Source: Alphaproteobacteria bacterium
GTDB taxonomy: Bacteria; Pseudomonadota; Alphaproteobacteria; JANQMY01
DNA: 64,000 nt
Direction of reading: 5' to 3'
NCBI GenBank assembly: GCA_028289425.1
Contig: JANQPL010000009.1
Span: forward strand, 324,961-388,960
Each line of letters begins with the position of its first letter. The first letter of the stretch is position 1. A model generated the notes under the pieces. The model ran no database searches. It was given only the letters and a program-made list of their open reading frames with translations, and had not been told where the DNA came from. Shown piece after piece: positions 1 to 64,000 of this stretch. The position numbers were made by a program, and so were the translations under genes.

Positions 1-1
1 T

Positions 2-445
2 TACGACGAGGTAAGCGCCTTCCGGGAAGCCTGCGGAGATGCACATTTGAAGTCAATTCTTGCAACCGGCCAGCTCGGATCGATCTCCAAAGTGGCAAAA
101 GCCTCGATGGTTTCCATGATGGCCGGGGCTGATTTCGTGAAGACGTCGACAGGCATGGAAAGCGTCAACGCAACGCTGCCCGTGAGTTTGGTTATGATGC
201 GGACAATACGCGACTACTTTGAGAGGACAGGCACCCATGTGGGCTTCAAACCGGCTGGGGGCATCTCGTCTGCAAAACTAGCGTTGCAATACCTTATTCT
301 TGTGAAGGAAGAGCTGGGCGACCGCTGGCTCCAACCGGATCTTTTTCGTTTCGGGGCGTCAAGCCTGTTGGGGGACATCGAACGTCAACTTGAACACCAT
401 GCGACGGGCCGGTACTCCGCCGCCCACCGCCACCCAATGGGATAA
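2..445 (+). CDS. deoC: deoxyribose-phosphate aldolase, C-terminal portion (5' end lies outside the window)
   Basis: The reading frame is open to the window start. It has the FVKTSTG Schiff-base lysine motif and a C-terminal GASSLL region typical of DeoC. Confidence 0.7.
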   Translation, partial: YDEVSAFREACGDAHLKSILATGQLGSISKVAKASMVSMMAGADFVKTSTGMESVNATLPVSLVMMRTIRDYFERTGTHVGFKPAGGISSAKLALQYLILVKEELGDRWLQPDLFRFGASSLLGDIERQLEHHATGRYSAAHRHPMG

Positions 446-448
446 TCA

Positions 449-2836
449 ATGTCTAACGTGGCCGAAATATTCCAAGAAATGTCTTACGGGCCGGCGCCCG
501 AACAATCAGACTACGTCTTAAAGTGGCTTGACGACCATGGCCGCGCCTTCGGCATGTTCATTGACGGCAAATGGACCCAAGCGCTCACCGGGGCAGACGC
601 CATCGAAAGCAAAAACCCCGCAACGGGCGAGTTACTGGCGACAATCAGTGCCGGCACTAAGGAGCATGTGGACGCTGCGGTCACAGCGGCCAAGGCCGCC
701 GCCCCTGGGTGGGCCAAACTCTCCGGACATGCCCGCGCTCGGTATTTATACGCGCTCGCTCGATTGGTTCAGAAGAACAGCCGGTTCTTGGCGGTTCTTG
801 AGACGCTGGATAACGGCAAGACCATCCGGGAAACCAGAGATATCGACCTACCCTTAATTGCCCGCCACTTCTACCACCATGCAGGCTGGGCCCAACTTTT
901 GGAAAGCGAATTTCCGGACCGCCAGCCCCTTGGCGTGGTCGGCCAGATTATCCCCTGGAATTTCCCGCTACTTATGTTGGCTTGGAAGATCGCGCCGGCC
1001 CTTGCCGCGGGCAACACAGTTGTTCTGAAGCCCGCAGAATACACAAGCCTGACGGCACTCTACTTTGCTGGCCTGTGCGAGGAGGCCGGTTTGCCGCCGG
1101 GCGTCGTCAATATTGTGACAGGTGCCGGCGAAACGGGGGCGCACATTACATCGCATCCGGAAATCTCCAAGATCGCCTTTACGGGGTCAACAGAAGTTGG
1201 ACGCATCATCCGCCAAACCACGGCGGGCTCGACCAAAAAACTCTCCCTCGAATTGGGGGGCAAGTCGCCCTTCCTCATCTTTGAAGATGCAGACATTGAC
1301 GGTGCCATCGAGGGTCTCGTTGACGCCATCTGGTTCAATCAGGGCGAAGTGTGCTGTGCGGGATCGCGGCTATTGGTCGAGGAAAGCGTCGCGGAAAAAG
1401 TCGTCGGAAAGATAAAGTCCCGTCTTGAACGCTTTCGCGTCGGCGACCCCTTGGACAAGGCGGTCGATATGGGCGCACTTGTGGACCCGATCCAGAAAAG
1501 AAGCATCGAATTTTTGGTCCAGCAGGCGGTCGACGAGGGCGCCGATCTATGGCGGCCGTCTATTCCGTGTCCGGAGCAAGGTAGTTTCCTACCACCTACG
1601 CTGTTGACGAATGTATCACCAAGCAATGTTGCGGTCCGCGATGAAATCTTCGGCCCGGTGCTGACGGCCATGTCGTTCCGTACCCTTGATGAGGCAGTCG
1701 CGCTGGCCAACAACACCCGCTACGGATTGGCGGCAAGCATCTGGTCGGAGAACATCAACCGAGCCCTAAGTGTTGCCGGTGACCTCAAGGCGGGCGTGGT
1801 GTGGATCAACTCGACCAATCAGTTCGACGCCGCCTGCGGATTTGGAGGCTATCGAGAGTCCGGCTTTGGCCGGGAAGGCGGTGCCGAAGGCATGCTGGAA
1901 TATTTGACACCCAAAGCCGAATGGTCCGACGGCGGAGAAATGGCGGTTATACCGGCGCCTCAAGGGCCGGGCGACATGCCCCCGTCCGACGGCATCGACC
2001 GCACGTACAAGAACTACATTGGCGGCAAACAAACACGTCCGGATGGCGGCAATACATTGGTTTGTCTTGACCATCAGGGTCAATACGCCGGCCGTGTTGG
2101 CGATGGTAACCGCAAAGATATACGTGATGCCGTTGAAGCGGCGCACAATGCTGCTTCGTGGTCGAAAACAACGGCGCACAATCGGGCCCAAATACTCTAC
2201 TTCATCGCTGAGAATCTCGATGCCCGCGGCGAAGAATTCGCATCCTTGCTCAAATCCCTCACCGGCGTGAGTGCACGCAGGGCTAAGGCCGAAGTCGACA
2301 CCACGATTTCACGTCTGTTTTCATATGCCGCATGGGCCGACAAATTCGACGGAAAGGTCCACACGCCACCATCGCGCAACATCGCGTTGGCGGTTCATGA
2401 ACCGATCGGCGTCGTGGGAATTGTCTGCCCCGATACATTCCCGCTCCTTTCCTTTGTGTCGTTGGTCGCACCGGTTGTGGCCATGGGAAATCGCGCCGTG
2501 GTAATCCCGTCCGAACGTTTTCCGATGATAGCGGCGGAGTTCTATCAAATTCTTGAAACCTCCGACCTGCCGGGCGGCGTGTTAAACATTGTGACGGGAA
2601 ATAGGGATACGCTCACCGACACGCTTGCCAAACATGATCAAGTGGAAGGGATTTGGTATCACGGCTCGAGCGCCGGCAGTGCCGAGGTTGAGCGTCTATC
2701 CGCCGATAACCTCAAACGCACCTGGGTGAACGATGGCAAAGCACGCGACTGGTTTTCCAACGCAACCGGCGAGGGGCGGCAGTTCCTCGAACAAGCTTGC
2801 CAAGTGAAAAACATCTGGCTTCCATACGGCGACTAA
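449..2836 (+). CDS. aldehyde dehydrogenase family protein, unusually long (795 aa): a complete ALDH domain plus a C-terminal partial ALDH-like domain
   Basis: The first ~500 aa carry ALDH motifs (IIPWNFP, ELGGKSP, EEIFGPV) and a catalytic-Cys region (NQGEVCCAGSR). Residues ~520-795 repeat an ALDH NAD-binding-like region (NYIGGK, second GxxxG) but show no obvious catalytic Cys. Confidence 0.75.
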   Translation: MSNVAEIFQEMSYGPAPEQSDYVLKWLDDHGRAFGMFIDGKWTQALTGADAIESKNPATGELLATISAGTKEHVDAAVTAAKAAAPGWAKLSGHARARYLYALARLVQKNSRFLAVLETLDNGKTIRETRDIDLPLIARHFYHHAGWAQLLESEFPDRQPLGVVGQIIPWNFPLLMLAWKIAPALAAGNTVVLKPAEYTSLTALYFAGLCEEAGLPPGVVNIVTGAGETGAHITSHPEISKIAFTGSTEVGRIIRQTTAGSTKKLSLELGGKSPFLIFEDADIDGAIEGLVDAIWFNQGEVCCAGSRLLVEESVAEKVVGKIKSRLERFRVGDPLDKAVDMGALVDPIQKRSIEFLVQQAVDEGADLWRPSIPCPEQGSFLPPTLLTNVSPSNVAVRDEIFGPVLTAMSFRTLDEAVALANNTRYGLAASIWSENINRALSVAGDLKAGVVWINSTNQFDAACGFGGYRESGFGREGGAEGMLEYLTPKAEWSDGGEMAVIPAPQGPGDMPPSDGIDRTYKNYIGGKQTRPDGGNTLVCLDHQGQYAGRVGDGNRKDIRDAVEAAHNAASWSKTTAHNRAQILYFIAENLDARGEEFASLLKSLTGVSARRAKAEVDTTISRLFSYAAWADKFDGKVHTPPSRNIALAVHEPIGVVGIVCPDTFPLLSFVSLVAPVVAMGNRAVVIPSERFPMIAAEFYQILETSDLPGGVLNIVTGNRDTLTDTLAKHDQVEGIWYHGSSAGSAEVERLSADNLKRTWVNDGKARDWFSNATGEGRQFLEQACQVKNIWLPYGD

Positions 2837-2850
2837 ACTGAAAGGGGTCC

Positions 2851-4332
2851 TTGTTGGATAAGAAAGTATTTTCGGACGTTGAACTCAAAGACATCCCCGC
2901 AAGCGGCCTTACGGCCTGCGAAGATGCTCAATCGGCATTTGACCGTCTGACGGACATCTATGACAAAGGCCTCAAATCCATCAAGGGTGATTTTGAGCTC
3001 TACGCGGCCGGCAAGCTGAGCATTCGACGCGAGATCGCCGTTTATCCTTATCTGTGCGCCTATGTGGAACCGGGGGCAGCGCCCCTTTCCGGTGGGCTTG
3101 CTTTTGGCAAAGTCTCTGCCCCCGGCGTTTTCGGAACAACCATTACATCGCCTCATCTGTACCGGGATTATCTGCTTGAACAGATCGGTTTGCTCATCGA
3201 AAACCACAAGGCGGCTCTTTTTGTGGGCGAAAGCAACACGCCGATTCCCATTTCGTTCGCGTTGGAACGGGCCGAAGCGCAGCTCACCCGTGAACAACGG
3301 CAGCAATTGCCTCAATATTTTTACCTGCCCGACTTGGCGGAAACCAATGATGACCGCGTGGACGGACACGCCAACACGGGGCCCATTGGCCCAAATCCCC
3401 TATCCTTGTTTTCCGCGGAGCGGGTTGATTATTCGCTTCACCGGCTGCGTCACTACACGGCGACGGACCCCGCACACTTCCAACGATTTATTCTGTTTAC
3501 GAACTATCAACGATATGTGGACGAGTTCATCGAATTTGGCCGCACCGAAATCGAAGCCGGGCGTTACGCACGGTTTGTGGAACCGGGTAACAGGATCACC
3601 GAAAAGGGCTGCGAACCGGCGGGCGAACAACTCGCGAAACTGCCTCAAATGCCGGCCTATCACTTGGTTCGCGAAGGCCGCACGGGCATCACCATCGTCA
3701 ACATTGGCGTGGGCCCCTCAAATGCAAAAACCATCACCGACCATATCGCCGTTCTGCGTCCCCATGTTTGGCTGATGGTCGGTCATTGTGGCGGCCTCCG
3801 CAGTAGTCAGCGGCTGGGCGACTATGTGCTCGCGCACGCCTATTTGAGAGACGACCATGTCCTCGACCAGGTCCTGCCCGCGGAGATTCCGCTGCCGACG
3901 ATTGCGGAAGTTCAATTGGCGTTGGCAAACGCCGTCGGCGAGGTTACGGAACTGAGCGGGTCGGTCCTTAAGAACCGCTTGCGCACAGGTACGGTCGTGA
4001 CCACGGACGATCGCAATTGGGAACTCCGGTATGACGAACTGTCGTTGCGCTTCGATCAGTCCCGCGCGATCGCAATAGACATGGAATCAGCGACCATCGC
4101 CGCGAACGGCTATCGGTTCCGGGTTCCCTATGGCACCCTGCTTTGCGTTTCCGATCGTCCATTGCATGGAGAAATCAAGCTGCCCGGCATGGCCGATGCG
4201 TTCTACGAAGAAAGTGTCAGCCAGCACCTGCAGATCGGCATTCGTGCGCTCGAACTCTTGCGCCAAGAAGCATCAGCCGGCACGCTGCATTCCCGGAAAC
4301 TGCGCAGCTTTGCGGAACCGGCATTCCGCTGA
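2851..4332 (+). CDS. amn: AMP nucleosidase
   Basis: It is near-collinear with E. coli Amn as I remember it, sharing the blocks HYTATDPAHFQRFILFTNYQRYVDEF, IGVGPSNAKTITDHIAVLRP and GHCGGLRSSQRLGDYVLAHAYLRDDHVLD (PNP/UDP fold). It uses a TTG start with an AAAGGGG RBS. Confidence 0.85.
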   Translation: MLDKKVFSDVELKDIPASGLTACEDAQSAFDRLTDIYDKGLKSIKGDFELYAAGKLSIRREIAVYPYLCAYVEPGAAPLSGGLAFGKVSAPGVFGTTITSPHLYRDYLLEQIGLLIENHKAALFVGESNTPIPISFALERAEAQLTREQRQQLPQYFYLPDLAETNDDRVDGHANTGPIGPNPLSLFSAERVDYSLHRLRHYTATDPAHFQRFILFTNYQRYVDEFIEFGRTEIEAGRYARFVEPGNRITEKGCEPAGEQLAKLPQMPAYHLVREGRTGITIVNIGVGPSNAKTITDHIAVLRPHVWLMVGHCGGLRSSQRLGDYVLAHAYLRDDHVLDQVLPAEIPLPTIAEVQLALANAVGEVTELSGSVLKNRLRTGTVVTTDDRNWELRYDELSLRFDQSRAIAIDMESATIAANGYRFRVPYGTLLCVSDRPLHGEIKLPGMADAFYEESVSQHLQIGIRALELLRQEASAGTLHSRKLRSFAEPAFR

Positions 4333-4337
4333 GTCTC

Positions 4338-4916
4338 CTAAAGTTCGCTGCGTTCCATTAGTTTGTCGGTCGCCGGCGCGTGGTAAGCACGCACACGATC
4401 CAGCAAATCTTCTGCATTATCCGAATAAATAAGCATGCTGCGATGATGGGATTTCAGGAATCCCTGACCGACCACATGATCGAGAAAGGCGATAAGCTGA
4501 TCGTAAAAGCCTGCCACGTTTAGTATACCGCACGGCTTATGGTGGTAACCAAGCTGCGCCCACGTCCATGCTTCAAAAAGTTCTTCGAAAGTACCTATAC
4601 CGCCGGGCAAGGCGACGAACGCATCAGACAGGTCCGCCATCATGGCTTTCCGCTCATGCATTGACGAGACCACGCGCAAATCCTCCACCTTGTCATTGGC
4701 AATTTCCGCATCGGCCAACTTTTTCGGGATGATGCCGATGACTTCACCCCCGGCATCAACCGCCGCATTGGCGGCTGCGCCCATCAGGCCCACCGAGCCC
4801 CCACCGTATACAAGGCCGATCTTGTTGTCGGCGAGCATGCGGCCGAATTGGGCGGCTGTTGTGCGGTAGTGGTCGTTGACGCCGGCGCTGGAACCGCAGA
4901 AGACGCAAATGCGCAT
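4338..4916 (-). CDS. LOG family protein (nucleotide 5'-monophosphate N-glycosidase / lysine-decarboxylase-like)
   Basis: 192 aa with VYGGGSVGLMG and PGGIGTFEE motifs typical of the LOG/TIGR00730 family. It is convergent with amn. Confidence 0.8.
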   Translation of the reverse strand: MRICVFCGSSAGVNDHYRTTAAQFGRMLADNKIGLVYGGGSVGLMGAAANAAVDAGGEVIGIIPKKLADAEIANDKVEDLRVVSSMHERKAMMADLSDAFVALPGGIGTFEELFEAWTWAQLGYHHKPCGILNVAGFYDQLIAFLDHVVGQGFLKSHHRSMLIYSDNAEDLLDRVRAYHAPATDKLMERSEL

Positions 4917-5036
4917 ACCTATCCCTTGTTGGAAGCTAAATCGATTTACAGATCTATTGCAGCCTATCCGGTTATTCTAACATATTATTGTCGACGCGCC
5001 GTTGCGTCCCCCCTGCCCGAGGCACTTGACCACGCC

Positions 5037-6065
5037 TCACAGGCCACTGAGATATTGCTCGATTTCCCGAAGATGTTTCTCTTGGTCCGATGTTGGCAGA
5101 AATGAGCCCGTAAAGCTGTTCCGCGCGAGTTGTGCCAGGTGATCCCGGTCCAAAGCAAGAGCTTCCGCAACCGCTAGGTAGTTGTCGACGACATATCCAC
5201 CAAAATAGGCCGGATCATCCGAGTTTACGGTAGCGCGTAGTCCGCGCCTGAGCATCTCCTTCAGCGGATGGTCCGTCAGCTGATCAACAACGCATAGTTT
5301 CAGATTTGACAGAGGACATACAGTGAGCGTCATCCCCTGATCGACGAGGCGCCGCACCAACTCTTCATCCTCCATCGCCCGATTGCCATGATCGACACGG
5401 TCGATCTTCAACACATCCAAAGCTTCATACACATAGCTGGGCGGGCCTTCCTCACCCGCATGGGCAACCAGGTTGAGCCCCATGTCTTTGGCCTTCTCGA
5501 ATACGCGTGCAAACTTGGAGGGCGGATGGCCGAGCTCTGACGAATCGAGCCCAACACCGATCATTTTTTCTAAGTATGGTTCCGCCTGTTTCAGTGTTTC
5601 AAAGGCAGCCTCTTCGGACAAGTGCCGCAGAAAACACATGATCAGACCGCTGGAAATATCGTATCTTTGCCGACCATCTTTCAATGCGGTGGCTATACCG
5701 CCAACCACTGTAGAAAACTCAACGCCGCGATCCGTGTGCGTCTGTGGATCGAAAAAGACCTCTACGTGACGCACACCGTCTTCTGCAACGCGCATCAGAT
5801 AAGCGTCCGTCATGTCATAGAAATCCTGCTCCGTCAGCAGAACATTGGCACCCTGATAATAGATATCGAGAAAATCCTGCAGATTATTGAACTGGTATGC
5901 GGCCCGCACCTCTTCTACTGATTCAAAGGGAATATCCACATTGTTGCGCTGGGCGAGTTCGAACATCTGGTGGGGCTCGAGGCTGCCCTCCAGATGGAGA
6001 TGAAGTTCAGCTTTGGGGAGGCCCCGAATAAATGCAGCCAATTCCGACATAGAGCACTCTGACAC
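5037..6065 (-). CDS. add: adenosine/adenine deaminase family protein
   Basis: The N-terminus carries the LHLHLEGS metal-binding motif, and the C-terminus has the SDDP-type motif ([11 protein letters not shown]) of the adenosine deaminase fold. Confidence 0.75.
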
Positions 6066-6157
6066 TTGAGTTTACAAAAAGGGCCCGGCGCAATGGCGCC
6101 GAGCCCCCTCAAATCCGCAATGCGTGGGAGGGAACGCCCCTCCCGCACATGAAGCCG

Positions 6158-8443
6158 CTAGAAGCGGAGTATGCCTTCAAAACCCCATACACGTGGCTCA
6201 TTCACAAAGCCGGTGAGGTTGTTGAAATCGATACCACCCGTCAGCGATTCATCATTTGTGATGTTCCGCCCGAACGCAGCCAGCTCGTAACCGTGTTCTT
6301 CGTTGACGTATCCAACCCGAACGCCGCCTTCAATCATGTACTTGTCCTGGAATTCAGCGGATTCATACAAGAAGAACTGAACCTGGCTGCGATAGGCCCA
6401 ATCGGTGAAGAAATAGAATTCACCACCCATATTGGGTGCCGGAATGCCATATCTAAGCGTGGCATTGGCGATCCAACGTGGCGCTTGGACCAGATTGTTG
6501 CCGTCGATCGAGACAATCGGGTTACCGGCTGCTGACACACCCACCTGCGGGTCGAGGAACAACGGCCCGCTGCCGCCCACCTCAGCCGTGGCGTTCGGGT
6601 CGTTGATTTCGGTGAAGTTAAAGCTCGTGCCCGCCGTAATGAACATGTTCTCGAACGGGTTGAACTCACCATCCAGCTCGAAGCCGTAACCGATCACCTC
6701 TTCAAGGTTGAGCAGTGTGGCAATGTTTGAGCCACCACCCACAGCCGTCACTTGTTGGTCCGAGACGTCGAAGTAATAACCGGTCAAGTTAATGCGTGCC
6801 CGGTCTTCCCAAAACTCAGACTTGATGCCTGCCTCGTAAGAGAGGATGGTCTCTGTGTCCGCGACCGTCACACCCCCTTGACCAAAGGCAAACAAAACAC
6901 GCCCCTGAATACTCGGCGCCCGGAAGCCGCGTGCCACGCGAGCATACAGATTCAGGTCATCGTTCACCGCGTAAGTCAGGCTGGCATCCCAGGAAACGAT
7001 ACTGTCGTCCGTCGATTCGGTGATGGGTGCAACCGTCGGCATTTGTCCCGCAAAGCCCAGGGGCGCTAAGGGCCGCGAGGCGGTAAAGTCTTTGCTATCC
7101 CGTGAATAACGGGCACCAGCATTCAACTTCAACTGTTCCGTAATGTCGAAATCAATCGAAGCGAAGAATGCGTAGGTGTTGGCATCTTGCTCTTGGAGAG
7201 CAATGCCATCCACGGTGGCGAGTCCCGGTGGTAGGGACGCAAAGGTCGGGAAACCATCCGTCTCTTCAAAGTTAAACGAGGAAATAGATACTTCTTCCGC
7301 GAAGTAGAAAGCACCCACTTGGTAATCGAGGCGCCCAAGCTCATTACTCGCCAGTCTAACTTCGACCGTTGTCTGATCGAGCTGGTCGATATTGTCCTGG
7401 GTTTGCGCATCGAATGGAATGATACCCGGTCCACCGGAGTTACCGCCATCGATATCCCCTTGGGTATCGATTTCGCCGCTTTCATAACCGGCGATGACCG
7501 TCACCGTGTGACTGCCGAGGTCCCAATCGATCGTTGCACTTGCACCAAGACTTTGCAGATCCTGGAAGTTGGTGCCGTCTTGTGCAACTGAAAACCGGTC
7601 AAAATTGGAGCCCAATCCGGTCGTTCCCGCATCGATAATGTTCGCACGGAACAACCGAGCCGTGCCGTCAAGACGACGCCCGTGCACATTCAGCAGTGCA
7701 CTGAAGCTTTCATTAGGTGTGTACAACAACTGCAAGCGACCGGCGAATTCATCGTAACCCTCGAATTCGCTCTCATCACCTAGAGCAAACGTGTTGTCCA
7801 CATAGTCGCTCTGGCGCTGATACTGAAGCGACACACGGGCGGCCAATACGTCTTCGACCAGCGAACCGCCGACAGCGCCTTCAAAGTCGATAAACCCGAA
7901 GCGGCCGCCGCCGAGACTCGCATAGCCACCAAAATCGTGGCTTGGCCGAACGCTTTCAAACTTCACAATGCCAGCCGGCGTGTTCCGTCCAAAGAGGGTG
8001 CCTTGCGGTCCGCGCAGCACCTCGATCCGATCCACATCGAACACGGGGAAGCCTTTGAGGATCGGGTTTTCGAGGACCACACCGTCATATACGAGTGAGA
8101 CAGGTTGCGATGCGTTCAAGTCAAAGTCTGAATTACCCAATCCCCGGATGTAGAAGCGCGGGAAGGTCCGGCCGAACGAGGATTCGATGTTCAAACTCGG
8201 AATGCGCGCGCGCAAGAACCGAATGTCCGCACCGGCCGACGAGATTACATCCAGCCTTTCGCCAGAAATTGCCGCAACGGAAGACGGCACATCTTGCAGG
8301 CTTTGTTCACGTTTCAGCGCCGTGACGATGATTTCGTCGATTTGCGCGGACGCCTCGGTCGCGAGGCCCGCAGCCAAGGTGAGCGCCAAGGCGCTTGCGG
8401 AATATTTCCATGCATTCCGCTTCACAGAGTTCGTAGATGTCAT
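6158..8443 (-). CDS. TonB-dependent outer-membrane receptor
   Basis: 761 aa with a signal peptide and a plug region (IIVTALKREQSLQDVPSSV). The C-terminus is a beta-barrel ending in the terminal aromatic residues LRF. Confidence 0.85.
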   Translation of the reverse strand: MTSTNSVKRNAWKYSASALALTLAAGLATEASAQIDEIIVTALKREQSLQDVPSSVAAISGERLDVISSAGADIRFLRARIPSLNIESSFGRTFPRFYIRGLGNSDFDLNASQPVSLVYDGVVLENPILKGFPVFDVDRIEVLRGPQGTLFGRNTPAGIVKFESVRPSHDFGGYASLGGGRFGFIDFEGAVGGSLVEDVLAARVSLQYQRQSDYVDNTFALGDESEFEGYDEFAGRLQLLYTPNESFSALLNVHGRRLDGTARLFRANIIDAGTTGLGSNFDRFSVAQDGTNFQDLQSLGASATIDWDLGSHTVTVIAGYESGEIDTQGDIDGGNSGGPGIIPFDAQTQDNIDQLDQTTVEVRLASNELGRLDYQVGAFYFAEEVSISSFNFEETDGFPTFASLPPGLATVDGIALQEQDANTYAFFASIDFDITEQLKLNAGARYSRDSKDFTASRPLAPLGFAGQMPTVAPITESTDDSIVSWDASLTYAVNDDLNLYARVARGFRAPSIQGRVLFAFGQGGVTVADTETILSYEAGIKSEFWEDRARINLTGYYFDVSDQQVTAVGGGSNIATLLNLEEVIGYGFELDGEFNPFENMFITAGTSFNFTEINDPNATAEVGGSGPLFLDPQVGVSAAGNPIVSIDGNNLVQAPRWIANATLRYGIPAPNMGGEFYFFTDWAYRSQVQFFLYESAEFQDKYMIEGGVRVGYVNEEHGYELAAFGRNITNDESLTGGIDFNNLTGFVNEPRVWGFEGILRF

Positions 8444-8775
8444 ATTTCTACCCCCAAAAGGATCCCAGATTTGATTTTGCGGGCGGCCCTCCGGCCCAGA
8501 TTGACAAGATTGTTAACAATCTTCTGTCTTCTTTGTTGACAAATAGCGTGATCAATTTCCCACGGATCGTCAACGAACACCCAATTTGCCCAGTTGTCCC
8601 GCCCTTTTCCGGGTCTAACGCGCGACCAAAAAAGGCAGAAATTTCGCGAAAGGAATCACGCACTTCCGCATTAAGGTTAAGCCTATACGGGCCATTCGAG
8701 GAAGAAAATGACGCAATTGCATCACTTCGGAAGGAACTGGGAGTTGTGTCAATTTTGCAACAAAAACTGCACGGT

Positions 8776-9786
8776 TTAGAGGCAGTTGTCGGCCCAGTCG
8801 TCAATCTTTCGGAGAAGCGCTTGTTTTGTGGCTGCGTCGCAAAACGCTACGTCAACAGCATTTCGGCTAATTGTTAACAAGTTCGGCACCGATAGCTTGT
8901 GGGTTTGTGCAACACGCTCGTATTCGCGGCGAATGTCCGTATCGAAAAACGCTGGATCATCCGTGTTGAGGGTGACACTGAGCCCTTGGCGAAAATAATC
9001 TCCGAACGGGTGATCCGCCATTGACGGCACCACTCCAATTACCACATTCGAACTTGGACAAAGTTCCAGCGGAATCTGCCGGTCGGCCAATTCTTTGACC
9101 AAATCGGGATCTTCGTTCGACCGCACCCCGTGACCAATCCGCTCGAGCGGAAATGCCCCGAGTGCCGCGCGTACGCTCTCGGCACCGGCCAATTCGCCCG
9201 CGTGGCAGGTGAGGTGCAGGCCCGCGCCTGCCGCGATTGCAAAAGCGGATTTGAAATCATCAGGATGCCGCAGCGTTTCATCTCCAGCCATGCCAAATCC
9301 GACGACTTTCGGATGCGGGTATTTTTCGGCAAATCGCGCCGTGGAGACCGCATGCTCCGGATCCATGTGGCGAATGCAGGTCAGGATGTATCGCACGATC
9401 ACGCCGAATTCGTCTTCGAGCTTATCGGCGACATCACTGAGCGTATCGACAAACTCCTCGTAAGAGATACCGAACGGTTCGGTGTGGGCAGGCGAAAAGA
9501 ACACCTCCCCGTAACACAGCCCATCCTGAGCGGCCTTCGAATAGTAGGCATACGTCAAATCGAAATAGTCTTCAGGCGTCCGGATCGCCTCACTCATCTT
9601 GTCATAGGAGTTGAGGAAATCTTGAAACGTGTCGCATTTGTAGTTGCCGTCTGCGTCAAAGATCCCTGTCAGATCTATGTTGTGCCGTTTAGCCAGTTTC
9701 CGCGCCAGATCAGGCAAAACCGTTCCCTCAATATGACAGTGCAGTTCGACGAGAGGCAGCGGTGACTTTTCCTTTTTCCTAAACAT
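8776..9786 (-). CDS. adenosine deaminase family protein (second paralog; could be an adenine deaminase)
   Basis: Carries the VELHCHIEGT and TLNTDDPAFF motifs. The start is trimmed to MFRKKEKSPLPLVELHCH (ATG at 9786), which removes the overlap with guanine deaminase. Confidence 0.7.
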   Translation of the reverse strand: MFRKKEKSPLPLVELHCHIEGTVLPDLARKLAKRHNIDLTGIFDADGNYKCDTFQDFLNSYDKMSEAIRTPEDYFDLTYAYYSKAAQDGLCYGEVFFSPAHTEPFGISYEEFVDTLSDVADKLEDEFGVIVRYILTCIRHMDPEHAVSTARFAEKYPHPKVVGFGMAGDETLRHPDDFKSAFAIAAGAGLHLTCHAGELAGAESVRAALGAFPLERIGHGVRSNEDPDLVKELADRQIPLELCPSSNVVIGVVPSMADHPFGDYFRQGLSVTLNTDDPAFFDTDIRREYERVAQTHKLSVPNLLTISRNAVDVAFCDAATKQALLRKIDDWADNCL

Positions 9787-11137
9787 TCGACTTTGTTTGC
9801 TTCCGTTTCTGATCTGTTTTTCCGTCGCGTACCGCCGCCGCTTTTTCGTAGACGAGTTGACCAAGCACATAGGTTGAATGCACCAGCCTGTCATCCCCCA
9901 ATATACTCATGACAAAGAGCTTCTCAGCGACCGATCGGGCGAGCGCAAAACGGTGCGCGAACAGCGGCGTCGCCATCAGGTCGAGCACTACAAAATCGGC
10001 CTCCTTGCCCGGCAGCAAATTGCCGATGCGTCGATCCATGTTCAACGTTTCCGCTCCACCAAGAGTCGCCAAGTAGAACGATTTGAGCGGGTCCAGCGGC
10101 GCCCCGCGCAACTGGCACACTTTGTACGCTTCATTCATGGTTTGGAACATGGAGAAGCTGGTACCGCCGCCAATGTCGGTCCCAAGGCCAATCTTTATAC
10201 CATGGGCGCAGGCCCTTTCGAGATCGAACAATCCGCTGCCAAGAAACAGGTTCGAGGTGGGACAAAACGAAATGCCCGCCCTTTCTCGTCCCAGCCTTTT
10301 ATATTCATCCGCTTCTAAATGAATGCCGTGTGCAAACACCGAATGATCACCGAGTAAGCCGGCACCCTCATAGACCGACAAATAGGTCTTTGCGTCGGGG
10401 TAAAGTTTTCGAACCAGGTCGATTTCCTTTTTGTTTTCCGACATATGGGTTTGCATAAAGACGCCGGGATGCTCTCCGAGAAGCTTGCCTGCACTCTGCA
10501 GCTGCTCCGGAGAAGACGTGACCGCAAAGCGTGGCGTGACCGCGTAGGATAAGCGACCTTTGTTGTGCCATTTCGCGATCAATTCAGCGCTGTCCGCGTA
10601 GCCGCTTTCCGGCGTATCACACAACTCGGGCGGCGCGTGCCGGTCCATCAACGATTTCCCGGCGATCATGCGCATGTTCCTTTTTGAGGCTGCCTTAAAA
10701 AGGGCATGCGTGGCCGTTTTGTGCACGGTTGAAAATACGAGCGCGCAAGTAGTCCCATTCTTCAGCAACTCATCCAAAAAGAATTCGGCCATGGTTGCCG
10801 CATGGCGAGCGTCCGCGAATTTCTGTTCGGCGGGAAATGTATAATTATTGAGCCAGTCCAAAAGTTGCACGCCATAGGACGCAATCACATCGATCTGCGG
10901 ATAGTGGATGTGGCAATCGACAAATCCCGGCACAATCATCCCATCTCGAAAATGGCGGCATTTCGTCCCCGCCGGCAATTGGTGCTTGACGTCCGTCCAC
11001 GGACCAATTGACTTGACAATCCCATCTTCCACCAGAAGGCCGCCATCATCCCAGTACTCGAAGGCCTGTCCCTCGGGCTTGCGCGCGGGATCACCCAGCA
11101 CGTGAAATATGGCGGATCTGTAGGCTTGCACCGTCAT
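9779..11137 (-). CDS. guaD: guanine deaminase (amidohydrolase superfamily)
   Basis: Carries the PGFVDCHIHYPQ HxHxxQ motif and has a size typical of GuaD. It lies in a purine catabolism context. Confidence 0.65.
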   Translation of the reverse strand: MTVQAYRSAIFHVLGDPARKPEGQAFEYWDDGGLLVEDGIVKSIGPWTDVKHQLPAGTKCRHFRDGMIVPGFVDCHIHYPQIDVIASYGVQLLDWLNNYTFPAEQKFADARHAATMAEFFLDELLKNGTTCALVFSTVHKTATHALFKAASKRNMRMIAGKSLMDRHAPPELCDTPESGYADSAELIAKWHNKGRLSYAVTPRFAVTSSPEQLQSAGKLLGEHPGVFMQTHMSENKKEIDLVRKLYPDAKTYLSVYEGAGLLGDHSVFAHGIHLEADEYKRLGRERAGISFCPTSNLFLGSGLFDLERACAHGIKIGLGTDIGGGTSFSMFQTMNEAYKVCQLRGAPLDPLKSFYLATLGGAETLNMDRRIGNLLPGKEADFVVLDLMATPLFAHRFALARSVAEKLFVMSILGDDRLVHSTYVLGQLVYEKAAAVRDGKTDQKRKQTKSNV

Positions 11138-11159
11138 GTCCGATCGGAGGCCAGCTTTG

Positions 11160-11678
11160 TCACAGCGCAATTTCGATGCGCTGATGCGGAGCGAGTTCCA
11201 CCTCCCGCAAGTTGTCGCCCGGACCGCCACGATCAATCACCAGAAAATCGCTGGGCCCCTCAAGCGCCAGCGAGTAATGGTGCCAAGTGCCTGCCCTGTA
11301 ATTCACGCCTTGCGTTGGACCCGCGACAAACACCTCCAGATCTGCCGGATCGGCCCGGCCCACAACCACAAGATAAGGATGCCCGGACAGGGGGATGAAA
11401 GTTTGGCTGCCCAACGGGTGACATTCCATCTTGCAAATTTCGATGGGCAGGTCGCGAGGCGTCGATCGAAAGACCGACACAAGAGGAACGCCGTCTTCCC
11501 GACTGAGGTCAAGCTGCGCCAAATCGTGATAGCGCGTGGTATGCCCTTCATTAATGAGCCGCACATCACGCGCAAGGTCCACATCGATCACGTCACCAAA
11601 CGCTCCAAACACATCGGCGGTCAAGGGTGTCGGTGTGACGGTTCGTAGGGCAGACATCGAAAGATCCTCTTCACTCAT
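11160..11678 (-). CDS. allA: ureidoglycolate lyase
   Basis: A ~170 aa cupin-like protein (FGAFGDVIDV..., TWHHYSLAL) placed in the allantoin pathway cluster. Confidence 0.65.
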   Translation of the reverse strand: MSEEDLSMSALRTVTPTPLTADVFGAFGDVIDVDLARDVRLINEGHTTRYHDLAQLDLSREDGVPLVSVFRSTPRDLPIEICKMECHPLGSQTFIPLSGHPYLVVVGRADPADLEVFVAGPTQGVNYRAGTWHHYSLALEGPSDFLVIDRGGPGDNLREVELAPHQRIEIAL

Positions 11679-12900
11679 GCGCGTGCCCCGATCTGTTTGA
11701 AATGGACGCCTGAGTTGCCGCACCACTTTTGATCCACTGCCCCAACAATGCACGCTCCTCGTCAGTCATACCTGTTTCGTTTCCAAGCGGCATCAGGTCG
11801 GTTGCCACAGCTTGTTCGAAGATCTGGTTTGCATATTGTTTGATGGCCGCGGCGTCTTCAAGCGCGATATCGCCGGGTGGCGCATCGAAGTCGGGATGGG
11901 TTGGTGCCGACGCATGACAGTTGGCACAATGACGAATCACAATGCTTTGCGCGTTCGCGGACGTCACATCGGCCTCCGCAACAACGGGCCTGCCGGCGCT
12001 TTGAAAGGTGGCCGCGTATATCATCACCGCTACAAACCCGGCCACACCCCCGGCCATGTATTCATATCGAATTTGCCCCGTATGGCGCAAATTGAAGAAA
12101 TGACGGATGGAAACGCCCACCGCGCTGATCCCCGCTAGCAAGAGCCAATTCTGCGGATGGCCGACGATCATCGGGTAATGCAGGCTGATCATCGTAAACA
12201 AAACCGGCAAGGTCATGTAATTGTTGTGTACGGACCTTTGTTTGGCTTGCTGGCCGAGTTTCGGGTCCGGATCACCCCCTGCCGCCAACGTGTCCACTAC
12301 TTTTCGCTGATTGGGGATGATCACCAAAAAAACATTACCCACCATCACGGTGCCGATGACGGCGCCTATGTGGATGAAGGCCCCCCGGTCGCTGAACACC
12401 TGCACCATGAGGTATGCCGCAAGCGTCAGCACCGCAAACCAGATGGAGCCGAACAAGATGACGTTCTGGCCGATCGAACTGCGGCATAAGCCGTCATAGA
12501 TGAGCCAGCCGGCGATAAGCATGGACAGACCGAATATGATCGCCTGTCCTTGACTTAAAATGACTTTGCCGCGGTCGATCAAATACACATCTGCCGACAC
12601 ATAATAAATCAAAACAAGCAGGGCGAAGCCGCTGAGCCAGGTGGTATAGGCTTCCCATTTGAACCAATGCAGTTCCTCAGGCATTTCCTCCGGCGCCACC
12701 AGATATTTCTGCTTATGATAAAACCCGCCGCCATGCACGGACCAGACTTCTCCGCCCATGCCGGCCTTCGGCTGTTTCGCAGGCCGAAGGTGGTTGTCCA
12801 GCCAAACGAAATAAAACGATGCACCGATCCACGAAATGCCCGCAATCAAATGCAGCCAACGAAGGGCCAAGTTAAGCCAGGCGGAAACATCAATATCCAT
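11671..12900 (-). CDS. puuD: urate hydroxylase PuuD (membrane cytochrome c-type urate oxidase)
   Basis: It has multiple transmembrane segments followed by a C-terminal CANCHAS heme-binding motif. Its position between xdhC and allA matches the PuuD architecture. Confidence 0.65.
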   Translation of the reverse strand: MDIDVSAWLNLALRWLHLIAGISWIGASFYFVWLDNHLRPAKQPKAGMGGEVWSVHGGGFYHKQKYLVAPEEMPEELHWFKWEAYTTWLSGFALLVLIYYVSADVYLIDRGKVILSQGQAIIFGLSMLIAGWLIYDGLCRSSIGQNVILFGSIWFAVLTLAAYLMVQVFSDRGAFIHIGAVIGTVMVGNVFLVIIPNQRKVVDTLAAGGDPDPKLGQQAKQRSVHNNYMTLPVLFTMISLHYPMIVGHPQNWLLLAGISAVGVSIRHFFNLRHTGQIRYEYMAGGVAGFVAVMIYAATFQSAGRPVVAEADVTSANAQSIVIRHCANCHASAPTHPDFDAPPGDIALEDAAAIKQYANQIFEQAVATDLMPLGNETGMTDEERALLGQWIKSGAATQASISNRSGHAHE

Positions 12901-13894
12901 GCCGGCCCGCCCCTTGACCCGGTGCGAGATAGGTCAACAATTCGGCCACGACACCCGCAGCAATAATGCTTGGATCCTTACTTTTGAGCGACGGCATGCC
13001 GATCGGACAAATCAAACGCCCCAAACTTTCCTCACTTACTCCTTCATCGCGTAGTCGACTCTCAAAGCTTGCGCGTTTCGTCCGTGAGCCGATCAACCCG
13101 CAATAGCGAAAATCGCCGCGCGATAAAACCGCCTTGACCACCTGATAGTCCAGATCGTGGCTGTGGGTGAATACAAGAAACAGTGAGTTTGGCTCAGCCG
13201 CCACCACATCGTGCGGTAATTCAGTCGAATGGCGAACGTCGCAATTCTCGGACCCGCTTGTAGGTAAGTATTCGCGGCGGCTGTCGATCCACACGGTTCT
13301 AACCGGAAGCGGCGCAAGGGCCTGCGCGACGGCTTGGCCCACATGCCCGGCGCCGAACAAATAAACGACCGTATCGGGCGGCGAGATGAGCTCTGTGCTT
13401 TTCTCAATTGTGCCCGGCTTCTGGGATTTTGGGGCACCTATCGTTGCTACAAAAGGTGAAATCAACTGATCGGGACTTATAACCTTTTCGACTGAATATG
13501 TGAGCCCCTGTGATGGATCGATCACCTGAGTGATCATGGCTGGTTTGCCCTCAGAGACGAGCCGCTCGATCTGCAGCAACCAATCCTGGTCTTGTGCGTC
13601 CAGCCGGCCCGTCAGTAGGCGGACATATCCCCCGCAGCACTGGCCCAATTGTGGCCCTAGCGGATAATCATCAACGGCAAAATCGCGCCCCTCTTGCAGT
13701 AAAATGCGGGCTTGCTTGATAGCCTGATACTCCAGATTTCCGCCGCCAATCGTTCCCCACTGGCCTTTATCAGTTACGACCATTCGTGTCCCGGCATCTC
13801 TGGGCGCCGACCCGGACACGTCGGCGACCGTAATAATCGCCGCGGGACCGCCGCTTTCCAATGCTGTGCTGGCAAATGTCCACCACCCCTTCAT
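12890..13894 (-). CDS. xdhC: xanthine dehydrogenase accessory protein XdhC
   Basis: Carries the XdhC/CoxI family motifs (AAIITVADVSGSAPRDAGTRMVV). It directly follows xdhB. Confidence 0.8.
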   Translation of the reverse strand: MKGWWTFASTALESGGPAAIITVADVSGSAPRDAGTRMVVTDKGQWGTIGGGNLEYQAIKQARILLQEGRDFAVDDYPLGPQLGQCCGGYVRLLTGRLDAQDQDWLLQIERLVSEGKPAMITQVIDPSQGLTYSVEKVISPDQLISPFVATIGAPKSQKPGTIEKSTELISPPDTVVYLFGAGHVGQAVAQALAPLPVRTVWIDSRREYLPTSGSENCDVRHSTELPHDVVAAEPNSLFLVFTHSHDLDYQVVKAVLSRGDFRYCGLIGSRTKRASFESRLRDEGVSEESLGRLICPIGMPSLKSKDPSIIAAGVVAELLTYLAPGQGAGRHGY

Positions 13895-16245
13895 AGACCG
13901 GCCGCAAGGTCTGTGCCGGTCTGTTCGCGCACGTCTTCCACGGCGCGCAGAATCCGCTCCGGCGTAGCGGGCGCGTCCAATTGGGGCATGACAGCTTGGT
14001 TGCCCACGCTGGCCACCGCATCCGTCAGAGCGGAGAATACCGAAATCGCTAACATAAGCGGCGGCTCGCCCACAGCTTTTGAGCGGTGGATTGTTTGCTC
14101 CGGATTGCGCCCACTGTCCCAGATTTTAATATTGAACTCTTTGGGACGATCACTGCACACAGGAATCTTGTACGTGGACGGACTGTGGGTGCGCAGACGC
14201 CCTCGATCGTCGAAATACAGTTCTTCTGATGTCAGCCAACCCATACCCTGGATGAACCCACCTTCGATTTGCCCAAGGTCGATGGCGGGGTTTATGGATT
14301 TCCCAACGTCATGAAGAATGTCCACGCGCAACACTTTGTGCTCGCCAGTGAGTGTGTCGATCACCACTTCCGATACAGCGGCCCCATAGGCGAAGTAGTA
14401 AAACGGACGGCCGCGATGTGTAGCACGGTCGTAGTGGATTTTGGGCGTTTTATAGAATCCCGTGGATGAGAGAGGCACGCGCCCTAAATACGCCTGCTTC
14501 ACCAAATCCTCAAAGGGGACGCTCTGGTTTTCCAAGTGAACGAGACCGTCTTCAAAACGTATCTTCGCCGCATCGCATTGATAAAACTCCGATGCGAATT
14601 TGACGAGCCTGTCCTTGATTTGGCGCGCCGCATCCCGCGCCGCCATGCCGTTTAAATCCGTTCCGGAAGAAGCCGCCGTGGCCGACGTGTTGGGTACCTT
14701 GCCCGTGTTTGTCGCGGTGATCTTCACCCGGCTCACATCGACCTGGAACTCGTCCGCGACGATTTGGGCAACTTTCACGAACAATCCCTGCCCCATTTCC
14801 GTGCCGCCATGGTTCAGGTGGATGCTGCCGTCCATATACACATGCACCAAAGCGCCGGCCTGGTTTAAATGCGTGGTCGTGAAGGAGATCCCAAATTTGA
14901 CGGGGGTGAGCGCTATCCCGCGCTTTAAGACCGGGCTCGTCTCGTTGTAGGCACGCACCTCTTCCCGCCGCGCGATGTAGTTCGCACTTTCCACCAAGTC
15001 CGACATCAACTGAGGCGCGATGATTTCTTCAACAGTTTGATGATAAGGGGTGACGTTACGCTCGCCCTCCGTATACAGATTACGCACACGGACCGTCAGG
15101 GGATCTAATGAAAGCTTCTGCGCGATGGCATCCATCACCCGTTCAATGCCGATCATACCCTGGGGACCGCCGAATCCGCGAAACGCTGTGTTGGAAACCG
15201 TATGTGTTTTGCACCGATGTGAACGGATCGTCGCGTTCTTCAAGAAATAAGTATTGTCGCAATGAAACATGGCGCGGTCATTGATGGCTCGCGAAAGATC
15301 GGTCGAATACCCGCACCGGGAGGACAGATCGAATTCGATTCCTTGGATAACGCCCGCATCGTCAAATCCCACATCGTAATCGATCTCAAAATCATGACGC
15401 TTGCCGGTGAGGACCATGTCGTCATCACGATCAAGACGCAGTTTTGCGGAACGGCCCGTTTTGACCGTAACAAGGGCCGCGGCCGCCGCGAGCAGTGCCG
15501 GCTGTGTTTCTTTACCGCCAAAGCCGCCCCCCATGCGGCGCACCTCCACCGTGACGGCGTTGTTGGGCCGGTCGAGGACATGCGCGACAAGGTGCTGAAC
15601 TTCACTGGGATTCTGAGTCGACGAGTAAACCAGCACATCCCCATCTTCTTGAGGGAAGGTCATGGCAACCTGCCCTTCCAGATAGAAATGGTCTTGCCCG
15701 CCGACGGCGAAGGTTCCTTTGACACGGTGGGGCGCCTTGTCGAGAGCAGCCGCACTTTCACCCAAGGTCATCACTTGCTCGGGCTCAAGATAGAGCTTTG
15801 ACTGATGCGCTTGCTTGATCGTTGTCGACGGCGCAAAGTCTTCGTACTCGATCTTGGCGCGTTTTGCTGCAGCTCTTGCGTCTTCAATGGTTTCCGCAGC
15901 AACCACAAACAGGGATTGGCCGTGATATTCCACCAATCCATCCGCGAAGAGCGGGTCATCGCCGGCCACCGGCGCCACATCGTTCGTTCCCGGAATATCT
16001 TTGGCCGACAAAACGCATACCACGCCATGGGCGGACCGAACGTCCGACAGATCCATGTTTACGATGCGCGCATGGGCCCGTTCACTCATGGCGATGTAAA
16101 GGTGCAGCAGATCCGTCGGCTCCGGTGTGTCATCCACATAGTCGGCGGTGCCGGCCACATGCTTGCGTGCACTGTCATGGGCAAGTTCCTGATGTACGCG
16201 CCCAACGCGACCGCCCTGTTTTTGTGCCTTGTTGCGCTCAAGCAT
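13891..16245 (-). CDS. xdhB: xanthine dehydrogenase molybdopterin-binding subunit
   Basis: ~785 aa with the HDSARKHVAGTADYVDD N-terminus and the GGGFGGKET molybdopterin-domain motif. An internal ATG (M10) is chosen as the start. Confidence 0.85.
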   Translation of the reverse strand: MLERNKAQKQGGRVGRVHQELAHDSARKHVAGTADYVDDTPEPTDLLHLYIAMSERAHARIVNMDLSDVRSAHGVVCVLSAKDIPGTNDVAPVAGDDPLFADGLVEYHGQSLFVVAAETIEDARAAAKRAKIEYEDFAPSTTIKQAHQSKLYLEPEQVMTLGESAAALDKAPHRVKGTFAVGGQDHFYLEGQVAMTFPQEDGDVLVYSSTQNPSEVQHLVAHVLDRPNNAVTVEVRRMGGGFGGKETQPALLAAAAALVTVKTGRSAKLRLDRDDDMVLTGKRHDFEIDYDVGFDDAGVIQGIEFDLSSRCGYSTDLSRAINDRAMFHCDNTYFLKNATIRSHRCKTHTVSNTAFRGFGGPQGMIGIERVMDAIAQKLSLDPLTVRVRNLYTEGERNVTPYHQTVEEIIAPQLMSDLVESANYIARREEVRAYNETSPVLKRGIALTPVKFGISFTTTHLNQAGALVHVYMDGSIHLNHGGTEMGQGLFVKVAQIVADEFQVDVSRVKITATNTGKVPNTSATAASSGTDLNGMAARDAARQIKDRLVKFASEFYQCDAAKIRFEDGLVHLENQSVPFEDLVKQAYLGRVPLSSTGFYKTPKIHYDRATHRGRPFYYFAYGAAVSEVVIDTLTGEHKVLRVDILHDVGKSINPAIDLGQIEGGFIQGMGWLTSEELYFDDRGRLRTHSPSTYKIPVCSDRPKEFNIKIWDSGRNPEQTIHRSKAVGEPPLMLAISVFSALTDAVASVGNQAVMPQLDAPATPERILRAVEDVREQTGTDLAAGL

Positions 16246-17713
16246 GAAAGACCTCATCAGCCGCAAGCACATCCGTCGGATAGGGGCGAACGACAGATTC
16301 CAGATATGCTTTCAGCAAAATGTTCTTTGCCGCCGACAGGCGATATTGTGCGGTCGCCCGCATGTCGTCGATCGGCGCATAGTCTTTCTCAAGGGCTTCC
16401 ATTGCACGTTGGACGGATTGAAGAGTCCAGGGCTGCCCTAAAAGAGCAGCTTCGCAGGCGGTTGCACGTTTCGGGATCGCGGCCATGCCGCCATAGCAAA
16501 TCCGCGCCAAACCGATCTCTTCGTCCTTGATTTCGAAACTGAAAGCCCCGCAAACAGCGGAGATGTCTTGATCAAATCGCTTAGAGATTTTGTGAGCCTT
16601 GAAGATTGTATCGGGCGCCGGTTTCTTGACGAAAAAGCGCTCCACAAACTCTCCGGGCTGCCGGTCCTGTTTCTGATAACCCAGAAAATAGTCCTCCAGA
16701 GGCAATTCCCGGGTCTTGTCCCCTCTACGCAGTACCAGGCGGGTGCCGATAGCGATCAGCGCCGGCATCGAATCCCCAATCGGGGAGCCATTGGCGATGT
16801 TGCCACCCATGGTGCCGCTGTTACGGATTTGAGTGGACCCAAGCCGGCGGATAAGTTCGCCAAATTCGGGATAGGCGGATTCTAGAACTTCGTATACGTC
16901 CGTGTACGAAGCGGCGGCCCCGATCTCAATCTCGTCATCGTATTCAACAATGCCCTTAATCTCATCGACAGACGTGGTGAGGATTGTTTGTTTCAAGATC
17001 TGTTGTTGTTTGGTGACCCAAAGGCCAACATCCGTTCCGCCGGCAAGAAAAGTAGCGCCCTGCAGCTCACTGGCGAATGCGGACAGTTGCTCAAGGTTTT
17101 TGGGCGTTACAAATCGCTTGTCGGTTTTTGTGCGCGGACAATGATATGCAAGATCGAGCGGCTCGCCCGATTGGAGATCCCTCAAGCGCTCGACGGCATC
17201 ACGTCGTTCCTCCTTAGGGGCTGGATAGTCATACATTGTTTGGGCGGCGGTCAGTATAGGTCCGTACCCGGTACATCTACACAAATTACCTGCGATGGCA
17301 TCATTGATGCTCGTGACGGAAACATCACCGCGATTTCTGTAGTGGGCGTATAGTGCCATTACGAATCCCGGCGTACAGAACCCGCACTGGGACCCGTGAT
17401 GGTCCACCATCGCTTGCTGCACAGGATGCAACTGCCCATCAGCAGACGCCAACCCTTCCACGGTGATCAGCTCTTTCCCATCCAAGACCGGCAGAAACAG
17501 AATGCACGCATTGACCGCGCGATATTGAACTTCCTCGCCTTTCAAGGTCCCTAGAACCACCGTGCAGGCACCGCAATCACCCTCTGCGCAGCCCTCCTTC
17601 GTGCCAGTTTTTCCAACGTGGTACCGCAAATAATTGAGCACCGTGGTGGTCGGATCGATCCCGGATACCTGATGCACCTCGCCATTAAGAATAAAGCGGA
17701 TCACGTCGGACAT
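16238..17713 (-). CDS. xdhA: xanthine dehydrogenase small subunit (2Fe-2S plus FAD)
   Basis: N-terminal ferredoxin cysteines (CAEGDCGACTV, CGFCTPG) are followed by an FAD-binding domain. Confidence 0.85.
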   Translation of the reverse strand: MSDVIRFILNGEVHQVSGIDPTTTVLNYLRYHVGKTGTKEGCAEGDCGACTVVLGTLKGEEVQYRAVNACILFLPVLDGKELITVEGLASADGQLHPVQQAMVDHHGSQCGFCTPGFVMALYAHYRNRGDVSVTSINDAIAGNLCRCTGYGPILTAAQTMYDYPAPKEERRDAVERLRDLQSGEPLDLAYHCPRTKTDKRFVTPKNLEQLSAFASELQGATFLAGGTDVGLWVTKQQQILKQTILTTSVDEIKGIVEYDDEIEIGAAASYTDVYEVLESAYPEFGELIRRLGSTQIRNSGTMGGNIANGSPIGDSMPALIAIGTRLVLRRGDKTRELPLEDYFLGYQKQDRQPGEFVERFFVKKPAPDTIFKAHKISKRFDQDISAVCGAFSFEIKDEEIGLARICYGGMAAIPKRATACEAALLGQPWTLQSVQRAMEALEKDYAPIDDMRATAQYRLSAAKNILLKAYLESVVRPYPTDVLAADEVFHA

Positions 17714-17716
17714 GCA

Positions 17717-18073
17717 TCAGCTCCCGCGATAGGTCGTGTATCCGAATGGAGACACCAGCAGCGGCACGTGATAATGGGCGTCTGGATCTGCAATGCCGAA
17801 ATCGATCGCGATCACGTCCAAAAATGCAGGCTCAGGCAATGCCACACTCTGTTCGCGAAAATAGGCCCCGGCGTCAAACTCCAAACAATAGGTTCCGACC
17901 GTCAGAGCATCCCCCTGCAACAGAGGTTGATCGCATCTGCCGTCCGCATTCGTCGCCGTCTCCACCACCAGTTCTCGACCTGCCCCTGGTCCAACCCGAA
18001 AGAGCCGCACCTTAATGCCGCGCCCGGGTTGACCGTGCGCGGTATCGAGGACATGCGTCGTCAGACGTCCCAA
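17717..18073 (-). CDS. uraH: 5-hydroxyisourate hydrolase (transthyretin-like)
   Basis: 118 aa with HVLDTAHGQP near the N-terminus and the diagnostic C-terminal YRGS tetrapeptide. Confidence 0.8.
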   Translation of the reverse strand: MGRLTTHVLDTAHGQPGRGIKVRLFRVGPGAGRELVVETATNADGRCDQPLLQGDALTVGTYCLEFDAGAYFREQSVALPEPAFLDVIAIDFGIADPDAHYHVPLLVSPFGYTTYRGS

Positions 18074-18302
18074 GGCCTACTCCTATTGGTTCGAGAGTTG
18101 TGGTTGCTCACTGTCATGCTCGAACAATCATGGCGTTCGTGTAAAGTACTTTGTTGACAATCTGACCCGCATTTCTTTTACAATCCATCTCGATTTTGGC
18201 GCATTGAAGGGTATGGTTTTCCCGCGAGACGCGGGTAAATCCTCTGTGCAGAACGCGCTTTCGACACGTTAACTGCTTGATTTCTGCAGGAAGGAACGGA
18301 TT

Positions 18303-19226
18303 TTGGTCACCTATGCGTCATCCGCATACCCCAGGGATCTCGTCGGATATGGACGCCACCCGCCCCATGCAAAGTGGCCGAACAATGCGCGAATCGCCCT
18401 TCAATTTGTATTGAACTACGAAGAAGGCAGCGAAAACAGCGTTCTGCATGGAGACGCCGGCGCGGAGACCTTTCTTTCCGAAATCATTAACGCGGCCCCG
18501 GTACCTGCAGCGCGGCACATGAGCATGGAGTCGCTCTATGAATACGGATCGCGTGCCGGCGTCTGGCGCATCCTGCGCTTGTTTCGCAAATACGACATAC
18601 CGTTAACAGTGTTTGCCGTTGCCATGGCGTTGGAGCGGCATCGCGACCTTGCGGATGCCTTCGCGGAAGCGGGCCACGAAATCTGCTCCCACGGCTATCG
18701 CTGGATCAATTACCAAGACGTGCCGGAAGCTGAAGAACGGGAACATATTGCCAAAGCGGTCGACATAATTCAGCGGCTCACAGGGGAACGGCCGCTCGGC
18801 TGGTACACCGGCCGTACCGGGCCGAACACACGGCGCCTGGTCATCGAAGAAGGTGGCTTTCTATACGACGCCGACGACTACAATGACGACCTGCCCTTTT
18901 GGACGAACACCCATGACAAGCCGCATCTGGTGGTCCCTTATACGCTTGATGCCAACGATATGAGATTTGCGACCGCCCAAGGCTTTAATGCCGGTGACCA
19001 ATTCTTCAACTATCTCAAAGACAGTTTCGATGTGTTGTATGTGGAAGGTGAGGAAACGCCAAAGATGATGTCGGTTGGTCTTCATTGCCGATTGATCGGA
19101 CGGCCGGGGCGGATCGCATCCCTCGAAAGATTTCTCAAATACGCCCGCGACCACGAAAATGTTTGGTTCTGCCGCCGCATCGATATCGCCCGGCACTGGC
19201 ACGATACCCATCCTTACCAAGCCTAA
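18303..19226 (+). CDS. puuE: allantoinase PuuE (polysaccharide deacetylase-like)
   Basis: Belongs to the PuuE family (ARIALQFVLNYEEGSENS, polysaccharide-deacetylase fold). It sits next to uraD and alc. Confidence 0.75.
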   Translation: MVTYASSAYPRDLVGYGRHPPHAKWPNNARIALQFVLNYEEGSENSVLHGDAGAETFLSEIINAAPVPAARHMSMESLYEYGSRAGVWRILRLFRKYDIPLTVFAVAMALERHRDLADAFAEAGHEICSHGYRWINYQDVPEAEEREHIAKAVDIIQRLTGERPLGWYTGRTGPNTRRLVIEEGGFLYDADDYNDDLPFWTNTHDKPHLVVPYTLDANDMRFATAQGFNAGDQFFNYLKDSFDVLYVEGEETPKMMSVGLHCRLIGRPGRIASLERFLKYARDHENVWFCRRIDIARHWHDTHPYQA

Positions 19227-19249
19227 GCAGTGTAGAAGCGTTCCCGGCA

Positions 19250-19786
19250 ATGACCGAAACCATCAAACCACCGCCAAACACCAAAGAACTTGCTTCGGAC
19301 CGCACTACATTTGTGTCCACGTTTGGCGCCGTTTACGAACACTCTCCGTGGGTTGCCGAAACGGTCTGGGATGATATCGGGCCCAGCCGCACAGTCGAAT
19401 TGGAAAAGCTCAAAGAAGCAATGCGCCGAACCGTCGACGCGACGAGCGAGGCGCAGAAACTTGATCTCATTCGTCAGCACCCTGATTTAGCGGACCCTGC
19501 CGCAAAGGCCGGCCAGCTCTCCGACATGTCGAACCGAGAGCAAATGGGGGCCGGACTGACAGACACATCAGATCAGGAATTCCGCCGCTTTGCCGATCTC
19601 AACACTGCCTACAAAAGGAAATTCGGCTTCCCCTTCGTGATTGCCGTGCGCGGCATGGACCGCCATCAAATTCTTGCTGCTTTTGAGCTTCGCCTCGCAA
19701 ATGATATCGACCAAGAGATGAAGACCGCCCTTGACCAAATTCACCGGATTGCGTCGTTTCGGCTTGCCGATATTTTCGCCGAATGA
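19250..19786 (+). CDS. uraD: OHCU decarboxylase
   Basis: ~178 aa with the AYEHSPWVAE and IRQHPDLA motifs of 2-oxo-4-hydroxy-4-carboxy-5-ureidoimidazoline decarboxylase. The start is moved to ATG 19250, downstream of the puuE overlap. Confidence 0.7.
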   Translation: MTETIKPPPNTKELASDRTTFVSTFGAVYEHSPWVAETVWDDIGPSRTVELEKLKEAMRRTVDATSEAQKLDLIRQHPDLADPAAKAGQLSDMSNREQMGAGLTDTSDQEFRRFADLNTAYKRKFGFPFVIAVRGMDRHQILAAFELRLANDIDQEMKTALDQIHRIASFRLADIFAE

Positions 19787-19808
19787 CGGACTGATGCGGT
19801 AACGGCCC

Positions 19809-20825
19809 ATGACAGACAAAGAATTTGGCAAAGCATGGATCGACCTCGCCCAACCCAGGCTGGGCACCGAGGTCGTCCATGCCACCGACGATTTTTTTGC
19901 GCCCAAAGAGCGCTTGATATCTCCAGAGTCACCGATCTTCGTTCCCGACAAGTTTGATGACCACGGTAAATGGATGGACGGGTGGGAAAGCCGGCGGCGC
20001 CGCGGCGGCGGTTATGATTATTGCGTGATCCGTTTGGGATGCCGCGGTATCGTCAAAGGCATTGATATCGACACGAGCCATTTCACCGGAAACTACCCAC
20101 CGGAAGCTTCGATCGAAATGTGCGTGTCAGATCGTTATAATCCTGATACGGAGGATATTTGGTATCCGCTGGTGGAAAGACGGCCCCTCGGCGGTAACTC
20201 GCACCACTTGATCGGTGTGGATAGTCAATCGCCGATCAGCCATTTGCGCCTAAACATCTTCCCCGATGGCGGCGTTGCGCGGCTGCGGGTGTTTGGGGTG
20301 ATCACGCCGGACTGGCACCAAGTCCCCCCTGGCGAGGCCATCGATCTAGCGGCGATGGTCCATGGCGGGCGGCCGATTGCGTGTAATGACGAACATTTTG
20401 GATCGCTTGCCAATCTCATCGCCCCCGGCAAGGGCATCAATATGGGGGATGGCTGGGAGACGCGGCGGCGGCGGGAACCGGGCCACGATTGGGGCATCCT
20501 TGCGCTTGGCGCCCCCGGCATCATCGAACAAGTCCTGATCGACACGGCGTATTTTAAAGGCAATTATCCCGACCGTTTCTACCTACAAGGTATGTTCGTA
20601 GAAGGTGATCCCGCAAAAATCGATCTCAAGGCGGCGGAAGAATGGCCAGTACTTCTCGAGGAACAGAAGCTTGAAATGGATCGGGAACACTTGTTCAGCA
20701 CACAGATTAACAGGCACGCGCCGATCAACGCGGTACGCCTCAACATCATTCCCGACGGCGGCGTGAGCCGGTTGAGGCTGTTCGGCCGCAGAGTTGACAC
20801 CGCGAAGAGCGCGACGCCCCCCTAG
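19809..20825 (+). CDS. alc: allantoicase
   Basis: Two internal allantoicase repeats each carry an ETRRRR motif (WESRRRRGGGYDYC and WETRRRREPGHDW). Confidence 0.8.
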   Translation: MTDKEFGKAWIDLAQPRLGTEVVHATDDFFAPKERLISPESPIFVPDKFDDHGKWMDGWESRRRRGGGYDYCVIRLGCRGIVKGIDIDTSHFTGNYPPEASIEMCVSDRYNPDTEDIWYPLVERRPLGGNSHHLIGVDSQSPISHLRLNIFPDGGVARLRVFGVITPDWHQVPPGEAIDLAAMVHGGRPIACNDEHFGSLANLIAPGKGINMGDGWETRRRREPGHDWGILALGAPGIIEQVLIDTAYFKGNYPDRFYLQGMFVEGDPAKIDLKAAEEWPVLLEEQKLEMDREHLFSTQINRHAPINAVRLNIIPDGGVSRLRLFGRRVDTAKSATPP

Positions 20826-21247
20826 TCGCCGTCATATTCCTCCATGGGCAGACCACGGCGCTTCCAGCCTTGCGTAAACGTGCCGCCGACGACCCCTTCG
20901 GTCACATTAAGCGTGTTCGGCAGGCCGTTTCGTCCAAGCCGCCATTGAAGAGAGCGGGACCGCCCGCCGCTTGCGCAAATCAAAGCTATCGGTTTTTCGC
21001 GGCCGATGGTTTTGTCGATTTCGCCGATGAACGCTTCAAGCCCCCCGTCGATATACATGGACAGCAGGACCGCCCCTTTGGGGACACCCGTATCTTCCCA
21101 TTCGGACGGATCGCGAATGTCGATCAGCACGATTTCGCCCGCGGAGAGCCGGTCGAAGGCTTGTTGTGGATCGATCCGCTCGGCGGCGTCGGCCGCAATC
21201 GGGGCCCATAAGAGAGCCACCCATAAAACCGCCAATGCTTTCATCAT
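20822..21247 (-). CDS. secreted single-domain rhodanese-like sulfurtransferase
   Basis: A signal peptide (MMKALAVLWVALLWAPIAADA) precedes a rhodanese domain with the active-site loop CASGGRS. Confidence 0.55.
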   Translation of the reverse strand: MMKALAVLWVALLWAPIAADAAERIDPQQAFDRLSAGEIVLIDIRDPSEWEDTGVPKGAVLLSMYIDGGLEAFIGEIDKTIGREKPIALICASGGRSRSLQWRLGRNGLPNTLNVTEGVVGGTFTQGWKRRGLPMEEYDGD

Positions 21248-21312
21248 GGCATCACGCCTGCCGAAAAAGGGCGGACCCGGCTCAGGTGCCCGCGTCCGCC
21301 GCAATCTTGCTG

Positions 21313-21804
21313 CTATTGGGCGACCCAAGAGCCATCGGGCGCCTTGCAATAGACCTGCTCGCTGGTGCCTTGCTCGCCCGTGCCGGAATCAACCAAATGA
21401 CCGCTGGTGGTGACGCATTCCTGATCGCCGGCCGACGCTTCCGTGGGCGCCGCCGTCACTTCATAGGATTTTTCGGAGCCGTCATCGGACGTCCAGTTCA
21501 CCGTGGTCGGTTCGCCTGTGGCAACGGCTTGTTGTTCCGCATAATCCATGTGGCGCTCATCCGCCTTGGTCACGGCGCGTGCAATGAGGCAGCCGGCCGC
21601 AGCACCAGCGCCGGCGCCGATCAACGCGTTTCGGCCGCGCCGGTCGCCGCCGAAAATAGCGCCCGCAATGGCGCCGGCCGCAGCCCCCGCCGCGGCGCCT
21701 TTACCGCAGTTTCTCCACTTGCGGCCCGCTGCGTCCGCTGGCGGGATCAAAACACTTGCTGAAAATAAGGCCGCGAGGGCCACAACCCATGCCGTTCGTA
21801 ACAT
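21313..21804 (-). CDS. secreted glycine-zipper (17 kDa antigen-like) protein
   Basis: A signal peptide is followed by a GAAAGAAAGAIAGAIFGG glycine-zipper segment. I recognise no enzymatic motifs. Confidence 0.35.
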   Translation of the reverse strand: MLRTAWVVALAALFSASVLIPPADAAGRKWRNCGKGAAAGAAAGAIAGAIFGGDRRGRNALIGAGAGAAAGCLIARAVTKADERHMDYAEQQAVATGEPTTVNWTSDDGSEKSYEVTAAPTEASAGDQECVTTSGHLVDSGTGEQGTSEQVYCKAPDGSWVAQ

Positions 21805-21931
21805 TGTCAATTCTCCCAACCCCGATTGAGTTCCATGAAACTTCAGACGCCCGATACGCACCTACACAGCACAAGCTGTATAGCACATGAACGACCCCAG
21901 ATCGACGCTGCGCCGCCTTACTCTGCCACCA

Positions 21932-22411
21932 TCATCTGGTGCGCTCTGCCCAAAACCCGTCGGCTTTTTCAATGTATCCCGGAATGTCTTTTTCCCAGCG
22001 CTGCTGCGCCGAGCGGTCGAAATTGAGATAGAGCTTGCCGTCCACAACCCGCCAGACTTCCGGATCGCCGAACACCAAACTGTTTCCGGATCCAAGCGCA
22101 TAGGCGCAATGGCCGCCATATTGCGGGCGGTTGGCATCGGGATCGGAGAGAAATCGGTCGAGATTTTCCTGGCTTGCGAACGTCCAGGTCACGCCCAGAT
22201 ATTCGGTGGAGAATTGCGGATCGCCCATCTCCGGTTCCCCTAAAAAGTAGGAAACAGCGTCGTAGCCGTTGAGCGCGTATTCCCACATGGCGCCTTTGCC
22301 GCCGAAGAAGCCTTTTTCGTAATTCCAAAGCGGTTCTTCCGCGAGGGCGGCGCCGCTTGTGCCCACGACCAGCAAAATTGTCACAGCCAGTGTTCTCACA
22401 AATGCACCCAT
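21932..22411 (-). CDS. secreted YHS-domain protein
   Basis: A signal peptide precedes a YHS/TRASH-like segment (GYDAVSYF ... KLYLNF). Confidence 0.45.
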   Translation of the reverse strand: MGAFVRTLAVTILLVVGTSGAALAEEPLWNYEKGFFGGKGAMWEYALNGYDAVSYFLGEPEMGDPQFSTEYLGVTWTFASQENLDRFLSDPDANRPQYGGHCAYALGSGNSLVFGDPEVWRVVDGKLYLNFDRSAQQRWEKDIPGYIEKADGFWAERTR

Positions 22412-22517
22412 GCTAAATCTCCCAAAAATTGAACCGACCCGAACTCGCACTCGCGCACAACCGAAATTGGCTCCTCAAACCGGCCGGGCGCCTATCACCG
22501 CATAACACGGAGACACC

Positions 22518-23702
22518 ATGACCGATCTTCAAAAACGCTTGATCGACTTTATGGACAAGAACATCTACCCGAACGAGGACGCCTATCACGCGCAACTGAA
22601 TGCGGCGGACAATCGTTTTGCGGCAGTGCCCTTGATGGACGAGCTCAAGGAAAAAGCGAAATCAGAAGGGTTGTGGAACCTGTTCATGCCCAAAGAGTTC
22701 GGTGGCATGACGAACGCAGAATATGCACCGCTTGCCGAAATCATGGGCCGCGTGTTGTGGGCACCGGAAGTGTTCAATTGCAACGCGCCGGACACCGGCA
22801 ATATGGAAGTGTTCATGAAATACGGCACGGATGCGCAAAAGGAGCAGTGGCTGACACCGCTGCTCAACGGCGAGATCCGCTCAAGCTACGCCATGACCGA
22901 ACCGGATGTGGCATCCAGCGATGCCACCAATGTGAAAACATCCATCATGCGCGACGGGGACGAATACGTCATCAATGGCCGCAAATGGTTCATCACCAAC
23001 GCCATGTATGAGCGGACCAAGATCATCATCGTCATGGGGAAGTCAGATCCCGACAATGAAAACCGGCACTTACAACAAAGCCAAGTCTTGGTGCCCAAAG
23101 ATACGCCGGGCGTTAAAGTCGTCCGTCCTCTGACCACTTTAGGATATGACGATGCCCCTATCGGCCATGCGGAAGTGCATTTCGACAATGTGCGGGTGCC
23201 GGCCGAAAACATTTTGCTGGGCGAAGGACGCGGCTTCGAAATCGCTCAAGGGCGCCTTGGCCCCGGCCGCATTCACCATTGTATGCGGCTGATCGGATGC
23301 GCCCAGCGTGCGTTGGAATTGGCCTGCCACCGCGCCGAAACCCGCGAGACCTTCGGCCGCAAACTGAGCAAACATCAATCCGTACGGGAAGAAATCGCCA
23401 AGTCCTTTGCGGAAATCGAACAGGCACGGCTACTGACGCTCAAGACAGCCCAACGCATGGACGAGGTGGGGGCACAATCGGCGCGGGATTTCATTGCGGC
23501 GTCGAAAATCACCGTGCCCCTCATGGCACAAACCGTGATCGACCGGTGCATGCAGATCCATGGGGCGGGCGGTCTGTGTGGGGATTACTTCATGGCGGAA
23601 GCGTTCAACTATGCGCGCTGGTGCCGTCAGGCGGACGGCCCCGACCAAGTGCATATGATGTCGCTGGGTAAACAGGTCATCGAACGCTACGCCCACAATT
23701 AG
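22518..23702 (+). CDS. acyl-CoA dehydrogenase family protein
   Basis: 394 aa with the ACAD fold. It resembles the ACAD10/11-like subfamily ([10 protein letters not shown] ... [12 protein letters not shown]). Confidence 0.8.
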
Positions 23703-23970
23703 GTCCGACACACAACAGACAGGAATCGTCATCACGAGGAGCACATGCGCGACGAAGTGATCCAGGAACCTCTCGGACAGAGCCTGTTGCACTGGACTGC
23801 TTCGCTTCGCTCGCAGTGACGAAACGTTTCCCTGCACACCTCTAAACGCCGGCCTCGTCAAGGTCGGCTATGTCAAAGAGCGGCTCCCCTCGCCCGGGAG
23901 GTCCCTCTTCTACGATGCCACAAAGGCATCAGACGAATTTCCTCTCCTTCGAGACGCGCGTTTCACGCGC

Positions 23971-24014
23971 CCTCAGGATGAGGAAATTCTATTGCTCCAC
24001 CCCTCATCCTGAGG
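23971..24014. terminator. 13-bp-stem hairpin (CCTCAGGATGAGG ... CCTCATCCTGAGG) between convergent genes
   Basis: A perfect inverted repeat is seen directly, lying between the 3' ends of the acyl-CoA dehydrogenase and monooxygenase genes. Confidence 0.35.
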
Positions 24015-24054
24015 AGGCTGCGTCAGCAGCCGTCTCGAAGGATGAGAGCCAAAT

Positions 24055-25560
24055 CTACTCTGCGGCCACCCGGTGGCCAAGCGGTTCGGTGGACACAGCC
24101 ACGATTTTCGGCGGCGACGTGAACTCCATCCCGTCTTCCAGCGACCCATATTTCAAAGTCATGGTGTCAAGCGCGTAGTTCTGCGGCAGCTTCCACGGAT
24201 TCTTCGATCCCTGTTTCGGGAACAAATGCATGGAGCGCTGAATATAGCCCGACGAGAAATCGACCCATGGCGCTTCGGTCACGTCCGGATCCGTTAGGCG
24301 CGGCGTACACTGAGAATGTCCGTGCGCATCCATATGATTGATCAGCCGGCAGACATAGCTGCAAGTGAGATCGCTGCGCAGCGTCCAGGACGCATTGGTG
24401 TATCCGAAGGACGACGCCAGATTCGGCACATCCGTATACATCATGCCTTTGTAGTACATGGTGTCGGACAAATTGACTTTGCGACCGTCCACGAAAATCT
24501 CCGCGCCGCCCACCACCTGCAAGGCAAGGCCGGTGGCCGTGACGATCAGATCTGCCTCCAGCTCTTCGCCGGACTTTAGCTTGATGCCATTCTCCGTAAA
24601 CGTCTCGATGTGGTCCGTGACCACAGAAGCTTGGCCTTCTTTGATCGCATCGAACAAATCGCCGTTTGGCACCAAACACAGGCGCTGATCCCACGGGTTG
24701 TAGGTGGGCGTGAAGTGGGTGCCAATATCGTAGTCTTCGCCTAATTGCTGCTGCACGCCGTCCAGAATCATCTTCTTGACCTTTTCCGGATTGCGCTTGC
24801 AGAGATTGTAGAAATACATCCCCATCAGCACGTTCTTCCAGCGGGTAATGCCGTAAGAGATCTTTGACGACACGTTTTCGCGCAGCCAATTGGCGATTGC
24901 GTCTTCTTGTGGGCGCGACACCACATAAGTGGGGGATCGCTGCAGCATGGTGACGTGGGCGGCGTCCTTCGCCATCTCCGGGACCAACGTCACGGCTGTC
25001 GCGCCACTGCCGATGACAACAACTTTCTTGCCCTTGTAATCGATGTCTTCCGTCCAGAATTGCGGGTGGACGACGCGGCCCTGGAATTTGTCCGCCCCCG
25101 GAAAATCAGGCGTATAGCCTTCGTCGTATTTGTAGTAGCCCGAACACATGAAAAGGAAGTTGCAGCTTAACTGGGTCACTTCCTTCGTTTCGGGGTGTTC
25201 CACGTCGACGGTCCAAGTGCTGTCTTCGGTCGACCAGGACGCACGCTTGACCATCGAGTTAAAGCGGATGTGCTTGTCGATGCCGTATTCTTCCGCCGTC
25301 TCTCGCAAATACTTCAGAATGGACGGGCCGTCGGCAATGGCCTTGGCGTCTGTCCACGGACGGAACGAAAAGCCCAGCGTATGCATGTCACTGTCGGAGC
25401 GAATGCCCGGATAACGGAACAGATCCCAAGTGCCGCCGATATCGTGGCGCCCTTCAAGGATCGCATAGGTTTTGTCGGGACATTTGGACTGCAGATGATA
25501 GCCCGCGCCAATGCCGGAAATGCCGGCGCCAACCACCAATACGTCGAAATGTTCAGCCAT
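24055..25560 (-). CDS. flavin-containing / Baeyer-Villiger-type monooxygenase (class B)
   Basis: Carries the VLVVGAGISGIGAGY FAD motif and the FxGxxxHxxxW-like fingerprint (FRYPGIRSDSDMHT), plus a second GSGATAV dinucleotide motif. The start is trimmed to MAEHFD. Confidence 0.75.
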   Translation of the reverse strand: MAEHFDVLVVGAGISGIGAGYHLQSKCPDKTYAILEGRHDIGGTWDLFRYPGIRSDSDMHTLGFSFRPWTDAKAIADGPSILKYLRETAEEYGIDKHIRFNSMVKRASWSTEDSTWTVDVEHPETKEVTQLSCNFLFMCSGYYKYDEGYTPDFPGADKFQGRVVHPQFWTEDIDYKGKKVVVIGSGATAVTLVPEMAKDAAHVTMLQRSPTYVVSRPQEDAIANWLRENVSSKISYGITRWKNVLMGMYFYNLCKRNPEKVKKMILDGVQQQLGEDYDIGTHFTPTYNPWDQRLCLVPNGDLFDAIKEGQASVVTDHIETFTENGIKLKSGEELEADLIVTATGLALQVVGGAEIFVDGRKVNLSDTMYYKGMMYTDVPNLASSFGYTNASWTLRSDLTCSYVCRLINHMDAHGHSQCTPRLTDPDVTEAPWVDFSSGYIQRSMHLFPKQGSKNPWKLPQNYALDTMTLKYGSLEDGMEFTSPPKIVAVSTEPLGHRVAAE

Positions 25561-25743
25561 GGATGATCCGCCCTTCCAACTTCTTTGCATCTGTAAGGCG
25601 CAATGCGTTCGAGCCATATAGGCCGCTTCTTAAGAAAGCATAGCGTGATTCTGACAAATTGTCAGTTTCTAATTTGGGACCATAGTCTGCATTTTTCAAG
25701 ACGTCAACAAAACTGACGCCGGCGTCATTTGTTAAATGATACC

Positions 25744-25818
25744 CGGCCGCCCACTCCCCCGGCCCAACCACCCGATAAGGGTACCCTTGGGGTGGTTGGG
25801 CCGGGGGAGTGGGCCGGC
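25744..25818. repeat. long near-perfect palindromic element (~29-bp stem, AAGGGTACCCTT-centred loop), copy 1
   Basis: GGCCGCCCACTCCCCCGGCCCAACCACCC ... GGGTGGTTGGGCCGGGGGAGTGGGCCGGCC. It shares the CCAACCACCC core and loop with the element at 57708-57779. Confidence 0.6.
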
Positions 25819-26100
25819 CTGGACCCTTCTTAGGTACCAAATAGATGGGTGCATGGGGTTCATCCCAATTTTCACATTCACCCCCCTCTCTTCCCCACGA
25901 AAAAAGGACCCGACTGGGTCCTTGGACGAGATTCGATCTGCTGTCACGCTGTCTCAAATTGGAACACTCTTCTCCTTGCCTCATGACCATTAGCGCCTGG
26001 CTGCATAGCATCATACATCACATCAGTATTTTTGTCCCAAGACGCCGGCGGCACTTAGGCGATCGATTTCGGCTCGTGATAGGTCGAATTCAGGCATTTC

Positions 26101-26174
26101 GGTGACAGTGCACTAAATAGTCCATTTCTACGGGTTGGGCGAAAACACACATGGCTATTTAGTGCACTGTCACC
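26101..26174. repeat. REP-like inverted doublet (GGTGACAGTGCACT / AGTGCACTGTCACC) flanking the Y1 transposase gene
   Basis: A perfect 20-bp inverted repeat GGTGACAGTGCACTAAATAG / CTATTTAGTGCACTGTCACC. The same 15-mer recurs at 26903-26917 on the other side of the transposase gene. Confidence 0.6.
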
Positions 26175-26190
26175 GGAATCAAATCCGAAA

Positions 26191-26865
26191 TCACCGAAAT
26201 GGGTCGGTCTTGAGCTTTGGCCCCCGCTTCGCCGGCCTTAACACGCGACCGGTTTGGCGTTCGAGCTTCTTTAAGAACGCTTGATCGCCCAATGGCCGGC
26301 CAGTGGACTCCGCACGCCGCAGCGCCATCGAGAGGTCTGCGTCCTCACCTTGCTCAATTAGTGCTGCAAAGTTTGGGTATCGCTCACGGATTGGCGCTGT
26401 ATCCGTCAGTATACCTCGGCGCTTGCGCGATAATTGCTCATGCACACTCGACCAACGCCAGTCCACCGCACGCTTGACAAGGCGTGCCCGCACGGGATTC
26501 AGAGCGATGTAGCGTAACGCCGCCACTAAATGCGCTTCATCCATTGCCACACAGCCAAACCGCCCTTGCCAAAAATGACCTGTCCGCTGCATCCGCGCAT
26601 GAATGTACCCCGCATAGCGCCGATGCACCTTGGAAAGCGCCCGGCGAATGCCGTCGGAGTCGCGGGGCGTAAGGATCAAATGCACATGGTTTGGCATAAG
26701 CACCCAGGCCCAAATACTCACCTCAGCCGCAGCGCAGTGTTCGCTTAGCAAATCGAGATAGAGCTGATAGTCATCATTCTTGAAGAATGTCTGCGCTCGG
26801 CCGTTCCCCAGTTGTGTGACGTGGTGGGGCAGATTGGGAATCACAATGCGTGCTAGGCGGGCCAT
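26191..26865 (-). CDS. REP-associated tyrosine transposase (RAYT, IS200-like Y1 HuH transposase)
   Basis: Carries the HuH motif MPNHVHLIL and the conserved tyrosine region (ALRYIALNP). It is flanked by REP-like repeats. Confidence 0.75.
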   Translation of the reverse strand: MARLARIVIPNLPHHVTQLGNGRAQTFFKNDDYQLYLDLLSEHCAAAEVSIWAWVLMPNHVHLILTPRDSDGIRRALSKVHRRYAGYIHARMQRTGHFWQGRFGCVAMDEAHLVAALRYIALNPVRARLVKRAVDWRWSSVHEQLSRKRRGILTDTAPIRERYPNFAALIEQGEDADLSMALRRAESTGRPLGDQAFLKKLERQTGRVLRPAKRGPKLKTDPFR

Positions 26866-26902
26866 GGCGCACCACAATCCCAAAGCTCAATTTGATCAAC
26901 AA

Positions 26903-26917
26903 AGTGCACTGTCACCG
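26903..26917. repeat. REP-like copy (AGTGCACTGTCACCG) on the distal side of the RAYT gene
   Basis: An exact match to the 26161-26175 copy. Confidence 0.55.
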
Positions 26918-26941
26918 AATTTAGATTCGTTTTCCTGATCA

Positions 26942-27493
26942 TCACTTCTCCACCGTCAGCGCGATCATCCTGTCCTGGAACTCCTCTCGGGACAGGCCGA
27001 GCAGCTTCTGGTCCATATCCACAACCGTGGCCGCAATGAACAGATAGGCGCGAAGGCGGGCTTCTTTGGGTGCAAAGCCGAGATCTGAGAACACATCGGT
27101 CAAGAATTCCATTGATGCCTTGTCGAGTTTGCGAACCGAAGACGCCGCGGCTTTGTTGCTCTTCGCCCAGGCGCGCATGGCGATCATCAATTTGCGCCCA
27201 TCATTCTTGAGCACGATTTTGGCGAGTTCCGTCATGCGGGTGAGCGGATTATCGGTCGCTTGCCGTTGCGCTTGCTGAAAATAAGCAATCATTTGTTCGT
27301 TCGAGAAATAATCCGCTAACGCGTTCAGATAATCGTCCAGGTCTTGGAAGTGGTGATAGAAGCTTCCCTTCGAAACGCCCAAGGATTCCGTCAGCGCGCG
27401 GATGCTGACGCCTTCTATGCCATTGTCGCGCAGCAGAGCCTGGCCTTCGTCCAGCCAATCGTTTCGCGTTAGTCCCGTTCCCAAGCGGCTCAT
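26942..27493 (-). CDS. TetR family transcriptional regulator
   Basis: N-terminal HTH (SIRALTESLGVSKGSFYHHF). Confidence 0.75.
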   Translation of the reverse strand: MSRLGTGLTRNDWLDEGQALLRDNGIEGVSIRALTESLGVSKGSFYHHFQDLDDYLNALADYFSNEQMIAYFQQAQRQATDNPLTRMTELAKIVLKNDGRKLMIAMRAWAKSNKAAASSVRKLDKASMEFLTDVFSDLGFAPKEARLRAYLFIAATVVDMDQKLLGLSREEFQDRMIALTVEK

Positions 27494-27571
27494 CGCCTGC
27501 TGCCCTATGTAACGATATCTTGCTTACCCAAAACATACCTTATAGTATGTTTTGAAAGAAAGGAATATGTC

Positions 27572-28741
27572 ATGGGCGCCCAGTCATCCGCAGGCAAATT
27601 TGTGCAACAAGCGCGCGAACTCGCGCCCTTGTTGCGGGAAACCGCGCGAGAAGCGGAATTGGCCCGCCAACCGCTGGACCGGGTGATCGATGCGGTGCGG
27701 GAAACGGATCTGTTTTCCATGATGACGCCCAAATACTATGGCGGCCACGAAGCGGACATTGATGACTTTTTCGAAGTGAGCCTTATCCTCTCGGAGGCCG
27801 ACACGTCCATGGGCTGGCTCATCGGCTTTTACATCGAACACTGTTTTTGGTTCTGCCACTACCCGAAATCCGTTCAAGACGAGATCTTCGGCGACAACAA
27901 TTATGCCCTGGCGCCGGGCGCCTTGTCGGTCGCGGGTGGCAAAGCGACACCCGTCGACGGCGGCTATCGCCTGAGCGGCCAATGGCAGTGGGGCACGGGT
28001 ATTGTGCATGCAACATGGGTCATGGCAGGCGCGTTGCTGGACAAGGGCGGCGGCACTATCGTGCCCATGTTCTTCGTGCTGCCCCGCGAGGAAACGGAAA
28101 CAATCGACACCTGGCACATGGCGGGCATGTGCGCCACGGGCAGCCATGATTTCAAAATCGACGATGTGTTCGTGCCGGAAGAGCGGGCGCGCCCCTTTGT
28201 CGACCTGCTCACTTTGAACACGGGCATTTCCAAGTTGTATGACGCACCCTTATACCGTACGCCGATGCTGCCCATTTTGGCGATCGCGGCAGGCACGCCG
28301 TGTTTAGGGGCCGCGAAACGCGCCGTCGCCGAATTCAAAGAACAATCCAAGCAGAAACTCGACATGAGCACGGGCAAGGTGCGGTCCGAAAACCCCTCGC
28401 GTCAGGTGACCGCCGCCCATGCCGCGCTAGAGGTGGAGATGGCCGAAAGCATGATGCGGTCTGTGGTGGCAGATGTGATGGAACAGCGGATCGATGCGCC
28501 AATTGCCACCCGCGCGGCCTGGCTTGCGCGCATGACGCACGCGGTCGCTACCTGCCGCGCCGCCATCAATAAGATCTGCGAAGCGTCCGGCGCGGGCTCC
28601 AACAATCTGGCCAATCCGCTGCAGCGCTGCTTGCGCGACGTGAACACAGCAGCCAACCACGTGGTCTTTGACCGGGACAGCCGCTATCGTGATTTCGGCC
28701 GCACTTTGGTGGATATGGACCCCACCAGCGCCCTACTTTGA
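27572..28741 (+). CDS. flavin-dependent monooxygenase, oxygenase component (acyl-CoA dehydrogenase-like fold, HsaA/C2-hydroxylase type)
   Basis: 389 aa of the group-D flavin monooxygenase family. It is followed by a flavin reductase-like gene. Confidence 0.6.
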   Translation: MGAQSSAGKFVQQARELAPLLRETAREAELARQPLDRVIDAVRETDLFSMMTPKYYGGHEADIDDFFEVSLILSEADTSMGWLIGFYIEHCFWFCHYPKSVQDEIFGDNNYALAPGALSVAGGKATPVDGGYRLSGQWQWGTGIVHATWVMAGALLDKGGGTIVPMFFVLPREETETIDTWHMAGMCATGSHDFKIDDVFVPEERARPFVDLLTLNTGISKLYDAPLYRTPMLPILAIAAGTPCLGAAKRAVAEFKEQSKQKLDMSTGKVRSENPSRQVTAAHAALEVEMAESMMRSVVADVMEQRIDAPIATRAAWLARMTHAVATCRAAINKICEASGAGSNNLANPLQRCLRDVNTAANHVVFDRDSRYRDFGRTLVDMDPTSALL

Positions 28742-28765
28742 TAAGCAGTATGACGGAAACCCATT

Positions 28766-29416
28766 ATGACCAAACTTTTGTATCTGGAAGCCAGTCCGCG
28801 TAAGGAACATTCTTACTCCTCTCGCGTGGCACGCGCTTTTTTGGATGCGTACAAAAATGTAAATCCGGAACACGAGATCGAACACTTTCCGTTGTTCGAT
28901 GTGGAATTGCCGCCGTTCGCGGCCGAAGGCGCCAATCAAAAAATGGCCGCCATTATGGACATGATGCAAGGCGGCAGCGGCATTGAAGAAGCGGGCGAAT
29001 GGGCCGGCGTCATGCAAGAGATCCGGCGTCTTGAAAGCGCGGATAAAGTGCTGTTGTCATCGCCCATCTGGAATTACTCGCTGCCCTATCGCCTCAAACA
29101 CTGGATCGATTTGGTGGTGCAGGTGGGGACGACCGTGAAGGTCAACGAGAAGTTTGAATATATCGGGCAGGTTACCGGGCGCCCCCTGCAGATGATAATT
29201 GCCAGCGGCAGTCCTTACGAAGACCGTTTTCCGCTGGAAACGGACGGGACAAAGACCGACTTCATGCGGTCTTATGTGGATCATATCTTCAGGTTTATCG
29301 GCTTTACCGACATTCGCACCTTGCGCGTGATGCCCACCGGCATTCCCGGGCCGGACACAGAGGCCATGGTCGAACGCTGCGAGGCGCAAGCGCGGGAAGC
29401 GGCGGCAAACTTTTAG
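28766..29416 (+). CDS. azoR: FMN-dependent NADH-azoreductase / NAD(P)H quinone oxidoreductase (flavodoxin-like)
   Basis: MTKLLYLEASPR ... LSSPIWNYSLP is typical of the AzoR/ACP-phosphodiesterase family. Confidence 0.7.
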   Translation: MTKLLYLEASPRKEHSYSSRVARAFLDAYKNVNPEHEIEHFPLFDVELPPFAAEGANQKMAAIMDMMQGGSGIEEAGEWAGVMQEIRRLESADKVLLSSPIWNYSLPYRLKHWIDLVVQVGTTVKVNEKFEYIGQVTGRPLQMIIASGSPYEDRFPLETDGTKTDFMRSYVDHIFRFIGFTDIRTLRVMPTGIPGPDTEAMVERCEAQAREAAANF

Positions 29417-29433
29417 GCAATTACAAGCGTTCG

Positions 29434-30075
29434 CTATTCGCCGGTATAGGCCGCAGCGGTTCGTACCGCCATTGCGCGCGCCGTCTCGGGATTCTCTCCG
29501 GCGGCGATGTGCGCCGCGCACCACCCGTCGGCGCTGTCATGCACAAAGGCCTTGCCGGCATCGGACCCCATCCACGCGTCATTGGCCTCCCCGTTGATCG
29601 CGTCGCCGCCGCTTTCAAGGTGAAGCGCCATGCCCAGAAACGATAGGTCCCAACCGACACCGGTCGCGCCCGGCCCAAACTGCTGCCAATGTTCTTCGCC
29701 CGCGTCGTCCTTCGGCATAATGTGTTCGAGCGTCAATCGGGTCCTGCGCCCGTCGGGTGCAAGCCTGATGGTGACCCAGCTCATATTGCCGCCGAATTCC
29801 CACGTCACGTCCAGCGCTTCCGGAACATCGCATCGGATGATCGTGCCGTCCGCGTTGCCTTCCAGTTGATAGCGGCCGCCCCGTTTTAGATCGCCGCTGA
29901 TGGGCAGGAACCATTTGGGAATCCTTTCGGGATTGGTCAGCGCGTCCCAAAGGTCGCGCCGGTCCGTATCGTAAATGCGGGTGGCGATGACCGCACGGGC
30001 CGGCTGCCCTTCGTGATCCCGGTCCGTCACTTCGCGCAATTCCGCCCCTCGGGCGCGGCTGTAATCCATGGCCAT
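29434..30075 (-). CDS. SRPBCC/AHSA1-domain protein
   Basis: The activator-of-Hsp90-ATPase-like fold motifs are present (PERIPKWF). Confidence 0.55.
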   Translation of the reverse strand: MAMDYSRARGAELREVTDRDHEGQPARAVIATRIYDTDRRDLWDALTNPERIPKWFLPISGDLKRGGRYQLEGNADGTIIRCDVPEALDVTWEFGGNMSWVTIRLAPDGRRTRLTLEHIMPKDDAGEEHWQQFGPGATGVGWDLSFLGMALHLESGGDAINGEANDAWMGSDAGKAFVHDSADGWCAAHIAAGENPETARAMAVRTAAAYTGE

Positions 30076-30177
30076 GGTGCATCTCCTAAGAAGAGCCTCA
30101 TCATACACAATTCTTCTCTCATTCCACTGGCCTCACCTTCTCCGCTATACTTGGCGAATCTCAAGGGGAGAAGGAGA

Positions 30178-30954
30178 ATGATAACAAAACGGCTTCTGGT
30201 GGGCGGCGCTGCGGGCCTGGTAGGCGCCGGCGCGTTGGGATGGGCCTATCGCAACGAATTCCTCCGTTGGCGGATTGCTTCGGCGCGGAATGTGGACGCT
30301 GTCGTCAGCGATGCGCTGCGGGCTGACGACGAGACGTGCATGCTCACACCGGTTCAAGATGAAGGCCCCTATTTCGTACGCGCGCCCGTGCGCAGCGATA
30401 TTCGCGAAGACCGTCAGGGCATTCCGCTCAAGCTTGCCTTGCGAATTGTCCGCGCCGACGGCTGCGCACCGTTGCCCAACGTGCTGGTGGAAATTTGGCA
30501 TTGCGACAATGCGGGCCGCTATAGTGCGTATCCGGAGGATATGAGCCGCTCGCCCTTCGATACATTCCGATTGGTGGGCTCGCGAGCTGTCGATGGCCAC
30601 GTACCGCCCTTCAACGACAAAACCTATTTGCGGGGCGCACAGGCAACGGATGAGAAAGGCTATGTGGGATTCCAGACCATCGTTCCCGGATGGTACGACC
30701 CGCGCATTCCCCACATTCATGTGAAGGTGTTTCGGGACGACGAGAGTTTGCTCACCACCCAGCTTTATTTTCCCGACGCGCTCACGTCCGAGATCTATAA
30801 AACCCATCCGGATTATGCGCCCTATGGCCCCTGCCCCTACACAACCATCAACGACACAGTGATCGGCATGTATCCCGATGCCAGCGGATTGTTGTTGCAG
30901 GCCGTACGGGGAGCCGATGGCATGACGGCATCGGCTCTTTTGGGCATTGCGTAG
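30178..30954 (+). CDS. intradiol ring-cleavage dioxygenase-like protein (secreted)
   Basis: A signal/TAT-like N-terminus is followed by the EGPYFV, VEIWHCDNAGRY and IPHIHVKV motifs of PF00775. AAGGAG RBS is 5 nt upstream of the ATG. Confidence 0.65.
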   Translation: MITKRLLVGGAAGLVGAGALGWAYRNEFLRWRIASARNVDAVVSDALRADDETCMLTPVQDEGPYFVRAPVRSDIREDRQGIPLKLALRIVRADGCAPLPNVLVEIWHCDNAGRYSAYPEDMSRSPFDTFRLVGSRAVDGHVPPFNDKTYLRGAQATDEKGYVGFQTIVPGWYDPRIPHIHVKVFRDDESLLTTQLYFPDALTSEIYKTHPDYAPYGPCPYTTINDTVIGMYPDASGLLLQAVRGADGMTASALLGIA

Positions 30955-30976
30955 CGCCCCGATGAGGAGATTGCAG

Positions 30977-32245
30977 ATGAAACGCTGGACCTTTGCTCTT
31001 ACAGTTTTCGTGGCCGCGCTCGCTACCAACAGTGTCGTTGCCGAGGAACCGGACGCCGATGCCGCCCTGCTTGAGAAAGCGCGTGCCATTCATGAAGCCG
31101 CGATTGTGATCGATGCCCATGCGGACATTGTGCTGCCCGGTCAACCGAACCGCTATGCGGGACCGGATGGGTTGTCGCAAGTGCATCCCAGCAAACTTGC
31201 CGGCGGCGGCGTCAATGCAGTGGTGATGGCGGCCGGCATCGGCTATGGACCGCGCACGCCGGAAGGCGATGCCGCCGCCCGTACCGTGATCAACGAAGAA
31301 TTGATTGCCGCACGCGCGCTTGCGGAAACCAATGCCCCAACCATGGCGATCGCCACGTCGGCGGGCGACATCAGCGCAGCGCATCAGGCCGGCAAGATTG
31401 CCATGATCCTCGGCTTTCAAAATGCGCGGGCACTCGAACGGGATTTGGATGTGCTCAATGACCTCTACAATGCCGGCGTGCGCGTGTTTGCGCTCAATCA
31501 TTTGGGACACAATGATTTCTCGGATTCATCGCGGCCTAACTTCAACGGCGACACGGGCGCTTACGAGGTGCAAGAAGAACATGGCGGACTTTCCGATTTA
31601 GGCAAGGCGGCCATCGCCCGGATCAACAAGCTGGGCGGCATTGTGGATGTGTCGCAGATGTCCAAGAACGCCACGCTGGAAACAATCGACCGTTCCAAAG
31701 CGCCGGTGATTGCGAGCCATTCGAACGTCCGTACCCTGTCCAATGTAACCCGCAATTTATCCGATGAAGAGATTGACCGGATTGGGGAAACCGGCGGCGT
31801 CATTCATGTGGCGGTGTTCAGCGCCTATTTGGTGGATCTGTCGGACCCGGAGCTCTTGGCACGGATCAAACAGGTGCGGCTCGATGCGGGGCTGCCGGAG
31901 GCTTACTCCTATCCCTTCGAGCTCTATTGGGAGATCGATGATGAGAACGACCGCAATGCCTTCCTGATGGCCATGCGAGATACCATCGGGCGCAGCAGTG
32001 TCGACCGGCTCATCGACCATATCGACTATATCGTCCAGCGCATTGGAATCGACCATGTGGGTGTGGGCTCTGACTTTAATCATGGCGGCGGCATTGACGG
32101 GTTCGCCGACGCCAGTGAGGCCTTCAACCTGACCCTGGGATTGGTGCGGCGGGGTTATGGGGGCGACGACATTGAAAAGATTTGGGGCGGCAATTTCCTG
32201 CGCGTGTTCAGCGAGGCGGAGCGCGTGGCCAAAAGTCTGAATTAA
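30977..32245 (+). CDS. membrane dipeptidase (peptidase M19)
   Basis: A signal peptide precedes the IVIDAHADIV zinc motif and the HxxxFSDS region. GAGGAG RBS precedes ATG 30977. Confidence 0.7.
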   Translation: MKRWTFALTVFVAALATNSVVAEEPDADAALLEKARAIHEAAIVIDAHADIVLPGQPNRYAGPDGLSQVHPSKLAGGGVNAVVMAAGIGYGPRTPEGDAAARTVINEELIAARALAETNAPTMAIATSAGDISAAHQAGKIAMILGFQNARALERDLDVLNDLYNAGVRVFALNHLGHNDFSDSSRPNFNGDTGAYEVQEEHGGLSDLGKAAIARINKLGGIVDVSQMSKNATLETIDRSKAPVIASHSNVRTLSNVTRNLSDEEIDRIGETGGVIHVAVFSAYLVDLSDPELLARIKQVRLDAGLPEAYSYPFELYWEIDDENDRNAFLMAMRDTIGRSSVDRLIDHIDYIVQRIGIDHVGVGSDFNHGGGIDGFADASEAFNLTLGLVRRGYGGDDIEKIWGGNFLRVFSEAERVAKSLN

Positions 32246-32251
32246 TCCCCC

Positions 32252-32737
32252 ATGCACATTACGGCCTTGTCGGAATCGGAATGGCGTCGCGCCAAAGCCA
32301 TCCGTCTGCGCGCCTTGACGGACACGCCCGATGCCTTTGGATCAACCTCGGCGGAAGAACAGGATCAGCCGGAAGCCTTTTGGCGGGCACGTCTTGCCGC
32401 AACGGACCGGGTGACCTTCATCGCCACTCTAGATGGCGAAGATGTGGGGCTCGCCGTATGCGCGCCGTTCGATGGACTCGAGTGCACTGCCGGGCTCTTT
32501 TCCATGTGGACCGCGCCGGACGCCCGCGGCAAGGGCATCGGCACCGCATTGGTGTGGGCGATCGTTAACTGGGCGCGTGACCGTAAGTTCGAGCAGCTTG
32601 TCCTTGATGTGGCGGATAATAATGCACCGGCCATCGCGTTATATGAGAAATGCGGCTTCGTGCCCACGGGCAAGGTGGGCACCTTGCCCCCACCCCGGAC
32701 GCACATCACGGAACACCGGCGCGCCTTACCGCTTTAG
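32252..32737 (+). CDS. GNAT family N-acetyltransferase
   Basis: 161 aa with an acetyl-CoA-binding motif (RGKGIGTALV). Confidence 0.65.
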   Translation: MHITALSESEWRRAKAIRLRALTDTPDAFGSTSAEEQDQPEAFWRARLAATDRVTFIATLDGEDVGLAVCAPFDGLECTAGLFSMWTAPDARGKGIGTALVWAIVNWARDRKFEQLVLDVADNNAPAIALYEKCGFVPTGKVGTLPPPRTHITEHRRALPL

Positions 32738-32755
32738 CCGTTCCTCAAAACCAGC

Positions 32756-33370
32756 CTATGCGTCGAAGCGGAACGCCTTCTGCAAGGCGGGCCGAGCTTT
32801 CAGCCGCTCCACATAGCCGTTCAGGTTCGGCATGGTCTCGCCCACATGGCCCATGCGATGGGACATGAGGATCGAGTGTCCCAGCATGATATCCGCACCG
32901 GAAAAATTACCGATCAGATAGTCGCGGCCCGCAATGGCTCTTTCGACCGGTTCCAGCGAACGCACCAACAGGCGCTCCGCTTGACCGCGAACGGTGGCGT
33001 CCTGACGATCCGGCGGCAGCAGAAGCGTATGCACCACAATCGTATTGATCGGCGGCATCACCATGCCTTCGCAATAGTGAAACCATTGCAGATATTCCGG
33101 AAACTCCGGCGCATCCACGGCGGGTTTCAGGCCGCCATTCTTGTGCCGTTCCAATATGTAATCGGTAATGGCGCCGCTTTCCCAAATGGTAATGTCGCCG
33201 TCTTCCAGCACCGGCACGCGGCCGAGCGGATGACGGGCCCGATGTTCATCGGATTTCAGATCCTTCGGACTGAACGCCATTTGGTTCAATTCATAAGGCA
33301 ATTCCAGCTCTTCAAGCAGCCAGAGAATACGTACCGCGCGCGAATTGGGGGCAAAGTGTAGTTTGAGCAT
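32756..33370 (-). CDS. glutathione S-transferase
   Basis: N-terminal thioredoxin-like GST domain (RVPVLEDGD ... ESGAI). Confidence 0.75.
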   Translation of the reverse strand: MLKLHFAPNSRAVRILWLLEELELPYELNQMAFSPKDLKSDEHRARHPLGRVPVLEDGDITIWESGAITDYILERHKNGGLKPAVDAPEFPEYLQWFHYCEGMVMPPINTIVVHTLLLPPDRQDATVRGQAERLLVRSLEPVERAIAGRDYLIGNFSGADIMLGHSILMSHRMGHVGETMPNLNGYVERLKARPALQKAFRFDA

Positions 33371-33531
33371 CCTGTTCCTCCGGTCATGTTGGGGCGAGAG
33401 CCAGCTTAGTCTTATAACAGAACTTTTGTTGGCTTACCGGTACAGAGTTTCCCTTACGGCAAGCAAGCCCTAAATTGGCACGGCGCCAAGTGCAAGCGAT
33501 CGGTTTCCTACGTATACAGACGTCTTTTGGG

Positions 33532-33951
33532 TTACGTCTGGTCGGAGCCCGGCACGGCGCGGATCAGCATGACCGTGACGATGATCGCGACAAACGCGAC
33601 GATGTAAGCGGGCATAAACGCCAAGAACCCGAAAATGTCGCCCTCGCCAAACCGGCTGCCCGCTACAGACAATCCGCGGTTGGGGGCCATCACCCCAAAG
33701 AGATAGAACGCGGCGTTGCCGTAGACGACCGCTACAAGTCCCACCGAGGTCCACCGAATGAGGCGATCTGTAAGCGCCAAATAGGGCAGGACCAGCGCAT
33801 AAATAATGGCCAGAAGCCCGTTCAAGATGTTGCCCGTGTGGACGGCGCGCCATTTGGCCGGGTCGCCCGGGATCTCAATCTGTATCGACCAAGGCAGCGG
33901 CAGGGGCGCGATCTCCTTGAGCAAACTGAAGGTGAAAAAGAACCCGCCCAA
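33532..33951 (-). CDS. small integral membrane protein, function unknown
   Basis: Four predicted transmembrane helices and a TTG start. An upstream out-of-frame ATG-initiated segment suggests a possible frameshift. Confidence 0.3.
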   Translation of the reverse strand: MGGFFFTFSLLKEIAPLPLPWSIQIEIPGDPAKWRAVHTGNILNGLLAIIYALVLPYLALTDRLIRWTSVGLVAVVYGNAAFYLFGVMAPNRGLSVAGSRFGEGDIFGFLAFMPAYIVAFVAIIVTVMLIRAVPGSDQT

Positions 33952-34187
33952 AAAGGCCTATCAAGATGACGATAGGCCCATGGCGGATCATGAGCCGCTG
34001 TGCTTGAGCGAGCATGTGGTTCGTCCCCAATCGCTCGTCTTGTTCTGCTAGTCACTCTACGCTTTTTGAGAAGCGGTCGCGCAAATTTGCACCCGCGCCC
34101 CGGGGCGCTACAATTGCGTACAAGCCCGCCATTCCTTATGTGATGAGGCAATTGGGAAACGAAGCTTGCGCCAAAAGGAGCCGAAGA

Positions 34188-35081
34188 ATGAACGATGCCC
34201 CCACCTACACGCCGCCCAAAGTCTGGACCTGGGAACAGGAAAGCGGCGGGCGATTTGCCAACATCAATCGGCCCATAGCAGGCCCCACTCACGACAAAGA
34301 GCTGCCCGTGGGCAAGCATCCCCTGCAGCTTCACTCTCTGGCCACCCCTAACGGCGTCAAGGTGACCGTGATGCTGGAAGAGCTTTTGGCGCTGGGACAT
34401 GAGGGGGCGGAATACGATGCTTATATGATCAATATCGGTCAAGGCGATCAGTTCGGCAGTGGCTTCGTGGACATCAATCCGAATTCAAAAATCCCGGCAC
34501 TGCTGGACCGCTCCACCAAGCCAAAGCCGACGCGCGTTTTTGAGTCCGCGGCCATCCTATTGTACCTAGCCGAAAAATTCGGGGAGTTCGTGCCGAAGGA
34601 TCCAAGCCTGCGGGCCGAGTGTTATTCCTGGCTCATGTGGCAAATGGGCAGCGCGCCGTATCTTGGCGGCGGCTTTGGCCATTTCTACGCTTATGCGCCG
34701 GAAAAATGGCAATACCCCATTGACCGCTACACCATGGAAGTGAAACGGCAGTTGGATGTGCTGGACCGCCACTTGGCGGACAATCAGTACTTCGCCGGCA
34801 AGGAATATACCATCGCCGACATGGCCATTTGGCCGTGGTATGGCGCCTTGGTGAAAGGCACGCTTTATGAAGCGGGCGAGTTCTTGGATGTGCAATCCTA
34901 CAAGCATGTTAATCGGTGGACGGATGAAGTCGCCGAACGCGAGCCTGTTAAACGCGGCCGCATGGTGAACCGCGCTTGGGGTAAGCCCGAAAGCCAATTG
35001 CGCGAACGCCACGACGCCAGCGACTTCGAACTGCGCACGCAGGACAAGCTGGAACCGGAAGAAACAGAAGAAGCAAGCTAA
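34188..35081 (+). CDS. glutathione S-transferase, YghU-like (Nu-class)
   Basis: An N-terminal extension (TYTPPKVWTW), the size and the motifs match YghU/YfcG-type GSTs. AAGGAG RBS. Confidence 0.7.
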   Translation: MNDAPTYTPPKVWTWEQESGGRFANINRPIAGPTHDKELPVGKHPLQLHSLATPNGVKVTVMLEELLALGHEGAEYDAYMINIGQGDQFGSGFVDINPNSKIPALLDRSTKPKPTRVFESAAILLYLAEKFGEFVPKDPSLRAECYSWLMWQMGSAPYLGGGFGHFYAYAPEKWQYPIDRYTMEVKRQLDVLDRHLADNQYFAGKEYTIADMAIWPWYGALVKGTLYEAGEFLDVQSYKHVNRWTDEVAEREPVKRGRMVNRAWGKPESQLRERHDASDFELRTQDKLEPEETEEAS

Positions 35082-35205
35082 CCGCCGTCATTGCGAGAGG
35101 CGGCGAAGCTTTGGCTTCGCGCAGGCAGGTCGCTCCGCTCCTCGCGATGACGCCCTATGGTCTTCTGCACACAAAAACAGAAACTTCATTCACGGGAGGA
35201 AACCC

Positions 35206-36042
35206 ATGAAGATCGGCGCGTTTATTTTCGACACGGACTATTCCATTGACATCGCGGAACTGGCGCAAGAGATGGAGCAACGCGGCTATGAGGCCCTTCT
35301 TGTGCCAGAACACACGCACATCCCCGCAAGCCGCCAGTCCCCCTGGCCGGGCGGCGGCGACTTGCCTCAAGAGTATTGGCACACCTATGACCCGTTCGTA
35401 TCTCTGTCCTTCGCTGCAGCCGCCACCAAGAACCTAAAAGTGGGGACGGGCATTTGCCTGCTGCCGCAGCGGGATACGTTGGTTACGGCCAAGCTGGCCG
35501 CGAGCCTTGACCGCATGTCGAACGGGCGCTTTTTGTTCGGCGTCGGTGCCGGCTGGAACCGGGAAGAGCTGGAACATCATGGGCAGACCTTCGCGTCGCG
35601 CTTTAAGCGCCTCGAGGAACAACTGCAGGCCATGAAAGGCCTGTGGTCCGAGGACGAGTTCGGTTTCAAGGGTGATTTTGTACAGTTCACACCCAGCTGG
35701 TCTTTCCCGAAGCCAATTCAGCAGCCGGGCCCGCCGATGATCTTAGGCGGCGAAAGCGACCACACCCTCAAGCGCATCATGAAATATGCCGATGGCTGGC
35801 TGCCCCGTGGCCGCGGCGGTCTGGATATGGCGAAGGAAATGGCGCGCTTCAAGCAACATGCCGACGAGGCCGGCCGAGACATCAACGATCTTACGGTCAG
35901 TCTGTTTGGCGCCGCGCCTAAGCCGGAAGCCCTTGACGGCTATCGTGAAGCAGGATTGACACGGGCGCTTCTGCCCTTGCTCTCCGAAGACCGGGACAAG
36001 GTTTTGCAGCGGCTCGATAAGTACCAGCCGCTTCTTCAATAG
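35206..36042 (+). CDS. LLM-class F420/flavin-dependent oxidoreductase (luciferase-like)
   Basis: TIM-barrel luciferase-like motifs (FGVGAGW). Confidence 0.7.
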   Translation: MKIGAFIFDTDYSIDIAELAQEMEQRGYEALLVPEHTHIPASRQSPWPGGGDLPQEYWHTYDPFVSLSFAAAATKNLKVGTGICLLPQRDTLVTAKLAASLDRMSNGRFLFGVGAGWNREELEHHGQTFASRFKRLEEQLQAMKGLWSEDEFGFKGDFVQFTPSWSFPKPIQQPGPPMILGGESDHTLKRIMKYADGWLPRGRGGLDMAKEMARFKQHADEAGRDINDLTVSLFGAAPKPEALDGYREAGLTRALLPLLSEDRDKVLQRLDKYQPLLQ

Positions 36043-36062
36043 GAAATGGCCGGCCCCTACCG

Positions 36063-37769
36063 TCAGTGCGTTGCCGTTTCTGTCTGCGGCGCCGAGCCCA
36101 CGGCGGTGGAGGCAGCACTACTCAATTGGGTCGCAGCCTCAGCAGAAGGCAGGCGTGCCGCGATGTGTCCATCGGGCCGCACCAGCAGCACGTCGTCTCC
36201 GGAAAATAGATCCGTAAACTGATCTTCTGCTGGTTTGATGGCGCTGTCCGGACTGATCGGAATTAAGCTAACAGGAAATCCTTGATCCTTGAGCTCACCG
36301 ATCTGAACTGTCAGGGCCGCGTCCGCATTCGTGAAAGTCAACACAAGGAAGCGATCACCGGTCACCAAATCCAAGGTGGACAGGCGCTCCTCACCCCGCT
36401 GCAGCCAGCAATGGGGCAACCGCGCACCTGGCGTTGTTGAGGGCACGTATTGTGAAACGGGATGATCCGGCGTTGGCGGTGCCCCATCGTTCACAATCGC
36501 GGGCGATTCATAACAGACACCGAGATCCAGCCCAGCCATGTTGAAATGCGCCGCCTGGCGGTCAATGGCCGTTTGCACGGCAGCTTGTCGGTTGGGATCT
36601 GCGAGCACTGTGTCAAAATCGGGCATGCTTGGCACCCCGTCACCATCAACATCCAGCGCCTGCGCCACTTCCACCATATTACGAAAGTTTTGATGGCTTT
36701 GGCCGGAATTGGCCACGGCCGACGGACGTCGCTCTGTCTCATAGGTGTCGAGCAAAGCGGGGTCATGCCCCTTCAGCACCATCGCGATCTTCCAGGTGAG
36801 GTTGTGGGCATCTTGGAAACCGGTGTTCATACCGATGCCGCCTGTTGGCGGAAAGCGATGGGCCGCATCGCCGACCAAAAAGACGCCGTCCTTTTGATAG
36901 GCACTCGATACTTGCGCCGTCATCACCCAGGTATTGATACTTTGAATATCTGCCTTCACATCGGCGCCGATCGCCTTCCGCAGAAGGGCCGCATACTCAA
37001 CCTCATCTAAGCGTTCCGGCGGTTGCTCCGTATCCAGTGTTTTCATGAAGATCCAATTGCTGTCGATATCGTGGGCAATGAAGACACCTAGGCAGTCGGG
37101 GTCCATCACCCAAAACAACAACCCTTCCCGGTCCTTCAGATGTTCGCGAAGGTTCGCGTGAAAGTGGACGTTCACATAGCTTTGGATATGGTGCGGTCCT
37201 TCCATCTCGGCACCGATGGCGGCGCGCACACGGCTGCCGGCACCGTCGGCACCGATAACAAAGCGAGACTGAATATTGATCGTTGAGCCATCACGCCGCT
37301 CAATACGCGACACATATCCATTTTCGTTTTGTTCCAAGGCCGTCCAACTGTGATTGAAGAGAAGTGGCATTTGATCGGACAGATGGCCCGCCAGCACGCC
37401 TTCGAACTGATCTTGGCTTAGATTGCAGGTGGGCGTGGGGGTTTGCGCGAACATGCGCATGACCGCCGCTGGATCATTCGCCATCGAATAGACCCCCAAA
37501 TCCCGCCCAACGAGGTGATCCACCCAACGGATGTTGACAGTGTCCATCGGGTCAGGGCCCAGCGAGCGGATCTCGTTGTCATCAATGCCGAGAGAACGGC
37601 AAATTTCCATGGTCCGGCTTGAGATCACATGGGCTTGCGGTGCTTGATGGAGGCCGCTTCGTCGCTCGACGATGGCGCAATCGACCCCCAGTTTCTCGAA
37701 CATCAAAGCGGCGGCAAGGCCCACGGGACCGGCACCCACGATCAAAACATCCGTCTGCTGATCGGTCAT
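36063..37769 (-). CDS. FAD-dependent aromatic-ring hydroxylase (PheA/TfdB-like monooxygenase)
   Basis: Carries the VLIVGAGPVGL, DG and GD FAD motifs plus a C-terminal thioredoxin-like dimerisation region. Confidence 0.75.
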   Translation of the reverse strand: MTDQQTDVLIVGAGPVGLAAALMFEKLGVDCAIVERRSGLHQAPQAHVISSRTMEICRSLGIDDNEIRSLGPDPMDTVNIRWVDHLVGRDLGVYSMANDPAAVMRMFAQTPTPTCNLSQDQFEGVLAGHLSDQMPLLFNHSWTALEQNENGYVSRIERRDGSTINIQSRFVIGADGAGSRVRAAIGAEMEGPHHIQSYVNVHFHANLREHLKDREGLLFWVMDPDCLGVFIAHDIDSNWIFMKTLDTEQPPERLDEVEYAALLRKAIGADVKADIQSINTWVMTAQVSSAYQKDGVFLVGDAAHRFPPTGGIGMNTGFQDAHNLTWKIAMVLKGHDPALLDTYETERRPSAVANSGQSHQNFRNMVEVAQALDVDGDGVPSMPDFDTVLADPNRQAAVQTAIDRQAAHFNMAGLDLGVCYESPAIVNDGAPPTPDHPVSQYVPSTTPGARLPHCWLQRGEERLSTLDLVTGDRFLVLTFTNADAALTVQIGELKDQGFPVSLIPISPDSAIKPAEDQFTDLFSGDDVLLVRPDGHIAARLPSAEAATQLSSAASTAVGSAPQTETATH

Positions 37770-38629
37770 AGTTTCTGCTCCACCACGGGATTGGACAATG
37801 TGCCGATGCCGGCCACCTCAATGTCGACCACATCGCCATCTTGTAAGAAGCTTGGCGGGTTGCGAAGGGCTCCCGCCCCTTCGGCGGATCCGGTGACGAT
37901 CACGTCGCCAGGTTCGAGCCAGGTCACCTCCGAGATGTGGGAAATGAGGTCGGCGAAGGAAAAAATGAGATCGTCGATCTTCATGTTCTGGCGCACTTCT
38001 CCGTTCACGCGGGTTTGCAACACCAGATCGCTCATGGAGACTTCATCGGTCGTCACCATCCACGGTCCAAACCCGCCGCTGTGGTAGCCATTCTTGCCGG
38101 TCGTCACTTGATGACTGCGGATCTGGTATTGGCGCGCCGACCCATCATTAAAGCAGCTGTAGCCCGCGATATGCTTCGGCGCGTCTTCAACGGAGACATT
38201 GCGGCAGCGCTTGCCGATGATGACGGCAATCTCGCCTTCGTAATCGAAATTGGGTTCCAGCGCCGGCCTCTCCATGGGTTGGCCATGCCCCACCAATGTG
38301 TGTTGCGAGCGCAAAAAGAACATGGGCACCTTGGGCAGCTCGCCAAACTTCATGCGGTCTTTGGCTTCGTGATAATGGCTGTGGGTGTTCAGTCCTGCAC
38401 ACCAAATCGCCCCGGAATTGGGGATAACCGGAAGCCATTCCACATCCGCCAATGAATGATCAGCGGGTGTTGAGTCAGCAATGTCGCGAGCACCATCAAA
38501 ACCGTTTGCGATCAAGTGGCGCACGGTCGGCGCTTCAGCGCCCAGCCGCCCGCCAAGATCAATAATGCCGTTATGAGTCACCACCCCGTAAGAGGGCTTC
38601 TTGTCGAACGTATAACTCGCCAATTTCAT
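37766..38629 (-). CDS. fumarylacetoacetate hydrolase (FAH) family protein
   Basis: FAH fold motifs are present. It is translationally coupled (4-nt overlap) to the upstream monooxygenase. Confidence 0.75.
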   Translation of the reverse strand: MKLASYTFDKKPSYGVVTHNGIIDLGGRLGAEAPTVRHLIANGFDGARDIADSTPADHSLADVEWLPVIPNSGAIWCAGLNTHSHYHEAKDRMKFGELPKVPMFFLRSQHTLVGHGQPMERPALEPNFDYEGEIAVIIGKRCRNVSVEDAPKHIAGYSCFNDGSARQYQIRSHQVTTGKNGYHSGGFGPWMVTTDEVSMSDLVLQTRVNGEVRQNMKIDDLIFSFADLISHISEVTWLEPGDVIVTGSAEGAGALRNPPSFLQDGDVVDIEVAGIGTLSNPVVEQKL

Positions 38630-38651
38630 TGGTCGTCTCCTTTAGCGCGGA

Positions 38652-39326
38652 CTAGTCGGCAATTGTCAAAAGCTTGGCGATTGTGTCGGCCTGTGCGTCA
38701 ATCATGGCTTCACTCAAGGCATCTTCGCCGGTGAGGAGATCGCACTCTGTCGCCATGGAAAAAATCGACGCGCTGCCCACCAACAAGTAGTAAAAATTGG
38801 TAAGCGGAATATCCGGTATCATGTGGCGCTTTCGTCCATCGTCGAATAAATCAGCGACAGTTTCATAGAATTCGCGGGTATACTGATCGACTAACCATTT
38901 GAGACGCCAGCTATTGCCGCGCCCTTCGTCAAACATGATGCGCGCAAATTCGGGCACGGCGGCGCTGGCCCGCACATAGCGACGGATCAAAAAACGGACC
39001 CTCTCGCCGGGCTCAATATCCTTTGACTGCGTGAAGGCTGGACCTAAAAAACCACGCATCCGCTCATAGACCCGTTCGGTGCAGGCCTTCCAAAATTCTT
39101 CCTTGCTGCCGAAGTGGTAGGTCATGAGGTTTCGCTGAACACCCGCTTGCGTCTCGATCTGCCTCGTGCTGGTGCCCTCGTACCCTTGCTGAGAAAAGAG
39201 CGCGATGCCGGCCTCGAGCAGCTGATCCCGTGTTTTCTCCGTCTTTTCGCTTTTTGGACTGGCGATTTCTGCTGCGGCTTGCCGGATCATTGGGAACGGG
39301 CCTTTCACGTATTTGACAATTGTCAT
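38652..39326 (-). CDS. TetR family transcriptional regulator
   Basis: HTH (TSTRQIETQAGVQRNLMTYHF). Confidence 0.7.
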   Translation of the reverse strand: MTIVKYVKGPFPMIRQAAAEIASPKSEKTEKTRDQLLEAGIALFSQQGYEGTSTRQIETQAGVQRNLMTYHFGSKEEFWKACTERVYERMRGFLGPAFTQSKDIEPGERVRFLIRRYVRASAAVPEFARIMFDEGRGNSWRLKWLVDQYTREFYETVADLFDDGRKRHMIPDIPLTNFYYLLVGSASIFSMATECDLLTGEDALSEAMIDAQADTIAKLLTIAD

Positions 39327-39385
39327 AATTTAGTTTACTTGTTTTGACAAGTGACAAATTTCATTTTTCAGGGAAAGGACACGCC

Positions 39386-39991
39386 ATGACGGAGACACTG
39401 GCCCTCGCGGTCCCCAAAACGGCAAAAGAACGCGGCAAGATCGCGCCAGTGAAATTCGCGCATATCGTTTACAAGACCGGCCGATTTGATGAGATGGTCC
39501 AGTGGTACCGGACAGTTCTGGAAGCTGAAGTGGTGATGGGGTCACCGATGGTGACGTTCCTGGCCTACGACGATGAGCACCACCGGATTGCCATCATCAA
39601 TATGCCTGATGCATCGGACAAACCTGGGAACGCCGCCGGTATGGACCATTGCGCATTCACATACGAGTCGATAGGTGATCTATTCGCGACTTACGAAAGA
39701 CTGGCGGGCTCCGGCATCAAACCTTATTGGTGCATCAATCACGGTCCCACATTGTCGATGTATTATCAGGATCCGGACAAAAACCAGGTAGAACTCCAAA
39801 TCGATGTCTTCGACAGCAATGAAGCGGTGAACGCTTGGTTTAAAGACAGCGACTTTGACACCAATCCAGTCGGCGTTAGGTTTGATCCGGATGATTTGCT
39901 GACGCGCTTTAAGTCGGGGGAAGCTCGCGAGTCGCTTCTCAAACGTCCACGCATTGACCCCAGTGAGTTGCACGCTCAGTTTCCGGGGTAG
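39386..39991 (+). CDS. VOC-family (glyoxalase / extradiol dioxygenase-like) protein
   Basis: Two VOC beta-alpha-beta-beta-beta modules (FAHIVYKT ... MDHCAFTYES). Confidence 0.6.
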   Translation: MTETLALAVPKTAKERGKIAPVKFAHIVYKTGRFDEMVQWYRTVLEAEVVMGSPMVTFLAYDDEHHRIAIINMPDASDKPGNAAGMDHCAFTYESIGDLFATYERLAGSGIKPYWCINHGPTLSMYYQDPDKNQVELQIDVFDSNEAVNAWFKDSDFDTNPVGVRFDPDDLLTRFKSGEARESLLKRPRIDPSELHAQFPG

Positions 39992-40053
39992 AGCATCTCT
40001 CTCGTCACGATCTTGATTACGGGAGACGCAAAGAAGCACACCCAATTATAGAT

Positions 40054-40158
40054 GTCATCCTCGCGAAAGCGAGGATCCAGTAAAGGTAGTTCTTCCAATT
40101 GAAACACTTTCGATACTGGATCCTCGATCACGCGCCATTCGGCGCTGTCGAGGATGAC
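40054..40158. repeat. two inverted copies of a hairpin element (GTCATCCTCG-loop-CGAGGATCCAG)
   Basis: 40054-40080 and 40116-40158 are reverse complements of each other at both arms but have different loops. Confidence 0.5.
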
Positions 40159-40174
40159 AGTTATCGTTCTATGA

Positions 40175-40807
40175 TCAGTTCGGCATCATGGGCCGGTCAT
40201 CTTTGGTACGCGCGCGTCCGAAGGACGGCCGGGCATAGCACTTGTCGATCCATGCGCTCACATGCGGGAACGCCGATATGTCGACCTCGACCGCCTGCAG
40301 GATCTGCATCACGCCCGCCACATTGAGATCGGCAATCGTGAAATCATCCCCAATCAGATAGGCCTGCTTCGCCAAATGATCGTCCAGCACCTTGAGCGGA
40401 CGTTGGAGTCCTTCGGTGGCTTTCTCAATCACACTCGGGTCGCGCTTGTCTTTCGGGGTGAAGAATTTCTGGACCACGATCTGCATTTGCAGCGGCTCGA
40501 TCTCGCTGATGGCCCACACGCTCCATTGCTGGGCGCGGGCTTGGTCGGCCGGATCGGCGGGAAACAATTCGCCGCCATAGGTCTTGGCCGCGTATAGATT
40601 GATGGCCATGGACTCGAACAAGGTAAGATCGCCGTCAACCAAGCACGGGATCCGTCCATTGGGGTTGATCGCAAGGTATTCCGGCGCCTTGGATTCCTCG
40701 ACGAAATGGGTCGGCACATGTTCGTAGTCGACGCCGGTTTCTTCCATTGCCCAGACCGACCGAAATGCCCGCGATCCGCAAATGCCGTAGAGAGTTGGAC
40801 GCGCCAC
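40175..40807 (-). CDS. glutathione S-transferase
   Basis: GST N- and C-terminal domains are present. Confidence 0.75.
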   Translation of the reverse strand: MARPTLYGICGSRAFRSVWAMEETGVDYEHVPTHFVEESKAPEYLAINPNGRIPCLVDGDLTLFESMAINLYAAKTYGGELFPADPADQARAQQWSVWAISEIEPLQMQIVVQKFFTPKDKRDPSVIEKATEGLQRPLKVLDDHLAKQAYLIGDDFTIADLNVAGVMQILQAVEVDISAFPHVSAWIDKCYARPSFGRARTKDDRPMMPN

Positions 40808-40877
40808 CTGTTTCCTCCTGAGTTATGTCCTCGTTGAGGCCGGACAATAATGCGCGTCTTGCGGAACTGCAATGCGG

Positions 40878-41642
40878 TCAGTGATTCCACCAGGGCCGGT
40901 CGGAGAACGCTCTCAAATCAAGTTCGTGGGTCCATGCCGAGCGATGCTGTTGCGATAGGTGATAATAGGTCTCGGCCATTTTGCTGGGCAACAACAAGCC
41001 ATCATGCTCCATGCCGCGCGTTTCCCGAAGCTTTTGGTAGCTTTCCTCGCCTAACAATTTGCCCAGAGTGTCGGGGGCGTCGACTGCCCCGTCCACGAGA
41101 ATGTGGGCGATGTGCACGCCCTTTGGCGAGAACTCTGCATTGAGCGTTTGACACAGCATGCGGCGTCCGCCCATGGCCGCCGCGTGAGAGTGTTGACCCG
41201 CATTACCCCGCACGGCCGCCGTGGCCGACGTCACCAAAAACGTGCCATGACCGCGTTCTTCCATCCGGGGGCATACGGACTTTGCTATGCGAAACAAAGC
41301 GAAGTTCGCCATGCGCCAGCCTAGCTCGAACTGTTTGTATGTCGTGTCCGCAAGGGGGCGGTCGCCGATCTGAGCCCCAAGATTGAAAAGCACCACCTCG
41401 ATCGGGCCGATTTCGGATTCGACCGCGGCCACCCGATCTTCGATGGTGTTCTCTTCCACCGCGTTCAACAGATATCCGGAGGCATCACCGCCATCGGCTT
41501 TGATGTCGCCGACCAGCTTGTCCAAACCATCTTGGTCGCTCCGGCGGCAGAGCACCGAATGATAGCCTTCAGCCGCGAATTTTTTGCCAACCGTGCCGCC
41601 AATGCCGGCACCCGCACCCATTACGAAGCAAACTGGTTTCAT
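40878..41642 (-). CDS. SDR family oxidoreductase
   Basis: GAGAGIG Rossmann motif and a YxxxK region. Confidence 0.75.
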   Translation of the reverse strand: MKPVCFVMGAGAGIGGTVGKKFAAEGYHSVLCRRSDQDGLDKLVGDIKADGGDASGYLLNAVEENTIEDRVAAVESEIGPIEVVLFNLGAQIGDRPLADTTYKQFELGWRMANFALFRIAKSVCPRMEERGHGTFLVTSATAAVRGNAGQHSHAAAMGGRRMLCQTLNAEFSPKGVHIAHILVDGAVDAPDTLGKLLGEESYQKLRETRGMEHDGLLLPSKMAETYYHLSQQHRSAWTHELDLRAFSDRPWWNH

Positions 41643-41846
41643 TTGATGCGCCTCCTCGATGTGGAGAGACCGCGGGGGAAGCGATCTCCGGGATTAGTCC
41701 GTCTTAAAAATGAACTTAATCATATCTACGTGGGCTTGGCTACCGGTGGATTCAAGAAGTATGTCCCATCTTGTCCCCTTAATCCGACCACAAAAAAGCC
41801 CCGCTCCCAAGAGCGGGGCTGATTGAATCGATTTTTTTTCGGAGAA

Positions 41847-43592
41847 TTAGCCGCGAATAACGCGGCCTGGGCGTGCGCCCGTATCCTGATCGTTCTCGCG
41901 AGTCTTTGCGCCCGCCACGAACGTATTCAGATAGCCTTCCGCCGGTTGGAGAATGCGGGCACCACCGGCCGGCAGGTCGTTAGCCACTTTCAGTTCGCCC
42001 AAATTCAAGCGATCAAGGTCAAACACATTTAGGTCGGCCTTTTTGCCCACTTCGATGCTGCCCCGATCGGTGAGGCCAAACAGATCCGCGTTTGACTTGG
42101 TTTGCTTCGCCACGATCAGTTCAATGGGCAGCCGCTCGCCCCGCGTGCGATCGCGCACCCAGTGAGTTAGCTGATAGGTGGGCGCCACCGCATCGAAGAT
42201 CAAATTCACATGGGCGCCCGCATCGCTGAGCCCGATGGTGGTTTGCGGATGGGTCAGCATTTCATGGATGACGTTGAAGTTGCCGTCGATAAAGTTCGCC
42301 CCCAGAAGAATGGCAAACCGCTCGCCGTCGCCGCTCACCAGGAAGTCGTACATGTAGTCATGCACGTCTTGACCGGCTTGGGCCGCCAGCGCCTCAATGT
42401 TATGCGATGCTTCAGGCTCATAATTGATCGGCATGTCAATGGGGAACATGGCGGGTGCCGCCATTCCCAGCAGACCAAACACATTCGCCATGGTCCCCGG
42501 CTGATCCGGCATAATGTCCTTGTCGGACATGATGGCAGCCTTCACTTCCGGCTTGCGCATTTCGGCAAGCATTTGGTCGAAGGGCAGCTTTGCCAATTTG
42601 AGATACGTCTCGCGCCGTTGGAACATGTGGTAAGACTTGAGGCTGGTGACGAAACCAATGGGCCGCGATGCCACTTGCGGCCGCATGAAGACGCCTTCGC
42701 GGTTTGCCTTTTCAACCAACTCCATACAATTGCGCCATTGATCAGGGCGATCGCCGTTTTGCGCCAGCGTGAAGGTGACGTTCCGGCCACTTTCTTTGCC
42801 GACGGCCGCGAATAGCTCGACTTCCTGTTCCGTTGTGTATTTTTCGGGCCCGGCGATATCGCCCACGACACCGGCAGGAACGGCTTGGAAGACGCCTTTG
42901 CCTGCCTTCTTCATGGCGCGGCCGATTGCCAGCAATTCGTCCCGTTCCGCATAGGTGCCGGGGATCGGTTCCCCAAGAACCGACCGGTGTCCGATCGTGC
43001 GGGACGTGGAAAACCCAAGGGCGCCTGCTTCCAGCCCTTCGCTCACGATTTTGCAAATAGCATCGAGATCTTCTGCCGTTGCATCTTCATGTTTGAGCGC
43101 CCGTTCCCCCATGACGTAGTTGCGCACGGCGCTGTGCGGGATTTGCGTGCCCACATCCATGGAAAACTGCCGGGTGCCCAGATAATCGATGTATTCCGGG
43201 AAGGTCTCCCAATTGCCCCATTCGATCCCTTCATAAAGGGCCGTACCCGGAATATCTTCCACGCCTTCCATAAGCTCGATCATGCGTTGTTCGCCCCCAG
43301 GCGGACACGGTGCGAAACCAACGCCGCAATTTCCCATAACAATACTGGTCACGCCATGGCTGAAGGACGGATCAAGCGTGTCGTCCCAACTGACCTGACC
43401 GTCGAAATGGGTATGCACGTCCACCCAGCCGGGCGATACATACGCGCCGTCGGCATCGATGGTTTCCTTGGCCGCTTCATCAATCTTTCCGACCGCGGAA
43501 ATTTTCCCGTCTTGTATGGCGACATCGCCGACAAAAGGTTTTTTGCCGGTGCCGTCTACAATGCGGGCACCCTTAATGATGTAGTCGTGCAT
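41847..43592 (-). CDS. N-acyl-D-amino-acid deacylase (D-aminoacylase) family amidohydrolase
   Basis: [16 protein letters not shown] ... [13 protein letters not shown] is typical of D-aminoacylases. Confidence 0.7.
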
Positions 43593-43627
43593 TGTGATCC
43601 TCGACTTTTTTTGTTTTCTTGGTTCGG

Positions 43628-44245
43628 TCAGCTTCCCGGCGTGTTGCGCACATAGGGGTTTCCGCGTTCGGCGGTCATCTCCATCTTGATGCCGTTCACC
43701 TTCCACCCTTTGCTGGTGCGCACAAAGGCATGGGTGTAATTGCCCCATACCTCCCAGAATGCATCATTGCCGTTTTCCGGCTCGGCGCCCGCAAGCAGCC
43801 GGTTCCAGGCATAGCCATGGGAAAGCATCACGGCTTCGGTCTCGCTGAAGAACGTCACCCGATGATTGCTGCGCATATGAAAGCTGGTTTTGTTTTCAGT
43901 AAGGTTCGACGCCCAACCATTGACCAGTTGTTGAGAGGTCATGGGACCTGGCGCGCTGCCGTCCAACGAATTGAAATCTGCGATGATGTTGGCTTCAAAA
44001 AAGCTGCGCGCCGCGCGCCAATCTTTGGCGTCAACGGCCGAATCGATTGCGTCCGCTATGCGGATCATTTCGGCGATATCGCGCTGGTTCTGTTCGGTGA
44101 TGGTATCGCCACCGATACTTGGTTCGGGCGCCGGCGCAGGCTGTGCATCTTGGGCCAAGCCCGCAGTGGCAAAAGAAAGTGCAAAACCGGCGAGAATAGC
44201 GAGGGGAGCAAGGGGAGATTTCACGAGACTGGTCCTTTTGTACAT
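43628..44245 (-). CDS. secreted NTF2-like (SnoaL/DUF4440-like) protein
   Basis: A signal peptide precedes an NTF2-fold-like sequence. Confidence 0.4.
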   Translation of the reverse strand: MYKRTSLVKSPLAPLAILAGFALSFATAGLAQDAQPAPAPEPSIGGDTITEQNQRDIAEMIRIADAIDSAVDAKDWRAARSFFEANIIADFNSLDGSAPGPMTSQQLVNGWASNLTENKTSFHMRSNHRVTFFSETEAVMLSHGYAWNRLLAGAEPENGNDAFWEVWGNYTHAFVRTSKGWKVNGIKMEMTAERGNPYVRNTPGS

Positions 44246-44417
44246 GACACAACACAAAGGCCGCGCCCGACGGAATGGTCGCCGAGACCCGGAAACACTA
44301 AACGAGTGTTTAGGTCGCGGTGCTTCGGGTTTCAAGCAATATCGGGCTACAAAGAGCCGAATCACCATAATCGCCAAATAAACACAAAGTAACAACGCTC
44401 TTCGGCGCGCGTTTTAC

Positions 44418-45587
44418 TTATTCGCGATTGCGGACGCCTGGTCGGCCCGCAAGCAGCCCGCCCCCGAAAACCACGCCTAAGACGATAACAAGGGCGGCGG
44501 CCATAAACATAACGGGGTAACTGCCCGCCTCGATGGCGAAGCCCAACGCCGGCGCCGCCAGCAGGGCGGCCCCATCGTCCAGCGCATTGAAAATGGAGAT
44601 GGCCGAGCCGCGGTCCGCGTCATTCGCCCGCTCGGTCACCAGCGCCAACAGCACCGGATAGCCAAACCCGTGACCCACGCCACAGACAAGGGCCGCTAGG
44701 ACAAAGAGCGGAACGGCCGATGTTACCGACACCAGCAGAAGACCTGCGGCATAGGCCAGCAATGAAGCAATTGCGACCCTCTGATGCCCAAGCCGGTCGG
44801 GCAGCCCGCCGGCAAAGAGGCGTAAGACAATCGCGGTCACCGTATACACGGTAAAGAACAGTCCGATCGATCCGATGCCGGTGATGCCGACCCACGTCTT
44901 GAGAAACACGAAGACGCTGATCATGGAAAAGAAGAAGGCCCCGGCCAACAGCCACACACCGACCAAGGATGGCCGGATCAAGGTTTGCAGCCACCCTTGC
45001 GCACTGCTCCCGTCTTCTTCGGCACCGGCGGGCTTTTTCCCGTCGAGCCAAAAGACCATCAGCATACCAACAATCGACAGAACCATGCTGGTAAGAAAGA
45101 TGCCCTGATAGCCCCCCAACTCAATTGCCCCGTTGCCGACCGCGGCGCCTAAGCCCACGGCCCCCATGGCGGAAATGCCGAACAAGGCAAAGCCTTGGCT
45201 TCGATTGCGTTCCGGAATCACATCCGAGGCGTAAGTAAAGAACGCAACGTTGAGAACGGTCTCGATGGCGCCATGAAGGATGCGCAACGCGAATACGGAC
45301 AAAAGAGACGATGCCACCAAGAAGCCCGCGCACAAAATCACATTGAGCAGGGAGCCAATGACCAGCACTTGCCGCCGGCCGCGCTGGTCAAGCCAGCGCC
45401 CGACAAACGGGGCAATCGCAATCGAGGCAAACTCTGTCAAAGCGACAAGCCAGCCGATGGTCTGTTCGCCTGCGCCAAGCGCCTTCAGGTGCCCCGGGAA
45501 ATGCAGGAACAGATAGAACGACGTCATCTGCGCCAGATTGGCCAGGAAACACAGCACAAAGGGGCGTGAGCGAAAGATCTCTAGCAT
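44418..45587 (-). CDS. MFS transporter
   Basis: 12 predicted transmembrane segments. Confidence 0.75.
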   Translation of the reverse strand: MLEIFRSRPFVLCFLANLAQMTSFYLFLHFPGHLKALGAGEQTIGWLVALTEFASIAIAPFVGRWLDQRGRRQVLVIGSLLNVILCAGFLVASSLLSVFALRILHGAIETVLNVAFFTYASDVIPERNRSQGFALFGISAMGAVGLGAAVGNGAIELGGYQGIFLTSMVLSIVGMLMVFWLDGKKPAGAEEDGSSAQGWLQTLIRPSLVGVWLLAGAFFFSMISVFVFLKTWVGITGIGSIGLFFTVYTVTAIVLRLFAGGLPDRLGHQRVAIASLLAYAAGLLLVSVTSAVPLFVLAALVCGVGHGFGYPVLLALVTERANDADRGSAISIFNALDDGAALLAAPALGFAIEAGSYPVMFMAAALVIVLGVVFGGGLLAGRPGVRNRE

Positions 45588-45694
45588 CGCCCCGCGCTTC
45601 GGCCTCTAGACGCCAGGGTGCATCCCTTGCAATTTTGAGATTCTTTTGGCACTCTATATGTCAATATATTCGATCGAGAATCAAAAGGCATCAT

Positions 45695-46918
45695 ATGGCC
45701 ATTGCGGAAACCGACGAATTGGGTTTTGAGGCGCCTGCCCCCGTAGGACACCCGGGACGGGCCGGCCTGCCGGCTAGCGCGTCAACCGGCCCAGAGATTG
45801 GCGAGCGCCTACCGGACTTCGCGCTGCCTGACGCCTTCGGCAACACGGTGCGTTTTCATGAGCACCGGGGGGCGTCGAAATCTGCCGTCGTCTTCTATCG
45901 TTCCGCGGTTTGGTGACCGCCCTGCATGACGCAGCTGGTCGAGCTGCAAGAGGGTTACAACAAGTTTCAGGAACAGGGCATCAAGCTCTACGCCATTTCT
46001 TATGACGATCAAGAGGTCCTGCGGGATTTCGCGCAGAGCTACGGCATTGAGTATCCCCTGCTGTCGGACATGGACTCGGCGGTCATCAAACAATTCGGCA
46101 TACTGAATACTCAAATCCAGCCGGGCGATGCGGTGCTGTACGGCATTCCCTATCCCGGCACCTACATCACCGATGAAGACGGTGTGGTGATCCAAAAGTT
46201 TTTCCACGACACTTATAAACGGCGCGAAGGACCGGAATTGCTGATCGATGCCGCCCTTGGCCGTGTCGTTCTGGATGACAGCGCCCCGGCAGCCTCCGAA
46301 ACAGACGACGAAGGCATCAAGGTCTCGGCCACCTTGCACGGCGGAGCGATCAAGCAGGGGGCACAGCGGGAAATCATCGTGCGCTTTGAACTGCCGGAGG
46401 GCCTGCACATTTATGGACAACCGGTGCCTGACGGCATGATCCCAACGACAGTAACCGTCAGCGGGCCCGAAGGCTTGGCCGTTGAAGAAACAATCTTTCC
46501 GCCTACAGAACAATTACGACTGGAGAGTTTGGATTTGGATTTGCCCGTTTGGTCGGGCCAAGTGGACATTCGCGTACCCATCTACGCCCTGTCCGCGCTG
46601 CAATCCGAGTGCCGGCCTCTAGATCAAGATGAGATCGATATCGAGGTGGCCGTTCGCTACCAGGCCTGCGATGACAATGTGTGCCTGCTGCCCAAATCGG
46701 AGAGCTTCACCATCACAGCACCTCTGGAGACCATTCACGTTCAGTCTATCGACTTGCATATGGGCCACGGCCAGAAAGAGGCCACTTTTGACGGCACGCC
46801 CCATTTGCGGCGCCTGCTCATCCGCAAGATCCGCCAGAGCCCACTCGGCTTTGTCCGTTATATATTTAAGGAAATGGGCCTGCGCCGCGCCGCCAGAAAG
46901 CGGGCTGTCTCGGACTAG
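45695..46918 (+). CDS. candidate selenoprotein: thioredoxin-fold redoxin (W-U-P-P-C) fused to a DsbD-alpha/DsbC-like domain, with in-frame TGA at 45914-45916
   Basis: ORFs 45566-45916 and 45926-46918 share one frame and are separated only by a TGA that sits exactly where the first Cys of a WCxxC motif is expected (VVFYRSAVW-U-PPCMTQ). A GCAGCUGGUCGAGCUGC hairpin starts 14 nt downstream. The C-terminal domain ends with a YQACDDNVC motif. Confidence 0.55.
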
Positions 46919-47217
46919 TCAAGCTCCGGCAGGACCGGAAAAGTCTTGCCCTCCTTCTTGGCGCGAATGGCACGCACCAAAACGCGCCAATCCACCTGCA
47001 GCGCACCCGCATGGATGGCCTCTAGGTGCGCGCGCTCATTCAAGTCGAAATGCTCGCGATGCGTGCCGGATTTTTGAAGCCATTTGCGCTTGATCCCCAG
47101 CGCCTCGGCAAAGGTGATCAATTCTTCCGTACCCTCCTTGCCCGGCAGGGTGCTGATCAGGTGGGACGACGGCCCATGATGCCACCCCCAATCACGCAGC
47201 TGGTCCACAATGATCAA
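46915..47217 (-). CDS. DUF4031-like small protein
   Basis: 100 aa. My recollection of the family is weak. Confidence 0.4.
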   Translation of the reverse strand: MIIVDQLRDWGWHHGPSSHLISTLPGKEGTEELITFAEALGIKRKWLQKSGTHREHFDLNERAHLEAIHAGALQVDWRVLVRAIRAKKEGKTFPVLPELD

Positions 47218-47303
47218 ACGTCTATATCCCTATCCAATCGGGCTGGTTTACGGGTCGCGCGCCCGCGCATAAGTTTCGCCCAAAGACACATGAGGAAGGT
47301 ATC

Positions 47304-48320
47304 ATGACAGGTATGACCAATCGCCCAACCAACCGCAAGATTGTGCTGGTGGAGCACGTTAAAGGGCAAGTGAAGCCAGAGCATTTTCGCCTGGAGGAAG
47401 AAGAGGCCCGCGCGCCCGATGAAGGGGAGATCCTGGTGGGCGTCGACACCATCTCCATTGATGCCTTTATTCGAACCTCGTTGAACGATTGGGAAGGTTT
47501 GCACACCCAAACACCCATCGGCGGCGTGGTCGGCACACTCAATGTGGGGCGTGTTGTCGAAAGCAATGCGGCCGGGTTTGACGTGGGCGATGCCGTGACC
47601 GGCGGTCTGGGATCGCAAACCTACGCGACGGTACCTGCCAACACGGTTCAGAAGATTGACGACAGCCTGCCCCTGTCGACCTATTTGGGTGCGTTGGGAC
47701 TTACCACGGGTCTTACGGCGTATTTCGGCATGCGTCATGTGGGGCAAGCGAAAGCCGGAGAAACCGTGTTGGTCTCCGGCGCTGCCGGCGCGGTCGGCTC
47801 GGTTGCCGGCCAAATCGCAAAGCTCGATGGTGCCAAGGTGATCGGGATTGCCGGCGGATCGGCGAAGTGCAAGTTTCTAACCGAGACTCTCGGTTTCGAC
47901 GGCGCGATCGACTATAAGGCCGGCGATGTGGACCCTCAGCTTAAGAAACTCGCACCCGACGGTATTGATGTGTTCTTCGACAATGTGGGCGGCGACATAT
48001 TGGACGTGGCCCTCGACAATATTCGCGAGCGCGGCCGGGTCGCCATCTGCGGTGCAATTTCTCAGTATGATGATCACTTGAACGTGCAAGGTCCAAGCTT
48101 GTATTTGCGGCTCGCAGAACGCTATGCCCGTATGGAAGGCTTCACCGTGATGCACTTCATGGACAAATACCCGGAAGCCTATGCGCAGCTCACCGAGTGG
48201 CTGAAAGACGGCAAACTCAAAGTAGTGGAGCACGTGGAAGAAGGCATCGAGTCATTTCCGGCGGCGCTGCAAAAGCTCTTCACGGGCGGCCATATGGGCA
48301 AGATGCTGGTGAAGGTTTAG
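47304..48320 (+). CDS. NADP-dependent oxidoreductase (MDR superfamily, prostaglandin-reductase/YncB-like)
   Basis: GAAGAVGSVAGQIAKLDGAKVIGIAG Rossmann motif. Confidence 0.75.
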   Translation: MTGMTNRPTNRKIVLVEHVKGQVKPEHFRLEEEEARAPDEGEILVGVDTISIDAFIRTSLNDWEGLHTQTPIGGVVGTLNVGRVVESNAAGFDVGDAVTGGLGSQTYATVPANTVQKIDDSLPLSTYLGALGLTTGLTAYFGMRHVGQAKAGETVLVSGAAGAVGSVAGQIAKLDGAKVIGIAGGSAKCKFLTETLGFDGAIDYKAGDVDPQLKKLAPDGIDVFFDNVGGDILDVALDNIRERGRVAICGAISQYDDHLNVQGPSLYLRLAERYARMEGFTVMHFMDKYPEAYAQLTEWLKDGKLKVVEHVEEGIESFPAALQKLFTGGHMGKMLVKV

Positions 48321-48412
48321 ACGATTTTCCACTCCATGAATGCGTCATCCCAGGACGAGCGAATGCGAGTTCCTGTGACCAGAGCGATTCTTGCTCCACT
48401 TGCTGCCCTGGA

Positions 48413-48433
48413 TGCCAGGAACAAGTCCTGGCA
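48413..48433. terminator. 8-bp-stem hairpin TGCCAGGA-ACAAG-TCCTGGCA between convergent genes
   Basis: A perfect inverted repeat between the 3' ends of the oxidoreductase and aox genes. Confidence 0.4.
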
Positions 48434-48466
48434 TGACGCAGAGTATTTGACAACGCCGTCGACTAC

Positions 48467-49147
48467 TCATTCCGCTGGGATACCCAACGAAACGTTCCTG
48501 TTTTCGCGGTTCCCCACCAGCGCAGATGCAAAACGGTGGTTCTTGTCGCGATGCCCTTCTTCATCGGCGCGCACCTGGATCACCACATCCCGCAGAGTAG
48601 CCGTTGCCGGCATGTGCCAGTATTTCAGTGCAATGTCCGGCGCCGGTACATTTTCCAGACGACCCGCATCGATCTCTTCCAGATAGCGCGTGTAACTGAC
48701 AACCGCTTCTTCTTCCAAATAACCAACAAAACGATGCGCCGTTTTCGGGAAGAACAAATAGAAGAAGAAATAGAAATTATAGAAGATTGCCTGGGCGAAC
48801 ATGATCAGCATACGTTCGAACATGTTCGGTTTGGCGATTTGGACAAACGTCATCAGATGCATGCGCTCGTTTTCCGCTTCATCGAGCAGTTCGCGGATCC
48901 ATCCCTGATCGTCGCGGATGTGGCGGAGCGCCTTGAGGTGCTGCAGCAGCCCACCCACCATGCCGGGCACCGCGGCAACGGTTTCCAACACCACCGCCCG
49001 GTGGCCATACCGTTTCTGGAAGAACAGATCCGCAAATATCCGCAAAAATTTAACGAGGCCCAGCGCAAGCCGGTCGCTCACGGATTGAACCGCGAAATGG
49101 GTGCCTGTGGCGACACCAGACCTGGGGGAAGACACATGCTCTGTCAT
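48467..49147 (-). CDS. aox: alternative oxidase (cyanide-insensitive ubiquinol oxidase)
   Basis: Di-iron ligand motifs [20 protein letters not shown] and RADEEGHRD are present. Confidence 0.8.
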
Positions 49148-49352
49148 TATTGCCTCCGCATGAAGCCAAGACGGGCGAAACGAGCCCACCTGTTAATTCT
49201 TAGGTAGAGCGCACTTGGTCGAAAACAATGTGACCAAAGGGCCCAAAGCCGTTCATTGGATTATCCAATGAGGTTTGTGTTTCTTGCCGATTAGCGCCTG
49301 CAAAACCGGCACCACGCTCCGCCCGAAAGGGACTGTTTAGGACGAAACCTAT

Positions 49353-49375
49353 AAGATGTATTCAACATACATCTA
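49353..49375. promoter_or_regulatory. candidate NsrR operator (AAGATGTATTC-A-ACATACATCTA) in the aox/nsrR divergent region
   Basis: An 11-1-11 inverted repeat closely resembles the enterobacterial NsrR consensus AAGATGCATTT-N-AAATGCATCTT. Additional half-sites occur at 49409-49419 and 49894-49904. Confidence 0.45.
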
Positions 49376-49444
49376 TATAGCGGCGCCCTTGATTTAAATC
49401 AATATGTGAAATACATCTTTTATGGAATTCTTGGAGGCATGACG

Positions 49445-49882
49445 ATGCGATTTACCCGCTATACGGATTATGCCCTTCGCGTCTTGATGTATTTGGGCCT
49501 CAAAGGCGAAGAGCTTTCCACGATCAAAGAGATTGCCGAGAGATACGGCATCTCCGAAAACCATTTGATGAAGGTGGTGCACAATTTGGGGCGCGAAGGC
49601 TTTATTGAAACCATTCGCGGGCGGCAAGGCGGCATGCGCTTGGCTCGTCCGCCGAAAGATATCAATGTCGGTGACGTGGTCCGCAAATGTGAAGACGATT
49701 TGCGCCTCGTGGAATGCTTCGATCCGGTCACCAACACCTGCCCGATTTCTGATGTCTGCGGCCTTGCGGGCATGATTGATGAAGCGCTGGCGGCGTTCAT
49801 GAAGGTGCTGGATAAGAAAACGTTGGCCGACATTCTAAAGACCAGCCCAGGAATGGCACCGATTTTGAAGCTTGCCGGATGA
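49445..49882 (+). CDS. nsrR: Rrf2 family transcriptional regulator, NsrR-like
   Basis: Rrf2 HTH (TRYTDYALRVLMYL) plus three C-terminal Cys (CxxxxxxCxxxxxC) for an Fe-S cluster. Confidence 0.75.
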   Translation: MRFTRYTDYALRVLMYLGLKGEELSTIKEIAERYGISENHLMKVVHNLGREGFIETIRGRQGGMRLARPPKDINVGDVVRKCEDDLRLVECFDPVTNTCPISDVCGLAGMIDEALAAFMKVLDKKTLADILKTSPGMAPILKLAG

Positions 49883-49974
49883 AATTCATTTAAAAGATGT
49901 ATTTTTGATATTGATTATCAAAGCGCTCTTTGCTATATAAACATGTATAGAAAATACACTTTTGAGTGAGCGAG

Positions 49975-50400
49975 ATGACCTCCATCGACGTGATTCCGGC
50001 CAATCCCAGACGCAAACCGCTGCACCCCGACATTTCGGAAGACATGATCGACCGGCTCGTCAAAGCGTTCTACGCAAAGGTGCGGGCGCACGACCGGCTG
50101 GGGCCGATCTTCGATACTGTCATCGGGGACAAATGGGAAGAGCATCTGCCGAAGATGAACGATTTCTGGTCGTCAGTGACCCGCATGACCGGGCGCTACA
50201 AGGGCAAGCCCATGGTCAAACATCTCAAGTTGAAGCAAGTGCAGCCGGAGGATTTCGACATTTGGCTTCAACTGTTCCGCGAAACGGCGGACGAGCTATT
50301 GCCCCCGGACATTGCGCCCATCTTTATCAGCCGGTCTGAACGGATCGCCGAAAGCCTCAAACTCGGCATGTTTTTCGCGCCAGTGGAGAAACCCAAATGA
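49975..50400 (+). CDS. group III truncated hemoglobin
   Basis: ~141 aa bacterial-globin-like protein (LVKAFYAKVRAHDRLGPIF ... KMNDFWSSV ... RYKGKPMVKH). Confidence 0.6.
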   Translation: MTSIDVIPANPRRKPLHPDISEDMIDRLVKAFYAKVRAHDRLGPIFDTVIGDKWEEHLPKMNDFWSSVTRMTGRYKGKPMVKHLKLKQVQPEDFDIWLQLFRETADELLPPDIAPIFISRSERIAESLKLGMFFAPVEKPK

Positions 50401-50693
50401 CACGGCAACTCCCCGATCAGGCAATCAAGCACAAGGAAACCAAGCGCTTCACTGCCGACACAGTCCCCGCGGCGCTGACGAAAAACCACGACACCAAACC
50501 CGGCGTTTGGGGATTGATCTGTGTGGACGCAGGCGCGCTGGATCTGTCGATCGGCGATCCGGTTTCGGAAACACTGCATCTTGCGGCCGGCGATACCGGC
50601 GTCGTCAACCCGCAAGAGGTACACAAAGTCGCGCTCCAGCCGGATGCCGAGTTTCACATCGAGTTTTACTCGTTGCCGGACAACAGCCACTAA
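50397..50693 (+). CDS. DUF1971 (YeaR-like) protein
   Basis: 98 aa resembling E. coli YeaR (an NsrR-regulon member). It overlaps the globin stop by 4 nt. Confidence 0.5.
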   Translation: MTRQLPDQAIKHKETKRFTADTVPAALTKNHDTKPGVWGLICVDAGALDLSIGDPVSETLHLAAGDTGVVNPQEVHKVALQPDAEFHIEFYSLPDNSH

Positions 50694-50784
50694 AAATATT
50701 CCTTGCCGGCTCATTCGCGCTATCGTGTCGCAAAACTTGTTATTGGCCGCGACGGAGCGCAACACATTGACATCGTCAAAACCT

Positions 50785-51765
50785 TTGAAAGAAAAAATCA
50801 CCCTGGTGGCCGGTGCCACGCGCGGCGCCGGGCGCGGCATCGCCCACATGCTGGGGGAGGCAGGCGCCACGGTGATCTGCACGGGACGCAGCACGCGGGA
50901 GCAAACCTCGCCCATCGGCCGTCCGGAAACAATTGAAGAAACGGCGGAACTCGTGACGGAGGCGGGCGGTCGCGGCGTCCCCATTCGCACCGACCACCGC
51001 AGCATCGCCGAAGTAAAAGCGTTGTTCGAACGGGTGAAAGCGGATTTCGGGCGCCTGGACGTGCTGGTCAATGACATTGGCGGTGAAGGGTTGTCGGACT
51101 GGAAGCCAGCTTGGGAGACGGATCTGGAAAAAGGACTTGAGCTCCTCGACACGGCCGTCCGTACACATATCATCACGGCCCGGCTCGGCCTGCCGTTGAT
51201 GCTGGAACAAGATTCGGGACTCATTGTCGAAATCACCGATGGAGACCACGGGGGCTATCGCGGTGCCCTTTTCTATGACCTAGCCAAGAACCAGTCGATC
51301 CGGTTTGCCTACGCGTTGGCAGAGGAGTTGAAACCCAGGGGCATCGCATCGGTGGCAGTCGCGCCGGGGTTCTTAAGATCCGAAGCCATGTTGGACATGC
51401 TCGGCGTCACCGAAGCGAATTGGCGGGACGCCGCGGCAAAAGAACGGGGCTTCAGCGAATCCGAAACGCCCTGCTATGTGGGCCGGGCGGTGGCGGCGCT
51501 TGCCGCGGATCCCAACGTTATGGACAAATCAGGCGGCGTCTATGCAAGCTGGGAGCTTGCGAAGGAATATGGCTTCACCGATATCGACGGCCGTAAGCCA
51601 GATTGGTGGACGTATGTACGCAAATCGGTCAATGAGATTCTTGACAAAGGCGGACCGCAAGACGATGGCGAGCAGTACTGGGTCAATGCGTGGCATTCCC
51701 AGCTCAAGGCCGACCCGCGCTTCGCCGACTTATGCAAGCGGATTGAGGAAGTGACGCAAATTTAA
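50785..51765 (+). CDS. SDR family oxidoreductase
   Basis: TLVAGATRGAGRGIA Rossmann motif. The start is uncertain (in-frame TTG at 50767 or 50785). Confidence 0.6.
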   Translation: MKEKITLVAGATRGAGRGIAHMLGEAGATVICTGRSTREQTSPIGRPETIEETAELVTEAGGRGVPIRTDHRSIAEVKALFERVKADFGRLDVLVNDIGGEGLSDWKPAWETDLEKGLELLDTAVRTHIITARLGLPLMLEQDSGLIVEITDGDHGGYRGALFYDLAKNQSIRFAYALAEELKPRGIASVAVAPGFLRSEAMLDMLGVTEANWRDAAAKERGFSESETPCYVGRAVAALAADPNVMDKSGGVYASWELAKEYGFTDIDGRKPDWWTYVRKSVNEILDKGGPQDDGEQYWVNAWHSQLKADPRFADLCKRIEEVTQI

Positions 51766-51919
51766 CGTGCCGGTCCACACTGCACAGACTCGTCATCCCC
51801 CGGCTTGCCAAAGTCGGCTTCGGGGGATCCAGTATAGAGCTTCTTTCGAATTTGATGTCCATCCTGGATTGCCCGATCAAGTCGGGCAATGACGATTTAA
51901 GAAGCAACCATTCCGGTTA

Positions 51920-52438
51920 CTACTCCGTCAGGGCCTTTATGACCGCGTCGACCGTATCGCCGGCCTTGGCACGCATTTCATCGTCGGTAGCATCCTGAAT
52001 GGGATGTTCGACGAAGACACATCGGGCATCTTTCATACCCAATGCCGTTGCTTGCGTATCCGCCGCGTCAACAAATTCCGTGGACGCGATGGAAACTGAG
52101 GGAACCCCCTGAATTTCGAACCAAACCGTGTCATGCAAACTGCATGTCGTGCAGGATCCTCAATCGGCCAGGGCTTCGATAACGAAGTCGCACTCCCTTT
52201 TGATGTCGTGACGGAGATCGTCCGGGCACGGCTTTGTAAACGTGGGCTTGGCGAACCGTTTCACTTCAATGCCCGGCAGCTTTTCCTTGAGCATGCCTTC
52301 GAGCGCATCGAGATAGACGTCGCCGCGGGGCTTGCGGATGTCCATCAAGCCCACCACGCCGGAGATCGCTCCGCTGCGTGGCGTGACCTGCCGGGTCACC
52401 GGCACCGCTTCATTTGTCGGGTCAAGGATGGTGGTCAT
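51920..52438 (-). CDS. UGSC-family (seleno)protein, with in-frame TGA at 52160-52162
   Basis: ORFs 52160-52456 and 51920-52138 are in frame and are joined by the readthrough EALAD-U-G-S-C-TTCSL. I recall UGSC as a named (seleno)protein family. A hairpin (CUGCA-CGACA-UGCAG) lies 5 nt downstream. Confidence 0.6.
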
Positions 52439-52637
52439 CCTTTTTTCCTTTCTCAATTTCGAATGACTCTATATTGCCAGGGAGCACGCTGGGCGCCAAG
52501 ATCATATTTGGTCGCGCCTGCCTGCGCGAAGCCGGAGCTTCGCCCTGCGGGCCAAAGCCCTTCGGGCGACGGGTCGTTCGGCGAAGGCAGGCGATCGGGC
52601 GAAAAACCACGTACACTTTTCCTGATCGCGCTCCGAC

Positions 52638-54224
52638 TCAATCGCCGATTTTGCGCGAGACCGAAATGGAGCCCATCTCGCCGGTCGCCCAGCCGTGAAA
52701 CGCCCCTGAAAACTTGCCCGCATCGGACCCGGCCACGACGATGTGGATATAGACTTCGCTCAAGAACTTGGGCACCAACGAGTCAAGTTGTTCCGCCGTC
52801 ATATTGGCCGCCGCCTCCGGCTTGAGGCCGGCGCCGGAAATGTCATTGCCGACCATGTCGCGCAGCGGCCGCTTAGTCACTTCTTGGATACGTTCCCGCA
52901 AGCGCTTTTTGGAGTAATCGCCGTCCACCATCAGTGTGTCCACATGTTCCGGACACACCACCAGCAGCGTATCGATGGGCCAGCCGTGATATTTGGGATG
53001 AAAAACGCTTTCTAACCCCAGGCCCAATGTGCCCGCCATCTGATCGGGCTTGCGCGATTCCTGATCGACAATCAACGTCGGTCCGCTGGTCATGGCAAAG
53101 ATCGTGACCACGTTTTCGTCTTTTTTGAAGCCGCGCTCCACATGGAGCGGCTCCCATGGGTTGCGTTCTTCCCATTCGGCAAAGCACATGGTGAATTTCA
53201 TGGGATTGCCCAGGGTGGAGCGGTCCGTGCCGCCCGGTTTGGCGCCGCCTACATTGCGCACTACCAGGCGCAAGGCCCGGCCGATCGTTGCATTCGCGCG
53301 GCTGCCGTTCCCCAGCGCACCCAGCTTCATGTTCATATCGAGCTTGTGGCGGATGGGCCCGTTGATGATCATCACCGGCGCAGCCCCCATAGTGGTGGCG
53401 TTCACCCCATGAATATTGAATTCGTCCGTACACACAGCCTCCACGGCGGCGATTATGACGGGCATGTATTCGGGCTTACAGCCTGCCATGACGGCGTTGA
53501 TGGCGACTTTCTCAACGGTGACCTCACCCATATTGGGCGGCATGACGGCGATGACTTCCTGAGCGCCGCGTTTAGTGCCGTCGAGCATGCGCAACACCCG
53601 TTCCGGTGTGGGCGGAACCAGCGGCAGCCCGTCGGAGAAGCCTTGATCGAACATGAACTCGAACTCATCGTCCGCTTCGGCGATCTCGATCTTCCGGGCA
53701 CGGATGGGGCTATTATCGGCCTCGGCGCGCAAGCGGTCCGCCACCATAGGATCGACGGATTTTGAACCGCATCCCGGCCGCCATTCGGGCAGGTCGCCCC
53801 AAGCGATGCCGGCATCGTCGGCGCTGAGCACGCCCGCAATTTCTTTCTCAAGCGCTTCCCATTCCTCGCGCGCGAAACCGATCACCTTAGTGCCCGCGGT
53901 GCCATCGCCGCCCGCCCAGATGACGGTGGGCACGGTGTCAATCTCATTGTCGAAGGAAACTTTGCACCCCGATTCATCGAGGATGGGCACAGCCAGCTCA
54001 TGACGCTCTGAGAGAACAGCATTGCCTTCTTTGGTTTGGCCCAGCACCAGAATGTCGGCTTTGTCGCCCCAAGCGCGATGAAACCCGTCGAGCACCGGCA
54101 TCACCAGATTGCAGGTCGGACAGTCTTCCTTGACGAAACAGACAAGGGCCGGACGGCCGGTGGGGAAACGATGCGGCTTTCCCGCTGCATCGTTCAAGGC
54201 AAATGCATTTAGCGTTTCGGACAT
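52638..54224 (-). CDS. uncharacterized 528-aa protein: N-terminal thioredoxin-fold domain (CPTC) fused to a large domain of unknown function
   Basis: The VCFVKEDCPTCNLV CxxC motif sits in the first ~150 aa. I do not recognise the C-terminal ~370 aa. It lies inside the selenoprotein operon. Confidence 0.5.
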   Translation of the reverse strand: MSETLNAFALNDAAGKPHRFPTGRPALVCFVKEDCPTCNLVMPVLDGFHRAWGDKADILVLGQTKEGNAVLSERHELAVPILDESGCKVSFDNEIDTVPTVIWAGGDGTAGTKVIGFAREEWEALEKEIAGVLSADDAGIAWGDLPEWRPGCGSKSVDPMVADRLRAEADNSPIRARKIEIAEADDEFEFMFDQGFSDGLPLVPPTPERVLRMLDGTKRGAQEVIAVMPPNMGEVTVEKVAINAVMAGCKPEYMPVIIAAVEAVCTDEFNIHGVNATTMGAAPVMIINGPIRHKLDMNMKLGALGNGSRANATIGRALRLVVRNVGGAKPGGTDRSTLGNPMKFTMCFAEWEERNPWEPLHVERGFKKDENVVTIFAMTSGPTLIVDQESRKPDQMAGTLGLGLESVFHPKYHGWPIDTLLVVCPEHVDTLMVDGDYSKKRLRERIQEVTKRPLRDMVGNDISGAGLKPEAAANMTAEQLDSLVPKFLSEVYIHIVVAGSDAGKFSGAFHGWATGEMGSISVSRKIGD

Positions 54225-54228
54225 GTTT

Positions 54229-55428
54229 CTATTCGGTCGTCACCTTTTGGTTTCCCAGTGTGTGCACGGCGGAGGCGAACTCATTCAGTCCCAGGTCTTC
54301 CCGCATATCCGCCGTCACATCCGTAAAGTTGGGGTCGAGCGAAATGCCGATGCCGTCGGCAATGCGCACCATGCGTTCGAAATTGCCCACCACACCGGCT
54401 GCATCCACAAACTGCTCAGGGCTAACCGCCGCTAACAGATCAGTACGGGCTGCATCCAACGTCGCCTGATCGCCTTCAACAACGGCGTCGGCAAAGGCCG
54501 TTAGCTCCTTGCCCGCTGGGATCCGTTCGTCCACGCTTTCAGCGCCTTCAACAACACCCGTCAGTTCTACTTCTTCGCCGATCGATTGTGCGCTCACACG
54601 GAGCAGCATCGCATGAGCGGTCGTTCAATAGAAACAGTCGTTAAGTGCGGACACCCTCCCTGCAAGCAGTTCGATTTGAGGGCGCGACAGGTTTCGGCCT
54701 TCGTTGACCGCGCCGAATTTGCCGGCGGGAATGTATTGCACATCGCTTAAGGCGAACCAGTCACGCACGGCATCGGGCACCAAACTCAAGGCACGGGCCA
54801 CATTGGGAATGGTCTTGGCAAAATCCGCGCCCCATAGATCCTCGTCCGGCGCATGGGGTTGTTCCCGCGCCAGCATGGGGACATAGGCCTCGCCATCGAC
54901 CAAGGGGGCCGGCCGCGCTCCCGTCGGCTCTCCAGCGACGGGGCTCGGCAAAGCGTGCACCGGAACACCCAGGCCGCGGCAGGTTTGGTCCATGCTGCGG
55001 ATGGCAACCACGATTCCAAGCGCCTCCACATAATGACCATCCGAGAAACCTGCGTTCGCCAGATCTTCAATCGCTTTTTGGGTAATGCGGGTGACGTCCG
55101 TGACCATCATATGCACCATGGCGATGATGGGCTCCGTCAACACACCTTCCGTCATCGGATCAATGGTATGTTTGCCTTCGATGGTATAGGGGCTGAGTGC
55201 CTTTTTCCGCTCTACGCAAAACGGACATGTGATGGCTGCCCGCGCTTCTGCCGCAATACAAATGCGCTCAGCGCCGGTCCACCACGCGCCTGGCCGCGCG
55301 AGGCGGGACAGAACAACCGCATGGGCGTTCGCCATATCTTCCCGCACCGGCACTTTGCATGTCGCAAAGTCATTCGTGACATTGGCCAGTATGCCGGGGT
55401 CCCGTTGATCGTCGGTGATTTGTGGCAT
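54229..55428 (-). CDS. candidate tandem CMD/AhpD-like selenoprotein, with in-frame TGA at 54625-54627
   Basis: ORFs 54625-55428 and 54229-54609 are in frame. The readthrough is RVSALNDCFY-U-TTAH, i.e. the CMD core signature RVSxxNxCxxCxxxH with Sec at the second Cys. The first domain has TCPFC. Confidence 0.55.
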
Positions 55429-55452
55429 TCAAACTCTCCCCGTCGATTGTTG

Positions 55453-56241
55453 TTATTTGAGTGCTTTTTTGACAGCCTTGAGAACACGCTGCCCGTCGGA
55501 CCTTACTCTATAGTCACTCGATTGATCGATCCAGCGGATCGTGCCCGACGCATCGGTCAGGATGGTCGTGGGAATGGCCAGTGCTCGGCGCATCCCCCGG
55601 CTGTCGCGCGGATCGCCTGCCATGGCGTTGGGGTGCTCCACCCCGTAGGCCTTGATAACCTCCAGATCCGGATCGGCCAGTTGCAGCATGGAGAGCCCAT
55701 GTTTGCTGCGCATCGCGTCCGCCTGCTCGACCGTATTGGGGCTGATGGCGACCATTTTCACGCCCAGCGCGTCGAAATCATCTTGCAAGTCTTCCCATCG
55801 CTGCAACTCAGCGACACAGTAAGGTCACCAATGGCCCCGATAGAATTTGAGAAGCAGCGGGTCATTTTGCCCAGGCTCATATGCAAAAGTGCCCCCATCC
55901 CAATCGGCGGCAGCAAAGGCCGGAGCCGGCGCGCCCACTTTCACACCGACGCCCTTCGGCACCCCACCTTGAGAGAAGAGATAAAGGACAAAGCCGCCAA
56001 GGAGCACAGTGATGGCGGCAAGCGTGCCGCCGACCCAGCCCGGACCGAGAATGAGTGTCCAAACGGCCAACAGAAAACCTGTCAAAACCGACAGCTCGCT
56101 CAGAATGGGCCGCCGCGTGAACCCCTTCTTCAGAACAAGGATACGCCGAAAATAAAGCGCCATCCGCCCGATGACCAGCAGCATGGCCAGCGCAAGGGTG
56201 ACGTAGGGATTCCAGAGAAGTGAGAGAATTTGATCCGCCAT
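55453..56241 (-). CDS. candidate membrane-anchored redoxin selenoprotein (W-U-P-Y-C), with in-frame TGA at 55825-55827
   Basis: Three N-terminal transmembrane helices are followed by LKFYRGHW-U-PYCVAELQ, paralogous to the 45914 site. A GUCGCUG-AGUUG-CAGCGAU hairpin lies 9 nt after the UGA. It is directly downstream of selC. Confidence 0.55.
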
Positions 56242-56407
56242 CGCACGATCCTAGCGGGGGGCGCTCGTGACTGGCAAGTCAAGCAATCGTGGGGAGCTCA
56301 GTCTGCCTTAGCGCGGGGTCAGTCCACCTACGCCAAGGCTACGGTGGACACTCCTTCGTCTAACGAGCTTCGGCTGGTTCACCACCCGAAGCTCGAAGAG
56401 CGAAGGG

Positions 56408-56501
56408 TGGCGGAGGCGGATGGGAATCGAACCCACCACACGCATGGCTGCGTGTCACTGGTTTTGAAGACCAGGGAAGCCACCAGACTCCATTCGCCTC
56501 C
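56408..56501 (-). tRNA. selC: tRNA-Sec (selC), anticodon UCA
   Basis: The reverse complement reads GGAGGCGAAUGG ... CCUGGU-CUUCAAA-ACCAG ... GGUUCGAUUCC ... CCGCCUCCGCCA. It is ~94 nt with a long extra arm, an anticodon loop with UCA at positions 34-36, and an encoded CCA. Confidence 0.75.
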
Positions 56502-56584
56502 TCTCGAAGATGTGGGTTGGACTATGTCACAGCCATTGGCTAGAAAGAAAGAGTGTTGAAGCAATCGAAGGAAAAAGCCACGCG

Positions 56585-57649
56585 ATGGCGGACAAAGATA
56601 AGGTCCGGCTGACGCAGTACGCTGTGTCTGCTGGTTGAGCCGGTAAGCTCGGACCTGGGCAGTTGTCGCAAGTTTTGCGACCGTTGAAAGATATATTTCC
56701 GCAGGCGGATTTTCCCGATGTGCTGAGGGGGCTCAGCTCACCGGACGATGCCGCTGTGCTGAAACTGACCGACGAGTTGTCGATGGTAGCAACGGCGGAC
56801 TTCTTCGCGCCGGTGGTGGATGACCCCTACCAGTTCGGCGCCATCGCCGCCGCCAACGCCCTGTCTGATGTTTACGCAATGGGCGCCGAGCCAAAGCTCG
56901 CGCTTAATCTCGCAGGCTTTCCGAAAACACTGGACCTGGACATTCTGAACGAGATCTTCCGCGGCGGCGCCGACAAGGTGCGCGAGGCGGGCGCCGCCAT
57001 TGCCGGCGGTCACACCACCTTCGACGAAGAACCCAAATACGGCCTGGCGGTAATGGGTGTGCTGAACAAAGCGACCGCTTTCGCCAATGAAGGGGCCAAG
57101 CCCGGCGATCAGTTGATCCTCACCAAACCCATCGGTACGGGGATCATCACCACCGCCCTTAAACAAAGTAAGATCGACGAAAGCGACACCGAAGAAGCCG
57201 TCGCCAGCATGGCGCGCTTGAGCGCAGGCGCGGCGAAGATTTTGCGTGCCGCTCCCGCCGGCGCTGTCCATGCGGTCACCGACATTACCGGCTTCTCATT
57301 GGCGGGCCATGGGCATGAGATGGCGGATCAGTCGGGCGTTGCATTGGAGATTGCGTTTTCGAAGATCCCGCTGCTTGCCGGCACGGACGGCTTGGCCGCG
57401 CAAGGCGTCGCCCCCGGCGGCGCCGGACGGAACAAGGACTATTTCGGCCAATGGTTCGAGCGGGGGCCAAGCATCACCGACGCCCAAGAAACCATCGTCT
57501 TCGACCCGCAAACTTCCGGCGGCTTGCTGGTGGCCGTCGCGCCGCAAGCGCTTGAAAGTCTGATGGCCGATTTTTCCGAAGCAAGCGAGCCGGTTTGGCA
57601 TATCGGCAAGGTCACTGACGGTCCCAATGGCACCATTCACCTTGTTTAA
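56585..57649 (+). CDS. selD: selenide, water dikinase (selenophosphate synthetase), Sec-containing form with UGA at 56636-56638
   Basis: ATG 56585 is followed by KDKVRLTQYAVSAG-U-AGK, aligning with E. coli RLTQYSHGAGCGCK (Cys17). The downstream sequence is collinear with SelD (DFFAPVVDDPYQFG ... GGHT). Confidence 0.8.
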
Positions 57650-57707
57650 GGTGAAAGCTTTTCAGGCCGCTACCTGACGCGCTATCCTTCTTTAAACAGA
57701 AACTTGT

Positions 57708-57779
57708 CCGCCCCGCTCCCCCTTCCCAACCACCCCAAGGGTAACCTTATCGGGTGGTTGGGAAGGGGGAGCGGGGCGG
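57708..57779. repeat. long perfect palindromic element (28-bp stem), copy 2, in the selD-selA spacer
   Basis: CCGCCCCGCTCCCCCTTCCCAACCACCC-CAAGGGTAACCTTATC-GGGTGGTTGGGAAGGGGGAGCGGGGCGG. Confidence 0.6.
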
Positions 57780-57795
57780 TGAGGTCATACAAACA

Positions 57796-59184
57796 ATGGA
57801 CTCGAGCCTTTTTCGCAAAATCCCTCAGGTGAATGACCTGGCATTGAAACCGCACATCGCGCTGCTGGAAGGCGCGTGGAGCCGCGACGAGATGGTCGAT
57901 GCGCTACGCGCAGCACTCGATGAGGTGCGCGAGGGTCTGCGCAAGGGCACTGCCCTGCCCGATTTCGATAGCCCCGCCTTTGCCGCGCATATCGAAGCAC
58001 TCATGGCCGCCACAAGACAGCCCAGCCTGCGCCGCATCATCAATGCCACGGGCATCGTCATCCATACCAATTTGGGGCGCTCGCCCTTAGCACCGGCCGC
58101 CCTGGAAGCGATCCAAGAAACCGCTGCCGGTTACACAAACATCGAAATGACACTTGCGACGGGCCAGCGCGGCTCGCGCTACGATCATGTACGCGATTTG
58201 ATCTGTGAGCTGACAGGTGCGGAAGATGCAATTATGGTCAATAATTGCGCCGCCGCCGTTACCCTGGCGCTTGCTACCTTCGCCAAAGACAAAGAGGTCG
58301 TGGTCTCCCGCGGCGAACTGATCGAAATCGGCGGATCGTTCCGCATCCCGGATATCGTCGCCCAAAACGGCGCCACATTGCGCGAGGTGGGCACCACCAA
58401 CAAGACCCATTTGTCGGATTATCAAAACGCCATTACCGACGGCACAGCCGTTCTGCTGAAAACGCACACAAGTAACTACCGTATCGTCGGTTTCACCGCG
58501 TGCCCCGAACGAACGGCGCTCGCGAAACTTGCCAATGAAAACCAGCTTGTTTTGCTGGAAGATTTGGGCAGCGGGACGTTGATCGACCTCACCGCCTATG
58601 GCATCGGCGACGAGCCCACCGTGCAGCATTGTATCGCCTCCGGCGTGCACTTGGTGACGTTTTCCGGCGACAAGCTGCTGGGCGGACCCCAATGTGGAAT
58701 CATGGCGGGTAAGAAGGAGCTTGTGGCCAAACTGCGCAAGAACCCGCTGCTGCGGGCCATGCGCATCGACAAGCTATCGCTGGCGGCGTTAGAAGCCACC
58801 TTGCGGCTTTACAAGACACCTTTCGAGCCCGAAGAAGATATCCCGACGCTTCGCATGCTGACGGCAACGCCCGAAGAGCTGGAAGAGACGGCGCAGGATC
58901 TTGCGGCGGCGCTCAACGCCCTCCCGGAAGTAACCGCAACGACAGCCCAAACTATGAGCGAAGCGGGTGGCGGCTCCCTGCCTGCCCACCAGTTAGCGTC
59001 GTATTGCGTGCGCCTCACTGTCGGCACATTGACGCCGGATGCGTTGATGGCACGTCTGCGCCAGGGGGGAACACCGATCATCGCACGCATCTCCAAAGGC
59101 GACGTGATCTTGGATGTGCGCACGCTTTTGCCCGATGATGTATCGGATCTGCCGGGCCTGATCGGCGCCCTAGAGAGCACATGA
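57796..59184 (+). CDS. selA: L-seryl-tRNA(Sec) selenium transferase
   Basis: Collinear with E. coli SelA as I recall it ([44 protein letters not shown]). It carries the PLP-lysine region. Confidence 0.85.
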
Positions 59185-61070
59185 CCGAACAACTTTCTCT
59201 CGGCGTGATCGGCCATGTGGACCATGGCAAGACCACGTTGGTCAAAGCGCTCACCGGCATGGAAACCGACCGGCTGAAAGAAGAAAAGCTGCGCGGGCTT
59301 TCTATTGTGCTTGGGTTTGCCTACCTCGAAACCGAACGCGGCCTTATCGACTTTATCGACACACCCGGCCATGCGGATTTCGTCCGTACCATGATTTCCG
59401 GGGTGAGCGGCATCGACGCGGCACTCATCGTCATTTCCGCCAACGAGAAAATCATGCCGCAAACGGTGGAACACATTCGCATTGTGTCTCTGCTGGGTAT
59501 CGACCAGGCGGTGGTGGCGCTCACCAAAACTGATTTAGCGACGGATGACGAGATCCGCGATGCCACCACAGAGATAGAGGCCTATCTTGCCGACACGGCA
59601 TTTTCCAACGTGACCATCGTACCGGTGAGTGCGCCGGCGAACCACGGGGTCGACGACTTGGTGGCCGCGCTCAACACGCTGTTCGACACCAAACCCAAAC
59701 GCGCCGATGTGGGTCATTTCTACTTGCCCTTCGACCGGGTGTTTAGCGTGAAAGGCTTCGGCACGGTCGGCACCGGCACCCTCAGCGCGGGGCCCGTCGC
59801 CGTCGGCGATGTGGCGGAAATCGCGCCGGACGGCCGCAAAGCGCGGGTGCGCAGCCTGGAAGTCCACGGGGGTTCTGTTGAGCGCGCCCTGCCCGGCCAA
59901 AGGGTCGCCGCCAATGTGCGCTTGGAAGGCACCGGCGAGATAGCGAGGGGCAACGCACTCACCTCGCCCGACTGGCTGCCCGCATCGGACTATTGGGATG
60001 GCACACTTCAACTGTTAAGCGACGCGCCGAAGGAACTCAAAAGCGGGGCAAAGCTTCGCATCCTGCATGGCACGACGGAAGACATTGCCACGATCCGCTT
60101 GCTCGACAGAGAGCGCCTCAAGCCTGGTGAAACGGGTCCCGTCCAGTTTCGATTGGCCCAACCCGCCGTGGCCTGGCATCAGGAACGGTTCATCGTGCGT
60201 TCGATCACGCCCGTTCAAACCATTGGCGGCGGTCAATTCACGGACACCCAGGCCAAACGGCGCGGGCGCAAAGACAGCGCGATCACGGCGCCGTCCGAAA
60301 AAGCGGATGCCCGCACGACGGCCCTGCTGTCCATCGTCAATAATGCCGGAACGGACGGTATTTCCCTTGCGGAGCTTGGGCAGCGGGTGGACTTGCCGGA
60401 AGACGATCTGCGCCAGCTCTGCCTTAAACACGAATGCTCTATCGAACAAAACGGGCTGGTCTATGCCAGTGGCGTTATCACCGCCACGATGGAAAAGATC
60501 GCGGCGCTGCTGGGCGAATTTCATGAGGCCAATCCGACCCGCATGGGACAGCAACAAAGCGAGTTGGCGTCACGCCTGGGCGTTCCGCAACGCTTGTTCC
60601 GCTTCGCTATGGCGCTGATGGCCGATACCAAACAATTGAACATAAGCCAAGGCATTGTGCGCCTGACCTCATTCGACCCATTCGCGCAGCTTAAACCTGA
60701 CGAGCGCAAAATATTGGAGGCACTGGAACAGCGTTTGATCGAACAAGGCATCACCGCGCCGACGCTCAAAGAGCTCACAGAAGAAAACCCCAAATTCAAA
60801 GACATCTCGCGGTTTTTAGTGGATACAAACCATGCCATCGCGGTTTTCGATGAAAAACGAAAGAACCTGTTCTTCTTCCATCACAGTGCCATTGATGGGG
60901 CCATTGAGGATTTGCGAAAGGCCTTTCCACCGCCGGCGGCCTTCACAGCCAGTCAAGCCCGCGAGGCGCTGGGCACCACCCGCAAATATGTCATGCCGTT
61001 GCTGGGCCATCTGGACAAACAAAAAATTACGCGGCGCAAGGACGACATGCGCACGCTAGCAGTCCAATAA
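59181..61070 (+). CDS. selB: selenocysteine-specific elongation factor
   Basis: GTPase motifs GHVDHGKTT and DTPGH are followed by the C-terminal winged-helix extension. A 4-nt overlap with selA suggests translational coupling. Confidence 0.85.
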
Positions 61071-61083
61071 TGAGGAGCCGCTC

Positions 61084-61878
61084 ATGCCGGCCGAGCAAAA
61101 AGTAATCGACCCGGACCTGTCGGACTTTCAAGTACCGATGCAGCCAATCCCCGAGCGGGTAGAAGCCGCAATCGCCCGCGGCGTTGAAGCCGGGCGGGAC
61201 ATGCCGCTCGAAAGCGCCGGTGACATGCTGACCGTTCCCGAGGGCGCCAAGATCGACAATGTGCATCGAAACAGCGACGGCTTATTGGTCGTTTGCTGCC
61301 ACACGGATATGCCCAACGTGTTACCGAATATGTGGACCTGGTGGTTCGGCTGGCATATGCCTTCTTCCGCGAGATATCGGCTGTGGCATCCCAAGGATCA
61401 TGTGAGGTCTCAGATCAACTTCGATCAGGCGGCCGCGGACAGACATCGCTCGAAATACATCGGCCAGGCGTCGATGGTCGACGAGTATATCGGCGGCAAG
61501 ATGCAAAAGCTGACGATCGCCTTTCAACCGCCTGCTGATTTCGGGCTGGATCAGGATGAAGTCGACCGTCAAGGGGTTGCCATCTGTGCCCGGACGGAAC
61601 TGCGCACACCGCCGATGGCCGCGGGGCGGTTGATCCATCTGGTCAGACGAACAAATGCGGGATCGGAGATGCTCAGCCGCTTTTGGTTGGGAAACGTCAA
61701 TGTCGAGGTGCCGTTCGTTGGCACGATCCTTGATCCCATACTCAATACGCGATCCATGCGTCATGTTCTGGCGACAGACCAAATGGGTCTGGCCTTGCTG
61801 CGTCATTGTTCTGAGGAAATGAACCATTTGGCCCGCATCCTGCCGGACCTCTTCGGTCGATTTGGCGCAGCCGAATGA
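61084..61878 (+). CDS. hypothetical protein (possibly DAPG-hydrolase/PhlG-like)
   Basis: 264 aa with a Trp-rich motif WTWWFGWHMP. The family assignment is a weak recollection. Confidence 0.3.
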   Translation: MPAEQKVIDPDLSDFQVPMQPIPERVEAAIARGVEAGRDMPLESAGDMLTVPEGAKIDNVHRNSDGLLVVCCHTDMPNVLPNMWTWWFGWHMPSSARYRLWHPKDHVRSQINFDQAAADRHRSKYIGQASMVDEYIGGKMQKLTIAFQPPADFGLDQDEVDRQGVAICARTELRTPPMAAGRLIHLVRRTNAGSEMLSRFWLGNVNVEVPFVGTILDPILNTRSMRHVLATDQMGLALLRHCSEEMNHLARILPDLFGRFGAAE

Positions 61879-61960
61879 CAGGCATGTGTTTTGCGCCGAG
61901 TGGCGCTAAACTGGCCACCATTCCTCACGAACAAAATCCGGATGGAGGAGCCGTTTCGCC

Positions 61961-62344
61961 ATGGCCATCACGCTCAACCACACCATCATTTCCGCAAAAG
62001 ACAAAGAAGCGTCAGCACGATTCTTGACAGAAATGTTGGGCCTGCCGGACCCCACTGCCTTTGGTCATTTCGCGGTCGTCCAGGTGGGCGACACATCGCT
62101 GGACTACTTAGAAAATAACGGCAAGATCACGCCGCAACACTACGCATTTTTGGTGAGCGAAGACGAGTTCGATGACATCTTCGGGCGCATTCAGGAACGA
62201 AAACTTTCCTATTGGGCGGACCCATTCAAACAAGAACCGGGCAAGATCAACACGCGCGACGGCGGCCGGGGCTGCTACTTCGACGATCCGGACGGGCATT
62301 TGTTGGAAATCCTGACCCGCCCCTATGGCAGCGGTGATAGCTAG
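61961..62344 (+). CDS. VOC family (glyoxalase-like) protein
   Basis: A single VOC domain of 127 aa. Confidence 0.6.
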   Translation: MAITLNHTIISAKDKEASARFLTEMLGLPDPTAFGHFAVVQVGDTSLDYLENNGKITPQHYAFLVSEDEFDDIFGRIQERKLSYWADPFKQEPGKINTRDGGRGCYFDDPDGHLLEILTRPYGSGDS

Positions 62345-62418
62345 CGATTTGCGGCACGCCTGTCATCCCGTGTCTGCAAAGCAGCACTCGGGATGACAGG
62401 GCGAGAGATGTTGATGCC

Positions 62419-63237
62419 TCAAAACTGCCAATCGGCCTTGCGTTTTTCCATGAAGGCCGCGATGGCTTCTTGATAGTTGGGCTGCTTGACCATGTCGTTG
62501 AGCAGCTGGTTCGCCTCTTGCACGGCCGCGCCCACATCCCGATGGTAGTCGAGATAGATTTGCCGCTTGGTTTGCTTGAGCGACTCCGGTGCGTTGCGCG
62601 TGATCATATCGAGCGCATAGGCTTGAGCTTCCGATACCAACTCCTCACGCGGTCCCAGCCGATGTATGAGTCCCAATTCATATGCTTCGTCAGTCAGGAA
62701 CTTGCGGCTGGACAGTAAAATCTCGGCTGCCCGCGCACCGCCGATGAGCCGCGGCAACAGCCAAGATAATCCGTACTCGGCAGGAAGATTAAGCGGTCCA
62801 TGGGCCGTCGTCAGCTTGGCCCCCGGCACGGCAAAACGCACATCCGCATAGCACGCAAGCACAAAACCCACGCCTGCGGCGGGACCGGTCACCGCCGCGA
62901 TTACCGGCTTTGACAGCGCAAAGTGGTAGGCGAAGTCATTCATGAACGCCGCAAAATCGCGGGAGCCCGGCGTTACCAAATCGGGCCCCGTTCCCGCATC
63001 ATAAGAACCCGCTTCCTTGTGACCTTCGAGCGCTTTTGAGTCCGCGCCAACGCAAAAGAAATTACCGGCGCCCGCAACGACAATGGCGCCAACGCCCGCA
63101 TCTTCGTCAGCTTGTTGCAGAAGTGCGCGATATTCCGTGTGCATCCGGCCCGTCCAGGCATTCGCGCGCTGTGGCCGGTTGAGCGTGATGGTCGCCACCC
63201 GGTCTTTAACATCGTAGAGGGTTGTCTTGAGGTCCAC
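62419..63237 (-). CDS. enoyl-CoA hydratase/isomerase family protein
   Basis: Crotonase fold (ITLNRPQRANAW ... VAGAGNFFCVGAD). Confidence 0.75.
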   Translation of the reverse strand: MDLKTTLYDVKDRVATITLNRPQRANAWTGRMHTEYRALLQQADEDAGVGAIVVAGAGNFFCVGADSKALEGHKEAGSYDAGTGPDLVTPGSRDFAAFMNDFAYHFALSKPVIAAVTGPAAGVGFVLACYADVRFAVPGAKLTTAHGPLNLPAEYGLSWLLPRLIGGARAAEILLSSRKFLTDEAYELGLIHRLGPREELVSEAQAYALDMITRNAPESLKQTKRQIYLDYHRDVGAAVQEANQLLNDMVKQPNYQEAIAAFMEKRKADWQF

Positions 63238-63316
63238 GCTTACCTCCCTTGTGTGGCGCTGTTCCGTTTGACCATCCTGCTTACGCAGGAACGAGTCAAT
63301 GCTGCCCTAGCGGCAA

Positions 63317-64000
63317 CTAGTAATGTACTGACAAGGTCCGGTGGCGGGGGCGCGCCTTGTATTTGGGGTCTTGTCCCCGATTCCACAGCCAGTCGGAAAT
63401 CCGCAACGGTGACACCGGATCCCCATTCGTCGCAGCAAGTGTTGCTAACCGCTCGACGACATGAACGGCCATGGCGCGGATTTCGATTTCCTCAGGCGAT
63501 CCCGGCGGAATCAGCTCGCCTGCATCAATGCGCGCGTTCAAGCGATCGTCAAATTGCAGCAGCCCGTCCACTTTCAAAACATGTGGGACAAGGTTGTCCA
63601 CAAAAATCGTGAGCTTGTTCAGATCGTTGAATTGGCAGCGCGGGTCCACGGGCAGGGACAGCGAGAGGTCGTAACAGGCAAGTTGCGCCCGTTTGAGAAA
63701 GGGAAAGGATCGGCCCCGATAGTCGTAAATGTCTCGGAAGTAATCGATGTCGGCCAAGATATTGCACAACGCGACCGCCGATCCGTCAGCGGCAGCCACC
63801 AACTCGCCAAACCGGCCATTGAAGCGGCCGCTTACCGCGTCACCCAACTGGCGCCATGCTTCCGCAAAGTGGCTCATGAGATCGCCAATCGGCGGGTCCA
63901 TGGTTTGACCGAAGATCTCTGCGCAAGCTGCCGCGTCTACATTTTGCAACCAGGCGACACTCGGCGCACCTTCGGTTTGAAAAAACTCCGCTAGCGCCGT
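63317..64000 (-). CDS. queuosine-salvage family protein (DUF2419), N-terminus outside the window
   Basis: The reading frame stays open to the window edge. My recollection of the DUF2419-like sequence is moderate. Confidence 0.45.
   Translation of the reverse strand, partial: TALAEFFQTEGAPSVAWLQNVDAAACAEIFGQTMDPPIGDLMSHFAEAWRQLGDAVSGRFNGRFGELVAAADGSAVALCNILADIDYFRDIYDYRGRSFPFLKRAQLACYDLSLSLPVDPRCQFNDLNKLTIFVDNLVPHVLKVDGLLQFDDRLNARIDAGELIPPGSPEEIEIRAMAVHVVERLATLAATNGDPVSPLRISDWLWNRGQDPKYKARPRHRTLSVHY

What the first reader, a model, noticed from the sequence alone, without database searches (positions are those of the whole stretch)
45695..46918. Second WUPxC selenoprotein candidate: redoxin fused to a DsbD-alpha/DsbC-like domain
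An in-frame TGA at 45914-45916 lies in VVFYRSAVW-U-PPCMTQL, the same motif as the membrane redoxin ~10 kb away. A 6-bp-stem hairpin (loop GGUCG) lies 14 nt downstream. The C-terminal ~200 aa end in YQACDDNVC, reminiscent of the DsbD N-terminal (alpha) domain. I do not know a described equivalent of this periplasm-style disulfide-relay fusion with a Sec-containing Trx module.
Basis: partly seen in the sequence, partly recalled or inferred. Interest (0 to 1): 0.75.

Follow-up and report, generated by a model that had tools for sequence, protein, structure and literature searches.

The report
Sec-containing redoxin fused to DsbD-alpha domain
This is a real selenocysteine-encoding gene for a two-domain thiol/selenol redox protein whose family was already listed in the 2008 ocean-metagenome selenoprotein catalogue, although every public gene call cuts it in two and its DsbD-alpha-like second domain, apparently inside the cell, has not been discussed.

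Summary
ORF 45695-46918(+) has an in-frame TGA at 45914-45916 inside W-U-P-P-C, followed 14 nt later by a 6-bp hairpin with loop GGUCG. In all 80 related genome loci (77 in the first regex pass) the codon is TGA, never Cys. The 73 upstream codons are conserved, the hairpin is conserved with GC/GU/AU covariation, and synonymous variation is lowest there. tRNA-Sec, selD, selA and selB lie 10-15 kb away.

The 407-aa product has four parts:
- A conserved N-terminal extension with no signal peptide.
- An AhpC/TSA-fold redoxin whose U74-x-x-C77 aligns on the CxxC of ResA.
- An invariant HxGHGQ motif and a very basic two-helix tail.

The most likely function is a self-contained two-centre selenol/thiol-disulfide relay, probably cytoplasmic.

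It is not new as a selenoprotein. Identical-type sequences sit under 'Prx-like 1' in the GOS 2008 dataset. The 'periplasm-style' reading is not supported for this subfamily, although distant Cys-forms do carry signal peptides. I did not find the DsbD-alpha fusion, the tail or the strict Sec use discussed in the papers searched. Interest is moderate to low.

The parts
45695..46918 (+). Complete selenoprotein CDS: 407 codons with Sec at codon 74, stop TAG at 46916-46918. SD-like AAAAGG at 45683-45688.
   Evidence: The start is conserved across 80 loci and often lies directly after an upstream stop.
45695..45796 (+). Conserved N-terminal extension (residues 1-34; family consensus M-T-I-E-R-D-x-x-GFDAPAPLGHPGRxGLPxGHxTGP). 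It is not a signal peptide.
   Evidence: maximum 10-residue hydropathy in the first 45 aa: median 0.59.
45797..46192 (+). AhpC/TSA-fold (Prx-like, ResA-like) redoxin domain, residues 35-166.
   Evidence: PF00578 1.5e-31, PF08534 1.4e-17. (ResA 4nmu 4.5e-12, with WCEPC aligned on WUPPC).
45911..45925 (+). Redox motif W73-U74-P75-P76-C77. The Sec codon TGA is at 45914-45916 and the Cys77 codon TGC at 45923-45925.
   Evidence: TGA 79/79, Cys77 79/79.
45931..45947 (+). Bacterial SECIS-type hairpin inside the coding sequence: 6-bp stem, loop GGUCG. Most orthologs have up to 8 bp with a GGU loop.
46355..46714 (+). DsbD-alpha-type Ig-like domain, residues 221-340.
46667..46684 (+). Invariant Cys pair C325-x4-C330 within RYQACDDNVCLLP, aligned with DsbD Cys103/Cys109.
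46757..46774 (+). Invariant H355-x-G-H-G-Q360 motif of unknown role.
46796..46915 (+). Conserved basic C-terminal tail, residues 368-407. It is predicted as two helices with a median net charge of +11, on a body of net charge -24.
   Evidence: helices at residues 368-381 and 383-406, pLDDT 83-89..
56412..56501 (-). tRNA-Sec (anticodon UCA), the trans-acting decoder of the UGA.
   Evidence: (RF01852, 83 bits).
56585..61070 (+). selD (itself Sec-containing, U at 56636-56638), selA (57754-59184) and selB (59181-61070): the Sec synthesis and insertion machinery.
   Evidence: TIGR00476 368 bits, TIGR00474 581 bits, TIGR00475 300 bits, all above their cutoffs.

Best explanation
The region is one gene, 45695-46918(+), for a 407-aa selenoprotein. 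UGA 45914-45916 is read as selenocysteine by the organism's own SelA/SelB/SelD/tRNA-Sec system, directed by a SECIS hairpin embedded in the next codons (45931-45947). This step is shown by comparative evidence. The protein carries exactly two conserved redox centres. The first is a thioredoxin-type U74-P-P-C77 on an AhpC/TSA-fold domain, with a ResA/tryparedoxin-like active site rather than a peroxiredoxin one. The second is C325-x4-C330 on a DsbD-alpha-type Ig domain (shown). The inferred mechanism is that the two centres exchange electrons, within one chain or between chains, in the way DsbD-alpha exchanges with its Trx-fold partners CcmG, DsbC and DsbD-gamma. The highly nucleophilic Sec would attack a substrate disulfide or another oxidised sulfur or selenium species, C77 would resolve the adduct into a selenenylsulfide, and the Ig-domain Cys pair would relay the redox equivalents to or from an external partner. 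Because no ortholog has a signal peptide or TM helix, this subfamily most probably works in the cytoplasm (inferred). The strongly basic two-helix tail may pack on the acidic body or hold the protein at the membrane or another anionic surface (speculative). In classification terms it is a member of the catalogued 'Prx-like (1) thiol:disulfide oxidoreductase, UxxC' selenoprotein family.
For: The upstream 73 codons are conserved as protein with free synonymous change, and the Pfam AhpC-TSA match spans the TGA. The hairpin pairs in 95% of cells against 22-46% in slid controls, with one pair showing GC 51, GU 18, AU 7. Thr ACG and Glu GAG are 79/79, and synonymous diversity is 0.52 against a gene mean of 0.90 just after the TGA. 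The hairpin dominates the fold in 54/79 orthologs. tRNA-Sec, selD, selA and selB are in the window. Domains. Cys register with DsbD C103/C109. Only four invariant Cys/Sec positions. No signal peptide or TM. Family identity: (GOS Dataset S1, '#Prx-like 1').
Against: There is no biochemical data for any member. The direction of electron flow, the substrate and the partner are unknown. I could not inspect model coordinates, so contact between the two centres is not shown. DsbD-alpha domains are otherwise known only from the periplasm, and distant Cys-forms have signal peptides, so a non-classical export route is not excluded. No conserved neighbour gene points to a pathway. RNAalifold did not return the hairpin as the consensus structure. 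Covariation rests on a single base pair within coding sequence.
Confidence: 0.8

Rival explanations
1. It is a selenocysteine peroxiredoxin. Sec74 would reduce peroxides, C77 would be the resolving residue, and the DsbD-alpha-like Cys pair would be a built-in recycling module, as in Prx-Grx fusions.
Against: The universal Prx motif P-x-x-x-T/S-x-x-C is absent. The residues at positions -7 and -3 from U74 are F67 and A71. At the position of the Prx catalytic Arg, the alignment with ResA places the Trx-type cis-Pro, P154. The active site aligns on the CxxC of ResA, and WCPPC is the tryparedoxin motif. Published catalogues separate this family from Sec-Prx (TxxU) for that reason.
Confidence: 0.2
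2. It is a periplasmic disulfide-relay protein: a CcmG/TlpA-like reductase fused to its DsbD-alpha-type donor and exported to the periplasm.
For: All characterised DsbD-alpha and ScsB-alpha domains are periplasmic. Distant homologs with the same two domains carry signal peptides: P0193, P0208, P0216, P0235 and P0249 with WCPYC, and P0184, a Sec-form with a lipoprotein signal.
Against: 80/80 orthologs start at M-T-I-E-R-D with no hydrophobic stretch. Many have a stop codon 0-3 codons upstream of that Met, so there is no room for a leader. There is no TM-like segment (maximum 19-residue hydropathy 1.02 in the window protein, family median 1.07). No DsbD-beta or CcdA gene is conserved nearby.
Confidence: 0.12
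3. The TGA is a true stop. Either the locus is a split or decaying gene, or it encodes two separate products, a 73-aa peptide and a 330-aa N-truncated protein starting at ATG 45926.
For: All public gene calls annotate it this way. The single-sequence hairpin is not statistically unusual.
Against: An inactivating stop would not be conserved at the same codon in 80/80 loci from different phyla while both flanks stay under protein-level selection. The 330-aa product would lack the active site and the first strands of the Trx fold. Downstream 'starts' differ between orthologs, M77, M83 or M95, and most have W at position 77 instead of Met. The Sec machinery and four other selenoprotein genes are in the same window.
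Confidence: 0.02

Closest known systems
'Prx-like 1' / 'Prx-like thiol:disulfide oxidoreductase' selenoprotein family (Kryukov, Zhang and Gladyshev catalogues; GOS 2008, Sargasso 2005)
   Same: It has a PF00578 hit and a thioredoxin-like UxxC instead of the Prx TxxU. Orthologous reads with the same N-terminus, RSAVWUPPCWTQLGELRD and the start of the Ig domain are in GOS Dataset S1 under this heading.
   Different: The published family is a broad bin of 225 Sec and 2,740 Cys sequences in GOS. The papers I could search do not describe the DsbD-alpha-like domain, the HxGHGQ and basic tail, or the absence of Cys-forms in this subfamily.
DsbD N-terminal (alpha) domain and ScsB N-terminal domain (PF11412; PDB 1JPE, 1VRS, 1Z5Y, 6DPS, 6C29)
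   Different: There is no DsbD-beta membrane domain, no gamma domain and no signal peptide. The Cys loop is one residue shorter (C-x4-C against C-x5-C). Sequence identity is only 12-16%.
ResA / TlpA / CcmG-type extracytoplasmic thiol-disulfide oxidoreductases
   Same: These are the closest solved sequences (ResA 4.5e-12). The W-C-x-P-C motif aligns on W-U-P-P-C, and the cis-Pro loop is retained.
   Different: Those proteins are membrane-anchored or secreted, use Cys, and are single-domain. All NCBIfam scores are far below their cutoffs (58 against 170 for ResA).
Tryparedoxin / nucleoredoxin (WCPPC active site)
   Same: The active-site pentapeptide is identical, with Sec in place of the first Cys. 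These are cytosolic relay oxidoreductases. Weak sequence hits exist (1ewx, 1o7u, about 5e-4).
   Different: They are eukaryotic, single-domain and Cys-based. The similarity is limited to residues 62-107.

Membership tests
Bacterial selenoprotein gene (UGA-Sec with bSECIS) | In-frame UGA at a position occupied by Cys in homologs and conserved as UGA in orthologs | tested here: met
Distant homologs have WCxxC at the same place.
Bacterial selenoprotein gene (UGA-Sec with bSECIS) | Protein-level conservation on both sides of the UGA in one frame | tested here: met
   The Pfam AhpC-TSA match covers 35-166 across codon 74. The upstream 40 aa are conserved.
Bacterial selenoprotein gene (UGA-Sec with bSECIS) | Stem-loop shortly downstream of the UGA with G/GU in the apical loop, conserved in orthologs | tested here: met
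   The hairpin starts 13-14 nt after the UGA, with loops CGGUG, CGGCG, AGGUG or GGUCG. 95% of cells are paired and one pair covaries. Synonymous sites are frozen. Caveat: RNAalifold does not return it.
Bacterial selenoprotein gene (UGA-Sec with bSECIS) | Host encodes tRNA-Sec, SelA, SelB and SelD | tested here: met
Bacterial selenoprotein gene (UGA-Sec with bSECIS) | Selenium actually incorporated in the protein | not testable with these tools
   Needs 75Se labelling or mass spectrometry.
Prx-like 1 (UxxC) selenoprotein family of the GOS/Sargasso catalogues | pfam00578 homology with a UxxC motif instead of TxxU | tested here: met
   Searches (PF00578 1.5e-31; U-P-P-C), and the definitions.
Prx-like 1 (UxxC) selenoprotein family of the GOS/Sargasso catalogues | Orthologous sequences listed under that family by its authors | tested here: met
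   JCVI_READ_1947008, JCVI_READ_1095899084694 and JCVI_READ_1092963467129 under '#Prx-like 1'. 'RSAVWU' occurs 13 times in a truncated file.
Peroxiredoxin (catalytic sense) | P-x-x-x-T/S-x-x-Cp active-site motif | tested here: not met
   The sequence is F67-Y-R-S-A71-V-W-U74. Neither Pro at -7 nor Thr/Ser at -3 is present.
Peroxiredoxin (catalytic sense) | Conserved catalytic Arg | tested here: inconclusive
   In the HMMER alignment with ResA, the corresponding loop is the cis-Pro loop (P152/P154 invariant). No structure-based superposition on a Prx active site was possible.
DsbD-alpha / PF11412 domain | Pfam DsbD_N match above the gathering score | tested here: met
   38.0 bits against a cutoff of 25, residues 221-340.
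DsbD-alpha / PF11412 domain | Ig-like beta-sandwich fold closest to DsbD-alpha or ScsB-alpha | tested here: met
DsbD-alpha / PF11412 domain | Catalytic Cys pair (E. coli C103/C109) present and in register | tested here: met
   hhalign against E. coli DsbD residues 20-158 aligns C325 with C103 and C330 with C109, with one residue deleted. Both are invariant in 79/79.
DsbD (whole protein: alpha-beta-gamma electron transporter) | Signal peptide, TM beta domain with two Cys, and C-terminal Trx-like gamma domain | tested here: not met
   No signal peptide or TM. The domain order is redoxin then alpha, with no beta domain.
ResA/TlpA/CcmG equivalogs (NCBIfam) | Score above the curated cutoff | tested here: not met
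   ResA 58.4 against 170, TlpA 16.4 against 230, DsbE 14.8 against 123.

The most novel reading that the evidence does not exclude
A DsbD-alpha-type Ig domain, so far known only as a periplasmic electron shuttle, here works inside the cytoplasm as the partner of an obligately selenocysteine-dependent WUPPC redoxin. A previously undescribed conserved C-terminal module (HxGHGQ plus a +11 two-helix tail) would target or regulate it. This would be a self-contained cytoplasmic selenol/thiol relay widespread in marine Proteobacteria and Myxococcota, with a substrate that cannot be served by a Cys version.
Probability: 0.3. Interest if true: 0.55.

Novelty: new member of a known kind. Interest (0 to 1): 0.35.

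Why it matters
There is a practical point. Every public gene call of this widespread family (over 1,000 sequences, at least 122 GTDB species) is split into a 72-73 aa fragment and a 300-335 aa protein that lacks its active site. No NCBIfam model covers it, so annotation pipelines keep mis-calling it, and a curated HMM with a Sec flag would fix that. There is also a biological point. The family has strict Sec use with no close Cys-form, a DsbD-alpha-type domain in a protein without an export signal, and a cultured host (HTCC2143) in which it could be tested. It does not change what is known about selenoproteins in kind, because Prx-like and Trx-like UxxC proteins are among the commonest marine selenoproteins.

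Tried and rejected
Structure and exhaustive searches therefore used residues 78-407 only, and the active-site half was not modelled.
- The contig look-up for the 100%-identical P0001 found nothing.
- The afdb50 fold library was unavailable.
- Model coordinates are not returned, so the distance between the two redox centres could not be measured. A second AF2 job was not spent for that reason.
- RNAalifold gives a different, weak 4-bp helix instead of the SECIS hairpin. I relied instead on explicit pair counts, synonymous-site analysis and single-sequence folding.
- The Rfam gathering scan returned only tRNA-Sec and no SECIS family.
- Neighbourhood clustering over 80 loci gave no conserved partner, only generic SDR, GST, ADH, nitroreductase and AMP-ligase genes plus antisense shadow ORFs. 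The context of a Cys-form (P0156) was also uninformative.
- A family profile against PDB sequences does not reach DsbD. The link needed Pfam, fold search and hhalign.
- A literature search for DsbD_N or PF11412 together with selenocysteine found nothing relevant.
- Alternative upstream GTG start at 45566: rejected, because that segment is not conserved even in the 87% ortholog and overlaps the divergent MFS gene.

Full report
**Observation**

The frame opened by ATG 45695 (SD-like AAAAGG at 45683-45688) runs to TAG 46916-46918. It contains one in-frame TGA at 45914-45916, inside VVFYRSAVW-U-PPCMTQL. The hairpin GCAGCU/GGUCG/AGCUGC lies at 45931-47, 14 nt after the TGA. With U replaced by C, Pfam gives three relevant matches:
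- AhpC-TSA, residues 35-166 (1.5e-31). This match spans the TGA.
- Redoxin (1.4e-17).
- DsbD_N, residues 221-340 (1.9e-9, 38 bits against a gathering score of 25).

A second W-U-P-x-C redoxin candidate lies at 55825-55827(-). The only imprecision is that YQACDDNVC (residues 322-330) is followed by 77 more conserved residues.

**Is the TGA decoded as Sec?**

The organism has the machinery in the same window:
- tRNA-Sec at 56412-56501(-), Rfam 83 bits.
- selD, which itself has Sec in SAGU.
- selA and selB, all above their curated cutoffs.

Two curated selenoprotein families are also in the window, AhpD_rel_CFYUT and UGSC_fam.

A search of 5.8 billion proteins found more than 1,000 relatives. All of the best 120 are 300-335 aa and begin after the TGA, at differing downstream starts. 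A search with the N-terminal 125 residues returned only fragments of 70-89 aa that end at the TGA, and no full-length Cys-form among the best 120.

I fetched 80 genome loci. They come mostly from Halieaceae, Luminiphilus, Halioglobus and other Pseudomonadales, from Myxococcota, and from Alphaproteobacteria MAGs, and include the isolate HTCC2143. Every one has TGA inside an invariant W-U-P-P-C, with a strongly conserved upstream peptide PEIGERLPDFxLPDAxG..FHxDRG..KAVVVFYRSAV (the first regex pass caught 77).

**The hairpin**

The hairpin is conserved, up to 8 bp with a GGU-type loop in most orthologs.
- 95% of cells pair, against 22-46% when the 3' partners are slid.
- One pair shows GC 51, GU 18, AU 7 and one mismatch.
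- Four-fold and two-fold degenerate sites in the stem are frozen: Thr ACG 79/79 and Glu GAG 79/79.
- Synonymous diversity has its gene-wide minimum there, 0.52 against 0.90.
- The hairpin is the dominant fold in 54 of 79 orthologs. In the rest it costs 1.5 kcal/mol on average.

There are caveats. The single-sequence z-scores are unremarkable. RNAalifold does not return the helix. Covariation rests on one pair.

The other four Sec genes of the window also have a hairpin shortly after their UGA. Three of those loops contain GU, and the CFYU loop (AUGCUGCUC) does not.

I regard Sec decoding as established as far as sequence analysis can.

**Anatomy of the protein**

1. Residues 1-34 form a conserved extension (consensus MTIERDxxGFDAPAPLGHPGRxGLPxGHxTGP). 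The start is fixed, since in many loci a stop lies 0-3 codons upstream. There is no hydrophobic core, so there is no signal peptide.
2. Residues 35-166 and beyond form an AhpC/TSA-fold redoxin.
   - The nearest solved sequences are ResA proteins (4.5e-12), with WCEPC aligned on WUPPC and the cis-Pro loop retained.
   - BCP/PrxQ proteins follow at about 1e-9, and tryparedoxins (the WCPPC proteins) at about 5e-4.
   - The Prx signature PxxxT/SxxC is absent.
3. Residues 221-340 form a DsbD-alpha-type domain.
   - The AF2 model of residues 78-407 is confident (pLDDT 90.3, pTM 0.86).
   - Its best Foldseek matches are DsbD N-terminal domains and ScsB-N.
   - hhalign against E. coli DsbD, fetched, puts C325 on Cys103 and C330 on Cys109, with a one-residue shorter loop.
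4. Next come an invariant H355-x-G-H-G-Q360 motif and a two-helix tail (residues 368-406). The tail has a median net charge of +11 on a body of net charge -24.

Only four Cys/Sec positions are invariant: U74, C77, C325 and C330. No TM-like segment exists.

**Wider family**

An exhaustive HMMER scan of 1.84 billion representatives found 2,369 clusters at E up to 1e-3. Of the best 150:
- 8 are full-length WCxxC Cys-forms with the same two domains.
- 1 is WSxxC.
- 1 is 'WWxxC'. Its cluster also holds split 80-aa and 232-aa members, so it is a Sec-form in which TGA was read as W.
- 140 lack the motif because they are N-truncated or are fragments.

Five Cys-forms have clear signal peptides and three do not. 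None has the C-terminal tail. The redoxin plus DsbD-alpha architecture is therefore old and occurs in exported versions. The subfamily in this window is the signal-less, tail-bearing, Sec-only branch.

**Mechanism**

What is shown: there are two redox centres on two domains. The homologs of these two domain types are physiological electron-exchange partners, as in DsbD-alpha with CcmG, DsbC and DsbD-gamma.

What is inferred: Sec74 is the attacking nucleophile and C77 resolves the adduct to a selenenylsulfide. The C325/C330 pair then shuttles redox equivalents between this centre and an external donor or acceptor. The site of action is inferred to be cytoplasmic, and the tail may provide electrostatic docking.

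Neighbourhoods give no pathway. No gene is conserved next to it in 80 loci, nor next to a Cys-form. tRNA-Sec lies within 6 kb in two Halieaceae loci.

A peroxidase role is the main functional rival. Its active-site hallmarks are missing.

**Comparison with the literature**

'Prx-like protein' with a thioredoxin-like UXXC motif is a listed prokaryotic selenoprotein family. It had 22 Sec sequences against 4 Cys homologs in the Sargasso Sea dataset (PMC1088965). It appears as 'Prx-like 1', pfam00578, UxxC, with 225 sequences in GOS (PMC2398784). The 2026 review table lists 'Prx-like thiol:disulfide oxidoreductase' as 'predicted with high confidence' (PMC13188914).

Searching GOS Dataset S1 for signature strings found this exact subfamily under '#Prx-like 1'. 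JCVI_READ_1947008 is one example, and it runs into the Ig domain. 'RSAVWU' occurs 13 times in a truncated file. The same file also holds signal-peptide WUPYC plus DsbD-alpha forms and the membrane WUPYC redoxin type.

The fusion section and Figure S1 of that paper list other fusions, not this one. 'DsbD' appears in the 2026 review only for the unrelated TsoB. JGI's automatic names already read 'AhpC/TSA family/Thiol:disulfide interchange protein DsbD, N-terminal'. No NCBIfam model reaches its cutoff.

**Verdict**

This is a real, correctly spotted selenoprotein gene, but it belongs to an already catalogued family. Three things appear undescribed in the literature I could search: the DsbD-alpha-type domain in a signal-less protein, the conserved HxGHGQ motif with basic tail, and the complete absence of Cys-forms in the close subfamily. 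Interest 0.35. Novelty: new member of a known kind.

Noticed in passing
window 54229-56241 (-): This looks like a two-selenoprotein operon. A membrane-anchored Prx-like redoxin (262 aa, hydrophobic N-terminal segments, FYRGHW-U-PYC, U at 55825-55827) has no NCBIfam equivalog. It is followed 25 nt later by an AhpD_rel_CFYUT selenoprotein (54229-55428, U at 54625-54627, NF041238 422 bits). A Prx-like/AhpD-like gene pairing is mentioned in the GOS paper and the 2026 review, and GOS reads such as JCVI_READ_1929089 match the membrane redoxin.
   Followed up: partly
window 51920-52456 (-): A UGSC-family selenoprotein (U at 52160-52162; NF041046 169 bits against a cutoff of 125), with a hairpin (loop GUU) 13 nt after the UGA.
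   Followed up: partly
window 56412-61070: The Sec machinery is clustered: tRNA-Sec (-) is divergent from selD (Sec-containing, SAGU, U at 56636-56638), then selA and selB. Together with four other selenoprotein genes within about 15 kb, this part of the window is a selenium island.
   Followed up: partly
L033:3673-3766 and L042:342-435: In two Halieaceae genomes, tRNA-Sec lies within 2.5-6 kb of the ortholog of the target gene. None was found within 6 kb in the other 39 loci scanned.
   Followed up: no
proteins P0132, P0184, P0152 (metagenomic relatives): P0132 (616 aa) is a tandem duplication of the redoxin plus DsbD-alpha unit; the first unit is N-truncated and the second carries WSSYC. P0184 has a lipoprotein signal peptide and 'WWPFC', and its cluster contains split 80-aa and 232-aa members, so it is a secreted Sec-form in which TGA was read as Trp. 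P0152 lacks the active site and the Ig domain, so it is an internal deletion or an assembly artefact.
   Followed up: partly
L075, L049, L012, L029, L035: Orthologs sit in MAGs labelled Nitrosopumilus, Bacteroidia and Spirochaetaceae. Given 54-62% identity to proteobacterial and myxococcal versions, these are more likely binning errors than true hosts.
   Followed up: no
window 45809-46513 (-) and equivalents in 64 loci: A long antisense ORF (234 aa) overlaps the target gene and recurs in 64 of 81 loci. It behaves like a GC-rich shadow ORF of the conserved sense frame, not like a gene.
   Followed up: partly

What the first reader, a model, noticed from the sequence alone, without database searches (positions are those of the whole stretch)
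51920..61070. Selenium island: selC-selD(Sec)-selA-selB beside an operon of UGA-interrupted redox genes
Within ~9 kb sit a tRNA with anticodon UCA, a selD whose Cys17-equivalent codon is TGA, then selA and selB. Divergently from these, a minus-strand operon starts right after selC and runs through a membrane redoxin, a tandem CMD protein, a Trx-fold fusion protein and a UGSC protein. Three of its four genes carry a single in-frame TGA at a catalytic-Cys position. This concentrates the whole Sec-decoding machinery next to its likely clients in one locus. It implies the organism translates UGA as selenocysteine, so standard gene callers would split every one of these genes.
Basis: partly seen in the sequence, partly recalled or inferred. 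Interest (0 to 1): 0.85.

Follow-up and report, generated by a model that had tools for sequence, protein, structure and literature searches.

The report
Selenocysteine gene cluster with selenoprotein operon
This stretch of an uncultured alphaproteobacterium holds the full machinery for reading UGA as selenocysteine, next to an operon of selenoproteins from known families. One partner protein in that operon has a large, widespread domain with no described family and no solved structural relative.

Summary

- **Sec machinery.** selC is a tRNA-Sec (Rfam 83 bits). selD carries TGA at the E. coli Cys17 position. selA and selB are present.
- **Divergent operon.** It encodes four proteins:
  - a membrane ResA/Prx-like protein (W-U-PYC);
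  - the AhpD-related CFY-U-T protein;
  - a 528-aa Trx-fusion protein;
  - a UGSC protein.
- **Sec evidence.** Each TGA aligns with a redox Cys of homologues. Each TGA is kept in all orthologues, and each is followed by a conserved hairpin.
- **Novelty.** All selenoprotein families here are already catalogued, so the locus is a new member of a known kind.

The less ordinary part is the 528-aa protein.
- In 83/83 related loci its gene is immediately followed by UGSC, which carries TGA in 80/80 complete copies.
- In 64/83 loci tRNA-Sec sits directly upstream.
- Its 354-aa C-terminal domain also occurs fused to UGSC in either order.

The function of this pair is unknown. I infer a thioredoxin-driven two-part selenoenzyme.

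The parts
56408..56501 (-). selC, tRNA-Sec (anticodon UCA, discriminator G, CCA encoded)
   Evidence: ARAGORN. Rfam RF01852 at 83.2 bits, E 1e-15. Fold: 13-bp acceptor plus T helix, 6-bp D stem with 4-nt loop, 7-bp variable arm. Acceptor-stem covariation among 46 relatives.
56248..56277 (-). Sigma-70-like promoter match (TTGCCA-18-TAGGAT) between selC and prxM
   Evidence: Consensus match only, and not enriched over shuffles. The position fits an operon promoter.
55453..56241 (-). prxM: N-terminal hydrophobic segments (about 3, judged by eye) plus an AhpC/TSA-redoxin domain. Sec at codon 139 (TGA 55825-55827), motif W-U-P-Y-C.
   Evidence: PF00578 at 88.8 bits, spanning the TGA. U aligns with the first Cys of ResA WCPHC. 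TGA is kept in L084, L085, L087 and L093.
55798..55814 (-). SECIS-like hairpin of prxM (nt 14-30 from the U of UGA; loop AGUUG)
   Evidence: Pair 18/26 is U-A in the window and C-G in three other lineages. The loop is invariant.
54229..55428 (-). AhpD-related CFYUT (seleno)protein. Sec at codon 268 (TGA 54625-54627), motif C-F-Y-U-T-T-A-H. A second CxxC (CPFC) lies in the N-terminal half.
   Evidence: NF041238 at 422 bits against a cut-off of 175. U aligns with the second Cys of CVYC in 6k40. Homologues are almost all truncated at 245-267 aa.
54591..54619 (-). Hairpin after the CFYUT TGA (nt 9-37; conserved core 13-17/29-33; apical region of about 11 nt)
   Evidence: The core is paired in 34 of 35 cells across 7 distinct sequences, down to 47% protein identity. 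Pair 16/30 switches between GU and UG. This hairpin is less canonical than the others.
53820..54224 (-). N-terminal TlpA/ResA/DsbE-like thioredoxin domain of the 528-aa protein (active site C35-P-T-C38)
52638..53702 (-). C-terminal domain 'Unk1' of the 528-aa protein (residues 175-528). Invariant Cys249; nearly invariant Cys347.
51920..52438 (-). UGSC family selenoprotein. Sec at codon 93 (TGA 52160-52162), motif U-G-S-C-T-T-C.
   Evidence: NF041046 at 169.5 bits. PF24696 at 162.8 bits as one stretch across the TGA. TGA in 80 of 80 complete orthologues. Cys at this position in P0395 and P0399.
52132..52146 (-). SECIS-like hairpin of UGSC (nt 17-31; loop G23 U24 N25)
   Evidence: 100% paired in 43 distinct sequences. 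Pair 18/30 is GC in 31, GU in 9 and AU in 3. The synonymous sites C21 and U24 never vary, while the neighbouring Cys codon varies between C and T.
56585..57649 (+). selD, selenophosphate synthetase, itself a selenoprotein (TGA 56636-56638)
   Evidence: TIGR00476 at 368 bits. Alignment to 3u0o. TGA is kept in L007, L043, L085, L087 and L093.
56665..56681 (+). Hairpin after the selD TGA (nt 30-46; 7 bp; loop GUU)
   Evidence: All 7 pairs are kept in 6 distinct sequences. Pair 31/45 varies between UA and UG. It lies further from the UGA than the others.
57796..59184 (+). selA, L-seryl-tRNA(Sec) selenium transferase (an alternative GTG start lies at 57754)
   Evidence: TIGR00474 at 581 bits and PF03841 at 490 bits.
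59181..61070 (+). selB, Sec-specific elongation factor with C-terminal winged-helix domains
   Evidence: TIGR00475 at 300 bits. Also PF09106, PF09107 and PF25461.
45695..46918 (+). Fifth selenoprotein gene, outside the reported coordinates: AhpC/TSA-redoxin plus DsbD_N fusion. TGA at 45914-45916, motif W-U-P-P-C. Hairpin at 45931-45947 with loop GGUCG.
   Evidence: (PF00578 at 109 bits across the TGA; PF11412 at 38 bits). TGA and hairpin are kept in L084.

Best explanation
This is a chromosomal selenocysteine-decoding locus of an uncultured alphaproteobacterium, together with genes it serves.

**How decoding works (established knowledge applied to the families identified here).**
1. SelD makes selenophosphate. 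SelD is itself Sec-dependent, so the system feeds back on itself.
2. SelA converts Ser-tRNA(Sec), the selC product, to Sec-tRNA(Sec).
3. SelB brings that tRNA to UGA codons that are followed closely by a hairpin.

**Genes shown here.** Five genes in the window have such a UGA at a redox-active Cys position: selD, prxM (UxxC), CFYUT (CxxU), UGSC (UxxCxxC) and a Prx-like/DsbD_N protein (UxxC).

**Conserved core.** The minus-strand unit is selC, then prxM, CFYUT, the 528-aa protein and UGSC. Its evolutionarily conserved core is selC, then the 528-aa protein, then UGSC. This lineage inserted prxM and CFYUT between selC and the 528-aa gene.

**Inferred mechanism.**
- prxM and CFYUT form a membrane-associated thiol/selenol oxidoreductase pair. 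It is analogous in logic to AhpC/AhpD.
- The 528-aa protein and UGSC form a two-part selenoenzyme:
  - The unknown 354-aa domain (Unk1) is the catalytic or substrate-binding part.
  - The UxxCxxC selenol of UGSC is the redox centre.
  - The fused TlpA-like thioredoxin domain re-reduces that centre.
- The substrate is unknown.
For: **Machinery.**

**U aligns with Cys.**

**TGA conserved in every orthologue examined.**
- UGSC: 80 of 80.
- prxM, CFYUT, selD and prxDsbD in 1 to 7 further lineages each.
- The reading frame downstream of each TGA is conserved, and single family models span each TGA.

**Hairpins.**
- They occur more often than chance. Four of 5 sites have one, against a 7.5% background.
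- Pairing is conserved and covaries.
- Synonymous sites in the UGSC loop are invariant.

**Synteny.**
- The arrangement selB-selA-selD, then divergently selC-prxM-CFYUT-528aa-UGSC, is seen in full in L085 and L087. L093 shows the same protein-gene order (selC not checked there). L084's contig starts at prxM.
- 528aa-UGSC adjacency holds in 83 of 83 loci.
- tRNA-Sec lies 40-160 nt upstream in 64 of 83 loci, on the same strand in 63.

**Partnership of Unk1 and UGSC.**
- Fusions occur in both orders, and there is an FeThRed_B-Unk1 fusion.
- Stand-alone Unk1 genes lie next to UGA-containing UGSC genes in 4 of 5 contexts.

**Genuine stops.** TGA also serves as an ordinary stop in the window. For example, HIU hydrolase ends at its canonical YRGS-TGA.
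Against: - There is no experimental evidence of Sec insertion.
- The CFYUT hairpin has a large, non-canonical apical region and a mismatch at 12/34 in most sequences.
- The selD hairpin loop lies at nt 37-39, at the far end of the spacing I recall for bacterial SECIS models.
- The 8th acceptor pair of the tRNA is an A.C mismatch.
- Folding energies of 70-nt windows after the TGAs do not differ from shuffles (z between -0.5 and +0.65).
- The functional pairing prxM/CFYUT is inference only. Distant CFYUT homologues occur without prxM.
- Nothing tested here shows what Unk1 does.
Confidence: 0.9

Rival explanations
1. The 528-aa protein and UGSC are not ordinary clients of the Sec machinery. They are part of selenium metabolism itself, for example releasing or reducing selenium for SelD.
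For: - In most alphaproteobacterial loci the pair sits inside the sel cluster, in the order selA-selB-selC-528aa-UGSC.
- In Henriciella, Hyphomonadaceae and Sulfitobacter an Ndh-SelD fusion follows directly.
- The pair carries thiol and selenol chemistry suited to handling selenium.
Against: - Gammaproteobacterial loci carry the pair with no sel gene within 10 kb.
- Stand-alone Unk1-UGSC pairs lie beside CoA-transferase, MaoC dehydratase, thiolase-like and IclR genes. That looks like carbon catabolism.
- Linkage could simply reflect co-inheritance of the Sec trait with its main client.
Confidence: 0.15
2. The in-frame TGAs are real stops. The genes are split or decaying pseudogenes, and the hairpins are coincidental.
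For: - Gene callers record two ORFs for each gene.
- Folding z-scores of 70-nt windows are unremarkable.
Against: - TGA sits at the same codon in 80 of 80 UGSC genes and in all orthologues of the other genes. The downstream frame remains intact.
- The position always coincides with a catalytic Cys.
- A complete selABCD set is adjacent.
Confidence: 0.02
3. UGA is reassigned genome-wide (Trp as in code 4, or Gly as in code 25). The products would then carry Trp or Gly rather than Sec.
For: Some database homologues of UGSC show W or G at the U position (P0392, P0394, P0391).
Against: - About 24 of 60 likely genes in the window end with TGA. These include HIU hydrolase at its canonical C-terminus.
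- The only UCA tRNA is a tRNA-Sec with selA and selB beside it.
- The W and G readings are best explained by callers choosing another code.
Confidence: 0.01
4. The cluster is a horizontally mobile genomic island that carries the Sec trait.
For: - The selC-528aa-UGSC cassette appears in Caulobacterales, Rhodobacterales (Sulfitobacter) and other lineages.
- It lies next to a tRNA gene.
Against: - GC is 59.3% against 56.9% for the window, about one SD of 2-kb windows.
- No integrase or transposase lies in the flanks.
- The flanking AOX/Rrf2/ADH genes are syntenic in relatives L084 and L093.
Confidence: 0.1

Closest known systems
E. coli selC / selD / selAB system with the fdhF SECIS
   Same: - Same four components and the same family models.
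- A hairpin lies directly after the UGA.
- In UGSC the loop G and U sit at nt 23-24 from the U of UGA. As I recall, these are the positions of the essential G23/U24 of fdhF.
   Different: - Here the genes are clustered, and SelD is itself a selenoprotein.
- The clients are thiol-oxidoreductase-type proteins, not formate dehydrogenase.
- The tRNA has a conserved A.C at the 8th acceptor pair.
UGSC-containing selenoprotein family (NF041046 / PF24696; Zhang & Gladyshev 2008, PMC2398784)
   Same: - Full-length match above cut-off, with the motif U-G-S-C.
- The paper already reports a UGSC fusion to an unnamed conserved domain 'Unknown_1'. This is probably the Unk1 domain seen here.
   Different: - In this locus the partner domain is a separate gene, fused instead to a TlpA-like thioredoxin domain.
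- The strict adjacency (83 of 83) and the placement behind selC were not found in the papers read.
AhpD-related CFYUT (seleno)protein, NF041238 ('hypothetical protein 1' of the Sargasso Sea selenoproteome; PMC13188914)
   Same: 422 bits, motif C-F-Y-U-T, CxxU.
   Different: Nothing material. Here it is placed after a membrane Prx-like selenoprotein. A Prx-like/AhpD-like pair was seen once in GOS reads.
AhpC/AhpD peroxidase-reductase pair of Mycobacterium tuberculosis
   Same: An AhpC/TSA-fold protein is encoded next to an AhpD-fold CxxC-type protein.
   Different: - prxM has the ResA/TlpA-type W-C-x-x-C arrangement, not the peroxiredoxin T-x-x-C site.
- Both partners use Sec.
- The functional coupling is not tested.
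Glycine/sarcosine/betaine reductase selenoprotein B (GrdB) with the thioredoxin system
   Same: - UxxCxxC spacing of the Sec motif (PMC13188914).
- A thioredoxin-type reductant is associated.
- A Sec subunit is paired with a larger non-Sec subunit.
   Different: - There is no detectable sequence relation. UGSC gives no hit to any other Pfam family at E <= 10.
- The hosts are aerobic Proteobacteria.
- Unk1 has no relative among solved structures.

Membership tests
Bacterial tRNA-Sec (Rfam RF01852) | Anticodon UCA and a covariance-model score above the gathering threshold | tested here: met
   Anticodon tca. 83.2 bits against 47.
Bacterial tRNA-Sec (Rfam RF01852) | 13-bp acceptor plus T helix (8/5 in bacteria), 6-bp D stem with 4-nt loop, long variable arm | tested here: met
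   13 bp in total. It reads as 8/5 with an A8.C mismatch, as 9/4 in the Rfam alignment, or as 7/6 in the MFE fold. D stem 6 bp with loop UGGU. Variable arm 7 bp. The mismatch is conserved in 46 relatives.
SelD selenophosphate synthetase (TIGR00476) | Equivalog score above cut-off, and Sec or Cys at the E. coli Cys17 position with Lys20 | tested here: met
   368.5 bits against 125. U18 and K21 align with C17 and K20 of 3u0o.
SelA (TIGR00474) and SelB (TIGR00475) | Equivalog scores above cut-off. For SelB, C-terminal winged-helix SECIS-binding domains. | tested here: met
   581 against 268 bits and 300 against 242 bits. PF09106 and PF09107 present.
Bacterial SECIS element | Hairpin shortly downstream of the UGA, within the coding frame, with G (usually GU) in the apical loop, conserved among orthologues | tested here: met
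   UGSC, prxM, selD and prxDsbD each have 6-8 bp stems with GU in the loop, and pairing is conserved. CFYUT has only a conserved 5-bp core with an 11-nt apical region. No curated Rfam model exists for these elements (one search found only the tRNA).
UGSC family (seleno)protein (NF041046, PF24696) | Score above cut-off, UGSC motif, and Cys in the non-Sec homologues at the same column | tested here: met
   169.5 against 125 bits, and 162.8 against 25 bits. P0395 and P0399 read ALAD-C-GSC.
AhpD-related CFYUT (seleno)protein (NF041238) | Equivalog score above cut-off and the motif C-F-Y-U-T | tested here: met
   422 against 175 bits. The sequence reads NDCFY-U-TTAH.
Peroxiredoxin proper (AhpC/BCP/PrxQ) | Peroxidatic Cys in a T/S-x-x-C context, and an equivalog-level score | tested here: not met
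   The PF00578 domain is present. The active site is W-U-P-Y-C, aligned to the ResA WCPHC. All NCBIfam peroxidase models score far below cut-off (38.8 against 140). It works like a ResA/TlpA-type oxidoreductase.
GrdB/PrdB selenoprotein B | Homology to the GRDB family, plus a UxxCxxC motif | tested here: not met
   The motif spacing is present. UGSC hits no Pfam family other than PF24696 at E <= 10 and nothing in the PDB.
Mobile genomic island | Integrase or transposase, flanking repeats, deviant composition, patchy presence against conserved flanks | tested here: not met
   No such genes in the flanks. GC lies within 1.2 SD. The flanks are syntenic in L084 and L093. Flanking repeats were not searched.
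Any described family for the C-terminal domain of the 528-aa protein | A match to Pfam, NCBIfam, PDB sequence or PDB fold | tested here: not met
   The AlphaFold database could not be searched.

The most novel reading that the evidence does not exclude
The unnamed 354-aa domain (Unk1) and UGSC form a previously uncharacterised two-component selenoenzyme.
- Unk1 has a fold not represented among solved structures.
- The enzyme is driven by a fused or nearby thioredoxin-type reductant.
- In aerobic Alphaproteobacteria it is the principal reason the Sec machinery is kept. It is wired directly behind selC and inside the sel cluster.
- It may act on selenium itself.
Probability: 0.3. Interest if true: 0.75.

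Novelty: new member of a known kind. Interest (0 to 1): 0.5.

Why it matters
**Annotation.** Five genes in this window, and their many orthologues in public databases, are mis-called. Some are split into two ORFs. Some UGSC homologues appear to be translated with the wrong code (W or G in place of U).

**Biology.** UGSC is one of the most abundant selenoprotein families in aquatic metagenomes, and it has no known function.
- It always travels with one specific unnamed domain, as a neighbour or as a fusion in either order.
- That domain is often coupled to a thioredoxin or ferredoxin:thioredoxin-reductase module.
- In many genomes the pair sits directly behind tRNA-Sec.

Together these facts define a partner pair that can be expressed and assayed. 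They turn 'what does UGSC do?' into a testable question.

Tried and rejected
- **UGSC structure.** The UGSC fold was therefore not examined.
- **AlphaFold-database fold search.** It was unavailable.
- **PDB sequence searches.** Profiles of UGSC and Unk1 found nothing meaningful.
- **Naive TGA read-through scan.** It gave 111 candidates. After building a gene map, only one new real case emerged (45914). TGA 17719 is the genuine stop of HIU hydrolase before xdhA. TGAs 40880 and 21934 are ordinary stops.
- **70-nt folding z-scores.** They were uninformative and were replaced by a hairpin-pattern background and by orthologue covariation.
- **P0001.** This exact copy of the window's 528-aa protein could not be located on a contig. 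The organism is known only by its nearest relatives, which are alphaproteobacterial MAGs (90% identity to JANQMY010000454).
- **Other selenium genes.** The gene products scanned against Pfam and NCBIfam gave no selU/ybbB, yedE/yedF or other selenium-utilisation family. These products cover most of the window.
- **Metagenome scan.** It was not used.


Full report
**Observation.**
- ARAGORN finds a single tRNA in the window, tRNA-SeC(tca), at 56408..56501 on the minus strand. It is also the only Rfam match: RF01852 at 83.2 bits against a gathering score of 47.
- selD starts 83 nt away on the plus strand (56585..57649) and has an in-frame TGA at 56636-56638. Next come selA (57796..59184) and selB (59181..61070).
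- Four minus-strand genes follow selC:
  - a 262-codon membrane redoxin ('prxM', TGA at codon 139);
  - a 399-codon AhpD-related gene (TGA at codon 268);
  - a 528-codon gene without TGA;
  - a 172-codon UGSC gene (TGA at codon 93).

**Family assignment.**
- NCBIfam equivalog models identify SelD (368 bits), SelA (581), SelB (300), the 'alkylhydroperoxidase-related (seleno)protein' AhpD_rel_CFYUT (422 bits) and the 'UGSC family (seleno)protein' (169.5 bits). All are above their curated cut-offs.
- Pfam adds AhpC/TSA and Redoxin for prxM, the SelB winged-helix domains, and PF24696 for UGSC. In each case one stretch spans the TGA.
- The 528-aa protein matches nothing in Pfam. In NCBIfam it gives only a sub-threshold MauD hit (19 bits) on its thioredoxin-like N-terminus.

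Both were run.
- *U against Cys:*
  - prxM GHW-U-PYC aligns with GTW-C-PHC of B. subtilis ResA.
  - CFYUT LNDCFY-U-TTAH aligns with LNRCVY-C-AVSH of the AhpD-like structure 6k40.
  - SelD SAG-U-AGK aligns with GAG-C-GCK of E. coli SelD, that is Cys17 and Lys20.
  - For UGSC, the few full-length database homologues include two with ALAD-C-GSC.
- *tRNA structure:*
  - The acceptor plus T helix totals 13 bp.
  - The D stem is 6 bp with a 4-nt loop, and the variable arm is 7 bp.
  - The discriminator is G and CCA is encoded.
  - The 8th acceptor pair is an A.C mismatch. An alternative 7/6 register would pair G65 with C83. The mismatch is conserved in all 46 distinct relatives, and the rest of the acceptor stem covaries.

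**Evidence that the TGAs are decoded.**
- *Conservation.* The TGA is present in 80 of 80 complete UGSC orthologues. It is present in every orthologue of prxM, CFYUT, selD and the fifth gene that I could read. The downstream frame is intact in all of them.
- *Hairpins.* Each TGA is followed by a hairpin.
  - Perfect stems of at least 6 bp with GU in the loop follow 4 of the 5 sites. The background is 7.5% of all TGA triplets in the window.
  - UGSC: the 6-bp stem (nt 17-22 with 26-31) is paired in 100% of 43 distinct sequences. One pair occurs as GC, GU or AU. The loop is G23-U24-N.
  - The synonymous positions C21 and U24 never vary, whereas the third base of the preceding Cys codon does. This points to constraint on the RNA.
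  - prxM: pair 18/26 is U-A here and C-G in three other lineages.
  - selD: the 7-bp stem is kept in six sequences.
  - CFYUT: this hairpin is weaker. It has a 5-bp conserved core, a mostly mismatched 12/34 position and an 11-nt apical region.
- *Genuine stops.* TGA also acts as an ordinary stop in this window. One example is the canonical YRGS end of HIU hydrolase. Genome-wide reassignment is therefore excluded.
- *Split genes in public data.* Gene callers split these genes exactly as predicted. Fragments of 137+112, 265+120 and 92+72 aa are recorded. Nearly all database homologues of CFYUT and UGSC end at the TGA.

**A fifth selenoprotein gene.** A read-through scan followed by a gene map found one more case, at 45695..46918 (+).
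- The TGA is at 45914 in the context FYRSAVW-U-PPC.
- Pfam gives AhpC/TSA (109 bits, spanning the TGA) plus DsbD_N.
- A 6-bp hairpin with loop GGUCG follows.
- TGA and hairpin are both kept in L084.

**Conservation of the locus.**
- The arrangement is selB-selA-selD(U) on one strand and selC-prxM(U)-CFYUT(U)-528aa-UGSC(U) on the other.
  - L085 and L087 show it in full, with tRNA-Sec just upstream of prxM.
  - L093 shows the same protein-gene order; its tRNA was not checked.
  - L084's contig begins at prxM.
  - 528-aa identity to the window is 74-85% in L084, L085 and L087. L093 shares 79% CFYUT identity.
- L084 and L093 also keep the neighbouring alternative oxidase, Rrf2 regulator and dehydrogenase genes.
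- GC content is unremarkable (59.3% against 56.9%) and no mobility genes flank the cluster. 'Island' here means a cluster, not a mobile element.

**The conserved core.** The 528-aa protein belongs to a very large, highly conserved family.
- More than 8000 database clusters match it, and the top 120 are 65-88% identical.
- At least 578 matching stretches occur in a one-genome-per-species collection. They come from Caulobacterales, Hyphomonadaceae, Sulfitobacter and Pseudomonadales-like MAGs.
- In all 83 loci examined the gene is immediately followed by UGSC.
- In 64 of them tRNA-Sec lies 40-160 nt upstream, on the same strand in 63. selA and selB are usually just before it.
- None of L001-L083 has prxM or CFYUT within 10 kb. 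They accompany the cassette only in the window's own subclade (L084-L087, L093). In that lineage the two genes were therefore inserted between selC and the 528-aa gene.

**The unknown domain.**
- Residues 175-528 ('Unk1') occur widely as stand-alone proteins of about 350 aa. There are 5590 clusters of relatives at 50% identity.
- Seven of 41 sampled relatives carry part of a UGSC domain in the same ORF:
  - In four sequences inspected (P0202, P0228, P0234, P0239) the called ORF begins just after the UGSC Sec codon and continues into Unk1.
  - In one, Unk1 is followed by the N-terminal half of UGSC, ending at '...ALAD', exactly at the Sec codon.
- An eighth carries a ferredoxin:thioredoxin-reductase catalytic domain.
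- Stand-alone Unk1 genes lie next to UGA-containing UGSC genes in four of five contexts.
- This is probably the 'UGSC/Unknown_1 fusion' mentioned in the GOS selenoproteome paper (PMC2398784).
- Unk1 has no Pfam match even at E <= 10 and no PDB sequence match.
- One Cys is invariant (Cys249, in NAVMAGC) and a second is nearly so (Cys347).

**Mechanism.**
- *Shown:* a complete Sec-decoding set; five UGA genes with Sec at redox-Cys positions; an obligate genetic partnership between Unk1 and UGSC, frequently joined to a thioredoxin-type module.
- *Inferred:*
  - prxM and CFYUT act as a thiol/selenol oxidoreductase pair with the logic of AhpC/AhpD. However, prxM has a ResA-type W-U-x-x-C site, not a peroxiredoxin site.
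  - Unk1 is the catalytic or substrate-binding part of a selenoenzyme. Its UxxCxxC selenol centre lies on UGSC and is recycled by the fused thioredoxin domain.
  - The UxxCxxC spacing is that of GrdB (PMC13188914). No homology to GrdB or PrdB was detected, so this is a resemblance of logic only.
- *Rival reading:* the pair serves selenium supply to SelD. Its position inside the sel cluster in Alphaproteobacteria favours this. Two findings argue against it. Gammaproteobacterial loci carry the pair with no sel genes nearby. Stand-alone pairs have catabolic neighbours such as CoA-transferase, MaoC, thiolase-like and IclR genes.

**Comparison with the literature and verdict.**
- All the selenoprotein families here are catalogued: SelD, Prx-like UxxC, AhpD-related NF041238, UGSC NF041046. 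Selenoprotein operons and Prx-like/AhpD-like neighbours have been described (PMC2398784, PMC13188914). The finding as stated is therefore a correct and well-read instance of a known kind.
- I did not find two points in the papers I read:
  - the strict selC-(Trx-Unk1)-UGSC cassette;
  - the fact that the partner domain has no family and no solved structural relative.
- These two points give the locus moderate interest beyond annotation.

Noticed in passing
It is an AhpC/TSA-redoxin plus DsbD_N fusion with TGA at 45914 (W-U-PPC) and a 6-bp hairpin with loop GGUCG. [quoted passage not shown]
   Followed up: yes
window 21932-22450 (-): A YHS domain-containing (seleno)protein, NF041384 at 128 bits. 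It is apparently in its Cys form (YGGH-C-AY; column alignment to the model not checked), next to a rhodanese-domain gene. A Cys homologue of a selenoprotein family sits in the same window as five Sec genes.
   Followed up: partly
window 56408-56501 (-) and tRNA-Sec of L001-L087: The 8th acceptor pair is an A.C mismatch in the window and in all 46 distinct relatives. An alternative 7/6 register (G65-C83) gives the same 13-bp total. I did not check whether this is a known feature of alphaproteobacterial tRNA-Sec.
   Followed up: partly
window 52439-52637: The spacer between the 528-aa gene and UGSC is about 200 nt here, against roughly 10-130 nt (mostly 15-60) in the 83 related loci. It contains a 13-nt inverted repeat (52515-52527 and 52581-52593) that looks like a small inserted palindromic element.
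   Followed up: partly
database proteins P0391, P0392, P0394, P0396: Full-length UGSC homologues show G, W or R where Sec belongs. W and G are what genetic codes 4 and 25 give for TGA. Some pipelines apparently switched code to bridge the Sec codon.
   Followed up: no
window 47304-51765, also L084 and L093: Directly beside the cluster lie an alternative oxidase, an Rrf2-family regulator, a 144-aa ORF with no Pfam or NCBIfam match (globin-like by eye), a possible TehB-like ORF (by eye; a TehB-like gene is recorded at this position in L084/L093) and a dehydrogenase. The group is syntenic in relatives. It may be a nitrosative or oxidative stress module next to the redox selenoproteins.
   Followed up: partly
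L001, L013, L022, L025, L038, L049, L050, L053, L060, L064, L068 (about 1.5-2 kb downstream of UGSC): In Henriciella, Hyphomonadaceae and Sulfitobacter a 736-aa Pyr_redox_2 + SelD fusion directly follows UGSC. Cys at the active site was read in L064 only. The order there is selA-selB-selC-528aa-UGSC-ndh/selD on one strand.
   Followed up: partly
L085 about 2417-3064: A further Prx-like gene with an in-frame TGA (IYRGSW-U-PYCKLE) lies near selB in a related MAG.
   Followed up: no
P0144, P0172, P0186, P0197, P0251 (about 710 aa); L092: Some relatives contain two tandem Unk1 domains. In L092 the gene follows a family-5 solute-binding protein, and no UGSC is seen within the short contig.
   Followed up: no
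window 2851-20825: A purine catabolism cluster: AMP nucleosidase, adenosine deaminase, amidohydrolase, PuuD-type urate oxidase, xdhC, xdhB, xdhA, HIU hydrolase, a polysaccharide-deacetylase-type gene and allantoicase. The TGA at 17719 between HIU hydrolase and xdhA is an in-frame but genuine stop.
   Followed up: yes

What the first reader, a model, noticed from the sequence alone, without database searches (positions are those of the whole stretch)
51920..52438. UGSC-family protein with Sec: the motif U-G-S-C created by in-frame TGA
Translating through the TGA that joins ORFs 52160-52456 and 51920-52138 gives ...EALAD-U-G-S-C-TTCSL... I recall UGSC as a named (seleno)protein family whose function is unknown. 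Here it is the terminal gene of the selenoprotein operon and is preceded by a structured 180-nt spacer rich in GCGAAG/CTTCGC hairpins.
Basis: partly seen in the sequence, partly recalled or inferred. Interest (0 to 1): 0.6.

Follow-up and report, generated by a model that had tools for sequence, protein, structure and literature searches.

The report
UGSC selenoprotein gene, correctly identified
The in-frame TGA really does encode selenocysteine in a member of the known but uncharacterised UGSC selenoprotein family; the most useful new point is that this small protein almost always sits next to, and is sometimes fused to, one large partner protein of unknown function.

Summary
The observation and the interpretation both hold. 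Window 52438..51920 (- strand) is one 172-codon gene with an in-frame TGA at 52162..52160. Read through, it matches NCBIfam NF041046 (169.5 bits, cutoff 125) and Pfam PF24696 end to end, with U-G-S-C at the family's motif position. All 80 closest genomic homologs, from several bacterial phyla, carry TGA at that codon. Rare Cys forms read CGSC. A conserved hairpin follows the TGA and places G23/U24 in its loop, as in E. coli fdhF. Synonymous sites inside it are frozen. tRNA-Sec, selD, selA and selB lie in the same window.

The family has been known since 2007-2008 and its function is unknown, so this is a new member of a known kind.

Three points go beyond the finding:
- The conserved unit is a gene pair. 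A 528-aa protein (TlpA-like thioredoxin domain plus a ~350-aa domain with no Pfam or PDB match) lies directly upstream in 74 of 80 loci, and natural fusions exist.
- The predicted fold is flavodoxin-like, not thioredoxin-like. Sec caps a helix bearing U-x-x-C-x-x-C.
- The 199-nt spacer is a lineage-specific insertion rich in palindromes, not a conserved regulatory structure.

The likely role is the redox-active selenol subunit of a two-protein oxidoreductase. This is an inference.

The parts
51920..52438 (-). UGSC family selenoprotein gene, 172 codons plus stop. Motif A-L-A-D-U93-G-S-C96-T-T-C99-S-L-H-D.
   Evidence: sequence. NF041046, 169.5 bits against cutoff 125. PF24696, 162.8 bits, profile positions 1-171 of 172.
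52160..52162 (-). In-frame TGA, codon 93, read as selenocysteine.
   Evidence: The same codon is TGA in 80 of 80 homologous loci. It is TGT in the Cys forms L081 and L083.
52118..52159 (-). SECIS-like hairpin directly after the TGA. The apical element is at 52132-52146: a 6-bp stem CAUGCA/UGCAUG with loop G23-U24-U25, counting the U of UGA as 1.
   Evidence: folds; the upper stem is paired in 74 of 74 distinct sequences; pair 18-30 is GC in 40, GU in 31, AU in 3, with no mismatch; frozen synonymous sites; the fdhF comparison sequence was verified.
52439..52637 (.). 199-nt spacer between the partner gene and UGSC. It holds nested inverted repeats (arms 52515-52527 / 52581-52593 and 52540-52552 / 52557-52569). 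It is probably an inserted REP-like intergenic element.
   Evidence: repeats. (z = -1.0); a 28-nt core recurs in the intergenic region at 35102-35129; the gap in homologous loci has a median of 28.5 nt.
52638..54224 (-). Conserved partner gene, 528 aa. It has an N-terminal TlpA/ResA-like thioredoxin domain (C35-P-T-C38), a conserved P-G-C152-G-S linker, and a ~350-aa C-terminal domain with no Pfam, NCBIfam or PDB sequence match. C249 and C347 are kept in distant relatives.
   Evidence: synteny in 74 of 80 loci; fusions to UGSC.
54229..55428 (-). AhpD-related CFYUT (seleno)protein with an in-frame TGA at 54625-54627. This neighbour is specific to this window.
   Evidence: NF041238, 422 bits against cutoff 175, aligned across the TGA. 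(sequence).
55453..56241 (-). AhpC/TSA-type redoxin with a hydrophobic, probably membrane-spanning N-terminal segment (judged by eye from the sequence). In-frame TGA at 55825-55827, motif W-U-P-Y-C.
   Evidence: PF00578, 88.8 bits, spanning the TGA.
56408..56501 (-). tRNA-Sec (anticodon UCA) at the head of the same-strand gene run.
   Evidence: ARAGORN. Rfam RF01852, 83.2 bits.
56585..61070 (+). Divergent selD (itself Sec-containing, TGA at 56636-56638), selA (57754-59184) and selB (59181-61070).
   Evidence: TIGR00476 368.5 bits, TIGR00474 580.9 bits, TIGR00475 299.8 bits.

Best explanation
The locus encodes a 172-residue UGSC-family selenoprotein.

Decoding. The TGA at 52162..52160 is decoded as selenocysteine. 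SelB and tRNA-Sec are recruited by a hairpin that starts right after the codon.

Structure. The protein is predicted to be a small flavodoxin-like alpha/beta domain. Sec93 sits at the N-terminal cap of the third helix, followed one turn apart each by Cys96 and Cys99 (U-x-x-C-x-x-C).

Proposed function. It most likely works as the redox-active selenol subunit of a conserved two-protein cytoplasmic oxidoreductase. Its partner is the 528-aa protein encoded just upstream. In this model:
- Sec93 is the attacking or redox centre.
- Sec93 forms a selenenylsulfide with Cys96.
- That bond is resolved through Cys99 and then through the partner's CPTC thioredoxin domain, or through free thioredoxin in lineages whose partner lacks that domain.
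- The partner's ~350-aa domain, with two universally kept cysteines, holds the unknown substrate.

Shown: gene identity, the recoding signals, the synteny, the fusions and the fold prediction.

Inferred: complex formation, the selenenylsulfide relay, the direction of electron flow and the existence of a specific substrate.
For: Identity:
- Full-length matches above the curated cutoffs.
- 80 of 80 homologs have TGA at the same codon.
- Cys forms read CGSC.

Recoding:
- tRNA-Sec, selD, selA and selB are in the window.
- The hairpin's upper stem is paired in 74 of 74 distinct sequences. Pair 18-30 varies GC/GU/AU and is never mismatched.
- Synonymous sites inside the stem-loop are frozen: Cys99 is TGC in 74 of 74 and Ser is AGT in 74 of 74. 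Nearby sites vary freely: Cys96 is TGC in 34 and TGT in 40, and Ser95 uses four TCN codons.
- G23 and U24 lie at the same distance from UGA as in the verified E. coli fdhF element.
- A diverged Cys form (L081) has lost the hairpin but keeps the peptide motif.

Partnership:
- The 528-aa gene is directly upstream on the same strand in 74 of 80 loci across phyla. The median gap is 28.5 nt, and stop and start often overlap.
- Both Cys forms have the partner overlapping by 4 nt.
- Six gene products that were scanned carry the partner domain fused to UGSC. Four of those gene calls (P0266, P0341, P0302, P0286) end at profile position 92, that is, at the Sec codon. For P0266 the UGSC C-terminal half follows as the next gene call.

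Fold:
- AlphaFold2 model of the 57%-identical Cys homolog P0005: pLDDT 90.3, strictly alternating (beta-alpha)x5, with the Sec position immediately before helix 96-111.
Against: - No experiment and no characterised homolog exists.
- Foldseek hits to solved structures are weak and generic (TM <= 0.51).
- The partner's C-terminal domain has no match in Pfam, NCBIfam or PDB sequences. Its model is only moderate (pLDDT 76.5, with conserved loops below 50). The catalytic role assigned to it is therefore a guess.
- The model is of a homolog, not of the window protein itself.
- Neighbouring genes differ between lineages: antioxidant selenoproteins here, and an RraA-like gene with catabolic genes in Pseudomonadales. 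Context therefore does not fix a substrate.
- U-x-x-C-x-x-C could also serve metal, sulfur or selenium binding.
Confidence: 0.6

Rival explanations
1. UGSC is a stand-alone thioredoxin-like antioxidant protein. It works with the peroxiredoxin-like and AhpD-like selenoproteins of this operon in peroxide detoxification. This is the reading suggested by the operon here and by the literature's 'likely Trx-like fold'.
For: It is co-oriented with an AhpC/TSA-type and an AhpD-related selenoprotein. It carries a UxxC redox motif. Zhang and Gladyshev 2008 suggested a Trx-like fold (PMC2398784).
Against: The Prx-like and AhpD-like neighbours are almost absent from the other 80 loci: Prx-like appears in 2 of 80 and the AhpD-like gene in none. 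The 528-aa partner is present in 74 of 80. The predicted fold is (beta-alpha)x5, and the best structural matches are flavodoxin, lumazine synthase and CheY, not thioredoxin.
Confidence: 0.15
2. The U-x-x-C-x-x-C(-x-x-H) segment is a binding site rather than a redox relay. It would bind a metal or an Fe-S-type cluster, or carry a persulfide or perselenide. One example would be a selenium or sulfur carrier feeding the partner enzyme or SelD.
For: Three chalcogen residues and an invariant His-Asp lie spaced three apart on one helix. The sel genes are adjacent in about 30% of loci. The partner has several conserved cysteines.
Against: Residues spaced i, i+3, i+6, i+9 on a helix do not face one point (geometric inference). 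Adjacency of sel genes to a genome's main selenoprotein gene is common and needs no special function (general knowledge). No metal-binding family was matched.
Confidence: 0.15
3. The TGA is a true stop. The locus would then be two short genes, or a pseudogene of a Cys-containing ancestor.
For: Automatic gene callers end the product at residue 92. The 92-aa fragment is on record for this very contig. One related locus (L082) does look degenerate, with GGA at this codon and a frameshifted partner gene.
Against: TGA is kept in 80 of 80 loci across phyla, with a conserved downstream half in frame. A conserved SECIS-like hairpin shows synonymous-site constraint. A complete Sec machinery is adjacent.
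Confidence: 0.02

Closest known systems
UGSC-containing / UGSC family (seleno)protein (NCBIfam NF041046, Pfam PF24696). Described in metagenomes and Hyphomonas neptunium by Zhang and Gladyshev in 2007-2008.
   Same: Full-length HMM match above the curated cutoffs. The U-G-S-C motif is at the family position. The Sec form predominates over the Cys form: 255 against 21 in GOS and 80 of 80 here. The hosts are aerobic aquatic bacteria.
   Different: Nothing that affects membership. This copy has an unusually long 199-nt gap from its partner gene. It is embedded in an island with two other selenoprotein genes and the whole Sec machinery.
'UGSC/Unknown_1' fusion noted in the GOS selenoproteome paper (PMC2398784, Fig. 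S1A)
   Same: Fusions of a ~350-aa domain without annotation to UGSC exist: P0266, P0341, P0302, P0286, P0333 and P0296. The same domain is the C-terminal part of the upstream 528-aa protein here.
   Different: Here the two are separate genes, and the partner carries an extra thioredoxin domain. I could not confirm that the paper's Unknown_1 is this same domain, because the figure is held only as an image.
E. coli fdhF bacterial SECIS element
   Same: A hairpin lies directly downstream of UGA. The 3' arm of the apical stem, U26-G27-C28-A29, is identical, and G23-U24 in the loop is at the same distance from UGA.
   Different: The loop has 3 nt (G-U-N) rather than 4 nt. There is no bulged U17; an unpaired, invariant A16 precedes the upper stem. 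The register of the lower stem differs between clades. No Rfam family reports it.
Glycine / D-proline reductase selenoproteins (GrdA, GrdB, PrdB)
   Same: The resemblance is in working logic only: a small or UxxC-type selenoprotein acts with a larger partner protein and thioredoxin-type reductant. PrdB is listed with a UxxC motif.
   Different: No sequence similarity was detected. No Pfam or NCBIfam hit other than UGSC appeared at E <= 1. The hosts are aerobes, not Stickland fermenters. This is an analogy, not membership.

Membership tests
UGSC family (seleno)protein (NF041046 / PF24696) | Profile HMM score above the curated cutoff over the whole length | tested here: met
   NF041046: 169.5 bits against cutoff 125, profile positions 4-147 of 147. 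PF24696: 162.8 bits against cutoff 25, profile positions 1-171 of 172.
UGSC family (seleno)protein (NF041046 / PF24696) | U(or C)-G-S-C motif at the conserved position, with TGA or a Cys codon in homologs at the same column | tested here: met
   The window reads ALAD-TGA-GSC. TGA is present in 80 of 80 loci. TGT is used in the Cys forms L081 and L083.
UGSC family (seleno)protein (NF041046 / PF24696) | Selenocysteine actually incorporated in the protein | not testable with these tools
   This needs 75Se labelling or mass spectrometry. Indirect support comes from the SECIS-like hairpin and from tRNA-Sec, selA, selB and selD in the window.
Bacterial SECIS (fdhF type) | Stem-loop directly downstream of UGA, with G and U in the apical loop at positions 23 and 24 from the U of UGA | tested here: met
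   Upper stem at columns 17-22 / 26-31, loop G23-U24-N25, paired in 74 of 74 distinct sequences. The fdhF sequence used for comparison was verified.
Bacterial SECIS (fdhF type) | Bulged U17 below the apical stem | tested here: not met
   Column 17 is a paired C. An invariant unpaired A16 takes the place below the stem.
Bacterial SECIS (fdhF type) | Binding of SelB | not testable with these tools
   This needs a binding assay or a read-through reporter.
Thioredoxin-fold oxidoreductases (suggested for UGSC in the literature) | Thioredoxin fold with the redox motif after strand 1 | tested here: not met
   The AlphaFold2 model of the Cys homolog P0005 (pLDDT 90.3) is (beta-alpha)x5 with the motif after strand 3. 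The top 50 Foldseek PDB hits include flavodoxin, lumazine synthase, CheY-like and corrinoid-binding domains, and no thioredoxin. This rests on a prediction for a 57%-identical homolog.
Glycine / proline reductase selenoproteins (GrdA, GrdB, PrdB) | Sequence homology to the GRDA or GRDB families | tested here: not met
   UGSC was the only family hit at E <= 1 in Pfam and NCBIfam. A profile search of PDB sequences gave no hit at E <= 10.
TlpA/ResA-like thiol-disulfide oxidoreductases (partner protein, N-terminal domain only) | Thioredoxin fold with a CxxC motif | tested here: met
   Profile hits to StoA and ResA at E down to 6.9e-8 over residues 3-136. Foldseek TM 0.75-0.85 to ResA and DsbE. CPTC lies at residues 35-38. 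No signal peptide or membrane anchor is evident in the N-terminus (read by eye from the sequence), unlike typical TlpA or ResA.

The most novel reading that the evidence does not exclude
UGSC and its partner form a previously undescribed two-component selenoenzyme that is widespread in aerobic aquatic bacteria. A flavodoxin-like selenoprotein with a Sec-Cys-Cys relay would dock through its conserved, unstructured N-terminal tail onto a ~350-aa catalytic domain of a new family (5238 representative clusters, no Pfam model). Electrons would be supplied by a fused or a free thioredoxin. In logic this would be an aerobic counterpart of the selenoprotein A/B reductases of anaerobes, acting on a still unknown small-molecule or protein substrate.
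Probability: 0.35. Interest if true: 0.65.

Novelty: new member of a known kind. Interest (0 to 1): 0.33.

Why it matters
[quoted passage not shown] In many of the loci examined the sel genes sit right next to it, which suggests, though I did not test this, that it is a main client of the Sec machinery there. Its function has nevertheless been unknown since about 2007.

For this window, the result means the gene should be annotated as one 172-residue selenoprotein rather than a 92-residue fragment.

More generally, the tight pairing and the natural fusion with one partner protein give a concrete handle for experiments: co-expression, pull-down and redox titration.

The predicted flavodoxin-like fold corrects the assumption that UGSC is another thioredoxin-fold protein.

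Tried and rejected
I used the natural Cys homolog P0005 instead.

3. I first supposed that the 'full-length' database homologs with W, G or R at the Sec position were TGA translated under another genetic code. For P0001 this is wrong. The codon is really GGA, and the partner gene there is frameshifted, so that locus is decaying or misassembled. The others were not checked.

4. Apparent partner-UGSC fusions among the first protein hits (P0017, P0035, P0065), and long in-frame ORFs upstream of UGSC in GC-rich loci, are off-frame read-through and not real fusions. Real fusions were found only in the exhaustive representative search.

5. Single-sequence folding of the SECIS region and of the spacer is not better than shuffles. 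The SECIS case rests on the comparative data.

6. An unbiased neighbour clustering found no third gene conserved across all lineages.

7. Relaxed Pfam and PDB-sequence searches of the partner C-terminal domain found nothing credible.

8. The source organism could not be named. The closest genome locus is an Alphaproteobacteria MAG at 76% identity.

Full report
**1. What is in the sequence**

On the - strand an ATG at 52438, preceded by AAAGGA, opens a frame that runs to TAG at 51922..51920. The frame has a single in-frame TGA at 52162..52160, which is codon 93.

With Cys put in place of the stop, the 172-residue product gives two matches:
- NCBIfam NF041046 'UGSC family (seleno)protein': 169.5 bits against a curated cutoff of 125.
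- Pfam PF24696 'UGSC': 162.8 bits, residues 3-171 on profile positions 1-171 of 172.

No other family appears at E <= 1. One alignment covers both sides of the TGA, so the two ORFs are halves of one gene.

**2. Is the TGA read as selenocysteine?**

The machinery is in the window:
- tRNA-Sec lies at 56408-56501 on the same strand.
- selD (itself with a TGA at 56636-56638), selA and selB are divergently transcribed.

A scan of one genome per species found at least 597 species with a relative. The best 80 loci were kept. By record title they are mostly Alpha- and Gammaproteobacteria and Chloroflexota (Dehalococcoidia), with single Sulfopaludibacter and Binataceae MAGs. All 80 have TGA at the aligned codon and continue in frame.

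In the protein database most relatives are 94-110-residue products that stop at ...ALAD. These are gene calls truncated at the TGA. The 92-residue fragment of this very gene is on record in that form.

True Cys forms exist and read ALAD-C-GSC, encoded by TGT (P0005 and P0009).

**3. The recoding signal**

The 60 nt from the TGA onward align without gaps in 81 sequences, 74 of them distinct. A 6-bp stem (columns 17-22 with 26-31) closes a loop G23-U24-N25 and is paired in every sequence. Pair 18-30 is G-C in 40, G-U in 31 and A-U in 3, and is never mismatched. Both of its columns are synonymous third positions.

Synonymous sites give an internal control:

| Codon | Location relative to stem-loop | Usage in 74 distinct sequences |
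|---|---|---|
| Cys99 | inside | TGC 74 |
| the following Ser | inside | AGT 74 |
| the next codon | inside | always ends in G |
| Cys96 | just outside | TGC 34, TGT 40 |
| Ser95 | just outside | mainly the four TCN codons |
| Thr97 | just outside | all four ACN codons |

The lower stem pairs in different registers in Alpha- and Gammaproteobacteria. The gamma register shows more covariation than any of 500 shuffles.

The apical element UGCA-GUN-UGCA places G23 and U24 at the same distance from UGA as in the E. coli fdhF element. I verified that sequence against 5,419 E. coli genomes. That G23 and U24 are SelB contacts in fdhF is established knowledge, recalled rather than tested here. There is no bulged U17.

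A diverged Cys form (L081) keeps the peptide motif but has lost the hairpin. This is what one expects if the hairpin serves recoding.

Folding of the single window sequence is not better than shuffles, and Rfam reports nothing here. The case is comparative.

**4. Surroundings in the window**

The same-strand run is:
- tRNA-Sec.
- An AhpC/TSA-type redoxin with W-U-P-Y-C (55453-56241) and a hydrophobic N-terminal segment that looks membrane-spanning by eye.
- An AhpD-related CFYUT (seleno)protein (54229-55428; NF041238, 422 bits).
- A 528-aa protein (52638-54224).
- A 199-nt spacer.
- UGSC.

These assignments rest. A convergent SDR gene follows. 'Terminal gene of a selenoprotein operon' is therefore a fair description.

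**5. The spacer**

It is 199 nt long, with nested inverted repeats. Its predicted stability is ordinary (z = -1.0), and no terminator-like site lies in it on the coding strand.

In 74 homologous loci the gap between the upstream gene and UGSC has a median of 28.5 nt. It is often -4 to +3 nt, and only two loci exceed the window. A 28-nt core of the spacer recurs inside another palindromic intergenic stretch at 35102-35129.

The simplest reading is a dispersed REP-like insertion in an otherwise tight gene junction, not a regulatory feature of the family.

**6. The conserved unit is a gene pair**

The 528-aa protein has a homolog directly upstream, on the same strand, in 74 of 80 loci. In two of the six exceptions UGSC lies at the contig edge. 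The Prx-like neighbour appears in 2 loci and the AhpD-like one in none. selA and selB are adjacent in 23-24 loci.

Clustering of all ORFs found no further gene shared by all lineages. In one Pseudomonadales locus that I scanned (L038), an RraA-like gene overlaps the partner's start, and catabolic genes lie nearby. About nine loci share that upstream ORF.

Both Cys-form loci also have the partner gene overlapping UGSC by 4 nt.

The partner has three parts:
- A TlpA/ResA-like thioredoxin domain with CPTC. It shows no evident signal peptide or anchor (read by eye).
- A conserved P-G-C-G-S linker.
- A ~350-aa domain with no match in Pfam, NCBIfam or PDB sequences, even at E = 10.

An exhaustive search found 5238 representative clusters carrying that domain. 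It occurs alone (~350 aa), with the thioredoxin domain (~530 aa), in tandem (~710-740 aa), and fused to UGSC.

All six candidate fusions that were scanned contain the UGSC domain; one (P0296, 24.5 bits) falls just below Pfam's cutoff of 25. Four of the gene calls end at profile position 92, which is the Sec codon. On the P0266 contig the next call is the UGSC C-terminal half.

This probably corresponds to the 'UGSC/Unknown_1' fusion mentioned in 2008. I could not verify that, because the figure is held only as an image.

Across distant members of the partner domain, C249 and C347 (window numbering) are kept, while C265 and C424 are not.

**7. Fold**

An AlphaFold2 model of the Cys homolog P0005 is confident: pLDDT 90.3 and pTM 0.84. 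P0005 is 57% identical to the window protein. The model is strictly (beta-alpha)x5. The Sec position falls between strand 3 and a 16-residue helix, so that U, C+3 and C+6 lie at the cap and the first two turns.

Foldseek against the PDB returns only weak, generic three-layer alpha/beta matches: lumazine synthase, flavodoxin, CheY-like receivers and a corrinoid-binding domain, all with TM <= 0.51. No thioredoxin-fold protein appears among the 50 listed hits. A profile search of PDB sequences finds nothing.

The published guess of a Trx-like fold is therefore not supported by this model.

The first ~20 residues carry invariant D6, P7, T8, E10, R16 and R21 but have low confidence. In the fusions they form the link to the partner domain. 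I infer that they are a docking segment.

**8. Most likely mechanism**

The following are shown: the identity of the gene, the recoding signals, the partner synteny, the fusions and the fold prediction.

The rest is inferred. UGSC would be the selenol-bearing subunit of a cytoplasmic two-protein oxidoreductase, working as follows:
- Sec93 at the helix cap is the reactive centre.
- Cys96 forms a selenenylsulfide with it.
- Cys99 and then the partner's CPTC, or free thioredoxin where that domain is missing, pass the redox equivalents on.
- The partner's large domain supplies substrate binding.

This works like the selenoprotein A/B reductases in outline, but there is no sequence relationship to them. 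The substrate is unknown. The antioxidant neighbours here and the catabolic neighbours elsewhere point in different directions.

Rival readings are a stand-alone antioxidant thiol/selenol protein, a metal, sulfur or selenium carrier, and a true stop codon. They are weighed in the rivals section. The last is practically excluded.

**9. What is known**

The family was reported as the 'UGSC-containing protein' of unknown function in Hyphomonas neptunium and in metagenomes (PMC1976440). It ranks among the most abundant selenoproteins of the Global Ocean Sampling data, with 255 Sec forms against 21 Cys forms, and it is enriched in non-marine samples (PMC2398784). Reviews from 2022 and 2026 still list it as uncharacterised. 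Sec in this family is also known to be recoded to UAG in Geodermatophilaceae.

**10. Verdict**

The finding is correct and well localised, but it is a new member of a known family. Interest as found is modest.

The added value is threefold: the partner and fusion evidence, the fold that is not thioredoxin-like, and the demotion of the spacer. Together these make the long-open question of UGSC function more directly testable.

Noticed in passing
window 52638-54224 (-): This 528-aa protein is named in databases only for its thioredoxin domain ('TlpA family protein disulfide reductase'). Its ~350-aa C-terminal domain has no Pfam, NCBIfam or PDB sequence match, yet it has 5238 representative-cluster relatives in several architectures: alone, Trx-fused, tandem and UGSC-fused.
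   Followed up: partly
window 56585-57649 (+), TGA at 56636-56638: selD is itself a selenoprotein here (…AVSAG-U-AGKLGPG…). The listed ORF starts only after this TGA.
   Followed up: partly
window 55453-56241 (-) and 54229-55428 (-): There are two further selenoprotein genes with in-frame TGA. One is an AhpC/TSA redoxin with a hydrophobic N-terminal segment (W-U-P-Y-C, TGA at 55825-55827). The other is an AhpD-related CFYUT protein (TGA at 54625-54627). Hairpins can be drawn downstream of both TGAs, but they were not tested comparatively.
   Followed up: partly
window 35082-35205 and 52515-52593: Short palindromic intergenic elements share a core GCGAAGCTNNGGCTTCGCGCAGGCAGG. They are likely a dispersed REP-like repeat of this genome. 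Only two copies were seen in the 64 kb.
   Followed up: partly
L082:4479-6543: In one metagenomic contig the Sec codon is GGA (Gly), while the SECIS-like hairpin is intact and the partner gene is split by a frameshift. This is either a decaying locus or an assembly error. Other database 'full-length' homologs show W or R at this position and were not checked at the DNA level.
   Followed up: partly
L038:3677-6516 (about nine loci share the upstream ORF): In this Pseudomonadales locus an RraA-like aldolase/decarboxylase gene overlaps the start of the partner gene, giving a three-gene run RraA-like, partner, UGSC. Nearby genes encode CoA-transferase III, MFS transporter, TauD and PhyH dioxygenases and acyl-CoA dehydrogenase. 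This hints at a metabolic rather than an antioxidant role there.
   Followed up: partly
L036:6637-8820 (8 loci in that ORF cluster): A pyridine-nucleotide-disulfide oxidoreductase fused to SelD lies just downstream of UGSC. This is the Ndh-SelD fusion known from ocean metagenomes. In many Alphaproteobacteria selA and selB lie just upstream of the partner gene.
   Followed up: no
window 52133-52825 (+): A 230-aa ORF runs antisense across the UGSC start, the spacer and the end of the partner gene. It has no support and is taken as spurious.
   Followed up: no
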